Below are positions 1 to 64,000 of a DNA stretch of 64,000 nt, piece by piece (within the stretch, counting starts at the first letter, position 1; every line of letters begins with the position of its first letter). The DNA lies in assembly GCA_965203805.1 (NCBI GenBank), contig OZ241917.1, positions 5,536,001-5,600,000 on the forward strand, in the 5' to 3' direction. This stretch comes from Candidatus Latescibacterota bacterium (GTDB lineage Bacteria; Latescibacterota; UBA2968; GCA-2709665). The position numbers and the translations under genes are program-made. The notes beneath the pieces are model-generated. The model saw only the letters and a list, made by a program, of their open reading frames with translations, was not told where the DNA came from and did no database searches.

Positions 1-1
1 G

Positions 2-568
2 GATCGGTCCGTACACCATCCCAAGGAATCCGAGCAGGCCCACATCGGCATTCTTTTTGCGGCCGCGCCGCGGGGCCACGAGTACTACTATCCCGCCCAG
101 TTGGCGGTGTCCGTACTCTCGGGCAGCGGGTCCAGCCGGCTGTTCACGGAGGTCAGGGAGAAGCGGGGGCTGGCGTACAGTGTCTCGGCCTCTTACCGGG
201 CGCGTCGGGGGGGCGGTCTGATTGCGCTGTACGCCGGCACCACGGCCGAACGCGCGGATGAAACCCTTGCCGTGTGCCGGCGTGAGGTCGGGAGGCTCGC
301 AGAGGACGTGACGCAGGCCGAACTCGACCGGGCGAAGACCGTCCTGAAGGGTCAGTTGTTCACGACCGGCGATTTGCCGGAAGGCCGCGCGGGCAGTATG
401 ATGGACGGCCTGTTTCTGGACGGGCGGCCGCGTTCCATTCACCAGATTGCGGCAGGGATTGACGGCGTGACGCTGGACCTGGTGCCGGCCTGTCTCGATG
501 CGTATCCGCCGTCGCCGGCCACGCTCGTTACACTGGGGCCGCGAGCCCTGGACGTACAGCGTACCTGA
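2..568 (+). CDS. M16 (insulinase/pitrilysin) family peptidase, C-terminal part, 5'-truncated by the window edge
   Basis: Frame is open from base 2. SSRLFTEVREKRGLAYSV is the M16_C signature; the gene is adjacent to a second M16 gene. Confidence 0.88.
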   Translation, partial: DRSVHHPKESEQAHIGILFAAAPRGHEYYYPAQLAVSVLSGSGSSRLFTEVREKRGLAYSVSASYRARRGGGLIALYAGTTAERADETLAVCRREVGRLAEDVTQAELDRAKTVLKGQLFTTGDLPEGRAGSMMDGLFLDGRPRSIHQIAAGIDGVTLDLVPACLDAYPPSPATLVTLGPRALDVQRT

Positions 569-590
569 GCAGAATGACGGGGAGATTTCC

Positions 591-1823
591 ATGCAGTCAA
601 TGTTTTCCACCCACACGCTCGATAACGGTCTTCAACTGGTATTTGAGGCGATTCCCAGGATAAACTCCGCAGCACTGGGATTCTACGTTCATACCGGCTC
701 GCGCGACGAGCCCGCACACCTGGCCGGCGTGTCGCATTTTCTGGAACATATGTGCTTCAAGGGAACGGCAAGCCGGGACTGGCGCCAGCTGAGTCTCGAC
801 GTCGACGATCTGGGTGCGATGTGGAACGCGTATACCTGGTGGGAGGGCACGGCCTATTTTCACTGGGTTCAGAGCGAACGGGCTGCGAATTCGGCGGAAA
901 TCCTGGCCGACATGATGCGGTCCACGCTGCCGGAAGACCAGTTCGACATGGAGAAGAAAGTCATCCTCGAAGAGATCTCGATGTACCGCGATCGGCCCGA
1001 CGCGTTGATTATCGACGAACTGATTCAGGAAGCGTTCGCGGGCCACCCGCTCGGACAGAGCGTACTTGGCACCGAGCACACCGTCGGGTCGATCTCCCGG
1101 GAGCAGATGTCGGGATATTTCGGGGATCGATACGCGCCGGACAACATGTCGTTCGTCGTGACCGGCAGATTCGACCGTGACGAGATGATTCGCGTGGCTG
1201 ACGCGCAATGCGGCGCCTGGAAACCGAGTGAGGCGGCTCGGGAGCAGGTGACGCCGGAATTCCGGCCCTGCAGGCGTGTTCTGGAGCGTCCGAACGTGAT
1301 CCGGGAGCACATCGCCATGGCCTGGCCCGCGCCGTGCGAATCCGATGAATGGGCTGCGACTGCCGATCTGCTTTCCCACTACCTGGGCGCGGCCACCAAC
1401 AGCCGCCTGTTCTGGTCCGTCGTCCAGCAGGGGCTGGCTGACGAGGCGTCGGCTGATTTCTACGGCTTCAGCGACACCGGTCTGTTCTATGTGTACGTCT
1501 CGGTCGACCCGAAGAACGTCTCGCGGGTGCTGGAAATCGTGCAGCGGGAAATCGACGCCCTTAAGCGGGGTGTGGACGGGGAGGCCCTTGCGAGGTCCAG
1601 AACGAGACAGGCGACCGCCCTCGTGATCGGGGGCGAGCACGGCCTCCGGCGGTTCTCGCAGATCGTTGGAAGCCTGAGTACCGGTACGCCGCTGAAAACA
1701 CTGGAAGAGGAGCTGGCCGAGATCGACGCCGTGACGCCGAAACGGGTCGCCGAATACCTGGAGCGTTACCCGCTGGATGGGGAAGCGGCGATGGTCGCGC
1801 TCGGGCCGTTGACATCCATTTGA
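591..1823 (+). CDS. M16 family zinc peptidase (catalytic subunit)
   Basis: Inverted zinc motif HFLEH, GSRDE and NAYT motifs; GGAG RBS before ATG 591. Confidence 0.92.
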   Translation: MQSMFSTHTLDNGLQLVFEAIPRINSAALGFYVHTGSRDEPAHLAGVSHFLEHMCFKGTASRDWRQLSLDVDDLGAMWNAYTWWEGTAYFHWVQSERAANSAEILADMMRSTLPEDQFDMEKKVILEEISMYRDRPDALIIDELIQEAFAGHPLGQSVLGTEHTVGSISREQMSGYFGDRYAPDNMSFVVTGRFDRDEMIRVADAQCGAWKPSEAAREQVTPEFRPCRRVLERPNVIREHIAMAWPAPCESDEWAATADLLSHYLGAATNSRLFWSVVQQGLADEASADFYGFSDTGLFYVYVSVDPKNVSRVLEIVQREIDALKRGVDGEALARSRTRQATALVIGGEHGLRRFSQIVGSLSTGTPLKTLEEELAEIDAVTPKRVAEYLERYPLDGEAAMVALGPLTSI

Positions 1824-1838
1824 ACGGCGACGGACGGG

Positions 1839-3062
1839 TCAGGCGTAGCGGGCGAGGACGTCGTCGAGGGAGCGGGCGGGTTTGAAAAAGGAAAGGACGC
1901 GCAGCAGCACGGCGTCGACAATAGCGTCCGGGCAGGAAGCGCCTGATGTCAGCGCCATGCTCAAGGGACGATTTTCCGGAATCCAGTCCGTCGTCAAGGC
2001 GGTTTTTTTTGTTCCAAGGTTGAAGTGGCGGATCATGGATTCCGAACGGATCTCATCGGCGTCCTTGATGAAATAGGTGGGCATCCGTTCGAGGCAGAGC
2101 TCCACAATGTGCGACGTGTTGGACGAGTTGTAACCGCCGACGACGAGCGCCAGGTCGGCGTCCTGGTCCACCAGGGCATAGGTCGCATTCTGGTTTTCAT
2201 TGGTCGCGTAGCAGAGCGTATCCGACGTGTCGGCGTAGTGATTTTGCAGGTTTGCCTCACCGTAACGGTCCGCGAGGGCTTCGCGGATGACCTCGGCGAT
2301 CTGTCTCGTCTCGGCAGCCAGCATGGTGGTCTGATTGACGATTCCGATGCGCTCGAGGTGCAGGTCCGGATCGAAGCCTTCGGAGCACTTGTGGCCGAAT
2401 CGCGCGAAGAAAGCGTCACGGTCTGAGGCGCCCCGGATGAAGTCGGCGAGAATATGCGTCTCATCCACGTCCATGACCACAACCGTTGGCGCGTTTCGGA
2501 CGCTGTGGGAGAAGGTGGCGCGGGTTTCCTGGTGGGTGTCGTTACCGTGCACGACCACCGAAAATCCCGAATCGCCCAGTTTGGCGCTGCGGTTCCAGAC
2601 CCGCTCCACAAAGGGGCACGTCGTGTTGTAGGTGTAGGCGTCGATACCGCGGGCGGCAAGGGCTTCCTGGATCTCCAGGGTGGTGCCGAACGCGGGCACC
2701 ACAACGATGTCTTCCTGTGAAAAATGTTCCCATGGGATGAGTTGCATTCCGTAGGGGTCGAAAATAAACTCCACGCCCCGGTCCTTCAGGTCGTTGTTGA
2801 CGTTCGAATTGTGAATCATCTCATTGAGGAAATAGATGCGTCGATCCGGGTGCTCGTCCAGGGTCTTGTAAGCGATCTCAATTGCGTTTTCCACCCCGAA
2901 ACAGAACCCGAAGTGCCGGGCCAGCAGAAACCGTACCGGGCCGAAGTCGAGGACCGAAGGCGAGAGGTCCCGTTTGCGCATGTCCTGCATCTGCCTGAAC
3001 GCCTTTACGCGTGAGATAACAGGACTCTTGTAGAAGTCGGGAATGTCGAACTGGCGTGCCAT
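1839..3062 (-). CDS. ispH: 4-hydroxy-3-methylbut-2-enyl diphosphate reductase
   Basis: GFCFGVENA, TCPFV, NQTT, DTLCYAT, VGGYNSSNT and TSGASCPD motifs with three Fe-S cysteines. Confidence 0.95.
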   Translation of the reverse strand: MARQFDIPDFYKSPVISRVKAFRQMQDMRKRDLSPSVLDFGPVRFLLARHFGFCFGVENAIEIAYKTLDEHPDRRIYFLNEMIHNSNVNNDLKDRGVEFIFDPYGMQLIPWEHFSQEDIVVVPAFGTTLEIQEALAARGIDAYTYNTTCPFVERVWNRSAKLGDSGFSVVVHGNDTHQETRATFSHSVRNAPTVVVMDVDETHILADFIRGASDRDAFFARFGHKCSEGFDPDLHLERIGIVNQTTMLAAETRQIAEVIREALADRYGEANLQNHYADTSDTLCYATNENQNATYALVDQDADLALVVGGYNSSNTSHIVELCLERMPTYFIKDADEIRSESMIRHFNLGTKKTALTTDWIPENRPLSMALTSGASCPDAIVDAVLLRVLSFFKPARSLDDVLARYA

Positions 3063-3135
3063 GATTCGGCTCCGGCCTGTGAATCGGACCAACCCCGGCA
3101 AGCAATGAGCCGGGGGGCCCGCCATATCCGCACCG

Positions 3136-3582
3136 CTATCGCCCGGTGCTCCCGAACCCGCCCCGGTCGGGCGCGCCGAGGGTTTCGGTCTCTGTCCAGT
3201 CGGCCTGGACGATACGGACGAAAATCCCCTGTGCGAGCCGTTCCCGGCGCTGGACGCTCACCGGACGACCTGTAAAATTGTAGACCTGGACGTGGATCTC
3301 GTCATTGGGACCCCGGTAATCCTGATCGACAATGCCCACGCCGTTCGGTACCATCAGGCCTTTTCTGTGCGGCAGGCTGCTGCGGGCTGCCAGCAGGAGC
3401 ATGTAACCGGGAGGTACCGCAACGATGAGATTGGCCGGAACAAGACGAATTTCGCCCGGCGGGACGACCATGTCTTTCCGGCAGAGCAGATCGAATCCGA
3501 CCGAACCCGATGTCTGATGGCGCGGCAGAGGCAGCGTCGGGTCTACTCGTCTGACCTGGATTTTCTTGACTGACTCGCTCAG
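3136..3582 (-). CDS. dut: dUTP diphosphatase, probably starting at CTG
   Basis: Motifs SVGFDL, ARSS, GIVDQDYRG, RLAQG and RGGFGSTG. Motif I lies upstream of the first ATG (3471). SD AAAGGA precedes CTG 3582. Confidence 0.92.
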   Translation of the reverse strand: MSESVKKIQVRRVDPTLPLPRHQTSGSVGFDLLCRKDMVVPPGEIRLVPANLIVAVPPGYMLLLAARSSLPHRKGLMVPNGVGIVDQDYRGPNDEIHVQVYNFTGRPVSVQRRERLAQGIFVRIVQADWTETETLGAPDRGGFGSTGR

Positions 3583-3621
3583 TGTCGCGCTTCCTTTCCG
3601 GGCTGGCTTGTCGACGTGTCA

Positions 3622-3650
3622 ATGTTAACCATCGAGTCGCGGGCTGTCAA
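3622..3650 (-). promoter_or_regulatory. Sigma70-type promoter for dut-ispH
   Basis: TTGACA-N17-TAACAT on the minus strand. Confidence 0.6.
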
Positions 3651-3898
3651 TAGTTTTCCTGAAATCAGCGATGGATTCCGTCGAATCGTCCTGCCGTTAT
3701 GGCTTGACTTTCCGGTACCCCGTTGCAATCATATACCGCGTCTGCGACCGGTGCGACAGCGCATACCCGCGGTACCCCGCCGGCGTCCGACGGGCGTTTC
3801 GCGACCACGTGCGGCGCGGGGGTCCGGGCGGGTTTCTTCGACGATCCTCAAACGTCGTGGATGCAGGGTTGAAGTGAGATCCAAAAGGTGAATGAGGG

Positions 3899-5887
3899 AT
3901 GGAAAGTCGATACGAGCAATGGAAGCGTCACCTGCTGCCACTGCCTCACGAGATTGCGATCCAGGGCGATATTGAATGTCGGCCCGAACAGGTTTCGATT
4001 GCGGTAAGGCCCGGAGCGGGCGCGGTCGAGAGGCATGCGGCCGCGACGCTGGAACGCCTGTGCCTGCCTGCAGCGCAGGGCACTGCGCAGGCAGGCGCCG
4101 CCGGCAAAGGCGCGATGCCCGCGCCCGCCGCTTTCGAAGTCTCGATCGGGCTGGTGGAACGCGGTCCGGACGCGGATCTGCTGCGGGGGTTGCCTAATTG
4201 CGGTCAGGCGTATACGATCCGGCCGGAGGGGCGGCGGCGCCTGGCGCTTGCCGCGCTGTCCGAACCCGGAATTTCGTATGCGGCCCGGACGCTCTGCCAA
4301 CTGCTGGAACCAATGCTGACGCCCGGAAGCATCCGCATCCCGCTCGTCTCGGTGACCGATTGGCCGGATCTGGACGAACGCGGCATGTGGAACTTTCCAC
4401 CGCCGGAGGAGTGGATTCCGTGGATGGCGTCGATGAAATTGAACTACGGCAAAATGGCATCCACGGAACTGTCCAGGGTGGCGCGAGGGAAGTCCAACCG
4501 CGCCAGGATCGACGCGGCGCTGATGGAAAAGGCGCGTCTGCTGGGATTTCACTATGTGCCGATGATCACCCATCTGAATTTCCTGCATGAACGCGGCCTG
4601 TACCGCGCCTATCCCGAGTTGGCGGGCAGGGGCGACGGGGCGCTGGCCGGGCGGTATTTCGCCCACAAGCAAGGCAAACAGCATCGAGCGCCCTGCGCAT
4701 CCAATCCTCTGCTTGTGGATATATTGGCCGAGTGGATGTCGGACATCGCGTCCCAGGGCGCGCTGGAGGTGGGCTGCTGGCTGACCGAGCGGCCCGCCCA
4801 GTGTGAATGCGACGATTGCACGTCACGCGGGCAGTTTGTGCTCGAAGCCAGGGCGTTCGTGCGCGCCTGGAAGCGGATGCGCCCCAGATACCCCGAGTTC
4901 AACATTCGCGTGTTTCTCTCGACCACGACATCTGAGCGGGATTACCGGGTCGTGGCGGAGTTGCCGCCAGAGGTCAAGATCGAACGGGCATGCGCAACCG
5001 AAATGGAGCGCGTGCCGCACCTGCCCCGGGATCTCACGGCCAATCCCCTTCTGGATCACCTTGCGTCGCAGGGTCGCTGGATCGCCAGCTACGACGTGCC
5101 GATCAACGCGAACGGAAGGGTGGATACACCCGAATTCAAGGTTCCGCAGTCGTCACCGCATCGGATCCGGGACTACGTGGGTCAGCTGATTCGCAGGCAA
5201 TACAGCGGGGCCTACGGAATGATGGCGTGGGCCACCAGGGGCAAGGAGACGTGCGGGTACAACGTCGCGGCCCTGGCGGAATATTCGTGGAACCTGAACG
5301 GACGCAGCGAAAGGGAGTTCGCCGTGGCTTGGGCCACGCGGGAAGGGTATCGGGACGCCGACGCGTTCGGAGAATGGTCGGAACGGACGGGGCCGGTGGC
5401 GTTCGATGTCTACGATTCGGATTTCCCGATCTGTTATTCCTGGGGCAAAGCGGCTGAGATGATTCGGCGGAAAGAGCGACCGTATCTCGGCGAAGGCATG
5501 TTCCGCTATTTTGAAGATGAACCGGCCTTTGAGCGGAAGGTCGACGCGTGCCGCCAGGCAATCCGGATCGCTTCTGAATTCGAGCGTCCGCATCGCGCGA
5601 ATGAGACACGCGTGGTGATGACCTACGTGGAACTTGCCCGGTGCGTCTATCGCGTCGCGGAACAGGTGGCGACGCGCGACCTGGCTGACGCTGACGTTCA
5701 AACCCAGCTTCATGCCGCGCTTGAATCGCTCGAAAAAGCAGGCCGGGACAACGTTGCGGCGATCCGGAACTGGCGGGCGGCGCTGGGACCGGAACCGTGG
5801 CACGTTCGCGTCCACGATGCGATTCGAGGTACGGAGACAACCGTTGGCGAGATTGCGGGGTTCCTTCGCGATCGATATCTGTATTAA
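3899..5887 (+). CDS. Protein with a GH20-type zincin-like N-terminal domain, putative glycoside hydrolase
   Basis: AYTI..LALAALSEPGISYAARTLCQL..VTDWPDLDERG is typical of the GH20b domain junction; CECDDC motif. Confidence 0.6.
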   Translation: MESRYEQWKRHLLPLPHEIAIQGDIECRPEQVSIAVRPGAGAVERHAAATLERLCLPAAQGTAQAGAAGKGAMPAPAAFEVSIGLVERGPDADLLRGLPNCGQAYTIRPEGRRRLALAALSEPGISYAARTLCQLLEPMLTPGSIRIPLVSVTDWPDLDERGMWNFPPPEEWIPWMASMKLNYGKMASTELSRVARGKSNRARIDAALMEKARLLGFHYVPMITHLNFLHERGLYRAYPELAGRGDGALAGRYFAHKQGKQHRAPCASNPLLVDILAEWMSDIASQGALEVGCWLTERPAQCECDDCTSRGQFVLEARAFVRAWKRMRPRYPEFNIRVFLSTTTSERDYRVVAELPPEVKIERACATEMERVPHLPRDLTANPLLDHLASQGRWIASYDVPINANGRVDTPEFKVPQSSPHRIRDYVGQLIRRQYSGAYGMMAWATRGKETCGYNVAALAEYSWNLNGRSEREFAVAWATREGYRDADAFGEWSERTGPVAFDVYDSDFPICYSWGKAAEMIRRKERPYLGEGMFRYFEDEPAFERKVDACRQAIRIASEFERPHRANETRVVMTYVELARCVYRVAEQVATRDLADADVQTQLHAALESLEKAGRDNVAAIRNWRAALGPEPWHVRVHDAIRGTETTVGEIAGFLRDRYLY

Positions 5888-6083
5888 CCGGAGGCGAACG
5901 GCGCCTTCAGGGAACTAAGCAGCCCGTTGAAAGAGTCCATCCGGGCTGCGTTCGGCCCTTGTGGCCGAAATACGGCGTTGCGCTCCCTCCCCGAATCCAG
6001 GGATTCGCGTCGGTCGCGCGCCTTGTCTTCGGCCACAATGACTCGACCTCGCCTGCAGAGCGACTTTTTCAACGGACTGTTAG

Positions 6084-7139
6084 ATGCCGATTTTGTCGCA
6101 TGAAACCTTAAGAAAATGCGGGTACGCGGTATTTGTCGCCGCCGGGCTGCCGGAAGACCAGGCGCGGATTGTAACCGATCACCTCGTGGATGCGAATCTG
6201 ATGGGCCACGACTCCCACGGCATCCACCGGATGCCCGGCTACGCACGCGGCGTGAAGGCGGGGACGATCAAGCCCGCCGGAAACCATGAAGTGGTTCGGG
6301 AGACGCCGGCTTCCCTGACCATCGACGCCGGCGGAGGAATCGGCATCGTGGTGGCCAATATCGCCATGCGCATGGCGGTAGACCGGGCCCTTCGGCACAC
6401 GCTCGGTGCGGTTGCGGTGCATCGGTCCGGACACATCGGCAGGCTGGGAGACTTTCCGTCCGTTGCGGCGGCGCGCGATTGTATCGGAATCCTGATATTG
6501 AACGGCGGAGGGCGGTTCGCTGCGCCCTTCGGCGGCACCGCCCAGCGGCTGCCCCCCAACCCGATCGCAATCGGCGTCCCCACCCGAGACGGCCCCCCCA
6601 TGACGCTGGATATCACGACCAGTATGGTCGCGGGCGGCAAGGTGGACATCTGCCGTTTGCGGAATCAACGAATGCCCGAAGGCTGGATGGTCGACCTGGA
6701 TGGAAACACCGTCACTGATCCCGAGGAATTCTACGCCGGAAACGCGGCCATGCTGCCCCTGGGAGGCCCGGTGGGCCATAAGGGATACGGTCTGGCAATG
6801 ATGATCGACGCCATCGCGGGCGGACTTTCCTGGGCCGGATGCAGTACGGAGGCGCCCACCCGGGGCGCGAGCGGATTTCTGGCATTGGCAATAAAGATCG
6901 AGAGCTTCGTGGACGTGGACGATTTCAAGTCGGAGGTGGGGAAACTGATCGATTGGGTGAAGTCGTCGCCGAAGATGCCCGGGGTTGAGACGATCTACGT
7001 GCCGGGTGAGATTGAAACGGAGACGCGAAGGGAACGGGAGTCTGAAGGGGTGTATCTGGAGGACGCGACATGGTCGGAGATCCGTTCCGTGGCCGAAGAA
7101 ATGGGCGTACCGGTGACGGAATCGGGCGCCGTGGAATAA
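6084..7139 (+). CDS. Ldh_2 family oxidoreductase (malate/L-lactate/ureidoglycolate dehydrogenase-like)
   Basis: GHDSHG, HIGRLG, PNPIA, LDITTS, GHKGYGL and YVPGE motifs. Confidence 0.92.
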   Translation: MPILSHETLRKCGYAVFVAAGLPEDQARIVTDHLVDANLMGHDSHGIHRMPGYARGVKAGTIKPAGNHEVVRETPASLTIDAGGGIGIVVANIAMRMAVDRALRHTLGAVAVHRSGHIGRLGDFPSVAAARDCIGILILNGGGRFAAPFGGTAQRLPPNPIAIGVPTRDGPPMTLDITTSMVAGGKVDICRLRNQRMPEGWMVDLDGNTVTDPEEFYAGNAAMLPLGGPVGHKGYGLAMMIDAIAGGLSWAGCSTEAPTRGASGFLALAIKIESFVDVDDFKSEVGKLIDWVKSSPKMPGVETIYVPGEIETETRRERESEGVYLEDATWSEIRSVAEEMGVPVTESGAVE

Positions 7140-7160
7140 ACCTCACAATGGAGACCGGGT

Positions 7161-9788
7161 ATGACCGCTCGTCCGGGGTCGGTTGTCAACTTCTGCAAGA
7201 CGGTGTTGCCGCTTCTGCACGGGAAATCGGACGGAAGACGGATTCTTCAGGACGTACGCGAGGTTGTGGCTACCGACCGGTGGAATTCATTCGACCGGTT
7301 CGCGGACACCACGGCGTTTCTTGTGCGTCGTTACGAGGAATCCGGCGCGAAGGCGGAAGTGCATACCATGCGGACCGGCGGAGCCATCGGGTCGGGGCGT
7401 TGGATCATCCACAAGGCCGCGGACGTGCGTTCCGCGACGATGGACGTGATCCGACCGGTGAAAACGCGTGTCCTGGACTACAGAGAGAATCCGTGGCACG
7501 TCATTCAATGGAGCGATGCCACGCCGCCGGGAGGGATGGAGAACGAGTTGGTTGTCGTGGATTCAAAGGAGGCCCTGACCCGGATTCCCGCAGGCGGACT
7601 GGCAGGGAAGTTGGTCCTGACGCGCATGGATCCACGCGGCATGTTGCGGTCCTTCTCGGAGGCCGGCGCGGCGGGGGTGGTCGCCGATCATCCCGTACCG
7701 AATCTGCCCGACGCGACCGCGTGGACGAAATTCGGGTGGGGCGGGGTCCCCATTCAGGATGCGGCCGTCCAGATGGTTGGCCTGGTTTTATCGGAGAACC
7801 AGGGAAAACGCCTGCGACGCCTGCTGCGCAGGCACGGCTCATTGACCGTCCGGACAGACGTGGACATCCGTCACTACCAGGGAACGCACGATCAGGTGAG
7901 CGGGGTTGTGCACGGTGACGCGGATCCCCAGGATGAAGTGTGGGCGCTCGCGCACAGCGCGGAACCCGGTGCAATCGACAATGCGTCGGGGGTGGCGCTG
8001 TGCCTGGAAATCGCGCGTGTCCTCGAGGAACTGATCGCAGCCGGTGAACTGGCGCGGCCCAGACGCACCATACGTCTGCTGAACGCCTACGAGTGTCACG
8101 GGTTTTTCAAGTATCTGGAGGACACACAGCGCCTGCAGACTCCTCTCGCCGGCGTTGTGATCGATTCGGTGGGAAGCAAGCCCTCGGTATGCGGCGGCCG
8201 GATCGAGTGGCATGCCTCAATTCCAATGTCGGCCGGTTTCGTGGACCGTCTGGGCGAGACGATCCTGACGGAAACGCTGCGGCTGCGAAACCCCGGCTAT
8301 CGCCTGTCTATGGAGCCGTTCCAACCCACCTCAGACACGCTCATCGGGGATCCGAAGTATGGATTTCCGTGTCCCTGGCTCACCACGCACCACCATAAGC
8401 CCGGACGGGGATTCGACGCCTACCATTCGTCCGCGGACACGCCGGCTCTGTTAAGCACAAGGGGGCTTGCGGCGTGCGCCACGGCGATGGCGGGATATCT
8501 CTACTGGCTGGCGGACGCAGGCACGGAGGACATCGTCGACGTGGCCGCCGCGGAGACCGCACGGACGATTGACCGGTTAGGGGTGGAGGGCCAGTCGGTT
8601 GCTCAGGTCGAATACGAACGCGAGCAGCATCGCGTGAACCTGGAGAAGCTTCATCGCTGGTTGTGGGGCGGGCGCCGTCGGGACGTTCTGGAGCAGTTCG
8701 CAGGGTACGAGCGCGAGGTTCGGGAGTCCGCGGCGGATGCCGAAAGGGGCAAGAGACGTCCGCGCCGAAGGCGTGTCGAGAGTGCGGACCGGATTCCGAG
8801 GCGCACGCGTGTGTTGTCTCCGATCGGGGAAAACACGCCGCCGGAGATCGCCGGACGTATCAGCAAAACAGGGCTTTCTCCCTGGACGCTGTTCTGGGCG
8901 GATGGCAACCGGACAATTCAGGAGATTTCGCAGGCCGTGGCGTGCGAGACCGGCAACGAAGTGAAAGCGGCGAGCGTCGTCGCTTATTTCGAAGCGCATG
9001 CTGAACTGGGGTACGTGGAGCTTATCGAGAAATCGGAACGGGTGACGCGCGCGAGCCTCGCGGCGGACCTCCGTTCACTGGGTCTGGCCCGTGGCATGGA
9101 CGTGATGGTGCACAGTTCCCTGTCGTCCATCGGGCACGTGGCGGGTGGCGCGGATACGGTGATCCAGGCGTTGCTGGACGTGATCGGAAAGCGCGGCACA
9201 CTGATGATGCCCTCGTTTCACCACCGGGCCGCACAGGTGTACAATCCGATGACGACACCCACGACCAACGGCGCGATCCCCGATGCGTTCTGGCGGCGTC
9301 CCGACGCGGTCAGGAGCGACCATTCCACGCACGCGGTGGCGGCGGTGGGACCCAGAGCCGAGGCCTTCTGCAAGGATCACGGCGGGAAAGGACTGTGGAC
9401 GCCCAACAGCCCCATAGGCCAACTCGTGCACGGAAACGGTCACGTACTCCTGCTTGGCGTCGACCACAATGCCACGACAGCCTACCACGTGGCCGAGTTA
9501 TCGGTGCCCTGTGGATGCATCGACCCTTTCGGCAACTTCTACAGCGTCGTCGCGCCGGACGGGGGCGTGCGGAAGGTCAGGGGGCTGGCGTTCAGATCGG
9601 CGCTGTGTCCGGTGCCGCCGGGCAAGCTGAACAGGGCTCTGGACCGCAGGGGAAAACAGCGCCGTGGAAAAGTGGGCCGGGCGGACTCGTTCTTCGTGCC
9701 CGCAATAGAGGTCTGGAAGGCGCGGCGGGACCATCTGCGGCGCGTTTGTCCGACGTGTGATATCAAACCTCGAATCGATGCGTCATAG
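7161..9788 (+). CDS. Fusion of an M28/DUF4910-like metallopeptidase (PA insert, wHTH) with an AAC(3)-family N-acetyltransferase
   Basis: N-terminal part: AHSAEPGAIDNASG, RRTIRLL..YE, YHSSADT. C-terminal part: VMVHSSLSSIG..GGADTVIQAL, RSDHSTHAVAAVG, LLLGVDH..TTAYHVAE. Confidence 0.8.
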   Translation: MTARPGSVVNFCKTVLPLLHGKSDGRRILQDVREVVATDRWNSFDRFADTTAFLVRRYEESGAKAEVHTMRTGGAIGSGRWIIHKAADVRSATMDVIRPVKTRVLDYRENPWHVIQWSDATPPGGMENELVVVDSKEALTRIPAGGLAGKLVLTRMDPRGMLRSFSEAGAAGVVADHPVPNLPDATAWTKFGWGGVPIQDAAVQMVGLVLSENQGKRLRRLLRRHGSLTVRTDVDIRHYQGTHDQVSGVVHGDADPQDEVWALAHSAEPGAIDNASGVALCLEIARVLEELIAAGELARPRRTIRLLNAYECHGFFKYLEDTQRLQTPLAGVVIDSVGSKPSVCGGRIEWHASIPMSAGFVDRLGETILTETLRLRNPGYRLSMEPFQPTSDTLIGDPKYGFPCPWLTTHHHKPGRGFDAYHSSADTPALLSTRGLAACATAMAGYLYWLADAGTEDIVDVAAAETARTIDRLGVEGQSVAQVEYEREQHRVNLEKLHRWLWGGRRRDVLEQFAGYEREVRESAADAERGKRRPRRRRVESADRIPRRTRVLSPIGENTPPEIAGRISKTGLSPWTLFWADGNRTIQEISQAVACETGNEVKAASVVAYFEAHAELGYVELIEKSERVTRASLAADLRSLGLARGMDVMVHSSLSSIGHVAGGADTVIQALLDVIGKRGTLMMPSFHHRAAQVYNPMTTPTTNGAIPDAFWRRPDAVRSDHSTHAVAAVGPRAEAFCKDHGGKGLWTPNSPIGQLVHGNGHVLLLGVDHNATTAYHVAELSVPCGCIDPFGNFYSVVAPDGGVRKVRGLAFRSALCPVPPGKLNRALDRRGKQRRGKVGRADSFFVPAIEVWKARRDHLRRVCPTCDIKPRIDAS

Positions 9789-9825
9789 GCGCACGGACGG
9801 ATGCGCCGGGAGCGGATAGTACACG

Positions 9826-11121
9826 ATGAATACGGTTCGATCCACAGCGCTTTTCGAGGCGAGTTCCCGATACCTCGCGATGGGTGTGTCTTCGGGTATG
9901 CGTCGCGCCGTGACGTCCCCGCCGCTTTTCTTCGAGCGGGCGGACGGGGCGTACTACTACGACGTGGACGGAAACAGACTGCTGGACTATACCCTGGCGT
10001 GGGGGCCGTTGATTCTCGGTTCGAATCATCCGGAACTGAATGCGGCCGTGGCGGAGGCGGTTCGGAATTCATACACCCTCGGGGCCCAGCATCCGGGCGA
10101 GGTTGCCTTCGCAAAGCTGCTGGTGGAAACACTTCCGGGCGTCGACCAGGTGATTTTCTCCAATACGGGCTCCGAGGCCGTTCAGGCGGCCCTGAGACTT
10201 GCGCGCGCCGCAACCGGTCGTACCAAGTTCGTCAAATTCGAGGGACATTACCACGGATGGTTGAACAACATTCTCGTGAGTTACCACGAATCCGACGAAG
10301 CACTCGGGAACCTGGAAGCACCCAGGGTCGTGCCCGCCTGCGGCGGCCAGCCGGCGGCCGAATATGCGGAGACTGTCACGTTGCCATGGAACCGGTTGGA
10401 CCTGCTGGAAAACCTGTTCGCCGAACGGGGATCGGAGATTGCAGCGGTCATCACCGAGCCGGTACTGGCCAACTCCGGATCCATCATGCCCTCGGAGGGG
10501 TTCCTTCAGGGGATGGTCGATCTGTGTCGAAGCAACGGCGCGGTTTCGATATTTGACGAGGTCATTACCGGGTTTCGCCTCGCTCTTGGGGGCGCCAGGG
10601 AATATTTCGACGCGATCCCCGATCTCTCGGTCTACGCGAAGGCGTTGGCCGGCGGATTCACGCTTTCCGCGGTGGCCGGTTCGCGCAGGATGTTTGACGT
10701 GCTCAGAAACGGCGCGACAATCCACGCGGGGACGTACAACGGCAGCACGGTCAATCTTGCCGCAGGGCTTGCGACGGTTACGATCCTGAGCGCGGATCCC
10801 CGGGCCTTCCAACGGATGCATGAGCACGGATACGCGATTCGGCGGGCGATTGAGGCGGCTGCGGCTTCCCGGGGAATCCACGTCTGCACGTCGGGAGCGG
10901 GCACGGTCTTCAACGTTCACTTCGGTGTAGGTTCTCCCCCCGTTCACTACAGGGACCTGACGGCGACGGATATGGCGCTTTATACGCGATTCAGGACCGG
11001 CATGCTGGAGGCTGGCATTCAATTGTTGCCGGACGGCCGATGGTACGTGGGTCTGGCCCATGGAGAAGAGGAACTGAGTCAGGTGCGCGCGGCGGTAGGG
11101 TCTGTGGTCGCCGCAATGTAA
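9826..11121 (+). CDS. Class III PLP aminotransferase, glutamate-1-semialdehyde aminomutase-like
   Basis: DVDGN..DY..AWGPLILG, NTGSEA, FEGHYHG, IFDEVITGFR, YAKALAGG (PLP lysine) and HAGTYNG. Confidence 0.9.
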   Translation: MNTVRSTALFEASSRYLAMGVSSGMRRAVTSPPLFFERADGAYYYDVDGNRLLDYTLAWGPLILGSNHPELNAAVAEAVRNSYTLGAQHPGEVAFAKLLVETLPGVDQVIFSNTGSEAVQAALRLARAATGRTKFVKFEGHYHGWLNNILVSYHESDEALGNLEAPRVVPACGGQPAAEYAETVTLPWNRLDLLENLFAERGSEIAAVITEPVLANSGSIMPSEGFLQGMVDLCRSNGAVSIFDEVITGFRLALGGAREYFDAIPDLSVYAKALAGGFTLSAVAGSRRMFDVLRNGATIHAGTYNGSTVNLAAGLATVTILSADPRAFQRMHEHGYAIRRAIEAAAASRGIHVCTSGAGTVFNVHFGVGSPPVHYRDLTATDMALYTRFRTGMLEAGIQLLPDGRWYVGLAHGEEELSQVRAAVGSVVAAM

Positions 11122-11277
11122 CGTGCCGTTCGCCGGAATTGTCGCGATCGATTCGCAATGTCGTCCCGTTTCCCCGCGTCAGCCTGCGCCGGCTCCGTGG
11201 TAACGGGTCTGCGGGAACCGGCTGCCCAACCGCTCGTCGGCCGTGGCGCGCTTATCCTGTTTACAGGGTCAAATACC

Positions 11278-11306
11278 TTGACAACGGGGAGGCGTTATGG
11301 TAAAAT
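11278..11306 (+). promoter_or_regulatory. Near-consensus sigma70 promoter with extended -10
   Basis: TTGACA-N17-TAAAAT with a TG dinucleotide just upstream of the -10. Confidence 0.75.
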
Positions 11307-11380
11307 CACAGAGAGTTCCGGGATAATGGTTGCAGTTCGAAGGGCCGCCCGCACCCGTGGAAAGCTGGAGGAAAACGTAT

Positions 11381-12157
11381 ATGGGGATGGATGACATTCA
11401 GCCTCTTCTGGAAAGCTGGCCATACGAGCCGGACAAACTCTGTGTGAGACGCATCAAGGGGACGGATGGCGAGGAAAAAATACAGCTCCGCGTGGAGATG
11501 GGGATACTGCAGATGGAAGTCTCAGGCCGCCCGGACGGACAGCGCCCCCACGGATATGAGTCGCTGCTCCACTACTACAAGGCGAAAGTGCGGGCGTCGC
11601 CGGAGGACTCGAAGACCTACAGGCTCGACCCGGACGTCTGCCTGTCACTTCAGGTCGAAGGGCTCCAGTATTACCATCGACGGATCAGTTTTCTTGAACT
11701 GGGAGAATATCGACTCGCTCAGGATGACGCTCAGCGAAACCTCGATATGTTCGACTTCGTCAAGGAACACGCGCGCGAAGAAGAAGATAGCATGGTCCTT
11801 GAGCAATACAGGCCCTTCGTTATCGGACATCGCATACGTGCGGTGGTCCTGCAGGAACTGGAGGACGAGAATTTCGATCGGGCGCTCCTGGAAATCCACA
11901 ACGGCATTGAAGAGATCCAGGGGTTCTTCAAAGAGTACGACAGGCCCGACCTTGTGGAAGACAGCGAAGAGGTAGTTTTTTTGAAGGAATGGGCGGAAGA
12001 AATCCGAAAGGATCGACCCAGGCCTCTGTTTCAGGACCTCAAGGAGCAACTCAGCGAGGCGGTCGCCATTGAAGATTTCGAGCGCGCCGCCCAGCTGCGG
12101 GATCAGCTGCAGGCACTTTCGCCCGGTTCAGACCGAAAATCCGGAACCCGCAAGTAG
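11381..12157 (+). CDS. UvrB/UvrC-motif-containing conserved protein
   Basis: C-terminal LSEAVAIEDFERAAQLRDQL UVR motif; RPDGQRPHG motif; GGAGG RBS. Confidence 0.8.
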   Translation: MGMDDIQPLLESWPYEPDKLCVRRIKGTDGEEKIQLRVEMGILQMEVSGRPDGQRPHGYESLLHYYKAKVRASPEDSKTYRLDPDVCLSLQVEGLQYYHRRISFLELGEYRLAQDDAQRNLDMFDFVKEHAREEEDSMVLEQYRPFVIGHRIRAVVLQELEDENFDRALLEIHNGIEEIQGFFKEYDRPDLVEDSEEVVFLKEWAEEIRKDRPRPLFQDLKEQLSEAVAIEDFERAAQLRDQLQALSPGSDRKSGTRK

Positions 12158-12184
12158 CGTCCGGCCCGAAAGGGGACTGATCTA

Positions 12185-13486
12185 TTGGCGGTGCATGAAA
12201 TCTTCACCTCAAGGGAGCCGGAACGCGCAATTCTGGTGGGCATGGCGCTTCCGGGCAATTCATCCTGGGATACAGACGACACGCTGAATGAACTTGCGTT
12301 ACTCGCGGACACTGCAGGTGCGCAGGTTGTGGGCCGGATGGTGCAGGAGCGGGAAAGCATCGATCCGGCTTTTTTTATCGGCCGGGGCAAGGCTGAGGAA
12401 CTTGCGGTCCGCGTGAAACAACTCCGGGCGCAAGTGGTAATCTTCGACGACGACCTGTCGCCTGCCCAATTCAAGAACATCGAGGAAGTGGCGGGCGCCA
12501 ACGTCATCGATCGGAGCCGGCTGATCCTGGACATCTTCGCGGGACGGGCCAAGACGCGCGAGGCCCAGACCCAGGTGGAACTGGCACAACTCAACTACCT
12601 GTTGCCGCGGCTGACGCGCCGATGGACGCATCTGTCGCGCCAGGCCGGCCACGGCGGGACGACCGGTGGAATCGGCACCCGGGGTCCGGGAGAAACGCAA
12701 CTGGAGGTGGACCGCCGGGCGCTGCGGAGCCGTATCGGGGTCTTGACCAGAGCGCTGAACCGGATCGCCAGGCGGCGTGTACTGGGGCGTAAGCAGCGAA
12801 CGGATACGTACCGTATCTCCCTGGTGGGCTATACGAATGCCGGAAAATCGACGTTGATGCGCGCACTTTCCGGCGCCGACGTGTTCGTGGAAGACCGCTT
12901 GTTCGCAACGCTGGACTCCACGACCCGCAGAGTCTATCTGGGGTACAATCGGGAAGTCCTGCTGACCGACACGGTCGGGTTTATCCGAAAGCTGCCGCAT
13001 CACCTTGTCGCTTCGTTCAGAAGCACACTCGAGGAGGCGGTTGATGCGGACCTGTTATTGCACGTTGTCGACGTGAGCCATCCAATGTGCGAAGAGCAGA
13101 TCGGGGCGGTGCATGAAACGCTCCACGGACTGGGCATCGCGGAGTACCCCACGTTGATGGCATTCAACAAGATCGATCAGTTTCACGATCCGTCTATGCA
13201 GGGGCGGCTTCGGGCCGGGTATCCGGACGGCATCTGGATCTCGGCACAGGAAAACCGCGGGCTGGACGATCTGCGGTGGGCGATTTACGACCGGCTCGAG
13301 GGCGAACGCAAGGTGATGCAACTGCGTGTTCCCCAGGCGGAAGGAAAGCTCCTCTCGGAACTGTATCGGGTGGGGGAGATATTGAATACGACCTATAAGG
13401 GAAACGATGTGTTTCTGGAGATCAAGCTGAGCCGCCAGAATGCGAGGCGGCTCCTTCCCGACGGAAGGTTTCGGATCAAACGATGA
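12185..13486 (+). CDS. hflX: Ribosome-splitting GTPase HflX
   Basis: LILDIFA.RA.T.EA..QVELAQL.Y.LPRL, RGPGETQLE.DRR, GYTNAGKST, DTVGFI and NKID. Confidence 0.97.
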   Translation: MAVHEIFTSREPERAILVGMALPGNSSWDTDDTLNELALLADTAGAQVVGRMVQERESIDPAFFIGRGKAEELAVRVKQLRAQVVIFDDDLSPAQFKNIEEVAGANVIDRSRLILDIFAGRAKTREAQTQVELAQLNYLLPRLTRRWTHLSRQAGHGGTTGGIGTRGPGETQLEVDRRALRSRIGVLTRALNRIARRRVLGRKQRTDTYRISLVGYTNAGKSTLMRALSGADVFVEDRLFATLDSTTRRVYLGYNREVLLTDTVGFIRKLPHHLVASFRSTLEEAVDADLLLHVVDVSHPMCEEQIGAVHETLHGLGIAEYPTLMAFNKIDQFHDPSMQGRLRAGYPDGIWISAQENRGLDDLRWAIYDRLEGERKVMQLRVPQAEGKLLSELYRVGEILNTTYKGNDVFLEIKLSRQNARRLLPDGRFRIKR

Positions 13487-13595
13487 ATTGAAGCTCGATC
13501 TTTGCGGGATGATAAAACGAAACAGGCGTTTGCGGTTTCCATCCGCAAACGCCTGTTTTTTCTGAATAGCCGGTATCTTCGGACACGCCAGCAGG

Positions 13596-14018
13596 TCAGG
13601 TCGGGGATTCATCTTCTGTATCGGCAGGCGGAGACTCCTGGCCATCAACCTCCGCGGGCGATGCAACTTCGTCTCCAGCAGCGCACTTCCCCCTGATAAT
13701 GGCGCCTTCTTCCACGACGATGGAACGCGCCGCGATGTCTCCGTTGAAGACGGCGCTGGCTTCCAGCTTGACGCTCCCGTCGGCTTCCAGTTTTCCGGTA
13801 ACTTCCCCGCCTATCACCGCGTCACGCACCCGGACGACCTCTGCATCCACTCTTCCGGACGGACCGATGACAAGCGTGCCCGATGCATGCAGTTCGCCCT
13901 TGAGCGTGCCATCCAGTCGGATGCTCTCGTCCGACGTTACCGATCCTTCCATCACCGTGTCTTTGCCGATCACCGTTTTGATGGCTTCTTTTTCCAGCTT
14001 TTGTTTGAACGCTAACAT
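13596..14018 (-). CDS. Bactofilin (polymer-forming cytoskeletal protein)
   Basis: TVIGKDTVMEG..IRLDG.LKG..LVIGPSG beta-helix repeats and the VEEGA motif. Confidence 0.9.
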   Translation of the reverse strand: MLAFKQKLEKEAIKTVIGKDTVMEGSVTSDESIRLDGTLKGELHASGTLVIGPSGRVDAEVVRVRDAVIGGEVTGKLEADGSVKLEASAVFNGDIAARSIVVEEGAIIRGKCAAGDEVASPAEVDGQESPPADTEDESPT

Positions 14019-14156
14019 TCGGATGTCCGCTCACGAGTCTTTTGCTATGTAAGATTGTCCGATGGGTATTTCCACGCGTTGGGGAATCTCATATTTCTGC
14101 GGACCGGCCGGAGACATCGCGGAGAGGTCGGGAACCGGGTACCGGTCATCCTGCAT

Positions 14157-14618
14157 TCATCTGGAATTCACGGAATCGCGGGGCGACCCGGCAGCGCCCT
14201 CGACCGTACTGGCGGCGGGCGCGCCTTTCTCTCCGTTCTCCTCCTGGCGTCCGGAAGAAATCGCATTCGTGAAGGAAGCCTGCGTCGGCCCCGCGTCGGG
14301 CAACAGCATCTGACGCAGTTTCTGATCGGTTCCCTGGATTCGCTTCAGGGTCAGCGCAAGTTCTTCCACACGAGCCACTTCCGCTTTCAGCCGGCTGTTC
14401 TCCGCCCTCAGGGTGTGCGCCGACTGTCGCCACTCCTGAATCTTCCATATGAAGGCGAATTCCAGGATCAGCATGATGAGCAGCAGGAGAATCGCGCCGG
14501 CGACCGCCCTGAACGGCCAGTAACCGAGCTTGAACACAATGGTGCGCGAAGCGTCGTCGGGTATGAACAGTACCGACATCTTTCTGCGCCGTTGTCTGGC
14601 CACGCAATCGGTCTCCAC
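14157..14618 (-). CDS. Membrane-anchored coiled-coil protein resembling the N-terminus of bactofilin-associated M23 peptidases
   Basis: Short cytoplasmic beta segment (SVLFIPDD), one TM helix and a coiled coil; no M23 HxxxD/HxH motifs. Confidence 0.6.
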   Translation of the reverse strand: METDCVARQRRRKMSVLFIPDDASRTIVFKLGYWPFRAVAGAILLLLIMLILEFAFIWKIQEWRQSAHTLRAENSRLKAEVARVEELALTLKRIQGTDQKLRQMLLPDAGPTQASFTNAISSGRQEENGEKGAPAASTVEGAAGSPRDSVNSR

Positions 14619-14812
14619 TTCGGGTTCCGCCTGGTGCCGATGGCGCCGGAGGCGATTACCGCCTTCGCATCGGCGCCGATGCCTGAGATCACGTCTGCGT
14701 TCAGGTTAGCAGGCGGCGGCGGTTTTGTCAAGCGGTTTAGGGCGGGGCCGCCGCCCGATGGCGGTGCACGATGCTCGGGGACCGGCGGGTGTCCCGGTCC
14801 GCATGGTCGCAG

Positions 14813-14974
14813 CTACACGCGTTTCTGCAGCAGCCAGCCGGCCGTGAAAATCAGACCGCCGATGATCGCAAAGCGCACCTCCCGGCCGATGTCCTCTTCG
14901 TAGAGGCCGACAAACAGGCCGAAACCCATATAGATCAGCCCGGCAAGTTGAAGGATGCGAGCAAGCAGACGCAT
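14813..14974 (-). CDS. Small two-TM membrane protein
   Basis: 53-aa ORF with two hydrophobic helices, co-oriented with its neighbours. Confidence 0.6.
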   Translation of the reverse strand: MRLLARILQLAGLIYMGFGLFVGLYEEDIGREVRFAIIGGLIFTAGWLLQKRV

Positions 14975-15191
14975 TCGAAACCCTGTCCCCGCCTTGTCCC
15001 GTCCCGTCCGCATTTCATCGCGGCAGATCGGAGGAGGATGTGGCTTCTACGCCAGGAACATTAAGAAATTGCGGGCAATCGGTCAACCGTCCTCGTCTGC
15101 ATCGTTCCGGAAACCGGCGTAGCGTGGGCGGCGAAAACGAAAGCCGACATCAAAAGACATCGGCATTTATTCGGAGTGATAGCTTACGGCG

Positions 15192-15387
15192 GTGTTAGCG
15201 CCCCAAACACGCAACACTAAAACTGCAATCAATTGCACCGTAGACCAAGAAAGCCAAATTGATCAAAATCATCAATTCTCGCTTTTTTTGGGGCGAACAC
15301 GATAGGTGTCCAAAGACGCTTGTATAGTCGATTTTTAATACCTGATGTCTAAGTAACCAACGGTTCTTCGGCAAAATGGGCTAACAC
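15192..15387. repeat. AT-rich segment bounded by imperfect inverted repeats (possible MITE or IS remnant)
   Basis: GTGTTAGCGCCCCAAA at 15192; TTTGGGGCGAACAC ending 15300; GGGCTAACAC at 15378-15387. Confidence 0.4.
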
Positions 15388-15434
15388 GAAACCTTCATGG
15401 ACCCCTATTCGAAGGCGACTCAGGATCGTATCAG

Positions 15435-18400
15435 TCAGGCCCAAAGCCAATCCAACTCCGAAAAAGCAAGTTTCCGATCGAAGTTCTCGATGTTGTCCCG
15501 AACGTTGAGAATCAGACAGCGGTCGCCGCCACCGTTCAGTGGTCCCCTCAATCCGCGACCGATCATCTGGAAGTATAGGTTCGGGCTGTATACGGGCCGA
15601 GCGACGATTATGGCCCGTGTCTTGGGAGCGTCGAAGCCCTCGCGGAATACCCCATAGTTGACGAGTGCCTTAATCTCTCCACGGCGGAAGTTTTCGACCA
15701 CACGTCGTCGAGTCGCCGTTTCCGTCTCTCCGCTAACTGCACGCGACCGTATTCCCTTCCGGTTGAGGAGTGCTGCCAGCGTCTGCGCATGCTCGACCGA
15801 TGTCGCGAAGATTAGTGTAGACCATTCCGGATCAATACGTGACACATAAGCTTCGATGATGCGTTTGGTTCGCTCGACGCTATGAGCGATGCGCTCTTCC
15901 ACGCTCTGGGGAAGCCAGGGCAGTGCCATCCACTCGTTAAGTGTCCGTGTCAATTCTTCCTTGTCTACCGAGCCATTCAGGATCTCGTCGAGCGGAAACG
16001 TCTCGCCCTCAATGGTCTCATGATCGGCTTGGGCAAGTACGCCCATTTCTTGCAATTCACAGATGACGGCTTCCGGCTCGTCGCTCGCGAACGCTCCCGA
16101 GTCCAGTCGCCTGTTTCCGTAGCGTCGAACGAGTCTCTTCGTCTCCTCTTCGTCGCGTCCGCGATAGGGCGTAGCCGTAAGGCCAAGCATCAGTGGCTCC
16201 TCCACCCGTTGAAAGCGGGTCAATCCGATATCCTCCATGACAGACGTGAAAGTCGGGGCGATTGACCGATGTGCCTCATCGAAAACCACTAGCTTGAAGT
16301 TGGCCAAGAACTCGTACTCATCGGGCTGGTGTGTGAGCCTCGCCTTAAGAGTCTGGATGGTCGCAACGACGACGTGAAGTTCGCTCGTGGGTTGCGGCCT
16401 CTCCAGCCCACCCCACAATCTGGAGATACGTAGCCGAGTCGCCTGTGTGCCGACACTTGACCACACCTGCCGCCATCCTTCCACGGCTTGCTCGCACAGT
16501 TCGTCCCGGTCAGCAACCCAAAGGACGCCGCCAGGGAAGCCGTCATCCCGCATGGCTTCAATGATCGCCTGCACAGCGACCCGGGTTTTTCCGGACCCGG
16601 TCGGCATGCTAATGATCCCTCTCCGATCGGACCCACCCTCCTGTTCGCCAAGCAGCATGTTCCGGACATTGTCGACGACAGTCTGCTGGTAGCCATGAAG
16701 GTCTGGAAGAGAGTACGGACCCTCGATCTCCAGAAAGGGGTCGCGTTTCTGGTCCCGCTCACCGGCCCAATTGGCGGAGAACCCGAGGGACCGCACGAAG
16801 TCCACAGCCCGCTGCGAGCCAGCCCAACGTACCGGCGGGTCGAGACGTTCCAACGCCCACCTGTATTGCTTGAGTGCGTCGGTGTGCCAGGTGGCTATGG
16901 CAGCCTCCGCAATGTCAGTTCCCGCTAGTGTGACGTCGCCACTCTCAAGTATCGATAGAAGAGAATCGGGAAGACTTGAGCGTAGGGCCTGTTCTCCCAC
17001 TGCGGCCAAGAGGCGTTTAGCGTCGGAAGAATGCTGCCGTATCGCGAAGCGTCTCTCCTTGACTTCCTGCGGTGTCCTTCGGTGCAGTATTGCGTCGGTC
17101 TCATTTACGTCAATCCCAAGCTCCAACTCTTCCACGACGAGTTGTAATTTTCGTAGCTCGTCACCAACCGAGTCCGAGATATATATATTGGAGGCATGTA
17201 GAACGCACTCGCGAGGTTGTCCTAGGACGAGTATCCGCTCGCAGCGAATGAGACTGCACGTTCGCCGATACCCAGGAAGGTATTGCCCAAGGCCTGGCCA
17301 GATATCAGTCAATGGGATAGGTTCGTCTTCTACGAAGAATTCCGGCGTCGGCTGCGCCAGATCAAACGCCTTCTTGATATCGTCAGCATTCGAATGGAAA
17401 AGCAGCACGTGCAGTGCTTTCGGACTCTTCGGGTGTGGTCCAAGCGCGTCCTCCAGCGGAACGATCCCGCCGTCGGTTCGGATTCGCCCGTGTTTCCTGA
17501 GCATCTGGACAGTTGGCGATTCGCATTGTAACGATGGACACGGGTTTTGTGTGTCGTGGCGCATCGTCCACGGGCTATAGGTCGTCTCACTTGAAAGCAG
17601 GCTATCCGTGTATCGCGCACTTCCTTCATCGGAGAGAAGACGGAGAACCTCCAACGGTCCGCGACCAATGTTGGTTTCGAAATTCAGTAGATGCGAATGT
17701 GGGTTTCTTTTTAGTTCGCGACTTGTGAAGCGTTCGCGGCACTCTTCCAAGAAACCCGGAAACCATGGTTCTGGCGAAAGGTCGCGACCATCATTGGGCG
17801 TCTCTGCCACACCAAGAGCGCGTAACAGCTCATCGTCGGCTTCATGGAATTCGATGTCCGCAGTAACGTCTTTGTCACGGCTTCCGTCGCCGGGTACGAT
17901 ATCGCCGGGCCGCAGTACGGAATGGAGCGGTCTCCAACCGCCAGCCCTTGTCCGAACCCGGAGTTTCGTAGTCCAGACGTCTACTCCCCTGTCGTTGTTC
18001 TCCCGAATGACGTCCGTAGCGGACTTCGTAGATAACTTACGGGAAGTGGTCCAGAACTCTTGGTGGAGATCGGCACTCAACTCACTATCAGCTCCGCTTC
18101 CGATGATGAGTTCTGCCAGAACCCTGAATCTGGTTTCCCACGATGGCGGCTTAAGTCCGAGTTCCTTGAGCGCCGCAAACGTGTCGTGGTCCGATGCCAG
18201 TTTGGGGTGGACGCACGACGCCGGGCTCTTGGCTCCGTCACCGTTTAGCGACTCACTAGGCAGGAAGAGGTGCTCAGGATCAGGCGACCGCCAATCCCCG
18301 CTCGCCGTTAGAACGATAGCGCCAAGTCTTGCTCCCGATCTCTTTTCAGGCGATATCGCCGCAGCGGTCTGAATCGCCGCCATGGACGCGCTTGCCGCCT

Positions 18401-19952
18401 CATCCGCTTCCTTCCCGTACATAAGTGCCTGCAACCACTCCTCTATGGACGCCCTTGGCGCACCCGAAGATGACAATCCTGGCGGGTTTCCTTCCGTGTG
18501 AAACAGTCGATCGATTCTGGGGAGCCTGATGCGGGTGAGCGCTTTGTGATGAAGCCAATCGCGTGGCCGGTCCGCGTATGCTGCCCACCGTTCGAACGGT
18601 CGTGTATCTATCTGGGGCTCTGAGGTAAGTTCCAACGGAGGATAGAAGATGTTCCCGTGTACATGCAGTTTTCCGTCCTGATCTGGAACGATTTCACGTT
18701 CGTGGAGATCGGAGAACAGGATTCTGCGGAGAAGATTAACCTGGTCGGAATCGGCCCAACCTCGTTCGCGTGGCAAAGCATCCAAGTGTCGCGCAGGATC
18801 GTCGGATGTTGCCAGCCCTGGGAGTGCCTCGGCGATCATTGTCGCGGCGGCTTTGATCAATTCGTCATTGTATGGCCCCGGCAATAGATTTTGACGATCC
18901 TCATTGGTCTTCCATGGCGCATTCAGGATACCGGCAAGGAGGCTTGCGGTCTTGGTCGGAAAGAAAGCCCAGAAGTGTCCGGGGCGATCGAGGCGATCTA
19001 GCGGTACTGCCCACGAGATCGGCACGTTGCCGCTGTCTTTATCTAAGCCCCAGTCGCTTAGTGCTTCGGAAGAAAGGGTATGGGTTGTCTTGAAAAGCCG
19101 CCAATGCGAAGTCTCGTCGCCGGTATCGAGATGGAACTCCTCCTTCCGATGCTGCAACATGAAACTTCGGGAGACTTCTCCACATTCAAGGGTCAGATAA
19201 CGGACATGATCGACGAAAAGCAGAAATTCGGGCGGAAAGTCCCTGATTTGTTTTTCGAGGTCATCTCGCGCACCGGGCTTAAGGGGCAGGCGTACGATGT
19301 TCGTCGCCCAACCCATCAGTTCCTGCATTTCCTCGTCGGCATTCCTCTCAATGTAGGGATCGATAGGTTCCGGCAACCGCAGAACCGGGTATTGATCGGC
19401 TTGCGCGATGTCCGCTATTCTTTTCGCCGAGCGTGTTTTGTCAAACATGAACGAACCAGACCGGCTGTAGAACTCGGGAGCATCCGTTACTCTCAAGACC
19501 GATTTGAAACCTTTCCCGAACCTTCCGATCGCCGAGGTGTTCCGTTTGCTCGACATGCGGTCGAACATGAGCCCCACGATCCCGTCTTCGTCGATGGATT
19601 TTCCATCGTCAGCACAGTATAGGAAGTGTTTCGTCACGCGGATCAGAATGCTTTTCCCTTTTGGAGCGTCAAGTAAAGCGTCCGCGCTGTTTTGGACGAG
19701 TTCGAAGAGCTGCCGTCGAGCATATCCTCCGTGGGCGGTATCATATTCCTGGTTGAAATGCTCGGTTACGTGTCGTGGCTGCACACGGTATGAATCGAGG
19801 GTCTTCTGCGTCTCTTTGACAATGAACTCGGCAAGCGGACCGTCGGGGCCAACCCAAACCGCTTTCTTGTCGAGAGTGGGAAAGCTCACGTTAGCGTTTC
19901 TCTGGGCGAACCTGCCGCGTACACTCTTGGAAAAGTCGTATTCGGTCTTCAT
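15435..19952 (-). CDS. 1505-aa protein: BrnA-like antitoxin N-terminal peptide, sacsin-like GHKL ATPase and C-terminal SF2 (DEAH/ResIII-type) helicase
   Basis: N-terminus MKTEYDFSKSVRGRF. GHKL motifs ELVQNSADA, DDG and IGRFGKGFKSV. Helicase motifs MPTGSGKT, DEAH, LTATP, LIFATSVEHA, FREGFDAP and QMIGRGLR. Confidence 0.88.
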   Translation of the reverse strand: MKTEYDFSKSVRGRFAQRNANVSFPTLDKKAVWVGPDGPLAEFIVKETQKTLDSYRVQPRHVTEHFNQEYDTAHGGYARRQLFELVQNSADALLDAPKGKSILIRVTKHFLYCADDGKSIDEDGIVGLMFDRMSSKRNTSAIGRFGKGFKSVLRVTDAPEFYSRSGSFMFDKTRSAKRIADIAQADQYPVLRLPEPIDPYIERNADEEMQELMGWATNIVRLPLKPGARDDLEKQIRDFPPEFLLFVDHVRYLTLECGEVSRSFMLQHRKEEFHLDTGDETSHWRLFKTTHTLSSEALSDWGLDKDSGNVPISWAVPLDRLDRPGHFWAFFPTKTASLLAGILNAPWKTNEDRQNLLPGPYNDELIKAAATMIAEALPGLATSDDPARHLDALPRERGWADSDQVNLLRRILFSDLHEREIVPDQDGKLHVHGNIFYPPLELTSEPQIDTRPFERWAAYADRPRDWLHHKALTRIRLPRIDRLFHTEGNPPGLSSSGAPRASIEEWLQALMYGKEADEAASASMAAIQTAAAISPEKRSGARLGAIVLTASGDWRSPDPEHLFLPSESLNGDGAKSPASCVHPKLASDHDTFAALKELGLKPPSWETRFRVLAELIIGSGADSELSADLHQEFWTTSRKLSTKSATDVIRENNDRGVDVWTTKLRVRTRAGGWRPLHSVLRPGDIVPGDGSRDKDVTADIEFHEADDELLRALGVAETPNDGRDLSPEPWFPGFLEECRERFTSRELKRNPHSHLLNFETNIGRGPLEVLRLLSDEGSARYTDSLLSSETTYSPWTMRHDTQNPCPSLQCESPTVQMLRKHGRIRTDGGIVPLEDALGPHPKSPKALHVLLFHSNADDIKKAFDLAQPTPEFFVEDEPIPLTDIWPGLGQYLPGYRRTCSLIRCERILVLGQPRECVLHASNIYISDSVGDELRKLQLVVEELELGIDVNETDAILHRRTPQEVKERRFAIRQHSSDAKRLLAAVGEQALRSSLPDSLLSILESGDVTLAGTDIAEAAIATWHTDALKQYRWALERLDPPVRWAGSQRAVDFVRSLGFSANWAGERDQKRDPFLEIEGPYSLPDLHGYQQTVVDNVRNMLLGEQEGGSDRRGIISMPTGSGKTRVAVQAIIEAMRDDGFPGGVLWVADRDELCEQAVEGWRQVWSSVGTQATRLRISRLWGGLERPQPTSELHVVVATIQTLKARLTHQPDEYEFLANFKLVVFDEAHRSIAPTFTSVMEDIGLTRFQRVEEPLMLGLTATPYRGRDEEETKRLVRRYGNRRLDSGAFASDEPEAVICELQEMGVLAQADHETIEGETFPLDEILNGSVDKEELTRTLNEWMALPWLPQSVEERIAHSVERTKRIIEAYVSRIDPEWSTLIFATSVEHAQTLAALLNRKGIRSRAVSGETETATRRRVVENFRRGEIKALVNYGVFREGFDAPKTRAIIVARPVYSPNLYFQMIGRGLRGPLNGGGDRCLILNVRDNIENFDRKLAFSELDWLWA

Positions 19953-20236
19953 TATCGAGACTCGTATTGGCGTCGCTCGTTTTGGGTGGCGACGCGAGCT
20001 GAGATTATCCTTATTGTCGGTTTTTCGTCGTCGAACTCAGCATCAGTGTGACATACCACGAGTAGGCGACCGTCACGAGCATATCCCATGGTTACCCAGC
20101 GTTCCTCGAACTGACTGTGATCGTCGTCTGGAATTGACTTTGAGAGCGGATCCAGGAGGACCGCTGCGGCAAGTTCGAAGCTCACACTATGCTTCCGTAG
20201 ATTGCTCGCTGCCTTGGCTGGATCCCAATCGAACAT
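19952..20236 (-). CDS. brnT: BrnT family ribonuclease toxin
   Basis: FDWDPAKAASNLRKH.VSF, D..HS..EERW.T.G and IRIISAR.AT..ER..YE; TAATG overlap with the downstream gene. Confidence 0.93.
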   Translation of the reverse strand: MFDWDPAKAASNLRKHSVSFELAAAVLLDPLSKSIPDDDHSQFEERWVTMGYARDGRLLVVCHTDAEFDDEKPTIRIISARVATQNERRQYESR

Positions 20237-20446
20237 ACGATTCCATTCAAAGCGGCGAACGATCTGCGGATTGGCTTATGCTTGACGCGATGGGCTGTGC
20301 TACAAGGAATGGATTCGCACGCGAAAGGAAAAAAGGTATCGCAACGTCTATTCACAGTAGGGACTTGCAAAGGGCTACTACTGCGTCCCGCGTCGGGAGC
20401 CGAGGACAATGCGGTAAATTGGAACGAGTGCACCGCTAGAGCGGAA

Positions 20447-20917
20447 CTAGAATGCCCTGTTGAGGTTCAAGCGGACGCCCCTGGCTTTGAGGTCGCCGTT
20501 CACGGCCAGGCCTACGCCTTTCATTTCAACCAGGTTGTTTCGCTTTTCCGGGGGCGGGAGTTCCTCGCCTTCATCCGAAAGAAAGAGATGGACGGAGTAC
20601 GCCAGGGTTCCGACGCCGAGCCCGAACATGATGGCGGCCTTGGTATCGCCGGATTTGCTCTCGCCGTAAAGGTCTCCCGCAGTCTGGGAGGAAGTGGTCG
20701 TTCTGTACTGTTCGTACGCGTTGTTCGCGTCCTTCCTGGCTGCGTGCGCCTCGGTGAAGAACCAGATACTCGCACCCAGCGACAGAACTCCGTGGAATTT
20801 CCTGGAATACAGGAAGTCTTTCGTCTTCTTTTGCGCCTGGGCCGGGCCCGCTGAAGCGAATAACGTGGCAGCGGCGACCACGATGGCGACCGCGCAGGTC
20901 CGATAACGGATGTACAT
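20447..20917 (-). CDS. Hypothetical exported or membrane protein
   Basis: Signal peptide (AQA cleavage site), two hydrophobic segments, C-terminal Phe; GGGAGGA RBS. Confidence 0.7.
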   Translation of the reverse strand: MYIRYRTCAVAIVVAAATLFASAGPAQAQKKTKDFLYSRKFHGVLSLGASIWFFTEAHAARKDANNAYEQYRTTTSSQTAGDLYGESKSGDTKAAIMFGLGVGTLAYSVHLFLSDEGEELPPPEKRNNLVEMKGVGLAVNGDLKARGVRLNLNRAF

Positions 20918-20960
20918 TGCGTCCTCCCGGGGTCGATTGGGTCCCTGGCGGAACTTCAGA

Positions 20961-22334
20961 TTACTCGTCGGTCTGAACAGACGGCCCACCGACGTGCTGT
21001 TCCAGTTGGGCCAGTTCGATCTGGTATTGAAATCTGTCCTGCACAAGCTGGTTTCGGGCCGCAAAGAGTTGGAGTTGCGCCTGTTGGCGATCGAGAAACG
21101 TGCCGCCTCCGAGGTTATAGCGCTGGTCCTGAAGCCTGAAGTTCTCTTCGGCGGCCTTCACCGCCGCCTCGTTGGCCGTGACGCTCCGACGAAGTCTCTC
21201 GAGGTTCAGAAAAGACAATCTGATATCCATGGCCTTCTGACGTTTTGCCTGGTCGAGTTGCTCCCGGCTCCTCAGGTACTCCAGTTTCTGGATCTTGATG
21301 CTGTTCACGGTATTCAAGCTGTTGAATAAAGGGAGCCTGATACTGATGCTCGTGCTATACGAATAGTTCTTGATGAAGAGGTCTTCCACGCCCGCAAAAC
21401 TCTCACCCCGGTTCAACCGCCAGCCGTACCCCGCGCTGCCCGTAATGGACGGGAAGCGCACGCCGTACTTTGTGGCTCTCAATTCATCCCTGCTGGCCAG
21501 CATTCTGTGTTTTTGCGCCAGAATTTCAGGACTCCCCCTGAGCGCCCTCTCCAGCGACGTCTCGTAAGTTATGGGGGGCGGTTTGACTGAAAACGTCTTT
21601 TCGGTTGGAAAAATGTCCACGTCGGGACGGAGTCCGAGCGAAAATGCAAGCTCCGCGCGAGCCGTGGCAACGTCGTTTTCCCTGGCGATGAGCGCGACGC
21701 GATCGCCCGCCAGCTGAGACTCCGTGCTCAGGACCTCGGCGATCGTGGTCGAGCCGATCTCATACATCGTCTTTTCGCGTCGCAGGTCTTCTTCCGAAAA
21801 ACTGACCTGCTCTTTCGCCAATTCCAGTTGTTCGAGACGCTGGAGCAGGGTAAAATACCGCTGCTTTACGAGAAATGTCGTCTGCTGCCGGGTCTCCGAG
21901 AAGTCCATCTCCGCCGCACGCGCGTTCTTTTTGCTGGCAGACAGATTCGCAAGATTGGCGGCGTTGAAAATCGTAATGCTCAGGCTGGATCCGACGTTCT
22001 GGGATCCGCCCACCTGGTCTTCACCCACGGTGGTGACGATCGTCTGCGTGGCGGCGTCGAAGATTGCCCCTTCCCTTGGGCCGGTCACGCTCCTGGACAT
22101 GCCGTAGTTGCCGCTCAGGCTGGGCAGAAACGCATTTCGCCTCTGGTCGATCTGGGCAGCGGAAATCTCACGCGCGAATCGGGATTGAGTAATCGCCGTG
22201 TTGTTGCCCAGGGCGATTTCGATGCATTCGGAGAGGCTGAGGTGCATGTCTCGCGGCGCTTTTTCCTCAGCGGCCAGCGGCCATGAAAGAGCCGTAGCAG
22301 CGGTGAAAAGCGCAGTTCTCAGCACATGTAACAT
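20961..22334 (-). CDS. TolC family outer membrane efflux protein
   Basis: LSLSECIEIAL.NN, two FLP/FP repeats, YEIG/YNLG motifs and a signal peptide. Confidence 0.92.
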   Translation of the reverse strand: MLHVLRTALFTAATALSWPLAAEEKAPRDMHLSLSECIEIALGNNTAITQSRFAREISAAQIDQRRNAFLPSLSGNYGMSRSVTGPREGAIFDAATQTIVTTVGEDQVGGSQNVGSSLSITIFNAANLANLSASKKNARAAEMDFSETRQQTTFLVKQRYFTLLQRLEQLELAKEQVSFSEEDLRREKTMYEIGSTTIAEVLSTESQLAGDRVALIARENDVATARAELAFSLGLRPDVDIFPTEKTFSVKPPPITYETSLERALRGSPEILAQKHRMLASRDELRATKYGVRFPSITGSAGYGWRLNRGESFAGVEDLFIKNYSYSTSISIRLPLFNSLNTVNSIKIQKLEYLRSREQLDQAKRQKAMDIRLSFLNLERLRRSVTANEAAVKAAEENFRLQDQRYNLGGGTFLDRQQAQLQLFAARNQLVQDRFQYQIELAQLEQHVGGPSVQTDE

Positions 22335-22781
22335 ACCTGGTACTCCTACTTTCGTCCCGTCAGTGGTTTTCTCGACGTCATGGAAAGGGGTAGCAACCGG
22401 TTCGATTCAAAGCCGCGGGATGCCGATCATGATTATTAGACAGCGCAAAACAGGAAAAGTTACCGGTCAATTGCTTTCCCGTTGTCGATGACGAATCACA
22501 AAGAAAGCAGAAACCACATGAAAAGGAAAGTGAAAACTTCCGCGTGTGCAAGCTATGATTGGTTGTTGCGGTTTCCGATATCAGCCTTAATTCGACGAAA
22601 ACAGCCACGGGTCGCTGCGACGAATCCTTCCGAAACGGGCCGAAAAGGTCGTCCGGAAGGACATTTTTTTCGTTCACGTCCAGTGCCTGAACGTTCATGG
22701 AAATCAGCAGTTAAATCGCCTTTATTCACTTGCGCCTATTCGAATTAACGTCCCCGAATAATGACGAATCAAGGATAGACT

Positions 22782-25700
22782 TCAGTCCCCCCGATCCAGC
22801 AGGGAATAGACGGTCGGTATGACGATGAGCGTGAGCGCGGTCGAACTGATCAGGCCGGCGACCACGGTGATGGCCATTGGCGTGCGGATCTCCGAGCCTT
22901 CGCCCAGACCCAGAGCCATGGGCAGCAGTCCCAGAACGGTGGTTGCCGTGGTCATCAGAATGGGGCGCAGCCGCACCGAGCCGGCCTGTACGATCGCATC
23001 GGTCCTGGACCGGCCACTGGCGCGCAGATGGTTGATATAGTCCACAAAAACGATGGCGTTGTTGACCACGATACCGGCAAGCATGATCAGACCCAGGAAG
23101 ACCACGACGCTGAATGAGATTCCGGTCACGAAAAGGATGAAGAGAACGCCGATCAGCGCCAGCGGAATCGTGAAAATGATGACAAAGGGATGGACGAAGG
23201 ACTCGAACTGGGAGGCCATGACGATGTAAACCAGAAAGACGGCCAGGCAAAGCGCGAAAATCAGGCTCTGTAGCGAGGTCTGCATCTCCCGGTTCTGACC
23301 GCCGATAACGAAGGAGACGTCCCCGGGAATATCGATTTTCTCCAGGGCCTGCTGAATCAGCCCCGTTGCCGTCCCCAGATCGATACCGCCCACGTTGGCC
23401 GATATCAGCACTGCCCGCTGCTGGTCGATGCGCCGGATCTCGCTGGGGCCCTCCCGTACCTGAATATCGGCGACGGCGGAAAGGTAGATTGGGGCGTCGC
23501 CCTCAGGGTTGACCACCAGCCGTTTCAAATCGGATACGCCGGAACGATCGGCTTCGTCCACGCGAACCAGAACATCGATGCGTCGGTCGGCCTCCCGGAA
23601 CCGGGTGACCACGTCGCCCTGCACTTTCTCCCGGACCAGCGTGGCAACGCTTCGCAGATTGAGGCCGTACGACGCCAGAAGGTCCCTGCGGTAGACGATC
23701 TGTACTTCCGGGTTTCCGCGCTGGAGGCTGGATTTCACGTCGTAGAGCCCCGGGATTCCGGAAAGGGCGCGTTCCACGTTGCGTCCCAGGCTGGCGAGGC
23801 TGGCAAGGTCGTAGCCTCGAATTTCCAGTTCTACGGGTGTCTTGAACGTAAAAAGCGCCGGACGCGAAAAATCAACCGTGACCTGCGGGAGGTCGCCCAG
23901 CCTGTCGCGCAACCGGGACATGAGGTCCGTCTCCCGTTTCGCCAGCAGCGTGTTGCCGGAGATTCCCGCCCAGACTCTATTCGGAAACGTGCGGACGTCG
24001 TGCCAGAGCCGGCCCACGTCGTTAGCGCCGTTTGCCGCGTCGCCGGATACGACGATGGTGACCGTCGAGGTATGTTCTCCCTGGTCGGACGTGGATACTG
24101 ACGTCTTGTCCACCCCAACGACGGTGGCAATGCGCGCAACGTCCCGTTCTTTCAAAACCCGCGATTCCACGTCGGCCACGGTCTTCCCCGTGCGTTCCAG
24201 GGGAGTGCCCACGGGCATGGAGAGTTCCAGGTCGAATTCGCCCTGGTGAACGGCGGGAATGAGTTCGCGACCGATATGAGGCACCAGAAAGTACCAGCAC
24301 AGAATGAACGGCAGGAGGGCCATGGAGACGATGGTGAGCCGGTTCTGCAATGCCCAGCGGATCACTGGAGGATAGGCGCGGCTGACGGCGCCGAAGCCGA
24401 GGTCAAAGGCGTGTATTGCGGGCGCGAGCAGGGGAAGGGCGACGGCGGCCAGCAGAGCCGCGACCGTGACCCCGACCGGAAAGGTGATCATCATCAGCAG
24501 GATCAGCAGTTTTCCAAGCAGCGAGACCATCTGGAAGATCAGGAATCGAAGAATGAAATATAAGGGTCCGAGTACGAAGAGCAGGACAAGCAGAAGAACA
24601 CCGGCCAGGGCCGCGGGAACACGCGGGACCATGGCGAGACGCCTGCCGCGTAACGGCCACCGGCATGTTCGGCCCGCGGAGCGCCACGTCCATCTCACGC
24701 AGTCGGCGAGCCCTTCGCCGAACGGAACCGGGGCGTTGAAAACCAGCAGATCGTGCCAGATGGCCCGGACGATTCCGGAACCGAACGGCGTCGGGTTGCC
24801 GGCCCACGCGCAGAGATTCCGCCATGCGTGTGCGGGTTTCTTCCTGATCTTCAGGACGAGGGCGGCGGCGGGGAAATACAGGACGGGCGCAAGGATCACG
24901 CAGGCCGCCTTCAGAATGACAATCACGATCGCGAATACCACCCAGAGGGTGCGCCAGACGCATTCAAAGATCAGCCACGGCAGGTAGATGAGGCCCTTGA
25001 GTACCACGGATGGGAGCTCTGTCAGAGACCGGTCGCCCGCGAGCTCTTTGAGTCGAACGAGGGATCTGAACTGCAGCAATTCCGAATTGAACACGCCGCC
25101 TGCGGGCGAGCCGGCGCGCCCGCTTCCGGGTCCCCCGATGCGGATCCGGCGGGATGCCAGCATGGGAATGAAGAACAGCGCGACCGCGAGTGACGCCAGA
25201 AGCGAAAAGACCACGGTCAGGGACATATCGCCAAATACCTGGCCGGCCACCCCTTCGACGAAGACAATCGGAAAGAAGACCGCGACCGTGGTGAGCGTGG
25301 AGGCGAAGACCGCGCCCCCGACTTCCCCGGTGCCTCTCACCGCCGCAGTGACGATGTCGTCTCCCTCCTCGCGGCACCGGAAGATGCTTTCCAGTACAAC
25401 GATGGAGTTGTCTACGAGCATGCCGACACCCAGCGCCATGCCTCCCAGCGACATGATATTCAATGAGACACCGAATAGCTTCATGGGAGCAAACGTGGCG
25501 ATGATCGAGATAGGAATCGCCAGGCTCACGATGCCCGTATGGGAAGGATTTCGCAGGAAGATATAGAGCACCAGGATGGCGAGCACGCCCCCGATGACGG
25601 CGGTCTGTTTGACTTCGTCGACCGATCGCTTGATAAACAGCGACTGGTCCGAAAGCACTTCCACCTGCATGCCTTTCGGCATCGAATAGGCAATGTAGCT

Positions 25701-26783
25701 GGTCATCTCCTTGAGCTTGACGAACTGCCGCACCTGCGCGGCCCGGTCGGTGGCGTCTGCCGGCTCGATCTCTCCGGCATTCAGCCGCTTCACGTAGGCC
25801 AGTTGTTCCGGCGTGCCGAACAGTCGATCGCGTACCCGTTGCGCGGTGGCGACGATATTGGCGTCGGCTTCCTTGTAGATGTCGATTTCCACGCTCTCTA
25901 CGCCGTTGACACGGGTAATGATCTCCCGATCCTTGTGACCGCGTACAACATGGCTGACGTCTTTGAGCCGGATGTCCGCACTGTTCTTCTGTCCGATGAC
26001 GAGGTTGCGGATTTCGTCGACGGTCCGGAATTCGTTCAGGGTGCGGACCATGTACTGCGTCTGGCCGTCCAGAAGACTGCCGCCGGCGAGGTTGACGTTC
26101 TCTTCGCGGAGTCGCCGGTTGATGTCGCCGATGCCAAGGCCCATCAGGGCGAGCTGCCGTTCGTTGATTTCGACGCGGATTTCCTCTTCCAGACCGCCGT
26201 GCACCCGGGCCGCGGCAACGCCTTTCATCGCCTCCAGCGCCTGCTTGATTTCTTCCTCGGCGATATGCCTCAGCGCATACAGGTCGGCGTCGCCGTACAG
26301 ACCGATCCGCATGATCGGGTCCTGCGTTGGATCGTAACGCAGGATGAGCGGTTTGTTAACGCCCCGGGGCAGGTTCAGCCGATCCAGGTTCTCCCGCACC
26401 GTCTGTACAGCGTCGTTCATTTCCGTGTCCCAGCCGAATTCGAGGATGACGTCCGACATTCCCGCCCGGGAGATGGAGACGATGCTGGCCAGATTGTTGA
26501 CGACCCCCAGCCGCTGTTCTATTTGCCTGGAAATCAGGTTTTCAACTTCCTCGGGCGCGGTATCGGGATAGTCCGTGCGGATGGTGAGGGTGGGATAGGA
26601 GATGTCCGGCATCAGGGTGAGCGGCAGCTGCTGGTAGGATATATAGCCGAAGACCGCGATAGCCAGGACGACCATAAAAATGGCCACCGGCCTCCGGGTG
26701 GTGACTTCGAACGTGCGGGAAATATGGGTTCCGGCGCGGGAAAGGGGATTTCGTGATCCGGCGCCTGCGGATTCGTCGTCCAT
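22782..26783 (-). CDS. RND efflux permease (AcrB/AcrD/AcrF family) with a large internal insertion
   Basis: RRPVA, GMLVDNSIVVLE, ASTLTTVAVFFP, GIVVNNAI and RLRPILMT motifs; 1333 aa. Confidence 0.95.
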   Translation of the reverse strand: MDDESAGAGSRNPLSRAGTHISRTFEVTTRRPVAIFMVVLAIAVFGYISYQQLPLTLMPDISYPTLTIRTDYPDTAPEEVENLISRQIEQRLGVVNNLASIVSISRAGMSDVILEFGWDTEMNDAVQTVRENLDRLNLPRGVNKPLILRYDPTQDPIMRIGLYGDADLYALRHIAEEEIKQALEAMKGVAAARVHGGLEEEIRVEINERQLALMGLGIGDINRRLREENVNLAGGSLLDGQTQYMVRTLNEFRTVDEIRNLVIGQKNSADIRLKDVSHVVRGHKDREIITRVNGVESVEIDIYKEADANIVATAQRVRDRLFGTPEQLAYVKRLNAGEIEPADATDRAAQVRQFVKLKEMTSYIAYSMPKGMQVEVLSDQSLFIKRSVDEVKQTAVIGGVLAILVLYIFLRNPSHTGIVSLAIPISIIATFAPMKLFGVSLNIMSLGGMALGVGMLVDNSIVVLESIFRCREEGDDIVTAAVRGTGEVGGAVFASTLTTVAVFFPIVFVEGVAGQVFGDMSLTVVFSLLASLAVALFFIPMLASRRIRIGGPGSGRAGSPAGGVFNSELLQFRSLVRLKELAGDRSLTELPSVVLKGLIYLPWLIFECVWRTLWVVFAIVIVILKAACVILAPVLYFPAAALVLKIRKKPAHAWRNLCAWAGNPTPFGSGIVRAIWHDLLVFNAPVPFGEGLADCVRWTWRSAGRTCRWPLRGRRLAMVPRVPAALAGVLLLVLLFVLGPLYFILRFLIFQMVSLLGKLLILLMMITFPVGVTVAALLAAVALPLLAPAIHAFDLGFGAVSRAYPPVIRWALQNRLTIVSMALLPFILCWYFLVPHIGRELIPAVHQGEFDLELSMPVGTPLERTGKTVADVESRVLKERDVARIATVVGVDKTSVSTSDQGEHTSTVTIVVSGDAANGANDVGRLWHDVRTFPNRVWAGISGNTLLAKRETDLMSRLRDRLGDLPQVTVDFSRPALFTFKTPVELEIRGYDLASLASLGRNVERALSGIPGLYDVKSSLQRGNPEVQIVYRRDLLASYGLNLRSVATLVREKVQGDVVTRFREADRRIDVLVRVDEADRSGVSDLKRLVVNPEGDAPIYLSAVADIQVREGPSEIRRIDQQRAVLISANVGGIDLGTATGLIQQALEKIDIPGDVSFVIGGQNREMQTSLQSLIFALCLAVFLVYIVMASQFESFVHPFVIIFTIPLALIGVLFILFVTGISFSVVVFLGLIMLAGIVVNNAIVFVDYINHLRASGRSRTDAIVQAGSVRLRPILMTTATTVLGLLPMALGLGEGSEIRTPMAITVVAGLISSTALTLIVIPTVYSLLDRGD

Positions 26784-26856
26784 GTACTCTGAGTCCTCGA
26801 TCAGCGGCGCCGTTTGGCAATGTCCGTACGGCTACCGCTGCCGCCCGGGGGGCGCT

Positions 26857-28050
26857 TTACGAACCGGATGTCTGCGGTTCCTGCTCGGTGGTATCGGGTT
26901 TGGCCGGTATGCGCAGGCCCTTTCCCTGGATCACCCGGACCCGGGCCAGATCCTTGAGGCCGTTCTGGCCGACGACGACGATGCTGTCGCCCCGAGCGAC
27001 GCCGCTGAGAGCTTCCAGGTTCTCGGTGTCTTCAAATCCCACGTCCAGCTGTATCTTTCGGGCGGTGCTGTCCTGAACCACGAACACATGAGGATGTCCG
27101 TCGTCGTAGACAACCGCGCGCTTGGGCACCAGCAAAGCCTCTTCGTGGGTAGCCGTGACGATTCTGGTCGTGACGAACATACCGGGCCGCAACCTTTCGT
27201 CCGCGTCGTCGATCGCCAGCGTTACCCGGAACGTACCGCTGTTCGGATCGACAACAGGGCTGATGCGAATAATGCGGCCGGGGAAATTGTCATCGGGAAG
27301 AAGATCCGTGGTGATGCGGGCAGGCTGTCCAACGGAGATGTTGGGCAGTTCTCCTCCCGGTATGTGCGCCCTGGAGATCAGGCTTTTCATGTTGACGAGC
27401 GAATACAGTTTGGTTGACGGGCCGATACGGTCGCCCAATCTGACGATCCGTTCCGCCACGACGCCGGTTATCGGAGATCGAACCCGTGCGTGGTCCAGAT
27501 CCAGCTGGGCGCGCTGCCACCGGATTTTGGCCTGTTCCAGGTCGAATTCGTTACGTTCGTACTCTTCTTTGGAGAGCAGGTTTTTGTCGAAGATCTTCTT
27601 CTGACGGTTGAAGTCGTTCTCCAGCTTGAGGTAGGCGACTTTGGCTTCCGCTTCGGCGAGCTTGAGTTCGTCGTCGACCAGGTGAACGAGGACCTGATCC
27701 ACTCGAACCCGGTCGCCTTCTTCGGCCAGTACGCGCTTGACGAGCCCGGTTCCGTGGGCGTAAACGTCCACGGTTTCTTCCGCCTCTACCTTGGCATTGT
27801 AGACCATGTATGAAGAGATCGCACCCTGTTGAACGTGATGCACCTTTACAGGAACGCCTTCCGGCGTCTTCTTTGCTTTCTCTTCAGCGGCTTTGGTCGT
27901 GTCGGTCGCCGTCGTGTCGGTCTTTGTGGAATCGGCCGCGGCGTCGGTCTTGTTCTCGCCCTCGGCTTTTTCACCGCCGCACCCGGTGAGCGCGCCGCAC
28001 GCCAAGACCGCGGCCAATAAGACAAAGCGTCCTATGATGCGGTTTTCCAT
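26857..28050 (-). CDS. RND efflux periplasmic adaptor (MFP), lipoprotein
   Basis: Lipobox LTGC; VRSPITGVV, SPVVDPNSGTF, LRPGMF and LLVPKRAV motifs. Confidence 0.92.
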   Translation of the reverse strand: MENRIIGRFVLLAAVLACGALTGCGGEKAEGENKTDAAADSTKTDTTATDTTKAAEEKAKKTPEGVPVKVHHVQQGAISSYMVYNAKVEAEETVDVYAHGTGLVKRVLAEEGDRVRVDQVLVHLVDDELKLAEAEAKVAYLKLENDFNRQKKIFDKNLLSKEEYERNEFDLEQAKIRWQRAQLDLDHARVRSPITGVVAERIVRLGDRIGPSTKLYSLVNMKSLISRAHIPGGELPNISVGQPARITTDLLPDDNFPGRIIRISPVVDPNSGTFRVTLAIDDADERLRPGMFVTTRIVTATHEEALLVPKRAVVYDDGHPHVFVVQDSTARKIQLDVGFEDTENLEALSGVARGDSIVVVGQNGLKDLARVRVIQGKGLRIPAKPDTTEQEPQTSGS

Positions 28051-28273
28051 TATCCGTACATCCTTCCGGACGATGTGTGGACATTCCCGGCAACAGGCGG
28101 CATTACCGCGGAAACTTCGCCCGGCGCCGCGCCGGTTCATGCGACGCCGGTTCGGGTGAAATCTCCCACCGTCTTTGACGCTCCAGACATGCCGGATGTT
28201 TCGCAAAAAAACCACCGGGCCGCCATTCGTTCGACGGCCCGGTCTTGCGGGACGGATGTCCGATGCGCTGGTG

Positions 28274-29068
28274 TCAGCCCTCCACGGCTTTTCTGACGCT
28301 TGACGCGATTTCGGCGTAACGCCGGGAGATCGGGGATTCGGGATCGGCGGCCGAAATGGGGGCGCCGGTATCTCCGCCCCGTCGTATCCGCATGTCGAGC
28401 GGGATTTCGCCCAGCAGCGGCACGTCGTATTCGGCAGCCATTTTTCTGCCGCCCCCCTGCCCGAAGATATCGGTCCGGGTATTGCAGTTGCCGCAAATAT
28501 ACTCGCTCATGTTTTCGACGATTCCCAGAACGGGTACGTCCACCGTATTGAACATCCGGATGCCGCGACGCACGTCCTCAAGCGCCACGGACTGCGGCGT
28601 TGTGACAATGACGGCGCCGTCCAGGCGCGCGGACTGAATCAGCGTAAGCTGAACGTCGCCCGTTCCAGGCGGCAGATCGATGAGCAGATAGTCCAGCGGC
28701 GCCCACGCAACGTCCCGGAGGAACTGCAATACCATTTTGGCCAGCATCGGACCCCGCCAGATCACAGGAGCGCCCGCTTCGGTGATCAGACCGAGGGAGA
28801 TCATTTTGACGTTGTGGCGTTCGAGGGGAACAATCCCGCCGTTCGGATCCATGTCCGGTGTTTCGTCGATGCCCATCATGATCGGAACATTCGGGCCGTA
28901 GATGTCCGCGTCCATGAGACCCACCGCGGCGCCCTGGCGCGCCAGCGCCACGCAGAGATTGGCGGCCGTGGTGGATTTTCCCACGCCGCCCTTGCCGCTG
29001 GCGACGGCGACCAGGTGCCGGACACCCGGAATTGGCGCGGGCCGGGGCACGGTTGCGTTCGTATTCAA
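28274..29068 (-). CDS. apbC: Mrp/NBP35 Fe-S cluster carrier ATPase
   Basis: SGKGGVGKST, DADIYGP, WRGPM, DLPPGTGD and ENMS..C..C; AAGGAGG RBS before the TTG start. Confidence 0.93.
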   Translation of the reverse strand: MNTNATVPRPAPIPGVRHLVAVASGKGGVGKSTTAANLCVALARQGAAVGLMDADIYGPNVPIMMGIDETPDMDPNGGIVPLERHNVKMISLGLITEAGAPVIWRGPMLAKMVLQFLRDVAWAPLDYLLIDLPPGTGDVQLTLIQSARLDGAVIVTTPQSVALEDVRRGIRMFNTVDVPVLGIVENMSEYICGNCNTRTDIFGQGGGRKMAAEYDVPLLGEIPLDMRIRRGGDTGAPISAADPESPISRRYAEIASSVRKAVEG

Positions 29069-29105
29069 GACAGGGCCTCCTTCGACGTGGCCACGATTCA
29101 TGCGT

Positions 29106-30230
29106 TCAACCCGGCAGTTTGCGGCTTCTGCGAATGCAATCGGCCAGAATGGGTATGCCGCTGCGGATATCCTCGTGTGTAGCGTAACCGAATGCAAGCC
29201 TGATGTACGGTACATCCTTATTGTACACGTGGAATGCCTTGCCGGTCGCGTAGTCGATACCCATCGACTCCGCTAGCTGTTCACATGCGACGGTGTCGGT
29301 CGCGTCGGGCAGCTTGACCCAGATAAACAGACCGCCGCTGGGACGGCTGAACCACTCGAATGCGTCCGGAAAACGCGAGAGCACGTCGAACATCAGATCG
29401 CGTTTCCTCCCGACGATGGCGTTGATTCTGTCCACGTGCGACCAGAGTTCCTCTCGGAAATATTCGTAGACGATGGCCGCGCTGAGCGCACTGGTCCCTC
29501 CGTCGCGCCGGTACTGGAGAATCCGGTCGAGCAGATGCCGGGGCGCCGCGAGATAGCCCAGACGGATACCGGGTCCCAGGATTTTGGACAGAGACTCTAT
29601 GTGAATCACCGGTGTATCGTGCCCGAGTGTCCACAGGGCGGGTTCGTGGCGGTCTTCATAAACGGTGTCGGCGTAACAGTGATCTTCTACCACCGGTATC
29701 CCGTAACGGCCGGCAATGTCCAGGAGTTCCCGGCGTCGATCGACCGGCATGATCGATCCCGTGGGGTTCTGGTAGGTTGCCAGCGTGTAGATGAATTTCG
29801 GCTTTCTGTTCCGGGAAACCAGCTGGCCGAGGGTATGTTCGAGGGCGTCCATCCGCATGCCGCGCTCGTCGAGCGGGATGCCGACGAGTTCGGCCCCCTC
29901 CCTGCGATACGCGCTCAGCGTGCCCGAGTACGAGTATTCCTCGAGCACGATCACGTCGCCGGGCGAATCGACGAATACCTGCGCCATGAGCGTAACCGCC
30001 TGCATGGAGCCGGTGGTGAGTGCGATTTGATCGACTGGCAGGACGACGCCTTCCCGGCGCGCGAACCTCTGAGCCATCAGTTTCCTGAGCGGCTCGTACC
30101 CCAGCGAGCCGGGATAGGACGCCAGTTCGTCGCCCAATTCCGGGAGAATGCGCATGGCCGCTTCCGCCAGGCCCCGTTTGGGAAAGGATGCCGGATCGGG
30201 ACGGCCGCTGCCAAAGGGGAATGTTCTCAC
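29106..30230 (-). CDS. PLP-dependent class I/II aminotransferase (LysN/MocR-like, no HTH)
   Basis: G.PDP, YQNPTG, EDHCY and SLSKILGPGIRLG motifs. Confidence 0.9.
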   Translation of the reverse strand: MRTFPFGSGRPDPASFPKRGLAEAAMRILPELGDELASYPGSLGYEPLRKLMAQRFARREGVVLPVDQIALTTGSMQAVTLMAQVFVDSPGDVIVLEEYSYSGTLSAYRREGAELVGIPLDERGMRMDALEHTLGQLVSRNRKPKFIYTLATYQNPTGSIMPVDRRRELLDIAGRYGIPVVEDHCYADTVYEDRHEPALWTLGHDTPVIHIESLSKILGPGIRLGYLAAPRHLLDRILQYRRDGGTSALSAAIVYEYFREELWSHVDRINAIVGRKRDLMFDVLSRFPDAFEWFSRPSGGLFIWVKLPDATDTVACEQLAESMGIDYATGKAFHVYNKDVPYIRLAFGYATHEDIRSGIPILADCIRRSRKLPG

Positions 30231-30256
30231 TCCGTAACGATATCCTTATTTTCCAG

Positions 30257-30431
30257 TTATTACCAGGAGAAGTAAATGGTGGCCAGTGGTCAGTTAAAGG
30301 CGGTGAGAGGGTAGACGTTAGACGTGAGATGATATGATTGCGCCGTGCGGTTTCATTGCTTGCCAAAGGCATATAGGAACATCCAGTCAGGCAATGACGT
30401 CTTCTACCGTCTCCCGTCTCCCGTCTCACCG
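30257..30431. repeat. Dispersed repeat with heptamer tandem units and an inverted-repeat module
   Basis: TTATTACCAGGAGAAGTAAATGGTGG is nearly identical to the reverse complement of 45922-45947; (CCGTCTC)x3; CGGTGAGA/TCTCACCG arms. Confidence 0.65.
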
Positions 30432-30485
30432 ATTTCAGGCGCCGGCATTGATCGACGGGCCGGGCGCCAAGTGTCCGCGGGCGCT

Positions 30486-32120
30486 TCAGATCCCTTTTTC
30501 CTTGCCCCGTATTCTGGGATCGAGGGTGGCGAGAAGTTGGTTATCCTCGGTGATTTCGATGGCCCGGACGTCTGCGGCCGCACTCCCCCTGCCCAGCGTG
30601 TATTTGATTTCCGACTTCAGGTAATCGGGCGCGATTTCTCCAAAACCCTCTTCAACGGCAACCCATTCGTTGCCCTCGGAGTGCACCCTTGGCGCGCTGA
30701 CCGCCCAGTCGAGGTCCTCGTCCAGCACCAGTCGCCTTGCGAGCACCTGAAACAGCGAGGACGGAATGCGGGTTCCTCCCGACGCGCCGAGTGTCATCAC
30801 CGGCTCCCCGTCGCCGAGGATGAGCATGGGGCACATGTTGTTGACGGGCGACTTGCCCGCGTCCACCGAATTGGGCAGTCCCGAGCCGGGATCGAAACGG
30901 GACATGCCGGCGTTCAAGATCAGCCCCATTCTGGGCACGGTGACAAACGAACCGAAACCAGGACCGTGGGTCAGGGTCAGGGAAGCCATATTCCGGTCGC
31001 GGTCCACGACAGAGATGTGGGTTGTGCCGCCGTACGAAAGCGGGCGCATCAGTGCCTGCCCGCGCGTTCCCTCCGATACGTGCTCCGCGATTTCGCGCCC
31101 CGTTGCCCCGATCTGGACATCGGAGGTCAGGGTTTCGAGGGGTACTTTGACGAACGCGGGGTCGCCGAAATATCGGTAGCGGTCCAGCCATGCGGCGCGG
31201 ATGGTTTCGGTCAGGCCGTGGGCGAGGCGCGCGGCGTCGCGCGCCCAGAGATCCAGTTCGGCCACTTCCGCAACGCGGCACATCTGCAGTACCGTTAGGC
31301 CGCTGGAACACAGTGGCGCGGTGTACAGATCGTAACCGAGACAGGAGGCGCGGACGGGTTCGACATGGCGGGCTTTGAAGTCCGAGAAGTCGTCTTCCGT
31401 CAGTATGCCGCCGTTTTCCCGTATATACTTGACAATTCTACCCGCGATTCTTCCCCGGTAAAATTCATCGACGCCGTTTTTCGCGACCTGCTCGAGGATC
31501 CGGCCCAGATTCGGATTGGCAGCCCTGTCCCTGGTGGTGGGCAACGAACCGTCGACCAGCAGCAGTCGTTCGGTATCGCGGGACGCGCGGATGCGTTTTT
31601 CGTTCGCCGCGACGGCGTCTGCGTAATCGGGTGAAACCCGGAAGCCGTTCTTGCATGCCCGAATGGCGGGAGCAAGCGCCTGATCCAGCGGAATTTTCCC
31701 GTATTTTTCGAGTGCCGCAGCCAGTCCGGCGAGTACGCCGGGAACGGAGACCGCGAGGCAGCCGATCTCGTTGGCGCGGTTCCTGACCAGCGACCCGAAG
31801 CGCCCGTCGGAGCGGACAACCTGGAACATCCTTCCGGTGGCGTCCCCGGGCGCGACTGTGTTGAAGTCGATGCACCCGACTTCACCGTTCAAATAGACCA
31901 TGAGGGCCCCGCCGTAGCCGCCGATACCGGCGTGGTGCGGCGTCACCACGCAGGCGAGCAGGGCCGCCGTGACGGCTGCATCAACCGCATTGCCTCCTTT
32001 TTTCAATATGTTGACGGCCGCGGCATCGGCTTCCGGCTGCCCGACGACAGCGGCTTCCTCAAACGTGGCTGACACTGATGACGGCCCTCCTTTATTCGCT
32101 CGAAATTCACTTATAGACAT
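30486..32120 (-). CDS. ggt: Gamma-glutamyltransferase family protein
   Basis: ILKKGGNAVDAAV, GIGG.G, VPG, the autocleavage Thr in TTHISVVD, and GASGG.RI. Confidence 0.92.
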   Translation of the reverse strand: MSISEFRANKGGPSSVSATFEEAAVVGQPEADAAAVNILKKGGNAVDAAVTAALLACVVTPHHAGIGGYGGALMVYLNGEVGCIDFNTVAPGDATGRMFQVVRSDGRFGSLVRNRANEIGCLAVSVPGVLAGLAAALEKYGKIPLDQALAPAIRACKNGFRVSPDYADAVAANEKRIRASRDTERLLLVDGSLPTTRDRAANPNLGRILEQVAKNGVDEFYRGRIAGRIVKYIRENGGILTEDDFSDFKARHVEPVRASCLGYDLYTAPLCSSGLTVLQMCRVAEVAELDLWARDAARLAHGLTETIRAAWLDRYRYFGDPAFVKVPLETLTSDVQIGATGREIAEHVSEGTRGQALMRPLSYGGTTHISVVDRDRNMASLTLTHGPGFGSFVTVPRMGLILNAGMSRFDPGSGLPNSVDAGKSPVNNMCPMLILGDGEPVMTLGASGGTRIPSSLFQVLARRLVLDEDLDWAVSAPRVHSEGNEWVAVEEGFGEIAPDYLKSEIKYTLGRGSAAADVRAIEITEDNQLLATLDPRIRGKEKGI

Positions 32121-32176
32121 GCTCGATACAACCCGGGCGAAAGGGCGCCAGGGTCTACGGCGCGAGACAGGGTTCG

Positions 32177-32205
32177 ATAATATAAGCCTGCCCTGTGCAG
32201 GTCAA
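32177..32205 (-). promoter_or_regulatory. Sigma70-type promoter for ggt
   Basis: TTGACC-N17-TATTAT on the minus strand. Confidence 0.55.
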
Positions 32206-32243
32206 GGGTTTTTTTATCATCCGGCGTTTTTCGGTGGACCCGC

Positions 32244-34403
32244 TTACGCGGTAACGTAGATGGGACTCGTCCAGGCTTTGGCGCCATCGGTCTGGGTGAC
32301 CCGGACCCAGTAGGGATTGCAGCCGTCCGGGAGTTCGGACTCCCGCCAGGTGAAGGCGGTTTCCAGTCCGGCGTTTGCCGGCGCCTGCTCGAAGACAACG
32401 GCGATATCGATTCCGCCCGCGGGAATCCGGACGGGCCCTTCCGCGATTTCCCCGAAGGTGACGGTATGGGACACAATATTCGTCCGGAAGTCGATGGCTG
32501 TCCCCGTCGGCCCTTCGACGGTGAGGATCACACCGTCGGCATCACCCGTGGTGACGGATTTCCAGGTCACGGAGCGGTCGGAGACCGTCTTTATCCCCTC
32601 AGAGGCCGAATCGAAGGCGTATCCTTCGGCGTCGCGTATCCGGCCCTGCGTAAGGGTTAGGCCGCCGTCCCAGCGAACCAGGCGGTTTCGCGCGCGGATG
32701 CGCTGCCCCGACCAGGAAATGCGGATTCGGTCTCGTGACCGGGGGACGTTCCTGGGGTATTGGTATACGCGCGTCAGGCCTCTGAATATCTCCACGCGTT
32801 CGATGGGCGCCGTGCCGATCACGTCGACCGCGATTTCCGGCGGCCCCGCCGCTTTCAGGTCCGAGCCCATCGGGTGGCCGTCGGCGGTGACGTTCACGAG
32901 GATTCGCTGGCCCGTGGTGCCGTAACAGCGCCGGGCCTTCAGCGCCTGCCACAGCCCGCCCCGGCTGAGTTCGGTGGCGAAAACGCATGTGAGACCACCG
33001 TACACGCCGAAGGAACCGCTGCCGGGGTACGCGGCGCCGGGCCGGCCCTTGTGGTCGTCGCTTCCGGCAGTGAACCCGACCCGACAGCCGTTTTCGAGGG
33101 CCCACCTGAGGAACCATTCGAATTCCCCCCATTCCGAGTAGACCTCCACCAGTCGCTCGAGTTCGGGGTCGTGCCAGTCCAGATTGGCGTAGCGGCCGCC
33201 CACGTGCGGCACGAGCAGGACGTCGCTTCCCTTCATCGCCCTGTAAAGGTCCGTGACGTGCAGGCAATCCGTGTGGGCGTCGGATTCGTCCGGTATGAGG
33301 ACGTGGCTGGAGCGGTGCAGGGGTCCGGCGTCTCCGGGATAATACACGTTGTGATCGCCGCCCACCGGCGTGTTTCCGGACCATTCGTACCCGACGAACG
33401 CGACAAACCGTCCGGGATCGTTCTGCGTATTGGCCTGACGTTTGATTTCCTCCCAGACGGCTTCGGTGATCTGAAAATCATTCCCCTGATGTCCTGCGAA
33501 GTCGACGAAGGCCGACTCCCGCGCGAAGCGAAAGTACGACGATACCGGATTGGTTCCCACGGTTTCTTCGCTCTGTCCGTGCAGGTCGCCCCAGAATGGA
33601 CGGGTATCCGTGCCGCTTTCGACGCACCGCAGCGGATTGCTTACGGTTTTCAGGCCCAGACGCCTGTCGGAAACGCCGATGCGAAAGATGCCGCATCCGG
33701 GGGCGCGGACGTCGTCGAACCGGCGGGTTCCCCGATCTTCCGGGCAGAAGCTGAATGTCTCAGGGAGCCCGGAAAGGCCGCCGGCATCCACCGCGACTTC
33801 GCCGGTGTAGTCCCGGCACGGGTTCCCCCACACGTCCTCCGCCTTTATTCCCACCCAGGCGGATTCGCCGGGCGCGGTTTCCGAGGCGCAGACCGCGACA
33901 AGCTTGCGGGGGGCGCCGCTGACGATCGGTACGGCGGGCGAAGGCACTTCCACGTAGACCCAGGCGCCGCACCAGTCGACGGCTACGCGGAATTCAAACC
34001 GGTCCTTGCAGAAGGTCTGCGCGCGAATTCCCGGCGACCCGCCCGATGTGTCTCCCAGGATAAGGGTGACCGTGTCGCCTTCGGCAAGCGAGTCGTCGAA
34101 GACGTCGATGGTGACGCACCGGCGCCACGGCCGCACGTAGCGCTGCTTTTCGAAGGCGGGGCGGAGCGACGCGGGTCCCGTGGTGGATACCGAGGCGTAC
34201 CCCGGCGCGGCCGGATCGTCGAACCGGGGCGCCTCCCAGTCGCTGACGTCGCGCCACGCGATCTTAATGACGCCGCCGTCATCCACGCCGTATCGGCCGG
34301 CGTGATAGACGATACGCCACGTGCCGGTTGCGCCGGCCGTCACCGGGCGGTCCGGGTAAATTTCCGCCCACCCGTAACGTTCGCGAATTTCCGCTTCGCC
34401 CAT
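32244..34403 (-). CDS. DUF3604-like PHP-fold metallohydrolase
   Basis: WGDLHGQS, GYEWS...GGDHNV, GSDDH.GRPG, RRCYGTTG and AWTSPI motifs. Confidence 0.75.
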   Translation of the reverse strand: MGEAEIRERYGWAEIYPDRPVTAGATGTWRIVYHAGRYGVDDGGVIKIAWRDVSDWEAPRFDDPAAPGYASVSTTGPASLRPAFEKQRYVRPWRRCVTIDVFDDSLAEGDTVTLILGDTSGGSPGIRAQTFCKDRFEFRVAVDWCGAWVYVEVPSPAVPIVSGAPRKLVAVCASETAPGESAWVGIKAEDVWGNPCRDYTGEVAVDAGGLSGLPETFSFCPEDRGTRRFDDVRAPGCGIFRIGVSDRRLGLKTVSNPLRCVESGTDTRPFWGDLHGQSEETVGTNPVSSYFRFARESAFVDFAGHQGNDFQITEAVWEEIKRQANTQNDPGRFVAFVGYEWSGNTPVGGDHNVYYPGDAGPLHRSSHVLIPDESDAHTDCLHVTDLYRAMKGSDVLLVPHVGGRYANLDWHDPELERLVEVYSEWGEFEWFLRWALENGCRVGFTAGSDDHKGRPGAAYPGSGSFGVYGGLTCVFATELSRGGLWQALKARRCYGTTGQRILVNVTADGHPMGSDLKAAGPPEIAVDVIGTAPIERVEIFRGLTRVYQYPRNVPRSRDRIRISWSGQRIRARNRLVRWDGGLTLTQGRIRDAEGYAFDSASEGIKTVSDRSVTWKSVTTGDADGVILTVEGPTGTAIDFRTNIVSHTVTFGEIAEGPVRIPAGGIDIAVVFEQAPANAGLETAFTWRESELPDGCNPYWVRVTQTDGAKAWTSPIYVTA

Positions 34404-34707
34404 TTCTGTTTTCCTTCGGGAACCCTCCCGATGCGGTTGCCGGGCGGTCCGTTCGCCGGGCGCTCCTCACGGGTTGTCGCACGTCCCCGGGAAGCCTTCG
34501 ACGGCCACGGAGATGCGCCCGGTGGCGAATCAAGATATGGCTTATTCAAAGGGGAACAAGAGAAATCAGGGCCGGGTTTCACGCGCCTGTTCCGCTTGAC
34601 CCGTATCGGCTTTCGGGTTAACTTTCAGCAGATTGCGTCGATGGTGGTACCATCCCTTCCGTCCGTCTTCATCCGTGTCCGAGTTGCCCGGCACGTGGTC
34701 ACAGCCG

Positions 34708-34992
34708 ATGTCCGAAACCCTTCCCGTGGTCAGGCTGCTGTCCAGGAACGACTGCCATCTGTGCGACGTCGCGAAAGGGCGCATCGAGTCGGCCGGAAGG
34801 CGTGTCCGGTTTCGGCTGGAGATCGTCGACATCGACAGCGATCCTGATCTGGCCGCGCGATACGGGGAACGGATTCCCGTCGTACACGTGAACGGTGAAG
34901 AGATGTTCGCTTACCGCGTCAACGAACGGGTCCTGGTGCGAAAGCTGAAGTCGCTGTCGGCCCGGCCGAGGAGAAGCTATGGGTGGGAATGA
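34708..34992 (+). CDS. Glutaredoxin-like protein (DUF836)
   Basis: CHLC motif and VDID.D..L..RYG.RIPV. Confidence 0.88.
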   Translation: MSETLPVVRLLSRNDCHLCDVAKGRIESAGRRVRFRLEIVDIDSDPDLAARYGERIPVVHVNGEEMFAYRVNERVLVRKLKSLSARPRRSYGWE

Positions 34993-36313
34993 TCTGTTCG
35001 CCGGGCTCGAACCGGAGGCGCCGCTTGCGGACCGGATGAGGCCGCGCAGCCTGGATGAGGTCCGCGGGCAGGATCATCTCACGGCGGCGGCGGCGCCGTT
35101 TCGCAAGCTGATCGAAGGCGACCGGGCGCCGTCGATGATCTTCTGGGGACCGCCCGGATCGGGAAAGACCACGCTCGCGCGTCTCGTGGCCGACTCCACG
35201 AAGAGCCGGTTCGCGGCGTTCAGCGCGGTTACCTCCGGGGTGAAAGAGGTTAGGGAAATCGTTGCCCGCGCAAAGGGGGACCGCAGGACGGGGAGGCGGA
35301 CCACCCTGTTCATCGACGAGATTCACCGGTTCAATCGGGCGCAACAGGACGCGTTTCTGCCGCATGTCGAAGACGGTACCATCAGTCTGATCGGAGCCAC
35401 GACTGAAAACCCTTCGTTCGAGGTGAACGCGGCATTGCTTTCGCGCACGCAGGTGTTCGTTCTGAATCTGCTGGACGTCCCGGCAATATGCGATATCCTG
35501 GACGCCGCGCTTGCCGGCGACGGGCGCGGGCTGCCGGACGTCAGCGCCGACTCCGATGCCCTCGAGGCGATTGCGGGCGCGGCGGAGGGAGACGCCCGAC
35601 GCGCGCTGAACGTCCTGGAAATGGCCTCGGCGTCCCTGGGCCCGGGCGAACGGTTGACCGCGGAGTCCGTCCGGGCGGCGATGGGCGGCAAGGCGTTTCT
35701 GTACGACAAGAGCGGCGAGGAACACTACAATCTGATTTCGGCGCTTCACAAGAGCCTGAGGGACAGCGATCCGCACGCGTCGCTGTATTGGCTGGCACGC
35801 ATGATGGAAGCGGGCGAACACCCTCACTACATCCTCCGTCGCATGGTCCGGTTCGCGTCCGAAGACATCGGCAACGCCGACCCCCGGGCGCTTTCCGTTG
35901 CACTCGCCGCAAGGGACGCGTACGATTTTCTGGGCAGCCCGGAGGGCGATCTGGCCATTGCGCACGCAGCCGTCTATCTGGCCACCGCGGACAAGAGCAA
36001 CTCGGTCTACGCGGCCTACGGCGAAGCACGGAAGGATGTGATGGAACAGCCGAATCTGCCCGTGCCGATGCACCTCAGAAACGCACCGACGGGTCTGATG
36101 CAGGAATTGGGATACGGACAAGGCTATCAGTATGCGCATGACGATCCGGACGGATTCGCGGCGCAGAGCCATCTTCCGGAAAATCTGGAGGGTCGGGAAT
36201 ATTACCGGCCCACCGATCGGGGATACGAGCAGCGCATCAGGGAATTGATGGACTGGTGGGACGCATTGAGAGCGCGGAAGTCGCAGCTGGAGAGCAACCG
36301 GAACGACGATTGA
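34979..36313 (+). CDS. rarA: Replication-associated recombination protein A (MgsA)
   Basis: PLADRMRP, WGPPGSGKTT, DEIHRFN, GATTENP, ISALHKSLR.SD and VP.HLRNA. Confidence 0.96.
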   Translation: MGGNDLFAGLEPEAPLADRMRPRSLDEVRGQDHLTAAAAPFRKLIEGDRAPSMIFWGPPGSGKTTLARLVADSTKSRFAAFSAVTSGVKEVREIVARAKGDRRTGRRTTLFIDEIHRFNRAQQDAFLPHVEDGTISLIGATTENPSFEVNAALLSRTQVFVLNLLDVPAICDILDAALAGDGRGLPDVSADSDALEAIAGAAEGDARRALNVLEMASASLGPGERLTAESVRAAMGGKAFLYDKSGEEHYNLISALHKSLRDSDPHASLYWLARMMEAGEHPHYILRRMVRFASEDIGNADPRALSVALAARDAYDFLGSPEGDLAIAHAAVYLATADKSNSVYAAYGEARKDVMEQPNLPVPMHLRNAPTGLMQELGYGQGYQYAHDDPDGFAAQSHLPENLEGREYYRPTDRGYEQRIRELMDWWDALRARKSQLESNRNDD

Positions 36314-36442
36314 CGTTCCAGAAGTGCATCCGGGATTGTGTATAAGTTGGAGGCTGTCTCACGCAATATGAGCGCGCCGGGGGTGCTTGAGTTTTCCACG
36401 TTCCTGCGATTCATCTGAAAACGACGAGAAGGGAGGCGAAAT

Positions 36443-36496
36443 ATGAGGCTGACCGCGACATTTCACCCGACCTGTCCGCCTCCTGAGGGTTTCTGA
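36443..36496 (+). CDS. Putative 17-aa leader peptide MRLTATFHPTCPPPEGF
   Basis: GGGAGG RBS 6 nt before the ATG; followed by a terminator-like hairpin. Confidence 0.4.
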   Translation: MRLTATFHPTCPPPEGF

Positions 36497-36540
36497 CGGA
36501 TTCATAGCCGGTTATTTCGCAACTCGATTGCCTCTCCGGA

Positions 36541-36573
36541 GCCGCGGGCAGGGTTTTGTCCCGTGGTTTTTTT
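36541..36573 (+). terminator. Intrinsic terminator or attenuator hairpin upstream of the sigma-region-4 gene
   Basis: GCCGCGGG...CCCGTGGT stem followed by T7. Confidence 0.55.
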
Positions 36574-36622
36574 GTGCCCGCACGCGCGGTCTGCACGTAA
36601 CACGGAGGAGACGATCGAGCTT

Positions 36623-37015
36623 ATGTATCATCCGGATTTCTGGGAAGTACGGCTGGAACAGCGCGAACTGGAAGCGGTTCCCAACGAGGACGGCCTCTGG
36701 TTCGAGTCGCGGGAAGACAGGCGGCTGCGATACGTGCGGGAGGACCGGGTCGCGGCGGCGGCGTTGCGGATTCTCACCGCGGCGCCGGGTTGTCTGACGG
36801 AGAAACAGAGAGAGGCGACGCTGCTGTATTTCTGTCACGGGAAGACCCAGCGCGAAATCGCCGAGATTATGGGAATATCCAGGCGCGTGGTCAGCCAGCA
36901 CCTGTTCGGCATTACCCGCGGCGGGCGGAAAGTCGGTGGCGCGGTACGCAAACTGCGGAAATTCTGTGAGGATGAGGGGTTGGGATTCGGCGTCCGCGAA
37001 TCCGCATCGTCCTGA
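36623..37015 (+). CDS. Sigma70 region 4-like HTH protein
   Basis: LTEKQREA.LLYF..GKTQREIAEIMGISRRVVSQH; start position uncertain. Confidence 0.75.
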   Translation: MYHPDFWEVRLEQRELEAVPNEDGLWFESREDRRLRYVREDRVAAAALRILTAAPGCLTEKQREATLLYFCHGKTQREIAEIMGISRRVVSQHLFGITRGGRKVGGAVRKLRKFCEDEGLGFGVRESASS

Positions 37016-37030
37016 ACGTCGCCCGCATTG

Positions 37031-38233
37031 TCAGACCGCCCATTTTTTCATTTTATCTTCGTCGAGTTCAACGCCCAGCCCGGGCATTTCGAACGGTTCC
37101 AGCGTACCGTCCCGGTACCTGAACGGCGTCTTGCAGACGTCGTCCACCAGGAGGGCGGGCCCGACGAGGTCCGAGGGAACGGTAACGTTTTCGGAAGCGA
37201 CAGCGAGGTGCACGAATGCGGCGGTGCCGGGTCCCATCTCCACGGTGCTGCCCAGCAGCACGGGGATACCGGCGGCCTGCGCGACGTGGATCAGGCGCTG
37301 GCTGCGCAGGATGCCGCCGGCCTGGGAAGGGATCAGGTTGAAGACGTCCACCGCCCGGCGGCGTACGAGCGCCGTGGCGAAGCCATCGTCGAGATCCGCC
37401 ACGTGTTCGATAATCTGGACGGAGGTCTGTTTCCTGACGCGGGCCAGAGAACAGGCCGCTGCATCGGCGTTCCTGTTGATCCGTTCGGGGTGGTCGTTGG
37501 CCACGGCGCGATTCACCGCGACCACCGGGGTTTCGCATGCGTCGATGCCGGCGGCGGCCATATCCCGGATTTTTGCAATGGCCTCGTCCTCTTCCCAAGC
37601 GCCGCTGGCATCGGCCTTCAGATAGACGTCGGGGCCCGCCACCTCGCGGAAGCGCGCGATACGGTCCAGGTCGCGTGAGTGATCCTCGCCGACTTTCAGC
37701 TTGAATGCGCGAAGTCCCCGCGAGGCCATGCTCCGGATTTCCTCTTCAAGCGCGGCGAGTTCTTCGTGCAGCGAGAGGGCCCGCCGCATATAGGCGACCC
37801 AGCAGACGTCGACGCGTTCGTAGCGGCGCCCGCCCAGGAGTTCGAAAAGGGGGGCGCCGTAGTCTTTTCCGGCGAGGTCGAGCAGAGCGATCTCCACGCC
37901 GAACAGGATGAGACCCCGGAGTTCCGGGTGGATGCCCGCCGGCAGTTCCGCGGCGACACGTGCGTGCAACGCGTGGCGATCGGCGACGTCTTCGTCCTTC
38001 AACTCCCGCAAGAGGAAATCGCGCAGATCGGCGCCCGAGAGCGGGTTCATGCGGTCCGCAATGTCCGGGACTTCGCCCAGCCCGACGTGCTCCGTATCCG
38101 TGAAGAACTCCAGAATCTGATATCTGGATCGACTCAGGTCCTCGTCGGGTTGGAGGCCCCGCGGGTCTGCGGCATAGGTGGTGTAGATGCGCGGAACCGA
38201 GACTTCCCGCACGTGGATGTCGACGATCTTCAT
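37031..38233 (-). CDS. Mandelate racemase/muconate lactonizing enzyme (enolase superfamily)
   Basis: EIALLDLAGK...PLFELLGG, KLKVG and PGLGVELDE. Confidence 0.88.
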   Translation of the reverse strand: MKIVDIHVREVSVPRIYTTYAADPRGLQPDEDLSRSRYQILEFFTDTEHVGLGEVPDIADRMNPLSGADLRDFLLRELKDEDVADRHALHARVAAELPAGIHPELRGLILFGVEIALLDLAGKDYGAPLFELLGGRRYERVDVCWVAYMRRALSLHEELAALEEEIRSMASRGLRAFKLKVGEDHSRDLDRIARFREVAGPDVYLKADASGAWEEDEAIAKIRDMAAAGIDACETPVVAVNRAVANDHPERINRNADAAACSLARVRKQTSVQIIEHVADLDDGFATALVRRRAVDVFNLIPSQAGGILRSQRLIHVAQAAGIPVLLGSTVEMGPGTAAFVHLAVASENVTVPSDLVGPALLVDDVCKTPFRYRDGTLEPFEMPGLGVELDEDKMKKWAV

Positions 38234-38251
38234 GGATGCGTACCTCCCGGT

Positions 38252-38590
38252 TCATACAGGGCCGGTGACGCCGAGCTGATTTCGCGAATACGAGAGGAGG
38301 GCGGCCGTAATGATGCTGGCAATGAGCAGCACCCCCGCCGGCATCAGCTTTCGGGTCCTGATGAACCGGCTCAGCGAGATCCCGGTAAGCAGTAGGGAAA
38401 GCATCAGACCGATGAGTAAACCCGTTGCCGGATCGGTCTGCCCGGTCCACCAGGCGTAGAGCGCAACCAGGCCGCTGATGCCGCCCGCGGCGAGCGAGAC
38501 CGAACTGTCCGACTTGAGCTTGCCCATCATGCCGCCCGCGATCAGCAGGATGCCGTATAACGCCAGGACGGTTTGCGCGAGTTGAAGCAT
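38252..38590 (-). CDS. TMEM14 family membrane protein
   Basis: YGILLIAGG.MG....S..SL.AG and RFIRTRKLMPAG. Confidence 0.88.
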   Translation of the reverse strand: MLQLAQTVLALYGILLIAGGMMGKLKSDSSVSLAAGGISGLVALYAWWTGQTDPATGLLIGLMLSLLLTGISLSRFIRTRKLMPAGVLLIASIITAALLSYSRNQLGVTGPV

Positions 38591-38615
38591 GGGTACCTCC
38601 GGTGATGGTTGAGAT

Positions 38616-39620
38616 TCAGCCCGTGCGGTATTTTTCCACCGTCGCCATATCCAGCTTCACGCCGAGCCCCGGTGCTTCGGGCAGAATGAAGTGCCCGTCT
38701 TCTACGACCAGGGCGCCGTCCACGACGTCGGCCACGCGGGTGAACGGCAGTTCGTCGCATGGCAGGGTCGCGTTGGGTATGGTGGCCTGTACGTGCACGG
38801 AATAGGCCGCGAGGACCCCCAGGCACAACCCCCCCATCTGCACCCAGCAGGGCACGTCGTCGGCCTCCGCGAGGGAGGCGGCCTTCTTCACCTGCTGCGC
38901 CGGTCCCCCCAGGTTGACGTAGTCGATGCATTCGGCCTTCAGCGCGTTCAGTACCCCGCCCGGCGGCCCCAGGTGCAGCGCGATGGGGATATGTGTCTTT
39001 TCGCGCAGGAGGCGGTACCAGTCCAGGTTGTTCTTTCGCACGGGATCTTCGAAGTTGGCGACCGTCCCGAAGGGTTCCAGTTCGCCCGCCAGACGTGCGG
39101 CGACGCTGGGTCGCTGAAAGGCGGTATTGGGATCGACGCCGACGGTGTAATCGGGCCCGGCGGCGTCTTTCATGAGCCGGATCGTTTCCACGATGTTCCA
39201 CGGGCGCGCCTTGAGCTTGTGGTTGGTGAAGCCCAGACCGGCGCCGACCCCGGCTTCGGCCGCGGTCTCCTCGGGCTGCATGGCGCAGGACCAGTAGGAA
39301 ACGGGGATGCGGTCGCGGACCTTTTCGCCAAAGAATCGCCAGAGCGGGATGCCGTATGCCTGTCCGGCGACGTCCAGGAGCGCGCACGTGAAGGGATCGG
39401 GATGCGCGAACGGATCCTGGGAAAGGGCATCCTGCCCGGTGAGCGCGGCGGCTGCTTCCGCGAATTGCGCGGGTTCGCCCTGGCATTCGCCGATGCCCTC
39501 GATGCCGCCGTCGGTGTGGATGCGGCACAACGTGATGGAATAGATTTTGGGATGGTATCTTGCAATGGGCGGAACAGGCGGAATTTCCACTTCGAACAGG
39601 TCGACTTCGGTGATTTTCAC
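38616..39620 (-). CDS. Mandelate racemase/muconate lactonizing enzyme (enolase superfamily)
   Basis: HKLK, VDPN, FEDP and PGLGV motifs; AAAGGAGG RBS before GTG. Confidence 0.88.
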   Translation of the reverse strand: MKITEVDLFEVEIPPVPPIARYHPKIYSITLCRIHTDGGIEGIGECQGEPAQFAEAAAALTGQDALSQDPFAHPDPFTCALLDVAGQAYGIPLWRFFGEKVRDRIPVSYWSCAMQPEETAAEAGVGAGLGFTNHKLKARPWNIVETIRLMKDAAGPDYTVGVDPNTAFQRPSVAARLAGELEPFGTVANFEDPVRKNNLDWYRLLREKTHIPIALHLGPPGGVLNALKAECIDYVNLGGPAQQVKKAASLAEADDVPCWVQMGGLCLGVLAAYSVHVQATIPNATLPCDELPFTRVADVVDGALVVEDGHFILPEAPGLGVKLDMATVEKYRTG

Positions 39621-39667
39621 TGCGGGCCTCCTTTGAAACGCGCGAGCCGTCCATCGGTCTCTACGGG

Positions 39668-41170
39668 CTACCGGTTTCGGGTTCGCAGACACTGCCTGAC
39701 GGCCGCGAGGCAGACTTCGACGACCGTGTCCGTATTCATGACGAGCGCGTGCACGTCGTCGCGATTGCCGGACATTTCGATGAGAAAGGCGGCCGGCGTG
39801 CCGCGCTCGGCCGCGTAGGAGATGCAATAGGGTTCGGGTGGGCGGAATCCGGTAATGCGGTCCATATTGACCTGCTGGTACGCGCCGGCGTACGGCTTCT
39901 GGGTCAGAAAACGGTCTTTCAGGCGGTCCCGGATATCGGCGTGAATCGCTGCGAGCAGTTCGCCGTCACCCTTGTGGGGCAGCATCATGATATAATCGGC
40001 TGTATGGAAGTCGATCACGCAGAGCGGCCGGCGTTCGTCGATGATTCGCTGGATGACCCGGGTCTCCCGTTCGGACGCGGGTTTCGTGCCCATGTAATTG
40101 TAGTCCCAGGGCATCCGCACGTCCTGCGTGTATTGGAAGTTCTCCCAATTGCAGTCGAAGTTGCGGTTCAGGTCGACCCCCCTTGAGTTCTGGCGGGTGA
40201 ACCGGTCGAATCCTCCCGGGTTCTGCACCGGCAGCATCTTGAAATGCAGTCTCCTCGTGTTCATCCCTTCCACGTCCGGATTCCGGCACAGGACTTCCGC
40301 AAGGCGCAGCAGGCCGTACGCGTTCTCCCACTCCCATCCGTGGATGGCGGCCCCGAAACACATGGTGGGGTTGGTTTCATCGCCGACGTTCAGGGAGTAG
40401 ATCGGCCTGCCGTCGCTGGAACGTCCTTCGTCCTCGACGTGGAGGTCCGGGACCTGTTCCGCGGTGTCGAACATCAGGTCGACGAAACCGTCGTAGGAAA
40501 GGCGTTCCGGATAGTGTTTTCCGTAATGGACGGCGTTATTGACGATATTTCCGAGGAAGAGGTATTTGTTCGTGCTCCCCCAGGAATTGTACCACGGGCG
40601 CACCGGCGATACGAGGTCCATCGCCACGATGCGGCCGTCTCCGACTTTCTCTTCCAGCATGACGGCGCCGCCGTTCAGGTTGGAGACGCCGAGAACGGTG
40701 ACACTTCCGGAAGTTTCCACGCCCATGATCTGACGCTGGAACATCTGGTTGGCGTAGGTCTGGTCCGGTGCGCTGGTGACGGTGCCGTACCACCATAAGA
40801 CGTCGCCGACGGCGTAGCCGCGGGTCACGTCGTTTTCGATTTCGATGCGCATTTCCGGACGGATCCGGTCCTGCACGTGGGTCTTGCTGAAGTGCAGGCC
40901 GCGGTTGCGCGCGTACTCGAACAGGCAGGAGATGACCTGCCCCCCGGAGTCCGCGAATGCGGTGACGGCGTGGTAGTCCAGATTCCGCAGGTTGCGCCCG
41001 TCGTTCACCACGGTGACGACGAATTCATGCTCGCCGAGAATGCCTTCGTCGTGAGGATCGTTCACGAAGTTCAGGCGTCTGACCTTGCCCGGGTACAGAA
41101 CGTCGAGATCGGCCGCGATCGTTCCGCCGGGGCCGTCCGTAAGCAGGAGGATGTTCTGATCGGATTGCAT
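39668..41170 (-). CDS. M14 zinc carboxypeptidase-domain protein with an extra N-terminal domain
   Basis: IHGWE, NPGG, RQNSRGVDLNRNF, SERET and IDFH. Confidence 0.82.
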   Translation of the reverse strand: MQSDQNILLLTDGPGGTIAADLDVLYPGKVRRLNFVNDPHDEGILGEHEFVVTVVNDGRNLRNLDYHAVTAFADSGGQVISCLFEYARNRGLHFSKTHVQDRIRPEMRIEIENDVTRGYAVGDVLWWYGTVTSAPDQTYANQMFQRQIMGVETSGSVTVLGVSNLNGGAVMLEEKVGDGRIVAMDLVSPVRPWYNSWGSTNKYLFLGNIVNNAVHYGKHYPERLSYDGFVDLMFDTAEQVPDLHVEDEGRSSDGRPIYSLNVGDETNPTMCFGAAIHGWEWENAYGLLRLAEVLCRNPDVEGMNTRRLHFKMLPVQNPGGFDRFTRQNSRGVDLNRNFDCNWENFQYTQDVRMPWDYNYMGTKPASERETRVIQRIIDERRPLCVIDFHTADYIMMLPHKGDGELLAAIHADIRDRLKDRFLTQKPYAGAYQQVNMDRITGFRPPEPYCISYAAERGTPAAFLIEMSGNRDDVHALVMNTDTVVEVCLAAVRQCLRTRNR

Positions 41171-41194
41171 GGTGAATGCCGGTTGCCGGCCCGG

Positions 41195-42226
41195 TCACGA
41201 ACGATCGTCCGGTGGTCCCGTGAACGCTGCGGGGTTGACGACGTTTCTGAGCGGCTGGCCGAGCAGAGCCCTTCTGCAGATCTCGGCGGTACTGGTGCGC
41301 AGGTCCGCCAGGCTCTGCTCCGAGTAGAAGGCGGAATGCGGCGTCAGGAGCACGCGGTGGTGCGCGGGGTGGGCCGGGTCCCGCCAGGCGACGATGAGTG
41401 GATCATCCTCATCGAGCTGTTCCCATTCGAAAACGTCGATCCCGGCCCCCGCCAGACGACCGGATGCGACGGCGTGCGGGATCGACGACGTGTCAACGAT
41501 CGGGCCGCGGGCGGTGTTCACAAGGTACGAGCCTTCGGGCATGAGCGCGATGGCTTCGGCGTCGATCAGGTGGCGGGTCTCGTCCGTCAGCGGGCAGTGG
41601 ATGCTGAGCGTGAAGGCCTGCCCGAGGGTTTCCTCCAGGGTTTCCACGCGACGTATTCCGAGGGCCTTGGCGTATCCGTCCGGCTTATACGGGTCGTAGA
41701 AACAAACGTCCATCCCCAGCGCCTTTGCGCGCAGGGCGGCCGCGGTGCCGATCCGGCCCAGTCCGACGATCGCGAATACGCTGCCGCGGATGCGCTGCAG
41801 GGGCGCCGCCTGGGAGGGAGACCAGGGTCCCCGGGCGGCGCGCAGCCGGGAGTTGAGAAACGCAACGCCCCGGATCATTGAAACCGCCATGCCGACGGCC
41901 GCATCGGCCACGTCTTCGGTGCCGTAGTCGGGCACGTTGCAGACGGGAATGCCCAATTCACGCGCGCGGGCCACGTCAACATTATCGAAGCCGACGCCGC
42001 CCCGGGCGATGACTTTGCAATTCCGGAGGCGGTCCAGGGTCGGCGCGGAAATCACGATATAATGGTAGGGTATGATGGCGTGGGCGGTTTCGATCCGGCC
42101 CGCGAGTTCGTCTTCCCGGGTCGCGTTCAGAACCCGGACGTCTGCAACGTCGCGAAGGATTTCCCTCTCGAGATCGGGATTGGAGATGAAATCCGTGATG
42201 ACGACGTCTAATTTGCGTCTGGTCAT
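41195..42226 (-). CDS. D-2-hydroxyacid dehydrogenase (CtBP-like)
   Basis: GVGFDNVD, CNVPDYG, GLGRIG, VNTARG and TPHSAFYS. Confidence 0.92.
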   Translation of the reverse strand: MTRRKLDVVITDFISNPDLEREILRDVADVRVLNATREDELAGRIETAHAIIPYHYIVISAPTLDRLRNCKVIARGGVGFDNVDVARARELGIPVCNVPDYGTEDVADAAVGMAVSMIRGVAFLNSRLRAARGPWSPSQAAPLQRIRGSVFAIVGLGRIGTAAALRAKALGMDVCFYDPYKPDGYAKALGIRRVETLEETLGQAFTLSIHCPLTDETRHLIDAEAIALMPEGSYLVNTARGPIVDTSSIPHAVASGRLAGAGIDVFEWEQLDEDDPLIVAWRDPAHPAHHRVLLTPHSAFYSEQSLADLRTSTAEICRRALLGQPLRNVVNPAAFTGPPDDRS

Positions 42227-43482
42227 AAGGCATTGTACCCGAGCCCGCGCCAGCGCTCGCGGGCGGATTGGATGGCGTCCCGGCCCGGCTTCACGTAGCC
42301 CCGCGTGCTGGGCGGAGGCTGGCCGGGCCCCGCGTCTTCCGGATAGGGCGACCAGTGGTCCTCCACGTAGGGCGCGCAGGCCGTCTTCCGCCGGAAATCG
42401 GGAATCGGAAACGGGGCGCCGTTCTCAAGGCAGGAACGCCAGGCCTGCACGCCGACGGCGGCCATCGCCACGCCCCGGTACACGTTCAGATATGGCTGGC
42501 GGCCGGATCGGATGGCGCGCGCGAAGTGGAAATTCGTCCAGAAGTCCCCGCCTCCGTGGCCCGCCTTCCGGGCGAGATCACCGTGTTCGGGCCAGTCGGC
42601 GGTGTAGGTGCGGTCCACTGGCTGCCCCTTTTCCCGCAGCCAGTCTTCGTGGTGAATGCGGACGCAGCTCCAATGGTTGGGTTCGGCGGTGGCGATGAGA
42701 CCCCGTTCGCCGTGAATTTCGTAGCGCACCCTGTGGATGGAACTCAGCTGCAGGCCCAGGATCCGAAAGACGGCGCCGTTGTCCATCCGGACCAGAATCA
42801 GACCGCCCTGGTCTCCCACGCGCACGCGGTGGGGCGACTGGGTGGGCTCTTCGACGATGGACAACGCGTTGACGGAAACGGGCATGGTCCCCGTGATGCA
42901 CATCAGGGGAGCGAGCGCGTGGCTGCAGTAATAGGTGGGCGGGATCCAGTTTCGCCAGTGGTTCAGACCCGGTGAGATGCCCAGCCGCCAGTTTTCCTCG
43001 GCGGCGTGGTTGTATTCGCCTTCGGCGTAGGTGACGTTTCCGATTTCTCCGCCGCGGTAAAGCCGGCGCAGTTCCTGGTTGGCCGAGGAGAAGGGGTAGT
43101 TCTCGGCGAACATGTAGATGCGGCCGCTCGCCTCCACCGCGCGGCACAGCGCGACGCCTTCGGCGAGCGTCTTGCACGCGGCGGTCTCACTCATCACGTG
43201 TTTTTCCGCCTGAAGCGCCTTGATGGCGAAGGGCGCGTGCTCGTGGCTGTAATTCGCCAGGATGACCGCGTCCATATCATGTTCGAGAAAACGGTCGTAG
43301 TCAGTATAGGTCGCGACCCCGTATTCCCGGCCGACCTGTTCAAGCTTCTCCTTCCAAGTGTCGCAAAGCGCGACGAGCTTCATGCCCACGGCGCCGGTCG
43401 CTCCCCTGGCGAAGCTCTGACCCCGTCCCACGCCGATGACGCCCACCCGGATGGGTCGGTCACGGGACTCGGGTTTTGGCAT
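42223..43482 (-). CDS. Gfo/Idh/MocA family oxidoreductase
   Basis: VGVIGVGRG, KHVMSE, AENY and GHGGGD. Confidence 0.88.
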   Translation of the reverse strand: MPKPESRDRPIRVGVIGVGRGQSFARGATGAVGMKLVALCDTWKEKLEQVGREYGVATYTDYDRFLEHDMDAVILANYSHEHAPFAIKALQAEKHVMSETAACKTLAEGVALCRAVEASGRIYMFAENYPFSSANQELRRLYRGGEIGNVTYAEGEYNHAAEENWRLGISPGLNHWRNWIPPTYYCSHALAPLMCITGTMPVSVNALSIVEEPTQSPHRVRVGDQGGLILVRMDNGAVFRILGLQLSSIHRVRYEIHGERGLIATAEPNHWSCVRIHHEDWLREKGQPVDRTYTADWPEHGDLARKAGHGGGDFWTNFHFARAIRSGRQPYLNVYRGVAMAAVGVQAWRSCLENGAPFPIPDFRRKTACAPYVEDHWSPYPEDAGPGQPPPSTRGYVKPGRDAIQSARERWRGLGYNAL

Positions 43483-43555
43483 AAGCGGTGCTCCTTGCGG
43501 TCGTACAGTTGAGGATCGGTCGGGTCTTTGAATTGGCGGTGGTCAATCAGTGCGC

Positions 43556-44413
43556 TCAGCCTTCGAGCAGCCGCCTCAGATAGGCTCCCTGCCCGCCAAG
43601 TTTGGCGTCGTCGTCGCCGGGCCCGAAGTCTTCCAGCGAAAGGTACCCGGCATAGCCGACGTCTTTGAAGTCGCGGATGATCTGGCCGACGTCCGCAATC
43701 CCTTCCCTCATGTCGGCGAAGTCCCATTCCCATTCACGGGCGCCCATGCCGTCTCGACCGGTGGAGACGGGTTTTCCGTTTCCGACGTGGCAGTGCGCGA
43801 GATAGGGGCCGAGCAGCTCCATGCCCATTCTGGTGTCTTCCAGGCCCACGCGCAGCATGTTCGGAACATCGTAAATAGCGCCGATATGTTCCGGGTCCAG
43901 GTCGCGCAGCAGTTCGATGGCGCGCGAACAGGTGACGGCGACGGTGCCGACGTGGATCTCGTAGAGGATCCTGACGTTGTACTCCCTGGCGGTTTCGACG
44001 AGGGTTGCGAAACCCGCTCGCGCGTTGAGAAACTGGGGCCAGTAAGGCTGCGTCCGGTCGTGCCGTGGCGCGCCGATTCGGATCATCGGCGGGCTGTCGG
44101 GGTTCAGCGCCGCCGCGCCGCGGAACAGTTTCTCCACGACGTCGGTGTCTTCCAGCGTGACGTTCGGCGCCAGGGCGATCACCTGTATGCCGGTACGCCT
44201 CTCGGCGGCCCTGATCGCTTCGGCCTTTTGAATGATGTTGTCCGGACTGACGTCCGAGAGGTGGCGGCCCCAGAATGAGGGGGCCTCGCTATCGTCGCCG
44301 GGGTTGTAGCGGCAACGCAGTTCGATGCCGTCGTACCCGTGTTCGGCCAGCTTGTCGAACGTGCGGTCCAGGTCCCATCGGGGCAGCATGACAGACGTGC
44401 AGGAGAGTTTCAT
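43556..44413 (-). CDS. Sugar phosphate isomerase/epimerase (xylose isomerase-like TIM barrel)
   Basis: GYDGIELR, YEIH, YDVPN, HCH and GYLSLE. Confidence 0.85.
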   Translation of the reverse strand: MKLSCTSVMLPRWDLDRTFDKLAEHGYDGIELRCRYNPGDDSEAPSFWGRHLSDVSPDNIIQKAEAIRAAERRTGIQVIALAPNVTLEDTDVVEKLFRGAAALNPDSPPMIRIGAPRHDRTQPYWPQFLNARAGFATLVETAREYNVRILYEIHVGTVAVTCSRAIELLRDLDPEHIGAIYDVPNMLRVGLEDTRMGMELLGPYLAHCHVGNGKPVSTGRDGMGAREWEWDFADMREGIADVGQIIRDFKDVGYAGYLSLEDFGPGDDDAKLGGQGAYLRRLLEG

Positions 44414-44436
44414 TTTGCCTCCGGATTCGCTGCGTA

Positions 44437-45501
44437 TTACGGTATGAATCGGGTCTTCGGGCCGATCGCCAGAATGAATTCGGTGAGCAGGGCCACGGTC
44501 CGGTCCAGGTCCTTGAGAGACAGGATTTCCACGGGTGTGTGCATATAACGCAGCGCCACGCTGACCAGCCCGGTGGCCACGCCGGCGCGTGTGAGCTGTA
44601 TGGCGTTCGCGTCGGTTCCGGTTCCGCCGGACGCGGCTTCGATCTGATAAGGCACGTCGGCCTTTCGCGCCGCGGCCACGAGGCGTTTGAAGACAACCGG
44701 ATTGATGTTGGCGCCGCGGGCGATGACGGGCCCGGCGCCCACCTTGAGGTCGCCGTCGCGGCGTTTGTCCACGTCGGGGTGATCGGTCGCGCATGCGACG
44801 TCGAGGCCGATGCCGAGGCGCGGATCGATGCCGTACGCGCTGGTTTTCGCGCCGCGCAGGCCGATCTCCTCCTGAACGGTGGCAACGGCGTACAGGGCGG
44901 CCCGGGACGGTTTATCGGAGCGGGCGACACAGCGAAGGGTCTCCGCCGCGATATAGGCGCCCATTTTGTTGTCGAAGGCGCGGGAGACGGCCAGGTCTCC
45001 ACGGATCATTTCGAAATTGGGATCGTAGGTGACGGGGTCGCCGATGTCGACGATTTTTCCGGCCTCCTTCGCGTCTCCCGCACCGATGTCGATCCAGAGT
45101 TCATGGACCCCGGGCGTTTTCTTCCGGTCCTCCGCCGTCATCAGATGGATCGGTTTCTTGCCGAAGACGCCCGAGACGGCGCCGGATGACGTATGGATGC
45201 GGACTTTCCTGCCCGGGACGATATTCGTGTCGAAGCCGCCGATGGTGTTGACGTAGATAAACCCGTTGTCGTCTATATGGTTGACCTGAAATCCCAGTTC
45301 ATCCATATGTCCGGCCAGCATGATTCGCGGGCCGCCTTTGGCGTTGTGCACGGCAATCGCGTTGCCGTGCGCGTCGACCGTGACCCTGTCCGCGTATTTC
45401 TTCGTTTCCGCCGTCCAGACCTCACGAACGGGTCCTTCGTACCCGGATGGACCCGGGGCATTGAGCATGGCTTCGAGAAAAGCACGGGAAGACTTGCGCA
45501 T
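44437..45501 (-). CDS. M42 family aminopeptidase (TET/FrvX-like)
   Basis: GPSGYE, AGHMDE, AFDNK, VQEEIGLRGA, GTDA and RYMHTP. Confidence 0.93.
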   Translation of the reverse strand: MRKSSRAFLEAMLNAPGPSGYEGPVREVWTAETKKYADRVTVDAHGNAIAVHNAKGGPRIMLAGHMDELGFQVNHIDDNGFIYVNTIGGFDTNIVPGRKVRIHTSSGAVSGVFGKKPIHLMTAEDRKKTPGVHELWIDIGAGDAKEAGKIVDIGDPVTYDPNFEMIRGDLAVSRAFDNKMGAYIAAETLRCVARSDKPSRAALYAVATVQEEIGLRGAKTSAYGIDPRLGIGLDVACATDHPDVDKRRDGDLKVGAGPVIARGANINPVVFKRLVAAARKADVPYQIEAASGGTGTDANAIQLTRAGVATGLVSVALRYMHTPVEILSLKDLDRTVALLTEFILAIGPKTRFIP

Positions 45502-45538
45502 CGCTCTCCTTTCCCCTTTAATTCACGATTCGGAACTT

Positions 45539-45747
45539 ACACGGATAAACAGGATGAACAGGATAAAACCGAAAAGCGCGAGAACAAGAACATCAGAAAC
45601 TACGAAACACGCGAAGAATACGAAAAAGGCGACAACCTGAATCATCCACAAAAACAGAACTCACATGGATGGACCTGCCTGCTGAAGCAGGCGAGGCAGG
45701 CAGGATGAACAGGATAAAAACCAAAGAACGCGAGAAAACGAAAATCC
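45539..45747 (+). repeat. Two tandem copies of an ACAYGGAT-(CAGGATGAA)n repeat, the second carrying a 27-nt palindrome
   Basis: ACACGGATAAACAGGATGAACAGGATAAAACC and ACATGGATGGA[27 nt]CAGGATGAACAGGATAAAAACC, each followed by a similar A-rich tail. Confidence 0.75.
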
Positions 45748-45896
45748 GTGCCAGTTCTTGCATCCGCGTGATGACCGCTGGCTAATTTATCACGGGGAGC
45801 ACCGTATTGTTAACATCCTCCCACTCTTCTTTGGTGGGCCTGGATGTCGGCTATTTGCAATTCATGAAAGTAAACGAAAGCTGACAACTGCTCTTT

Positions 45897-45947
45897 CTGA
45901 CCACTGACCACTGGCCACTGTCCACCATTTACTGCTCCTGGTAATAA
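45897..45947 (-). repeat. Second copy of the heptamer-repeat element seen at 30257
   Basis: Reverse complement reads TTATTACCAGGAGCAGTAAATGGTGGACAGTGGCCAGTGGTCAGTGGTCAG. Confidence 0.65.
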
Positions 45948-45953
45948 AACTTC

Positions 45954-46982
45954 TCAGAATACAGCCCGTTTTCGGCATTGTTCGATGACCCGTATCAATT
46001 CACGCGATTCATGGGTTTTGATATAGGGCTCCGCGTTTCGGGTAAACGTCTCATGGATGTTCGCGTAGAAGTCGAGTTCCGCTTCGGGACGAATCGGCAC
46101 GGTCTCTTCCCGCCAGGGGAGCCGGTCCTGGTTGTCGTAACTGCGCCCCGGCGCCGCCCCTTCGATGACGGTCAGTGCCGGGGCCCGGGCGGGCTCGTAG
46201 TACCGGATACGGAAGGCGTTCTCTGACTGTACGAGGGTTCCATAGTGCCCGCAGACGTGCCAGGGCGGAAGGGGCAGGGACGCCGCCTGGTTGATTTCCA
46301 GATCGAGTAGCTGGTTCTCTTCGGTCTTGAGCCAGATTCTGACCACGTCGTCCGCGTCTCCACGTGTCGCAACCGCCCAGAGGTTGCATCGGATATCGGA
46401 AACGGGCGTGCCGTCGGAGAGGTTGAGCAGCTGGTCGATGTAGTGGGCGCCGTAGTTGTTGAGCATGCCGCCGCCGTTCTTGCGCAGGCTCTGCCAGTCG
46501 TTGCGCCGCACGTAACGCGTCAGCGACCGGCGGATGAGGTAGACCGGGCCGAGAATCCCGCTGTCGATAACACTCTTGAGCGTCTGCGTTTCAGCTGAAA
46601 GGCGATGCGGCTGGTAGACGAGCGCGCGGCGGCCGTGCCGTTCCGCTTCATCGACAATGCGGTCGGCCGACTTCAGCGTGGTGGTCATCGGCTTTTCGAG
46701 GATCACGTGACAGCCTTCGCGGAGCGCTCGCCGGGCATGACGTTCGTGAAGTCTCGTGGGGGTCGCAACGACCAGGACGTCCGGGCGTTCTTTTTCCCAG
46801 AAAGCGCGCATGGTCCTGTACGTCCGACAGCCGGAAAGCGCGGCGGCCTCCTCAAGGCGTTCCGTCAGCGGATCGATGACGGCATCGAGCCGATATTGGG
46901 GCGAGTCCTTGAGTTCCTTGAAATGCCTGGACCATCCGGCCCGGCCCAGTCCGGCAATTGCCACGTGCAGCGGTTCCGCCAT
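45954..46982 (-). CDS. Gfo/Idh/MocA family oxidoreductase
   Basis: GLGRAG, VATP..LH, HVILEKP and GGGMLNNYGAH.ID. Confidence 0.92.
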   Translation of the reverse strand: MAEPLHVAIAGLGRAGWSRHFKELKDSPQYRLDAVIDPLTERLEEAAALSGCRTYRTMRAFWEKERPDVLVVATPTRLHERHARRALREGCHVILEKPMTTTLKSADRIVDEAERHGRRALVYQPHRLSAETQTLKSVIDSGILGPVYLIRRSLTRYVRRNDWQSLRKNGGGMLNNYGAHYIDQLLNLSDGTPVSDIRCNLWAVATRGDADDVVRIWLKTEENQLLDLEINQAASLPLPPWHVCGHYGTLVQSENAFRIRYYEPARAPALTVIEGAAPGRSYDNQDRLPWREETVPIRPEAELDFYANIHETFTRNAEPYIKTHESRELIRVIEQCRKRAVF

Positions 46983-47015
46983 GGGCGTGGTATCCTGAGG
47001 CGTAAAGTTCGAAAG

Positions 47016-47044
47016 TTGACGCCCTTGCATTCTCTGTCTATATT
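47016..47044 (+). promoter_or_regulatory. Sigma70-type promoter for the membrane protein and polX
   Basis: TTGACG-N17-TATATT. Confidence 0.55.
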
Positions 47045-47081
47045 CGTGCGAACGGCACAAATAATATAGCCTTCGACCCAA

Positions 47082-47756
47082 ATGTCCATAGAAATCGTCA
47101 GCAGCCCATGGGCTATGCGACGGTTTGGGATACGAAAGGCGGGCGGTTCTCGTTGTGTATCCATGAACGGGAGGTTTGCGGTGAGCGCAGGGTCAGGACC
47201 ATCGGGCGCTTCCGAAGGTGTGAAATCGACGACGATGCAGGCGGCCATCCTGGGCATGCTCGTTGTGAATATCCCACTGTTGCTGATCAGCTTCGGCATG
47301 GGGTACGCGTCGAGGTACGACTGGATGTCCGTTACCGTGGGCGCCCACCTGAAGGTGGGGCTTCTGGCCTCGTTTCTGACGGTCCTCACGCAGACGACAA
47401 CGATGTTTTACTTTATGGGAACGGGTTCGGCCATCAAGGCAGAGGTGCGTGAGCGCGGTCTGGATCAAGAGTTTCTGGCCCGTGCCCGTGGGTTCAAAGG
47501 CAGTTTTTTCTACCTGCTGACGTTCGGCATCCTGCTGATCATGGTCACGGCAATGATCGGCGGCGGCGCGCACGCCGACCTGCTCCTGGGCGTCGGCAAG
47601 GACGGACGGACGTTCTATTCCATTCTGCACGAGGTCCTTGCGGTCCTGAGCCTGCTGGTGAATATGATCGCCTTCATCCTGACGCCGGTCTATATCCAGA
47701 AAAATAACCGGCTGCTGGATGACGTTGGACGTACCCGGGCCGGGGCGCCGGAGTAA
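47082..47756 (+). CDS. Hypothetical four-TM membrane protein (true start may be 47220 or 47235)
   Basis: Four hydrophobic helices, some with His residues. Confidence 0.7.
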   Translation: MSIEIVSSPWAMRRFGIRKAGGSRCVSMNGRFAVSAGSGPSGASEGVKSTTMQAAILGMLVVNIPLLLISFGMGYASRYDWMSVTVGAHLKVGLLASFLTVLTQTTTMFYFMGTGSAIKAEVRERGLDQEFLARARGFKGSFFYLLTFGILLIMVTAMIGGGAHADLLLGVGKDGRTFYSILHEVLAVLSLLVNMIAFILTPVYIQKNNRLLDDVGRTRAGAPE

Positions 47757-47818
47757 ACGACCGCGGCGGGACGCCAGCGCAACGTATCGCCCCCCGCAAG
47801 CCGATCATGGAGGAGGTT

Positions 47819-49534
47819 ATGGACAACCGTGAGGTCGCGGAAACCCTGGAAGAGATGGCGGCGCTGATGGAACTGAACGGCGAGGGCGGGTTTCGCATAC
47901 GCGCGTACGCCAATGCCGCCCGGGCAATCGATTCCCTCGGGGAACCGGTATCGGCGCTGGCGGCCGGGGGAAAGCTGGATACGGTCCGGGGCGTCGGGAA
48001 GGGACTCGCGGGGCGAATCAGCGAACTCGTGGAGACGGGGCGTCTGCCCGGTCTGGAGGAATTGAAGGCGTCCGTCCCGGAAGGGCTGATGGAGATGACG
48101 GAGATTCCCGGCCTGGGGGCGAAGAGAGTGCGGGCGATCTACGAAGAACTGGGCATCGTGGACGTCGATGCGCTCTCCAGAGCATGCGACTCCGGCGAGC
48201 TGGAATCGATGAGCGGTTTCGGCAGGAAAACGGCCGAACGGATCGCGAACGGCATTCAATACATGCAGAAGCACCGCGGCCGGTTTCTGTGCAATAACGC
48301 ACGCGATGAAGCGGAAGCGATTCGGGCGTATCTCGAAGGCCGGGGGAACGTGGACCGGCTGGCCGTGGCGGGAACGATACGGCGCCGCTGCGAAACGCAC
48401 GGTGAAATCGATCTGGTGGCGTGCGCAACGGATCCCGAAGGGCTTGCCGGGGCATTTGAGGGGTATCGTGAGGTGGAGGAAGTTCTGGAGACCGGAGCGA
48501 CGCCGCTGAGTGTTATGTTGAACTCCGGAATGCGCGCGAATCTGTGGATCGTGGCGGAGGAGGCGTACTCGGCTGCTCTCCATCACGTAACGGGTAGCGC
48601 ATCGCACGTCGCGCAAATGCGCGAGAGGGCGTCGGAAGTTGGATTGAGACTGAGCGAAGAAGGATTGTTTGACGGCGATCGCCGGATTCCCGGTGAGGAC
48701 GAGGCGGCGCTGTTCGAGGCGCTGGGTCTGTCCGAGGTCCCTCCGGAACTGCGGGAGGGCGGAGACGAGGTCCGAGTGGCCGCGGCCGGAGGGCTTCCCC
48801 GACTGGTGAGACGAGAGGATCTGCTGGGGACGCTTCACGTGCATACCCGGCACAGCGACGGCCGGGCGGACGTGATGGAGATGGCGAACGCTGCGGCCGA
48901 CCTGGGCTACACGTATATCGGGATTTGCGACCACAGCAGGGCGGCGGCCTATGCGAACGGCCTGACGGAGGACCGGGTCCGCGCCCAGTGGGAGGAAATC
49001 GACAGCGTCAATGCGGAACGAACGGACATCCGGGTGTTGAAGGGGATCGAGGTGGACATCCTGAGCGACGGGCGTCTGGACTTTGAGGACGAATTCCTGG
49101 CGGAGTTCGACGTTGTCGTGGCGTCGGTGCATTCCAGATTCGGCATGACCGAGGCCGAAGCGACCGAGCGGATCGTACGTGCGGTGCGCAACCCTCACGT
49201 GGACATTCTGGGGCACCCGACCGGGCGATTGTTGCTGGCCCGCGAGGGGTATCCGCTGGATCACCGCGCCGTTATCGACGCGGCGGCCGAGTCCAATACG
49301 GCCATTGAGCTGAACGCCAATCCCCGGCGCCTGGACATGGACTGGCGGCATATCGGATACGCGCGGGAAAAAGGCGTGAAGATTTCTATCAACACCGATG
49401 CCCACAGTATCGAGGGTCTGGAGCAGATGGACCACGGTCTGGGCTGCGGCCGAAAGGGCGGGCTGACCGCCGCGGAGGTCCTTAACGCGATGACTATTGA
49501 TGGTTTCATGTCATGGCGCAACGAATCTGAATAA
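47819..49534 (+). CDS. polX: Family X DNA polymerase/PHP exonuclease with an altered polymerase triad
   Basis: FRIRAY..AA, HhH motifs (GVG, IPGLG) and PPELRE. PHP motifs HVHT..SDG, DHS, GHPTGR and NTDAH. Confidence 0.93.
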   Translation: MDNREVAETLEEMAALMELNGEGGFRIRAYANAARAIDSLGEPVSALAAGGKLDTVRGVGKGLAGRISELVETGRLPGLEELKASVPEGLMEMTEIPGLGAKRVRAIYEELGIVDVDALSRACDSGELESMSGFGRKTAERIANGIQYMQKHRGRFLCNNARDEAEAIRAYLEGRGNVDRLAVAGTIRRRCETHGEIDLVACATDPEGLAGAFEGYREVEEVLETGATPLSVMLNSGMRANLWIVAEEAYSAALHHVTGSASHVAQMRERASEVGLRLSEEGLFDGDRRIPGEDEAALFEALGLSEVPPELREGGDEVRVAAAGGLPRLVRREDLLGTLHVHTRHSDGRADVMEMANAAADLGYTYIGICDHSRAAAYANGLTEDRVRAQWEEIDSVNAERTDIRVLKGIEVDILSDGRLDFEDEFLAEFDVVVASVHSRFGMTEAEATERIVRAVRNPHVDILGHPTGRLLLAREGYPLDHRAVIDAAAESNTAIELNANPRRLDMDWRHIGYAREKGVKISINTDAHSIEGLEQMDHGLGCGRKGGLTAAEVLNAMTIDGFMSWRNESE

Positions 49535-49540
49535 GCGTGA

Positions 49541-49698
49541 AACATGGATGAACCTGCCTGCTGAAGCAGGCGAGGCAGGCAGGATGAGCAGGATTAAGAC
49601 CACAAACCGCAGAACCGTTACTGTGTCCCGCTTTGATTGAGTTATTGTAGGGTTTTTCCCGAATTTGCCTTTAATCCTGTCTATCCTGTGTATCCATG
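49541..49698. repeat. Inverted-repeat element of the CATGGAT/CAGGAT family; target of the group II intron
   Basis: Left arm AACATGGATGAA[27 nt]CAGGATGAGCAGGATTAA; right arm TTAATCCTGTCTATCCTGTGTATCCATG, continuing as TT after the intron. Confidence 0.75.
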
Positions 49699-50483
49699 GT
49701 GCGCCGTGAAAAGGCGCGGAACTCCAGTGGGTGAGAGTCCCACCCGACAAATGTTGCTGCGGTCGGTAGCAACCGGAGCGGGGGTGAAGGTAACGACATC
49801 TCCGAAGCCTCCGGTGTAAAGGGTCGCAAGGCGACTCGGCGAGTATGCGGGCCGAAACGTGCAGTGAACGCTGAGCAGGCCTCGAAAAAGGTAATGCGGG
49901 AGCCGACCCGCCCATGGATCGGGGAAGGCCGCCGTCGTTGGAAAAAGAGAGCAACGCGCGCATCCAACGGTCCCGCCTGCCTGTCCGAGGGACGCAGGCA
50001 GGCCGGGGTAATGGCGAAGGCACGTATACAAGGAGATCCGACGCAACACGGGAAGCCCCAGCGGTGGTGTATAGACACCAACCGGACGCCCGTGAGGGAC
50101 AGGCCGGGCCGTATGGGGTGGCGGACAGGCTCGTAGTACCCGTGAAGCCGGGTAATGCCGGTGGAGGGAAGGGGCCTGACTTCGGATGTGCTTGTGAAGG
50201 GGACAACGGTCGGGAGAGTGGCGCAAGCCTATTACCTCCTCTAAAAGTAGATGAGGCGACTCCAGAGCAAGCTTGGGCTTCAGGTGAAGCTGTCCGGGCA
50301 GTGCGGGCAGCGTGTGCCTGAAGGCGACGTCCGTCGGAGAGCCGGATGCGGGAAAACCGCACGTCCGGTTCGATGAGCGGGATGTGGAAACGGAGCACGG
50401 AGCGGCTATTGAGGCACCGCCAGACGAAAGGGGCGGAAACAGATAGGCCACTCCTAAACCACCGCGCCACATCTCGACTCTAC
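49699..50483 (+). mobile_element. ORF-less (IEP-deleted) group II intron, 785 nt
   Basis: 5' GTGCG; domain V GAGCCGGATGCGGGAAAACCGCACGTCCGGTTC; domain VI ending CTCGACTCTAC; EBS1 loop CATGGAT; no RT ORF. Confidence 0.92.
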
Positions 50484-50561
50484 TTCGATGACTTTCGCAG
50501 TCATTCGGCCACAGTCATCAACTGCAATAACAACGGACGGATAGGATAAGCAGGAGGCAAC

Positions 50562-51326
50562 TTGGAACGCGAAGATATCTTTGACAATGTTCAGTCCATT
50601 GTTGAGAAAAAGGACCTTTACGCCGCGAGCGAGTTCGTGTTTGGTCTCTGGGACGAGACCGACGTCGTGAAGACTTTTGAAGACCTCCTGCTGGACTGCT
50701 ACTGGAAGGCCAAATCCATCGAGCAGGTGATCCACTTTGCCAACGCTGGCATCCACTATTGTCTCGCCAGGGCGTGGTCTTCAGGCGACCTGGGCGACGA
50801 CCTCTACGACGAAATCTACGACGATCCCGAGAGGGAGCTTCTGTTCGCCGCCAAGCGGATGGCCACGAATGCCGCATCCTTCACCTGGATCGGCTGGAAC
50901 GAACCGGACATTGAGATTACGCGCGAGCAGAGGCGGCGCGGAATCGCGTTCGCGCGGTACAGCGTCAGGCAACTGCGTGAACTGGACCCGACTGGCGCGC
51001 AGCTTGCCTATACGTACTGGTATCTCGCCGCGCACCTGATGGCGAATGAATCCTATGCCGATGCGCTGTCGGTGTTCGGGGAGGCTCGTGATCACAGCGC
51101 CTCCGCAGGCGGAGATCCCGATCAACCGGCGATGTTCGACGGATACATCGGGCTGACGAAGATCCTTTCCGGCGACAACGAAACCGGCGAATCGGAATTC
51201 GATTCGGCGGTTGCCGCCCTCGAATCCCGCGATAGCGAAGACGCCGCCTTCTACGCGAAACAACTCGTCGACGTCAGGACATTTTTTGAACGGCGGTTGG
51301 CATCAGACGCTGGAGACGGGCGTTGA
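50562..51326 (+). CDS. Hypothetical helical (TPR-like) protein
   Basis: AGGAGG RBS before TTG; acidic helical sequence with coding-like codon usage. Confidence 0.75.
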   Translation: MEREDIFDNVQSIVEKKDLYAASEFVFGLWDETDVVKTFEDLLLDCYWKAKSIEQVIHFANAGIHYCLARAWSSGDLGDDLYDEIYDDPERELLFAAKRMATNAASFTWIGWNEPDIEITREQRRRGIAFARYSVRQLRELDPTGAQLAYTYWYLAAHLMANESYADALSVFGEARDHSASAGGDPDQPAMFDGYIGLTKILSGDNETGESEFDSAVAALESRDSEDAAFYAKQLVDVRTFFERRLASDAGDGR

Positions 51327-51360
51327 CGGCCACCTTACCGCTTCCGAATTCCAATAACGC

Positions 51361-51426
51361 AATCCTCACGCGGAGACACAAAGACACAAAGAAAAACGAA
51401 AACAGATACTGTCGCATTTTGCGACA
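51361..51426 (+). repeat. AATCCTCAC repeat, copy 1, with TGTCGCA-TTT-TGCGACA hairpin
   Basis: Aligns with 55138-55205 and partly with 53507-53523. Confidence 0.75.
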
Positions 51427-51461
51427 ACAGTGCGTCTCCTTCATACGAGGTACGTAACGAG

Positions 51462-53462
51462 ATGGCTTCACGAAGCAAAAAGACAAATCCTGCAAAGCCC
51501 GTTGATCCTTTTTCGGAACTGACATGGGACGATCTGGAGGAATGGGCCGGCAGTCGCATCGTCGCCCGGGGCCGGTCCTATCAGAGAAAAGGGTCCGTAC
51601 GGGAATTGCAACGCGACGACGAAGGCGCCTTGGTCGCCTGGGTGGCGGGCAGTCGCCGCTACGCTACACGGGTGAGCATCGAGGGAAGCAAGGACCTGAT
51701 ATCCGAATGTACCTGTCCCTACTGGACGACGTGCAAACACGCGGTGGCGGTCGTGGTGGAATACCTGGAGACGGCAAAGACGGGAAACACGGTCGGCCGG
51801 ATTGAGGCAGACGACCCGCGCGTTGAGGCGTTGGACGCAGATTTGGAAATCTTCACCGATGCGGAAGAATTCGACGCGTTGCAACTGGATGAGGAGTACG
51901 TCGAGACACTTTCCGAGAGCGTCGGGAGCGGGCAATCCCGGGATGCTTCCTTGCGCGCCTACCTGCAAGAGCATACCACCGCCGAGCTTGTAGCGTTGCT
52001 GCTGGAACTTGCCGAAACCCACGACGAAGTGCGCCAATCGCTCGAAGACCGCCGCAGTCTGACCTCGGGGCAGACCCGCAAAGTCCTGCAGAGAATCCGC
52101 TCCGAAATCGCGGCCCTGGAAGAACCCGCCTGGGACCACCATCACTACGGGACCCAGGCGGTCAATACGGAGCGCCTCAAGGCGATGCTCCAGGCGCTGG
52201 TGGCGTCCGGACAGGTAGACGCTGCCGTGTGTCTGGGACCGGAACTGCTTGCCGCCGGAACTCAGGCGCTGGAATACGAGCACGAGGGGGAGTCGAGCGC
52301 ATCGATCGGCGCCTGCCTCGACGTTCTTTTCAGGGCGCTGGACAGGAGTTCCATGTCTCCCGCGGACCGGATTGAATGGGTCCTGGATATGGCCCTGGCG
52401 GACGAGTACGAACTTTGCAGCGAAGCATTTGAAAATCTCTGGGACAAAGACTATGCGAAGAGCGATTGGTCGGAGGTGTGCGACCGCCTGGCCCAGCGTC
52501 TCGAGGCCCGTGAGCAAACGCCCGTAGTCGACGGACGTTCGACTGACTACAAACGACGCCTGATCGTCGACTGGCTCATCAGTGCCATGGAAAAGGCTGG
52601 AAGGGAGGAGGAGATCCTGCCTCTGTGCAAGCGCGAAGCCCCCATCACCCTCACCTACAATCGCCTGGTGGATCGCCTGATGGCCGAAGGCGCGTGGGAC
52701 GAGGCGCGGCGCTGGTGCCGGCAGGGGCTCGAGGCGATTCAGGACAGGTATCCAGGACTGCAAGCGCAGCTTCGAGAGCGACTGCGGACAATCAACCAAC
52801 ACAGCGGCAATCCGCTTGCCGGGCTGGCCATACAGGCGGAGGAATTTTTCGCCAGTCCCGACTCGGAGGGATTCCTGGCTCTCTGCAATGCCGCCCGCGG
52901 GCAGGGGGTTGGCGAGGGCGTCGAGGCGTGGGGACGGCACTATCTGCAGACCGGCCGGCGGCCTCGACGCGGCAGGAAGCGCAAGAGCGCCCCGGATATG
53001 GACTGGCCCCTTCCCGCTCCGGAAGTCGAAATGCCGGCGCCACGCGACAAGGTTGAGGCGCCGATGGTCGACGCGCTGATCCGGCTGGCCATTGCCGAGA
53101 AGAAGCCGAACGAGGTTGTGAAGTGGTACGACTATGAAAGCCGATCTGAAGCTCCATACTGGATGCACGATGACTCTCTGGACGACAACGTGGCCGAGGC
53201 CATCGCATCGACGCATCCCGACCGGGCGGTGGCAATCTGGAAGGACCTGGCGGAAGCGGAGATCGCCCGGGTAAAACCGGCGGGATACCGGGAGGCGGTT
53301 CCCTATCTGCGCAAGGTCAGAGATGTACTCACCCGATCAGGTCGCGAGGGGGAGTGGGAAGAGTACCTCGCCGCCTTGAGGCAGCAAAACAAGCGCAGGC
53401 CCCGATGCATCGAACAACTGTATCGACTCGAGGACGGCCGCCGGCGGATCATAGATGACTGA
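51462..53462 (+). CDS. SWIM zinc finger protein
   Basis: RGRSY, VAGSRRY and CTCPY...CKHAVA; helical C-terminus. Confidence 0.88.
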   Translation: MASRSKKTNPAKPVDPFSELTWDDLEEWAGSRIVARGRSYQRKGSVRELQRDDEGALVAWVAGSRRYATRVSIEGSKDLISECTCPYWTTCKHAVAVVVEYLETAKTGNTVGRIEADDPRVEALDADLEIFTDAEEFDALQLDEEYVETLSESVGSGQSRDASLRAYLQEHTTAELVALLLELAETHDEVRQSLEDRRSLTSGQTRKVLQRIRSEIAALEEPAWDHHHYGTQAVNTERLKAMLQALVASGQVDAAVCLGPELLAAGTQALEYEHEGESSASIGACLDVLFRALDRSSMSPADRIEWVLDMALADEYELCSEAFENLWDKDYAKSDWSEVCDRLAQRLEAREQTPVVDGRSTDYKRRLIVDWLISAMEKAGREEEILPLCKREAPITLTYNRLVDRLMAEGAWDEARRWCRQGLEAIQDRYPGLQAQLRERLRTINQHSGNPLAGLAIQAEEFFASPDSEGFLALCNAARGQGVGEGVEAWGRHYLQTGRRPRRGRKRKSAPDMDWPLPAPEVEMPAPRDKVEAPMVDALIRLAIAEKKPNEVVKWYDYESRSEAPYWMHDDSLDDNVAEAIASTHPDRAVAIWKDLAEAEIARVKPAGYREAVPYLRKVRDVLTRSGREGEWEEYLAALRQQNKRRPRCIEQLYRLEDGRRRIIDD

Positions 53463-53477
53463 GCCGGAGTATCAACC

Positions 53478-53523
53478 AGCGGTTACGTCCGGCTCTCACC
53501 AAACGGAATCCTCACACGGAGCC
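53478..53523 (+). repeat. AATCCTCAC repeat, copy 2 (truncated)
   Basis: AGCGGTTACGTCCGGCT...AATCCTCACACGGAGCC matches 55110-55154. Confidence 0.7.
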
Positions 53524-53533
53524 ATAAAACCCC

Positions 53534-55087
53534 ATGAACGTTGAAGACCGTCTGCTGCTGTCCGGCCGCAACCTTCTCGGCAGTCTGTCGCGCGACGACG
53601 GCTACCTGCCGTATTGGCACATGGCCGTCGACGGCAACATGGGCGCGATGTACCAGTTTCGGCCATACTGCACCGGCCACAACGTGGGACGCTGGTGGAA
53701 CACAATGCTGCGGCTTGAGCGCGCCGCCGGCTTCGAGATCCCGGAAGAGATTGAAGCTGCGATGCTGGAGAATAGCCAACGCCTGTCCGACAACGCCAGC
53801 GGCATCTTCCTCGAGGACGTCGACCCCCGGGACCCGGCGACCTGGTACATCCACTCCTACCGCGAGACCCTGCTGTCCTTCGGACTGCTTGTCGAATGCC
53901 GCGGCAGCGGCCGCGCCGCCGAGTGGGGCAACCGGGCGATCGAGGGGATGAGCCGCGCCAGCCGGGACCTGATGGAGTGGAGGTTCTCGTTCGACGGCGG
54001 ACCCGAGCGGGCAAAGCACGGCAGCAGCGCCGCGCCGGCCTACACCCACGGCCGCGCCATCGAGGGCCTGCTCTGTTTCCACGCGGCCACCCGCGATCCG
54101 GCCGCACTCGAGGAAGCGGAGCGCCTGGCCGATTTCCACTTCGAAACCCTGGTGAACGCGGACGGCAGCCTCGCCGGGGGCTGCGGCCACCACACCCACT
54201 CGTATCTGAACACCCTCCGCGGCCTGCTGATGCTGGCCGTGCTCCAGGGTTCGCTCGAACGCCAGGAGCAGATATACAAGACCTACCGGGAGGCCGTATC
54301 CGGGATGATCACCCGCTCGGGGTTCATCACCCACGACATCGGCGCCCGTTATGGCGGCGACATCGCCTCGGCAGGGGACATCGCCCACATCGCCCTGTTG
54401 CTGTGGGACCGGTTCGCCGACCCCGGACTGCTCGACGATGCCGAGCGCATCGCGCGGGCCCGGCTGTTCCCGGCGCAGGTGCGGGAACCGGTTCCGATCC
54501 GGCCGGCCGAAGCTGCCGACGCCCGGGACTGCTACCGCGACCTCGCCAATCGCTTCGTGGGCGCCATCGGCGGCTCTGTAGGCCACGTCCGCGGCCAGAC
54601 CTGCGTCACCGATTTCACCGCCGCTGCCCTGCACAGCCTTATCGAGCTCTGGATCCGGACCGTCGACGTCGAGGGAGAGTTCGTCCGCGTCAACTTCCAC
54701 TTCGATCGCGAGTTGCCGGAGGTGGGGGTGAAGGCGGAGCGCGACGAAAACCAGGGCCGGGTCACCGTGGTCAACCGAACCGGAAAGGAGCTGCGGCTGC
54801 GCTTCCCGGGCTGGGCCGATGAGGCGACCTGCTCGTTGACCGTAGACGGCCGGCCCGTCGAGGCAGCGATGGAGAACGGGTTCGTGGTGGTGGCGCAGGC
54901 CGAAGGGGCTACGACCAGCGAGATGCGCTTCGCTCTTCCCGAGTACGAGGAGGAGGAACTGTCGCGGGACGAGTCCGCCGAAGCGGAGACGGTGACCTTT
55001 CGGTGGCGCGGCGACGAGATCGTGGACGTCAGCAGCGGCGGTCCCTACCTGAAGCCGCATCCGAAATTGCGCCGGTCGATGCTGTAA
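53534..55087 (+). CDS. GH127-like (alpha/alpha)6-barrel protein, putative glycosidase
   Basis: HTHSYLN, LDDAERI and LRLRFPGWA beta-sandwich motif; divergent. Confidence 0.55.
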   Translation: MNVEDRLLLSGRNLLGSLSRDDGYLPYWHMAVDGNMGAMYQFRPYCTGHNVGRWWNTMLRLERAAGFEIPEEIEAAMLENSQRLSDNASGIFLEDVDPRDPATWYIHSYRETLLSFGLLVECRGSGRAAEWGNRAIEGMSRASRDLMEWRFSFDGGPERAKHGSSAAPAYTHGRAIEGLLCFHAATRDPAALEEAERLADFHFETLVNADGSLAGGCGHHTHSYLNTLRGLLMLAVLQGSLERQEQIYKTYREAVSGMITRSGFITHDIGARYGGDIASAGDIAHIALLLWDRFADPGLLDDAERIARARLFPAQVREPVPIRPAEAADARDCYRDLANRFVGAIGGSVGHVRGQTCVTDFTAAALHSLIELWIRTVDVEGEFVRVNFHFDRELPEVGVKAERDENQGRVTVVNRTGKELRLRFPGWADEATCSLTVDGRPVEAAMENGFVVVAQAEGATTSEMRFALPEYEEEELSRDESAEAETVTFRWRGDEIVDVSSGGPYLKPHPKLRRSML

Positions 55088-55109
55088 TGGGGTTGCCGGG
55101 ACCTGGCGT

Positions 55110-55205
55110 AGCGGTTACGTCGGGCTTCCGCCAACACAATCCTCACACGAAGCCGCAAATGCACAGAGGAAAAACCGAAAGCCGATACTGTCGCATTTTG
55201 CGACA
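55110..55205 (+). repeat. AATCCTCAC repeat, copy 3, with the hairpin
   Basis: Contains both the AGCGGTTACGTC head and the GATACTGTCGCATTTTGCGACA tail. Confidence 0.75.
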
Positions 55206-55246
55206 CTTTCCAAATGCCGATTACCGTGGCGGTCGTCGAGATTTAT

Positions 55247-55271
55247 GTAGGGGCGGTTCGCGAACCGCCCC
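55247..55271 (+). repeat. GTAG-type REP palindrome
   Basis: GTAGGGGCGGTTCGCGAACCGCCCC. Confidence 0.7.
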
Positions 55272-55444
55272 GTGGTGGCGTTGTGGATGCGGCGGTGGGA
55301 CGAGGCCCGTGCCTGTATTGACGCCGCTCGTCGGGTTGGATGGAATATCAAAAGAACGGAATTTCGGACATTGAAGTTGCTTGGGGGAAATACAAGGGGC
55401 GTGATTACGGTGGGTGAAAAGCCGAGGGGATAAGCCGCAGGGGA

Positions 55445-55678
55445 TTACCGGGCGTCTAATCTGGCTTCGTTCTTGGCAATACGCTCGCCGAAAGAGTCCA
55501 GGCGTTTGTCGATTTCGATCAATTGCGCTGAGATTTTATCGAAACGATCATTCATTCTCTCTTCAAGGCTGCTATTAAGTGACCATACAATGCCCCACAC
55601 TGCGGTTAGCAGTGTTACCAGGAAGATTGCCATTCTCAAATTTTCGCCACTGAAAAATTTGCTGCTGGAAGTGTCCAT
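55445..55678 (-). CDS. Small TM plus coiled-coil protein
   Basis: 77 aa; AAGGTG RBS; upstream TTGACA-N18-TAATCT. Confidence 0.65.
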   Translation of the reverse strand: MDTSSSKFFSGENLRMAIFLVTLLTAVWGIVWSLNSSLEERMNDRFDKISAQLIEIDKRLDSFGERIAKNEARLDAR

Positions 55679-55876
55679 AGCGCACCTTCACAGTTTTACT
55701 CCAAGCTTGCTTCTCTCGGAAAGATTACGCTAAAGAATCACATCTTGTCAAGCCGAAAATTAAAAACATCCTTCAACTTTCCTATCCCTTTCTTTAGCTT
55801 TTACTATCTCTTTTTTGACTGCAAGTTCTGGCCGCCTGCGCGTGGCGGCATTGAATTCAGCAAGTGAGGTTTTTCC

Positions 55877-56032
55877 GTGGCCCATACCAGTGAAGTCGCC
55901 TTTAATTTTGCGTTGTCGGACATATTGCGGACGAAACATCCCTGCTGGCGGGACAGGATCAGTGCGGAACAAAAGAACATCGTGTATGACAAAGCTTGGC
56001 AACCGGACGTGGTAATTCGACCGCCCGGCGGA
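55877..56032 (+). pseudogene. Truncated 5' paralogue of the RM-like gene at 63362
   Basis: MAHTSEVAFNF..ILRTKHPCWRDRISAEQ..QPDVVIRPPGG aligns with MPQTSEIAFNF..VLRSKHPRWRDRTSAEQ..QPDVVIRPPGG, then diverges. Confidence 0.8.
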
Positions 56033-56409
56033 CGCGCCACTGTTGCGAAATGCAACGCTTCTTTGGCATCGGCGTGGATGATGATGGCAGCGGTATTATG
56101 GAACGGCAAAGCCGGTTAGGAATTCGACAAGTCGATCTCTACACTCAAGATCCGGCACGGCGAGGGCGCGGAGTTTTCTGTGAAGTAGCACGTAGACTTC
56201 CTGTCATTGTTCCAGAGTCGAGGAGAGGATAGCGAGAGGCGAAAGGAGGGAATCAACAATGCCACTCGACTTATCCATTACTTACGAAGATAGGTTTTTC
56301 CTGGGGCGGTTCGCGCACCGACCACAGGATCCCGAGCGTTCAACACCGTTTTGAAAGAACAAGACCTTTGAGTTCTGAATGACAATGCCATCGGCCAAGT
56401 CCTTAACTA

Positions 56410-57567
56410 CTACTTAATTGGTTAAATTAGAGTAGTTTTCTTCAAGGGCTTTGGGTCGGACTTTTGTGGCTTTCCACTGGAAGGGATGTGCGTTCTCGTT
56501 GTAGGCGTCAATGAAGTGATTGATGGCGGTCCGCAAGTCTCGAATCGAGGTGAAGGAGCCGCCTTTGAGCGCGCTTCTCCACAGGATGCTGAACCAGATT
56601 TCGATCTGGTTGAGCCAGGATGCGTGGGTGGGGGTGTAGTAGAAGTGGACATTGGGATGGCGCGGCAGCCAGCGGTCATTCTTGGGCTTGTGGGTGTTCA
56701 GGTTGTCGAGGATGATGTGGAGTTCCTGATCGGGGTATTCGGCGACAAGTTCGTTCATAAAGCTCAGAAACTGGCGTCGTTTGCGCCTTTTGTAATGCCC
56801 GGCCTTGACGAGGCCGGTGGCGACGTTCAATGCAGCGAATAACGTGGTGGTGCCGTTTCTCTTGTATTCGTGGTTAAAGCCGGTTACGGCCTTGCCGTTG
56901 GGCAGCTTGAGCCATCCCTGTACCCTTTCCAACGCCTGAATCGCGGGCTTTTCGTCGACGCACAAGACAATCGCATTTTTGGGAGGTTCCAGATACAACC
57001 CCACGATGGCTGCGGCCTTGGTGGCAAATTCCGGATCGGTGCTGATACACCAGCTGCGCCTTCTGGCCAGCGAAATGCCGTGGTTGCGCAAGACCTGCCA
57101 GACATAGTGGACAGAAATTCCCAGCTTGTCGGCCAACAACGGACCGGTCCAGTTTCCATAGCCCTTGGGCGGGGCATCGTCCAAGGCCTCCAAAATGCGC
57201 TTTTCGCTTGACTGGTCGTACTTGGCAGGCTTGCCCGATCTCGCCTTGTCCTGCAACCCGGAAAGACCCGACTCGTGAAAGCGCCGGCGCCACTTGCACA
57301 CCGTGGCCTCGCGCGTTCCCAGATCCCTGGCGATGTCCCGGTTCGCATCGCCCTGGGACGCTGAAAGAACAATCCGGGCGCGCAGCACATAACGGTGTTG
57401 CGTCTTGCCTGAACGTGTCCAACTCAACAGCGTCTCTTTTTCCTCGTCACGCAACGTGATCAACACGGCGGGGCGGCTCATAGGCGGTCTCCTCTCCACA
57501 GTTGAACTGAGATCGATTCCCTATGAGCACAAGATATATTATTTCGCTTTTTTTGTCAAGTAAGTAC
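56410..57567 (-). mobile_element. IS630 family insertion sequence
   Basis: TA flanks at 56408-09 and 57568-69. Imperfect TIRs CTACTTAATTG / GTACTTACTTG. Internal promoter TTGACA-N17-TATCTT. Confidence 0.85.
56414..57481 (-). CDS. IS630 family DDE transposase
   Basis: HTH domain, VDEK, EYKRNGT, ILDNLNTHK and TPTHASWLNQIE.WF. Confidence 0.95.
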   Translation of the reverse strand: MSRPAVLITLRDEEKETLLSWTRSGKTQHRYVLRARIVLSASQGDANRDIARDLGTREATVCKWRRRFHESGLSGLQDKARSGKPAKYDQSSEKRILEALDDAPPKGYGNWTGPLLADKLGISVHYVWQVLRNHGISLARRRSWCISTDPEFATKAAAIVGLYLEPPKNAIVLCVDEKPAIQALERVQGWLKLPNGKAVTGFNHEYKRNGTTTLFAALNVATGLVKAGHYKRRKRRQFLSFMNELVAEYPDQELHIILDNLNTHKPKNDRWLPRHPNVHFYYTPTHASWLNQIEIWFSILWRSALKGGSFTSIRDLRTAINHFIDAYNENAHPFQWKATKVRPKALEENYSNLTN

Positions 57568-57612
57568 TACTCATGTTTTCATTCCAATTCTAAGGAAAGG
57601 AAGGCAGTCAAT

Positions 57613-59019
57613 ATGGGTGCTCTCGACGACATATTAAAGGATGCACAACGCGCACGGCTCATCCCGGTCGTTGCAGATTCCAAAAAGGAAGAACGAATTG
57701 TATCCATCCTGCTCGCGACATTGCGTGTGGTGGGTCCGTTTGCGGAGCAATTTCTGGATCAATTCGGGGTTAGGGTCGGAAAAACATCAGACTTGTACAC
57801 CCACACCGAGGTAAATTTCGAGGCTTCTGATGGGAGCGGCCCGGACCGACCAGACGGAGTCTTAAGCCTCGTCGGGCGCAGATCGAAGTGGACAGCGCTA
57901 CTTGAAGCCAAAATCGACAATTTTGAAATATCCGAAAACCAAGTACAACGATATGCCGATATAGCGCGCAGTTACGAGATTGATGCTGTAATCACGTTGT
58001 CAAATCAACTGGCGCCTTCGCCAACACATGTTCCGTATTCGCTCCCAAAGAGGCGAAGTAAACGTGTTGAGTTTTTTCACGTTTCCTGGAGAAGCATTCT
58101 CACGCAAGCATTGCTGATTCTGAGAGATAAAGAACAATGGATAAAATGTAAAAAGATGACTCACGAACAGGCTTTCATTCTGGAAGAGATGACACGCTAC
58201 TTCAGACATCCAAGTACCGGCATTAGAGGTTTCGTTCAGATGAATCCGGAATGGGGGTCGCTCGTTCGAGGAGTCCGTAATCAGCAGCAGTTCAAACGAT
58301 CTTCGTTCGAGATCGAAAATACCGTCGGCGCGTGGCATCAGGAGGAACGCGATTTGTGTCTGATATTAAGCCGTCGCATTGGCAAGCGGGTGGAGATTCG
58401 CATTGCACCTAGGCATCGGGCGAATGCCGGAAAGCGCCTCCAAGATGCGTGCAATTCATTGATTGAATCGCAAGAATTGCGCTGTTGCTTCGGCATACCG
58501 AATGCCGTCAGCGATGTCGAAGTAACGGCTAGCCTACAACGCCGAATGGTCTCCTGTTCAATGAAGCTAAATGCTCCAGGTGACAGAAAACGATCCAGCG
58601 CCAGAGTAAACTGGCTTGTTCGGCAGTTGCGGGATGTTGAGAGCGACGATGTCGATGTACGCGCGTTCTGGCCCAGGGGAGGGGGACGAACCCAAGAATC
58701 TCTATCTAGGGTTAGGACAGATCCCAAGTGTCTTGACATCAATCGACCAGGTGCTGCGCCGACAAGCTTTGAAGTAATCATGAATAGAGAACTTGCTGGC
58801 CGGTTTTCGGGACGACGGACATTCATAGAGGATTTGGAAAAATTGGTACCGGATTTTTACGACCAAATTGGCCAGAAATTGCGCCGTTGGGTTCAGCCAC
58901 CTCCATCGATTGATAAACAAGACTCAATTGAGACGCCCGACAATGTCGAGTCAACCAACGAGCCCAATCAGGACGATATCTCGCAGTCTGAGGCGGATCG
59001 CCCCCAAATTACGCAATAG
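57613..59019 (+). CDS. Putative PD-(D/E)XK nuclease-domain protein
   Basis: TEV..DRPDGVL...WTALLEAKI..Q..RY...DAVITLSN; lower GC by eye. Confidence 0.65.
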   Translation: MGALDDILKDAQRARLIPVVADSKKEERIVSILLATLRVVGPFAEQFLDQFGVRVGKTSDLYTHTEVNFEASDGSGPDRPDGVLSLVGRRSKWTALLEAKIDNFEISENQVQRYADIARSYEIDAVITLSNQLAPSPTHVPYSLPKRRSKRVEFFHVSWRSILTQALLILRDKEQWIKCKKMTHEQAFILEEMTRYFRHPSTGIRGFVQMNPEWGSLVRGVRNQQQFKRSSFEIENTVGAWHQEERDLCLILSRRIGKRVEIRIAPRHRANAGKRLQDACNSLIESQELRCCFGIPNAVSDVEVTASLQRRMVSCSMKLNAPGDRKRSSARVNWLVRQLRDVESDDVDVRAFWPRGGGRTQESLSRVRTDPKCLDINRPGAAPTSFEVIMNRELAGRFSGRRTFIEDLEKLVPDFYDQIGQKLRRWVQPPPSIDKQDSIETPDNVESTNEPNQDDISQSEADRPQITQ

Positions 59020-59235
59020 TTGAGTAACAGAATCTTGGAATTTCCGATCGTGCGTCTGGCAACTGCCTGAACTAGATCCGACCGTCGATCAATTGGCGAT
59101 GCTCTAAGCATACATGGGTTTCTTCAAGCGGTGTACCTGCGGAGGTCTTTGAGGGAATTCCCGAAGAGTTGCGATTGATAAGTTACCCAGAAATTCCGTC
59201 ACAATTGGTTAAGTAGATTTGGAGTAATCAGAAAG

Positions 59236-62200
59236 ATGGAACACACACACATCGTTCACGCTGAAGAACTTGATCGGTACGCGAATACCAGAAATAGCCA
59301 CGCTGTGATACCGGAATTACTCTACTGGCTTGTGAAGCAGTCCATCACCAATGCGTCCGTATGCCGAATTCCTTACGGAGATGCAATAAACCAGCCAGGG
59401 TGGGATGGAATCGTGCAGGCTGAATCGGCGTTTCTTGAATTTGTACCGGCCGGGACATCCTATTGGGAAGTCGGAACAGGATCGAGTCCACAGGACAAGG
59501 CAAACGCCGAGTTCAATAAGCGGACGAAGGAAATGTCCGAAAAGGACCGCGCAGGTGCGTCATTTGTCTTCGTGACGCCGCGTACTCGGGAGTGGAGCGG
59601 TCAGCAGCAGACTCGGTGGATTAAAGGCCGAAAAGACCGGGGCTGGATGCAAATCCGAATTATTGATGGCGTCAAGCTCGCAGATTGGCTAAGGGAGTTT
59701 CCATCTATCGGCCGGTGGATGGCGAAAAAGATCGGATTAACCAAAACCTTAGGTGGTCTTTCGACTCCGAGGGAACACTGGGAAGATATCAAGGCGCTTG
59801 CGGAGCCGGACGACCCTCCCCTTCCCCCAAAGCTTTTTACTGAAGGGCGTGGGAACGCCAGCAACGCCCTGCAGGCACTCTTCGAAGGAAAGGAGTCAAG
59901 GCTATTGCTATTCGCAGAGAGCCGATCGGACGTTGGCGACTTTGTTGCAGCCCATATCGAAACACTCGATAAAGAGCCGGCACGAAGCTATTCCTACCGC
60001 TGCTTGTATGTTTCAGAAGAGGATGCATGGCGCTCGGTCGTAGAACTGAAAAATTCACACGTACTGTTAGCGGACCCCTGTCTTGGCCTGGAGTCTACGG
60101 AACGCGCTGATTTACTGACACTTGCCAAGCGAAAGGGACACGCGGTAGTTGTCCCACTTTGCGGGGCGTGGGCGGAAGGTTCACCAGAAATCATCAAACT
60201 ACGTAGTCCGTCACAGTTTCAGATTGAAACCATACTCAAAGAAGCAGGGTACAAAGAAATTCGGTCACGCGAGTTGGCGAGGATTGGAGGTGATCAAGTC
60301 TCGGCATTACGTCGGCATCTTCAGGGCCTTGGATCGGTACCTCCCTACGCGACATGGAATAATGCGAGGCATATCGCGGAAGCGGGGCTTGCCGGAAAAT
60401 GGGATGGAAAAAACGAGGATGATCGGGTTGCCATTGAACTGTTGGTGGGAAAAGGTTACGGGGAGTGGATCGAGAGCCTGAGACCTGACGCGCTTCGCTC
60501 GGACTCTCCCCTCGTTCAGCTTGATGAGAAATGGCGTTTTGTGGCACGCGGTGAAGCGTGGGGTGCGTTGGGAAATAGAATAACGGATGAGGATCTGCTT
60601 CGGCTCCAGAAGACAGCGATCAGAGTTCTGGGTGAAAGGGATCCACAATTCGACCTGCCGAAAGAGGAACGATACGCGGCGGGAATCTACGATAAGCGTC
60701 TCAAACACTCCCGATTCTTTCGCGAAGGGTTGGCTGAAACACTAGCATTAGTTGGAAGCCGGTCGGAAGCACTTTCCGCATGTTCTGTTGGGCAGGCTGA
60801 AAACGTGGCTCGGAATTCCGTCAGTGGACTGTTGGACAATACTAACTGGGATCGATGGGCGAGCTTAGATTCTTTGCTACCGTTGCTCGCCGAAGCATCC
60901 CCGGATGGATTCCTCGACGCGGTAGAGTCCGTGTTGCATGACCTCGACAATTCCCCATTCCACGAGCTATTTGCTCAAGAGGGCAGTGGAGGGATAGGTG
61001 GAGGGACCTATTTGAGTGGCCTGTTGTGGGCGCTGGAAACACTTGCGTGGCATCCGGATTTCCTAATGCGAGTCGCTGTAATCCTGTCTGATATGGCATC
61101 GATTGATCCCGGAGGTAATTGGACAAATCGGCCAATGAACTCATTAATTGACATATTATTGCCGTGGCACGTGCAGACTTGCGCATCACTTGAAAAGAGA
61201 GTGGCGGCGGTTGAGACAGTACTCGGCGAACATCCGCAGGAGGGTTGGGAGTTAATTCTTGGTCTGCTGCCGCACAGTCACGGATCCACCAGCGGTTGCC
61301 ATCGGCCGACTTGGCGGAATCTTATCCCGAATGATTGGGACGAAGGAGTTCTCCTTGTCGATTATCGGGAGCAGGTAAACACCTACGCAAAACTAGCTGT
61401 TGAACTGTCAAAAAAGAGCGCAGATAGACTAACGGAGCTTATCAGCCGTTTATCCGAATTGCCGGATTTTGCACGGAAGAGTCTTTTAGGTCATTTGTCG
61501 TCAGAGGAAGTTATGGCGTTATCCCAGACCAAACGCCTGGTAATCTGGGAAAGATTGAAAGGAGTAGCTACCCAACATCGAAAATATCCCGATGCGAACT
61601 GGGCGATGTCGGAAACAGCGGTCGCGGAAATTGATACCGTAGTGAAACGTCTGGCCCCAGAATCAGCTGAGCTTAAATTTAAACATCTCTTCAGCGATCG
61701 TGACTATGATCTAACGGACGGCAAGGGCGATTTCCAAGAGCAGCAACGGCGCCTTGCCGAGGCTCGCGCGGATGCCATGGACACGATACTGAAAACCGGG
61801 GGGACACTTGCAGCGTTGGCATTCGCTCGAAGTGTTGCATCTCCTTTCGAAGTCGGAAGCGCGTTGGTTGGTATCGAAAATGAGAAAATCGAGAAGGAGT
61901 TTCTTCCATCCTTGCTAAACTCAAAGGATGAAGCGGATACACAGTTATTATCCGGTTTCATACGGGCGAAATTTCGAGAAATGGGTTGGACGTGGGTTGA
62001 TCGGATTCTTGGGCAAGAATGGACATGCAAACAGAAAAGTGTGTTTCTGGCACTACTTCCATTCGAAGACGGCGTATGGATTCGAGTAAAAGACCAACTC
62101 GGGGCAGAGAACGAGGGGCTCTATTGGCGAAATGTAGTTGCAAATCCATTCTCGCAATTCAAAGATCCGTCTTTGGCGATTGGGAAATTGATCGAATTCG

Positions 62201-63042
62201 ACCGTGCTCCTGACGCGATCGAATGTATTTTTTTCACGACTGGAGACGACGCTAGATTTGATGAAAACCTTGCGATTCGGGCACTCTTGGCCGTGAAGGA
62301 CACGTCTACCGACAGTAGACGACTTGATCCACGTCACACCGCCGAGGTAATTGTACGCCTTCAGAAGTCATGTACAGTCGATTCGGACGTGCTTTTTGAG
62401 ATCGAATGGAAGTTCCTTAAATTGCTCGACGAGTTTTCGGCTGGGTCTCCAGTGACTCTAGAAAAACGATTGGCTACGGCCCCGGCGTTTTTTGCCGAGG
62501 TGATTGCGTTGGTTTATCGTTCAGACAAGGAACACGACAGCGGCGTCGAACCGGGCGAGCAGACAAAGAAACTAGCGGACCATGCCTACAGTCTCCTAAA
62601 CGTATGGAAAACTTGCCCTGGTAAGCTACCGGATGGCTCGTTCGATTCGGATGTCTTTCAGAGGTGGTACGAAGAGGTGACCGACATAACCAAAGATTCT
62701 GGTCACAGCGAAGTTGCGCAGTTGGAGATGGGCAATGTATTGACATTTGCACCGCCAGATCCTTGCGGCCTATGGATTCACAAGGTGGCCGCGGCTGCGT
62801 TGAACGGAAGAAACGCAGAGAAAATGCGTTCGGGATTCACCAGTAAGCTCATAAATCGACGAGGGGCCTATTGGGGAACTGGAGGCAAGGGAGAACGAGA
62901 GTTGGCGGAGAAATACAACCAACAAGCGGATGAGCTAGATTTAAATGGCTTTCCTCGATTTGGTGCCGATATACGAGATCTAGCGAAGCTATATGAGAGG
63001 CGGGCAGAATATGAATCGAAAAGAGGTCGAATTGAAGGGTGA
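59236..63042 (+). CDS. 1268-aa protein: N-terminal REase-like domain, degenerate NTPase-like region and long helical repeats; putative defence protein
   Basis: PGWDG...SYWEVG..KAN.EF.KRT..FVFVTPR; no intact Walker A; LLAEASPD.FL and LLWALE.LAW helical motifs. Confidence 0.6.
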   Translation: MEHTHIVHAEELDRYANTRNSHAVIPELLYWLVKQSITNASVCRIPYGDAINQPGWDGIVQAESAFLEFVPAGTSYWEVGTGSSPQDKANAEFNKRTKEMSEKDRAGASFVFVTPRTREWSGQQQTRWIKGRKDRGWMQIRIIDGVKLADWLREFPSIGRWMAKKIGLTKTLGGLSTPREHWEDIKALAEPDDPPLPPKLFTEGRGNASNALQALFEGKESRLLLFAESRSDVGDFVAAHIETLDKEPARSYSYRCLYVSEEDAWRSVVELKNSHVLLADPCLGLESTERADLLTLAKRKGHAVVVPLCGAWAEGSPEIIKLRSPSQFQIETILKEAGYKEIRSRELARIGGDQVSALRRHLQGLGSVPPYATWNNARHIAEAGLAGKWDGKNEDDRVAIELLVGKGYGEWIESLRPDALRSDSPLVQLDEKWRFVARGEAWGALGNRITDEDLLRLQKTAIRVLGERDPQFDLPKEERYAAGIYDKRLKHSRFFREGLAETLALVGSRSEALSACSVGQAENVARNSVSGLLDNTNWDRWASLDSLLPLLAEASPDGFLDAVESVLHDLDNSPFHELFAQEGSGGIGGGTYLSGLLWALETLAWHPDFLMRVAVILSDMASIDPGGNWTNRPMNSLIDILLPWHVQTCASLEKRVAAVETVLGEHPQEGWELILGLLPHSHGSTSGCHRPTWRNLIPNDWDEGVLLVDYREQVNTYAKLAVELSKKSADRLTELISRLSELPDFARKSLLGHLSSEEVMALSQTKRLVIWERLKGVATQHRKYPDANWAMSETAVAEIDTVVKRLAPESAELKFKHLFSDRDYDLTDGKGDFQEQQRRLAEARADAMDTILKTGGTLAALAFARSVASPFEVGSALVGIENEKIEKEFLPSLLNSKDEADTQLLSGFIRAKFREMGWTWVDRILGQEWTCKQKSVFLALLPFEDGVWIRVKDQLGAENEGLYWRNVVANPFSQFKDPSLAIGKLIEFDRAPDAIECIFFTTGDDARFDENLAIRALLAVKDTSTDSRRLDPRHTAEVIVRLQKSCTVDSDVLFEIEWKFLKLLDEFSAGSPVTLEKRLATAPAFFAEVIALVYRSDKEHDSGVEPGEQTKKLADHAYSLLNVWKTCPGKLPDGSFDSDVFQRWYEEVTDITKDSGHSEVAQLEMGNVLTFAPPDPCGLWIHKVAAAALNGRNAEKMRSGFTSKLINRRGAYWGTGGKGERELAEKYNQQADELDLNGFPRFGADIRDLAKLYERRAEYESKRGRIEG

Positions 63043-63361
63043 CGGATCTCCATTCAACTTGCGCATAGCTGCATTTTCCGATTGAAGCATCTCATCGCGG
63101 CATTATACGTGCTTGCGAATGCATTAAGAAAAGGTAATTCGTGTGGCGGGAATTCTGATAAGCGGGCGATACATCGGACTGTCGAGAATACTGGCTGGCG
63201 AGAGTACCACGGGGAAGCGGATGTCGCTTCCCCGGTCGCGACCCTCGAATCCACACGACAACGAGGACGTCTCGGTCTACCTCGTGTGGCTCGTAACCAT
63301 CTCTGCTTGCTCGGAGATGTAGAGTGAATGCAGCTGTGATCGTAACAGATAAGGTTATCGG

Positions 63362-64000
63362 ATGCCCCAAACAAGCGAAATCGCCTTCAATTTCGAGTTC
63401 TCCAATGTACTGCGCTCGAAACATCCGCGCTGGCGCGACCGCACCAGTGCAGAACAAACGAACGTACTCCGGGAACCTGGCCTGCAGCCGGACGTGGTAA
63501 TTCGACCGCCGGGAGGCGTCCCGGTCGTGCTCGAGACCGAGTTTGAACCGGCACGTACTGTCGAAGAAGACGCCAAAAAACGACTGGGGTTCTATTTGAA
63601 GTATGCAGGAGATCCGATAGAGCAGACGATTGCCGTCCAGATACCGAAAGGCCTTAGCCAGGCGCCTCAGGCAGACCTTAAGAGCTGCATCGAGGCCGCT
63701 GAGTACCGCTACTGCACGTATTCGCTTCAAAGGGGAGATGCGGCAATGCGTTGGCCGGTCACCGGATGGCTAGTCGGTGACATAGACGACCTCGCGACCA
63801 GTATTGAGAACGTGTCGCTGTCCGAGCGGTTACTTGCTGAGGGAACCCAAATACTCGAGCAGAGCATTGGCGAAGCCGCCAACAAGCTGCGGGAGTCCGC
63901 GGGTGCGAATGCGCTGGCGCAAATGGCGAATTCCCTCCATCAGGATGATGGAGAACAAACGTCGCGAATGGCTATGGCAATCGTCGCCAACGCACTCGTC
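63362..64000 (+). CDS. Probable type IIG restriction-modification enzyme, N-terminal part (3'-truncated)
   Basis: Frame is open to the window end; QPDVVI..PVVLETEF nuclease-like motif and LHQ..GEQT.RMAMAIVANAL. The methyltransferase motifs would lie beyond the window. Confidence 0.6.
   Translation, partial: MPQTSEIAFNFEFSNVLRSKHPRWRDRTSAEQTNVLREPGLQPDVVIRPPGGVPVVLETEFEPARTVEEDAKKRLGFYLKYAGDPIEQTIAVQIPKGLSQAPQADLKSCIEAAEYRYCTYSLQRGDAAMRWPVTGWLVGDIDDLATSIENVSLSERLLAEGTQILEQSIGEAANKLRESAGANALAQMANSLHQDDGEQTSRMAMAIVANALV

Follow-up and report, generated by a model that had tools for sequence, protein, structure and literature searches.

Introduction

BrnT-family proteins are RelE-fold RNase toxins. 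In PARIS, the AriA ATPase holds the AriB toxin, so that a large ATPase is both antitoxin and sensor and the nuclease toxin is freed upon infection, while the PrrC anticodon nuclease stays latent with the EcoprrI type I restriction enzyme and is freed when phage inhibits the complex. BrnT itself is known from BrnT/BrnA type II modules with RHH/CopG-type partners (PF04365, PF14384 and PF12441; Heaton et al., 2012, as cited in PMC11980606). BrnT-like toxins have also been described directly upstream of RtcR-associated CoCoNuT systems, where they are read as a programmed-cell-death arm, although they lack part of the set of residues that toxicity needs (PMC11090510). In Pez-Ham, PezAT is joined to Hachiman and represses Hachiman expression, and is not needed for defence (PMC13064477). 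ATPase 'antitoxins' occur in the NetFlax network, with neither BrnT nor a helicase mentioned in that report (PMC10440598).

Anti-phage activity of the ATPase Tiamat has experimental support, and in its relatives the nuclease gives way to helicases; in the bacterial type III-A, a GHL ATPase and middle region are joined to a UvrB-like SF2 helicase instead of the nuclease (10.64898/2026.09.30.754977). The anti-phage support belongs to Tiamat itself, the type III-A class being known by architecture, and approximately 14% of Tiamat-like proteins lie in non-defence contexts (10.64898/2026.09.30.754977). The main text of this preprint has 0 occurrences of BrnT and does not mention an antitoxin-derived N-terminal peptide; in type I-K, which it gives as a RelE-like case, the domain forms a fusion with a neighbouring helicase (10.64898/2026.09.30.754977). 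Here we describe a locus in which a BrnT gene precedes a type III-A-like protein that carries an antitoxin-like N-terminus.

Results

The following features were assigned in the window, by which we mean the whole stretch of 64,000 nucleotides that was analysed:

20237 to 20446, minus strand: non-coding stretch upstream of brnT, with a synteny break at 20446
19952 to 20236 (stop included), minus strand: brnT, predicted from its match to Pfam PF04365 to encode a 94-aa RelE-fold (BECR) RNase toxin of the BrnT family
19950 to 19954, minus strand: TAATG stop/start overlap of brnT and the large gene through a shared base, putatively giving translational coupling
15435 to 19952, minus strand: large gene, 1505 aa, with antitoxin-like peptide, GHL ATPase, middle region and SF2 helicase in a Tiamat-like type III-A architecture
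15143 to 15164, minus strand: terminator-like hairpin of 9 pairs followed by a T-rich tail, candidate operon end

The TAATG that the first-pass annotation had read at 19950-19954 is plain in the letters of the window, with one base common to the TAA stop of brnT (19954-19952) and the ATG of the next ORF (19952-19950), which begins MKTEYDFSKSVRGRFAQRNANVSFP. A stop/start overlap of 4 bases, either ATGA or TTGA (L019), is found in 21 of the 22 related loci with intact brnT. No separate antitoxin gene is present, as had been noted, and the small flanking ORFs (20182-20433 and 15195-15374, both on the minus strand) match no antitoxin family. The terminator-like hairpin, a consensus match only, lies approximately 270 nt past the stop of the large gene, and a simple scan of 20237-20446 found no sigma-70-like promoter. 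Synteny with the contigs of other strains ends at 20446, where those of runs X3 and X7 show loose ends, and their alternative flank has no counterpart within the window; position 20446 is likely the edge of an inserted module. We judge it fairly probable that the locus is a two-gene operon in which translation of a Tiamat-like GHL-ATPase/SF2-helicase is coupled to that of brnT.

The assembly holds across the junction, where contigs from four runs in four different studies bridge 19950-19954, two of them with sequence differences of their own. The danger raised at the outset, that a recent deletion or misassembly had made the fusion as a singleton, and likewise an origin by frameshift in this one genome, is refuted by these contigs together with the presence of the motif at the N-terminus of 109 of the 120 best homologues and of the peptide in 32 of 80 related genomic loci, and we give an artefact practically no weight.

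An hflX-like GTPase region flanks the module on one side, and an RND efflux operon on the other. No recognisable defence island surrounds it within the window, the context being housekeeping or efflux genes. Among 87 large ORFs that flank 47 related loci, PADLOC gave few matches, the best-represented families (Orf5 and HEC-06) having only 3 members each, followed by mREase_IV, SspE and mad3 with 2 each.

The large protein, whose first residues are MKTEYDFSKSVRGRF, divides as follows:

19872 to 19952, minus strand: residues 1-27, segment MKxEYDFSxxxRGRF resembling the N-terminus of BrnA/CopG-type antitoxins (hhalign), proposed dock for BrnT
18795 to 19787, minus strand: residues 56-386, GHL ATPase (Bergerat fold) and transducer-like domain, from motifs and fold matches
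16701 to 18794, minus strand: residues 387-1084, conserved middle region, AF2 pLDDT mostly 80-95
15534 to 16700, minus strand: residues 1085-1473, SF2 helicase/translocase core, from Pfam and motifs

That the frame runs unbroken from the peptide through a sacsin-like GHKL ATPase and a long middle region into an SF2 helicase, as originally described, is borne out by the absence of internal stops in 15435-19952 (minus strand) and by domain matches that agree with it. The ATPase has the motifs E84/N88/D91, D115xG117 and G143..G148, with E84, N88, D91 and G143 invariant among the aligned homologues. NCBIfam P_loop_sacsin matches residues 80-162 (score 57.1 against a cut-off of 50), and PADLOC TmtA matches residues 41-437 (E 2.4e-53), the TmtA profile alignments reaching only to about residue 516. 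Structural comparison of the ATPase with VIA-align returned SMCHD1 (Z 14.3), GRP94 (Z 14.2), TRAP1 (Z 13.8) and sacsin SR1 (Z 13.5; rmsd 3.0 over 171 residues), the fold matches having Z 12-14 overall, and Foldseek found TRAP1 with the ATPase model at E 1.2e-6. In the middle region, no Pfam family, DUF3684 included, was detected at E up to 0.1; the fold searches were dominated by the ATPase module. Matches to Pfam ResIII (7.6e-27), DEAD (1.9e-17) and Helicase_C (1e-14) span residues 1085-1470, and the helicase motifs (Walker A PTGSGKT at 1117-1123, DEAH at 1225-1228, and motif VI QMxGRGLR) consist of residues that are invariant in 30 sequences.

The protein shares with Tiamat (TmtA) an N-terminal sacsin/Hsp90-like GHL ATPase followed by a long middle region, but the DUF3684 of Tiamat has no Pfam match here (E up to 0.1), and where Tiamat has a DUF3883 PD-(D/E)xK nuclease we found none at the C-terminus and an SF2 helicase in its place. 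It is therefore not classed as Tiamat proper; by architecture and the published definition, rather than by the authors' HMM score, it is a Tiamat-like type III-A protein. The initial proposal of a new defence system thus stands only in part, since the large protein is not of a new kind, whereas the peptide-fusion arrangement is real and conserved. It also differs from type I-K, in which the RelE-like domain is fused, while BrnT of the window is a separate toxin proposed to be held by the peptide.

The brnT product matches Pfam BrnT_toxin (PF04365) at E 2.2e-25 and 89.2 bits (cut-off 34.5) over its full length, positions 1-77 of 77, and matches the PDB entry 7vd7, a 'toxin', at E 3.8e-14. The AF2 model of one module BrnT has pLDDT >94 and a mixed alpha/beta core. 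Across 23 module BrnTs, 13 columns are invariant and another 21 nearly so. The median pairwise dN/dS of brnT is 0.24 (143 pairs, values up to 0.58), which indicates purifying selection. One could imagine BrnT to be a non-toxic accessory, such as a cofactor that binds or processes RNA for the helicase, with the peptide as an assembly tag and no release of a toxin. The not very strict dN/dS (0.24, up to 0.58) would agree with this, as would the incomplete toxicity residues of the CoCoNuT-adjacent proteins (PMC11090510). The module BrnTs, however, fit the Pfam profile over its whole length just as closely as canonical paralogues do (88.5 bits against 81-97.5 bits in the same genome), and in the tree the 25 module BrnTs form one group (SH-aLRT 92) nested among the BrnTs of ordinary toxin-antitoxin pairs. 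Furthermore, two congeners, L118 and L119, have kept an intact brnT beside an intact peptide-bearing N-terminal fragment, although stops around codon 418-427 interrupt the helicase gene and its remainder is lost. A harmless BrnT would hardly account for this retention, and we consider the accessory explanation highly improbable.

The first-pass annotation had stated that antitoxins following BrnT commonly share an N-terminal motif, and indeed (K/R)xEYD(F/L)S..RG(K/R) is found near the N-terminus of 25 small downstream partners among 33 BrnT loci of the source phylum. In the same genome, the canonical pair L001 consists of BrnT followed by MRDHYDFSEMEGRKNPY...RHH protein, the antitoxin matching Pfam BrnA_antitoxin (6.7e-9) and CopG_antitoxin (4.8e-7). 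The suggested graft of such an N-terminus without its DNA-binding domain agrees with hhalign, which aligned the peptide with the N-terminus of small RHH/CopG antitoxins found after BrnT at 97% and E 7.7e-11 over 19 columns, homology being limited to residues 1-19 of the large protein. Neither the whole 1505-aa protein nor its first 50 residues gave an RHH, BrnA (PF14384) or CopG (PF12441) match, although PF14384 and PF12441 do match the L001 paralogue, so the ribbon-helix-helix domain is missing as had been stated. In 33 aligned N-termini, M1, Y5, F7, G13 and F15, along with E4, D6, S8 and R12, are invariant or nearly so, and the likeness is therefore more than chance. The N-terminal tail is predicted to be disordered (residues 1-23 have pLDDT <50, about 38, ahead of the confident GHL ATPase in the AF2 model), which matches antitoxin segments that fold upon binding. 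EYDFS-type motifs are carried by RHH/CopG antitoxins, a '..LDPDV..FP..VN.ALR' module, PbeA, a PD-(D/E)xK-like protein and the Tiamat-like helicase, and such constancy beside a variable C-terminal module is what one would predict of a motif that binds the toxin. From these comparisons, the peptide is quite likely a BrnT-neutralising tether.

The locus thus has the toxin-first order, the stop/start overlap, the BrnT family and the partner's N-terminal EYDFS..RG motif in common with BrnT/BrnA modules, but a 1480-aa ATPase-helicase stands in the place of the partner's C-terminal DNA-binding/dimerisation domain, and the locus therefore has neither the transcriptional autoregulation nor the small labile antitoxin that are usual in such modules.

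Combinations of brnT with a peptide-sacsin-helicase gene, sought in other genomes, proved recurrent. Among the 32 peptide-bearing loci, brnT lies intact directly upstream in 22, is a full-length frame without canonical start in 2 and is broken or a remnant in 6; altogether, it is broken, reduced, absent or without canonical start in 10 of the 32, and is therefore dispensable and possibly costly. None of the 48 loci without the peptide has a BrnT match, and no intact brnT was found beside a peptide-less partner among the loci compared. In the tree, a single starred clade (99) unites 30 helicases that carry the peptide and includes Pseudomonadota, Acidobacteriota, Gemmatimonadota, Spirochaetota and Binatota; brnT, peptide and helicase are conserved and co-inherited across at least five phyla. 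The wider family is larger, with 514 members at E<=1e-30 and 150 listed representatives at 50% identity, most of which lack both toxin and peptide; of the 121 GGY-anchored representatives examined from this list, 5 have an EYDF-type N-terminus. Neither peptide nor BrnT is present in 46 of the 78 judgeable loci, and the ATPase-helicase core therefore works without the toxin. The view of BrnT as effector of the helicase accordingly survives as a possible add-on and fails as an obligatory effector.

These patterns could also arise by addiction or hitch-hiking, if a selfish BrnT-peptide pair had fused to a large neighbour and stabilised the locus or ridden on horizontal transfer, with no role in the work of the ATPase-helicase. 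The decayed L118 and L119, which retain brnT and the peptide fragment after loss of the helicase, are the outcome that addiction predicts, and the absence of the toxins from most of the core family and frequent loss of brnT (10/32 loci) fit as well. Since BrnT genes occur in 94 of 151 genomes of the source phylum, in several copies each, chance capture is plausible, and in Pez-Ham there is precedent for a toxin-antitoxin pair that defence does not require (PMC13064477). The classical form, on the other hand, needs a labile antitoxin and autoregulation, whereas the present peptide has lost the DNA-binding domain and belongs to a 1505-aa protein. The module has also been kept through transfers across the five phyla, and the graft recurs, as BrnT with its peptide is found on PbeA (5 of 120 PbeA clusters) and on a PD-(D/E)xK-like protein, and a second toxin family is found on the same helicase. 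All recipients are nucleic-acid-acting, defence-type proteins, which points to functional coupling over random capture, and we regard addiction as rather unlikely.

The second toxin family is seen in L043 and L057, where a Gp49/HigB-like toxin (PF05973, 1.4e-6 and 6.1e-6) precedes a helicase of the same family. In L043, residues 6-50 of the helicase match positions 2-46 of 90 of PF21716, 'addiction module antidote' (9.2e-6). By eye, the N-terminus of the L057 helicase resembles that of L043. In the solved pair VcHigBA2, the disordered N-terminal segment of the antitoxin alone neutralises the toxin (PMC5416850). VcHigB2/HigA2 and Gp49/'addiction module antidote' pairs have the toxin-first order of the window locus, and a segment of this type (the PF21716 part) is the piece grafted on the L043 helicase behind the Gp49 toxin, but the toxin family differs from BrnT; the link of VcHigA2 to L043 and L057 is Pfam family membership only, with no direct PDB sequence match found.

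Discussion

A plausible explanation for the conserved arrangement would be that residues 1 to about 20-27 come from a BrnA/CopG-type antitoxin, as the N-terminal segment with which it binds the toxin, and that the ribbon-helix-helix domain of this antitoxin was swapped for the 1480-aa ATPase-helicase. With this segment carried on the ATPase-helicase, the large protein would be antitoxin and sensor at once, holding BrnT bound and silent on an N-terminal leash. ATP binding leads to dimerisation in the GHL ATPase superfamily, and the tail would lie directly ahead of such an ATP-dimerising domain. The tail might be moved or freed when the helicase or clamp engages nucleic acid, or when the protein is inactivated or degraded in infection; freed BrnT would then cut RNA and bring the infected cell to arrest, and a core that is also able to act alone would gain an arm for abortive infection. 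We infer binding, neutralisation, trigger, release and anti-phage function from the sequences and models, and the release mechanism is conjecture. The explanation as a whole, with coupled operon, antitoxin leash and sensor-released BrnT, strikes us as the probable one, while we put forward more tentatively, as something short of probable, that the module is a defence system with released BrnT as an effector.

In concept the proposed leash resembles PARIS and NetFlax, where a large ATPase restrains a nuclease toxin and senses infection, but the proteins there are unrelated (an ABC/AAA ATPase and a Toprim toxin) and are not known to carry an antitoxin-derived peptide tag. With PrrC/EcoprrI the shared concept is a latent RNase masked by an SF2-translocase restriction complex, although the families are unrelated and masking there is not known to involve a recognisable antitoxin segment. 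In CoCoNuT loci a BrnT-family gene is likewise co-directional with, and immediately upstream of, large defence genes, but the partner system is of the McrBC type and no fused antitoxin peptide is reported on the downstream protein (PMC11090510). Pez-Ham likewise has a type II pair attached to a helicase-based defence, but both toxin-antitoxin genes are complete there; the window antitoxin lacks the DNA-binding domain, so control of expression of the Pez-Ham type is unlikely.

It is possible, though we lean against it for now, that antitoxin N-termini are portable docking tags which tether RelE-fold toxins (BrnT, Gp49/HigB) on the Tiamat-like helicase, PbeA and PD-(D/E)xK proteins, that the ATP/DNA cycle or inactivation by phage releases the RNase and aborts infection, and that such tags have spread horizontally through bacteria from many phyla that associate with sponges and corals.

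The conserved arrangement suggests that a defence protein can keep a toxin leashed. If true, this would be a modular, general way to bolt a suicide effector onto a sensor, linking toxin-antitoxin modules and ATPase/helicase defence through an antitoxin leash of about 20 residues, and the locus offers a minimal peptide-toxin pair that is easily tested in E. coli. If the leash works, it would explain how toxins without a sensor of their own respond to infection, and an antitoxin N-terminus on a large protein encoded after a toxin gene would be a search signature for more guarded-effector systems. It would also provide a first testable partner and read-out for the Tiamat-like GHL ATPases, a group with plant NO VEIN and human sacsin among its relatives.

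A brnT gene overlaps the start of a large ATPase-helicase gene

The first-pass annotation had described a brnT gene whose stop codon overlaps, in a TAATG, the start of a large stop-free reading frame for an ATPase and a helicase, with no separate antitoxin gene. From the profile matches, the overlap and the lack of an antitoxin family, we find this description correct in every checked detail.

Features of the locus (window coordinates; residues are those of the large protein)
19952-20236, minus strand: brnT, 94 aa, with a match along the full length of Pfam BrnT_toxin (E 2.2e-25; 89.2 bits, cut-off 34.5)
19950-19954, minus strand: TAATG stop/start overlap, one base being common to the TAA of brnT and the ATG of the large gene
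15435-19952, minus strand: large gene, 1505 aa without internal stop, N-terminus MKTEYDFSKSVRGRFAQRNANVSFP
Residues 80-162: sacsin-type ATP-binding domain (NCBIfam P_loop_sacsin; 57.1 bits, cut-off 50)
Residues 41-437: Tiamat-type N-terminal part, matching the N-terminal 400 positions of the PADLOC TmtA profiles (E 2.4e-53)
Residues 1085-1470: SF2 helicase core (ResIII 7.6e-27, DEAD 1.9e-17, Helicase_C 1e-14)

Family profile scans of the large protein, its first 50 residues and the small flanking ORFs returned no antitoxin family, and a simple scan found no sigma-70-like promoter upstream of brnT. Across 30 homologues the residues of the ATPase motifs (E84, N88, D91, D115, G117, G143-G148) and of the helicase motifs (PTGSGKT, DEAH, TATP, QMxGRGLR) are invariant. 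Elsewhere in the window, an 875-aa ORF (7161-9788, plus strand) joins an M28 peptidase-like region to a C-terminal aminoglycoside 3-N-acetyltransferase-family domain (PF02522, 2.3e-47), an unusual fusion unconnected with the brnT-helicase finding.

The first-pass annotation had proposed to check the assembly across the brnT/large-gene junction and to look for further such loci elsewhere, and both checks bore it out. The junction is bridged by contigs from four runs of four studies, the sources being coded organism A and metagenomes of sponge, coral and marine origin. Of these contigs, one matches the window exactly and is possibly its source, another shows 2 differences, and a third has 21 differences and an upstream 1-base insertion. 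A protein search in which 8000 candidates were scored gave 1514 matches to the large protein at E <= 0.001. Among the best 120 of these, which are 1362-1561 aa long, 109 carry MKxEYDFSxxxRG(R/K)F at the N-terminus, and at least three of the 11 without the motif are N-terminally truncated gene calls. At the level of loci, the best 80 of 465 confirmed relatives, from a scan of one genome per species, include 32 with this peptide, 28 of them with a brnT match alongside. Misassembly or a singleton deletion as the origin of the fusion is thus ruled out by the bridging contigs and by the recurrence of the peptide in homologues and related loci.

At window position 20446, contigs of two other studies (runs X3 and X7) match rightwards and run leftwards into unrelated sequence; this suggests that the brnT-helicase module is an insertion, its right edge lying some 210 nt upstream of brnT. 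We did not find the 30-nt alternative flank of this position anywhere else in the window.

The large protein resembles Tiamat-like proteins of type III-A

An AF2 model of residues 1-1085 (76-row alignment) has a mean pLDDT of 86.1, and structure comparison assigns residues 56-386 to the GHL ATPase-plus-transducer fold. In fold searches with this 1085-residue model the matches listed are to the ATPase module; the middle region (387-1084) may hold a nuclease or the TPR/metalloprotease-like folds described for Tiamat.

Fold matches of residues 56-386
SMCHD1: Z 14.3
GRP94: Z 14.2
TRAP1: Z 13.8; Foldseek E 1.2e-6
Sacsin SR1: Z 13.5, rmsd 3.0 over 171 residues
MORC2/3: Z 12-13
MutL, ParE: Z 11.6

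Tiamat has been described, in a preprint (bioRxiv 10.64898/2026.09.30.754977, October 2026), as an ATPase and ssDNase whose anti-phage activity depends on the ATPase site. The same source defines 'Tiamat-like' proteins in which the C-terminal PD-(D/E)xK nuclease is swapped, for example for a UvrB-like SF2 helicase (type III-A), and states that in GHL proteins ATP-driven dimerisation of the N-terminal domain closes a clamp. With its GHL ATPase and SF2 helicase the window protein fits type III-A. It does not have the C-terminal nuclease that marks Tiamat proper. The family comprises 514 representatives at 50% identity (E <= 1e-30); among the representatives listed, most begin about 30 residues ahead of the ATPase and have no toxin-related segment. 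To a striking degree its members come from metagenome-assembled genomes associated with sponges and corals, in many phyla and with names such as Poriferihabitaceae, Spongiisocius and Poriferisodalis, which suggests horizontal spread within this habitat, although the genome collection may be sampling-biased.

The N-terminal peptide matches the start of small BrnT antitoxins

BrnT is unusually numerous in this phylum (94 of 151 sampled genomes, often in several copies), and the window's own genome has five BrnT loci. At one (L001), BrnT is followed by a 72-77-aa protein, MRDHYDFSEMEGRKNPY, with matches to BrnA_antitoxin (6.7e-9) and CopG_antitoxin (4.8e-7); at another (L003), the partner contains RPEYRRGDLGPGVRGKY. 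The four loci of this genome outside the module (L001, L003, L004, L005) show three partner types, and the BrnT of L004 is interrupted by a TGA. In a non-random sample of 33 BrnT loci, namely the 30 best-scoring of one phylum plus the window genome's own, the small partners of 25 have EY(D/N/R)(F/L/R) near the N-terminus, followed by either an RHH/CopG module or a '..LDPDV..FP..VN.ALR' module. A profile of 33 large-protein N-termini (alignment A7) matches one of 21 small antitoxins (A6) over columns 1-19 with a probability of 97% and an E of 7.7e-11. Beside BrnT the motif is the constant element and everything C-terminal of it varies; from this we infer that it is the segment that binds and neutralises BrnT.

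In the AF2 model, pLDDT is below 50 at residues 1-23 and the first confident helix starts at residue 39, which agrees with a disordered tail that may fold on binding. We also folded the in-frame BrnT-peptide product of the decayed locus L066 (148 aa, 25-BrnT alignment A4): BrnT reached pLDDT > 94 and the peptide 41-54, and no confident docking appeared in this single-chain fold, in which the peptide had no alignment rows and a two-residue linker. We found no solved BrnT-antitoxin complex with an EYDFS-type partner, and a text search on PDB code 7VD7 gave nothing relevant. A MAFFT alignment (A3) placed the EYDFSK of the peptide over the N-terminal strand FEWDPAK of BrnT (E-aromatic-D-x-small-K); the resemblance may be chance, or the tail may mimic or pair with the toxin's first strand.

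Linkage and decay of brnT

With the window's BrnT as tblastn query, a match ends exactly at the large-gene start in 28 of the 80 loci, all of them peptide-bearing, and none of the 48 loci without the peptide has a match, two of the latter being unjudgeable at the N-terminus (L052, matched from residue 306, and L056, at a contig end). Apart from brnT, the 80 loci have no conserved flanking gene in common.

Condition of brnT where the peptide is present (32 loci)
Intact, canonical start: 22
Full-length frame, AGG or CTG in place of the start codon: 2 (L006, L037)
Frameshifted: 2 (L020, L025)
In-frame stop: 1 (L028)
Reduced to a C-terminal remnant (...IRIISARP..RRQYE): 3 (L018, L027, L030)
Without start and stop, in frame with a frameshifted large gene: 1 (L066)
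Absent, about 1.6 kb interrupting the large gene: 1 (L067)

The two genes share a four-base overlap in 21 of the 22 intact cases (ATGA, or TTGA in L019); in the remaining one, L059, a short spacer separates them. In a FastTree tree of 77 large proteins, from which a 50% fill filter removed the peptide columns and which excludes four interrupted frames (L023, L026, L052, L066), 30 peptide-bearing proteins form one clade (support 99) that spans Pseudomonadota, Acidobacteriota, Gemmatimonadota, Spirochaetota and Binatota. Two others (L036, L046) fall outside it with weak support, and their BrnTs lie inside the single group (SH-aLRT 92) formed by 25 module BrnTs. It follows that toxin, peptide and helicase have moved together, by descent and by transfer, from a single origin, or at most two. 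Related loci are not independent observations: within the helicase family the association of peptide and brnT reflects one or two acquisitions, and what gives it weight is its persistence through transfers, together with the independent grafts. Over 143 pairs of module BrnTs with dS between 0.05 and 2.5, the median pairwise dN/dS is 0.24 and the maximum 0.58.

Genus-wide, the large gene is full-length in 3 of 15 genomes and decayed in 2, the remaining 10 having weak helicase-domain matches only. The decayed copies (L118, L119) each keep an intact brnT. Their large gene retains the start MKTEYDFSKG.RGRFF and runs to a stop at about codon 418-427, beyond which it is deleted or scrambled. The reverse, in which the large gene is intact and brnT broken, is common among peptide-bearing loci, and an intact brnT beside a peptide-less partner was seen at none of the loci compared. 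Such asymmetric decay would be expected of a toxic BrnT whose antidote is the N-terminal part of the large protein. The breaks in L066 (at about 5230), L118 (about 2545) and L119 (about 2550) lie at nearly one place, codons 405-427 or so, just past the ATPase-transducer module; one is a frameshift near codon 405, and the other two are stops near codons 418 and 427. The common point may mark a domain boundary beyond which truncated products are tolerated, or be a coincidence.

That BrnT is dispensable and often lost also fits the main rival explanation, in which the BrnT-peptide pair is an addiction or hitch-hiking element with no role in the function of the helicase. Most of the helicase family lacks any toxin, the surroundings of the module in the window are not a defence island, with modest PADLOC matches among 87 flanking ORFs, and the Pez-Ham toxin-antitoxin pair regulates Hachiman and is dispensable for defence (PMC13064477). 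An element of this kind would, however, be expected to keep the DNA-binding domain required for autoregulation, which has been lost here, and its peptide is embedded in the large protein. We consider this explanation rather unlikely, also in view of the proteins that have received such peptides.

Antitoxin-like segments on other proteins

In two Dehalococcoidia loci (L043, L057), a 96-aa toxin of another family, Gp49/HigB-like, precedes the orthologous helicase (PF05973 1.4e-6 and 6.1e-6, both above cut-off). Residues 6-50 of the L043 helicase resemble positions 2-46 of the 90 in PF21716, 'probable addiction module antidote' (9.2e-6; 25.9 bits, cut-off 27); the match covers the N-terminal half of the family, and the helix-turn-helix half is missing. 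The L057 helicase has a similar N-terminus by eye, and L074, of the same small clade, has kept a remnant of the toxin gene. In the VcHigB2/HigA2 pair, whose structure is solved, the disordered N-terminal peptide of the antitoxin alone neutralises the toxin (PMC5416850). Neither the L043 toxin nor the N-terminal segment of its partner has a direct PDB sequence match.

Again, in 3 of the 33 best-scoring and own-genome BrnT loci of the phylum, BrnT is followed by a long partner that begins with the motif.

Long motif-bearing partners of BrnT
L116 (genome G018), 5989-8316 and 3593-5734, minus strand: PbeA of a Pbe/Dnd-type defence system (775 aa, PLD nuclease and SF2 helicase, PADLOC 7e-197 over residues 91-760) after BrnT, then PbeC; PbeA N-terminus with ELRPEYDLRTLQVRKVGP
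L115 (genome G124), 359-1993, plus strand: PD-(D/E)xK-like protein, 544 aa (weak matches, PDDEXK_4 0.0015 and PDC-S26 4.4e-8), beginning MKQEYDFSKAVRGKFFREGAELQLP
Third partner: 225 aa, no family

Among the 120 best PbeA clusters, 5 show the graft (P0123-P0125, P0133, P0144). The N-terminus of the L115 protein is almost the consensus of the helicase family and its BrnT is sister to the module BrnTs in the BrnT tree; this protein is a possible donor or recipient of the tag. The recipients are repeatedly nucleic-acid-acting, defence-type enzymes, which speaks against the addiction or hitch-hiking explanation.

The helicase N-terminus looks like a hot spot for add-ons. Many Chloroflexota homologues have, at the graft site of the antitoxin peptide, an extremely Lys/Arg-rich extension of 25-60 residues (MAKRKK..RRRR..) that could possibly bind nucleic acid. 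It occurs in loci L039, L044, L047, L050, L051, L053, L054, L055, L058, L061 and L062 (about 100-150 nt before position 4001) and in proteins P0253, P0255, P0256, P0259, P0260, P0275, P0276 and P0371. Five further representatives of the family (P0254, P0306, P0312, P0321, P0372) have N-terminal domains of 100-290 residues ahead of the ATPase. Separately, a conserved 1263-aa AAA_30/UvrD_C_2 (SF1 helicase) protein with the N-terminus ..RVPWHDAGWNG.. adjoins the helicase gene in three loci (L064, 8554-12345, plus strand, and downstream in L022 and L067) and is a possible further defence gene.

Relation to published systems and possible function

Each component has precedents: toxin family, antitoxin motif and ATPase-helicase class are all known. 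In the main texts searched, we found neither BrnT nor its antitoxin peptide linked with a sacsin/Tiamat-like helicase, nor a toxin-neutralising antitoxin segment serving as the N-terminal tag of a large ATPase-helicase, nor the recurrence of such a tag with another toxin family and on other defence proteins. The main text of the Tiamat preprint (10.64898/2026.09.30.754977) never mentions BrnT and has 'antitoxin' once, in another context; a 2025 survey of RelE/ParE-superfamily toxins contains no mention of helicase or sacsin, and the word Tiamat is absent from the 2022 preprint of the Millman study. The nearest published case is that of the RtcR-associated CoCoNuT systems, where BrnT-like genes are often found immediately upstream (PMC11090510).

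Architecture, homology, co-inheritance, parallel grafts and a deletion series are observed here. The peptide is quite probably the neutralising tether of BrnT, such that the tail at the N-terminus of the large protein would bind and silence the toxin. Substrate engagement by the large protein could then free BrnT, because the tail directly precedes the domain that dimerises on ATP binding, and inhibition or loss of the large protein during infection could likewise free it. Freed BrnT would cleave RNA and stop the cell. We tentatively propose, at somewhat less than an even chance, that the module acts in defence and releases BrnT as its effector.
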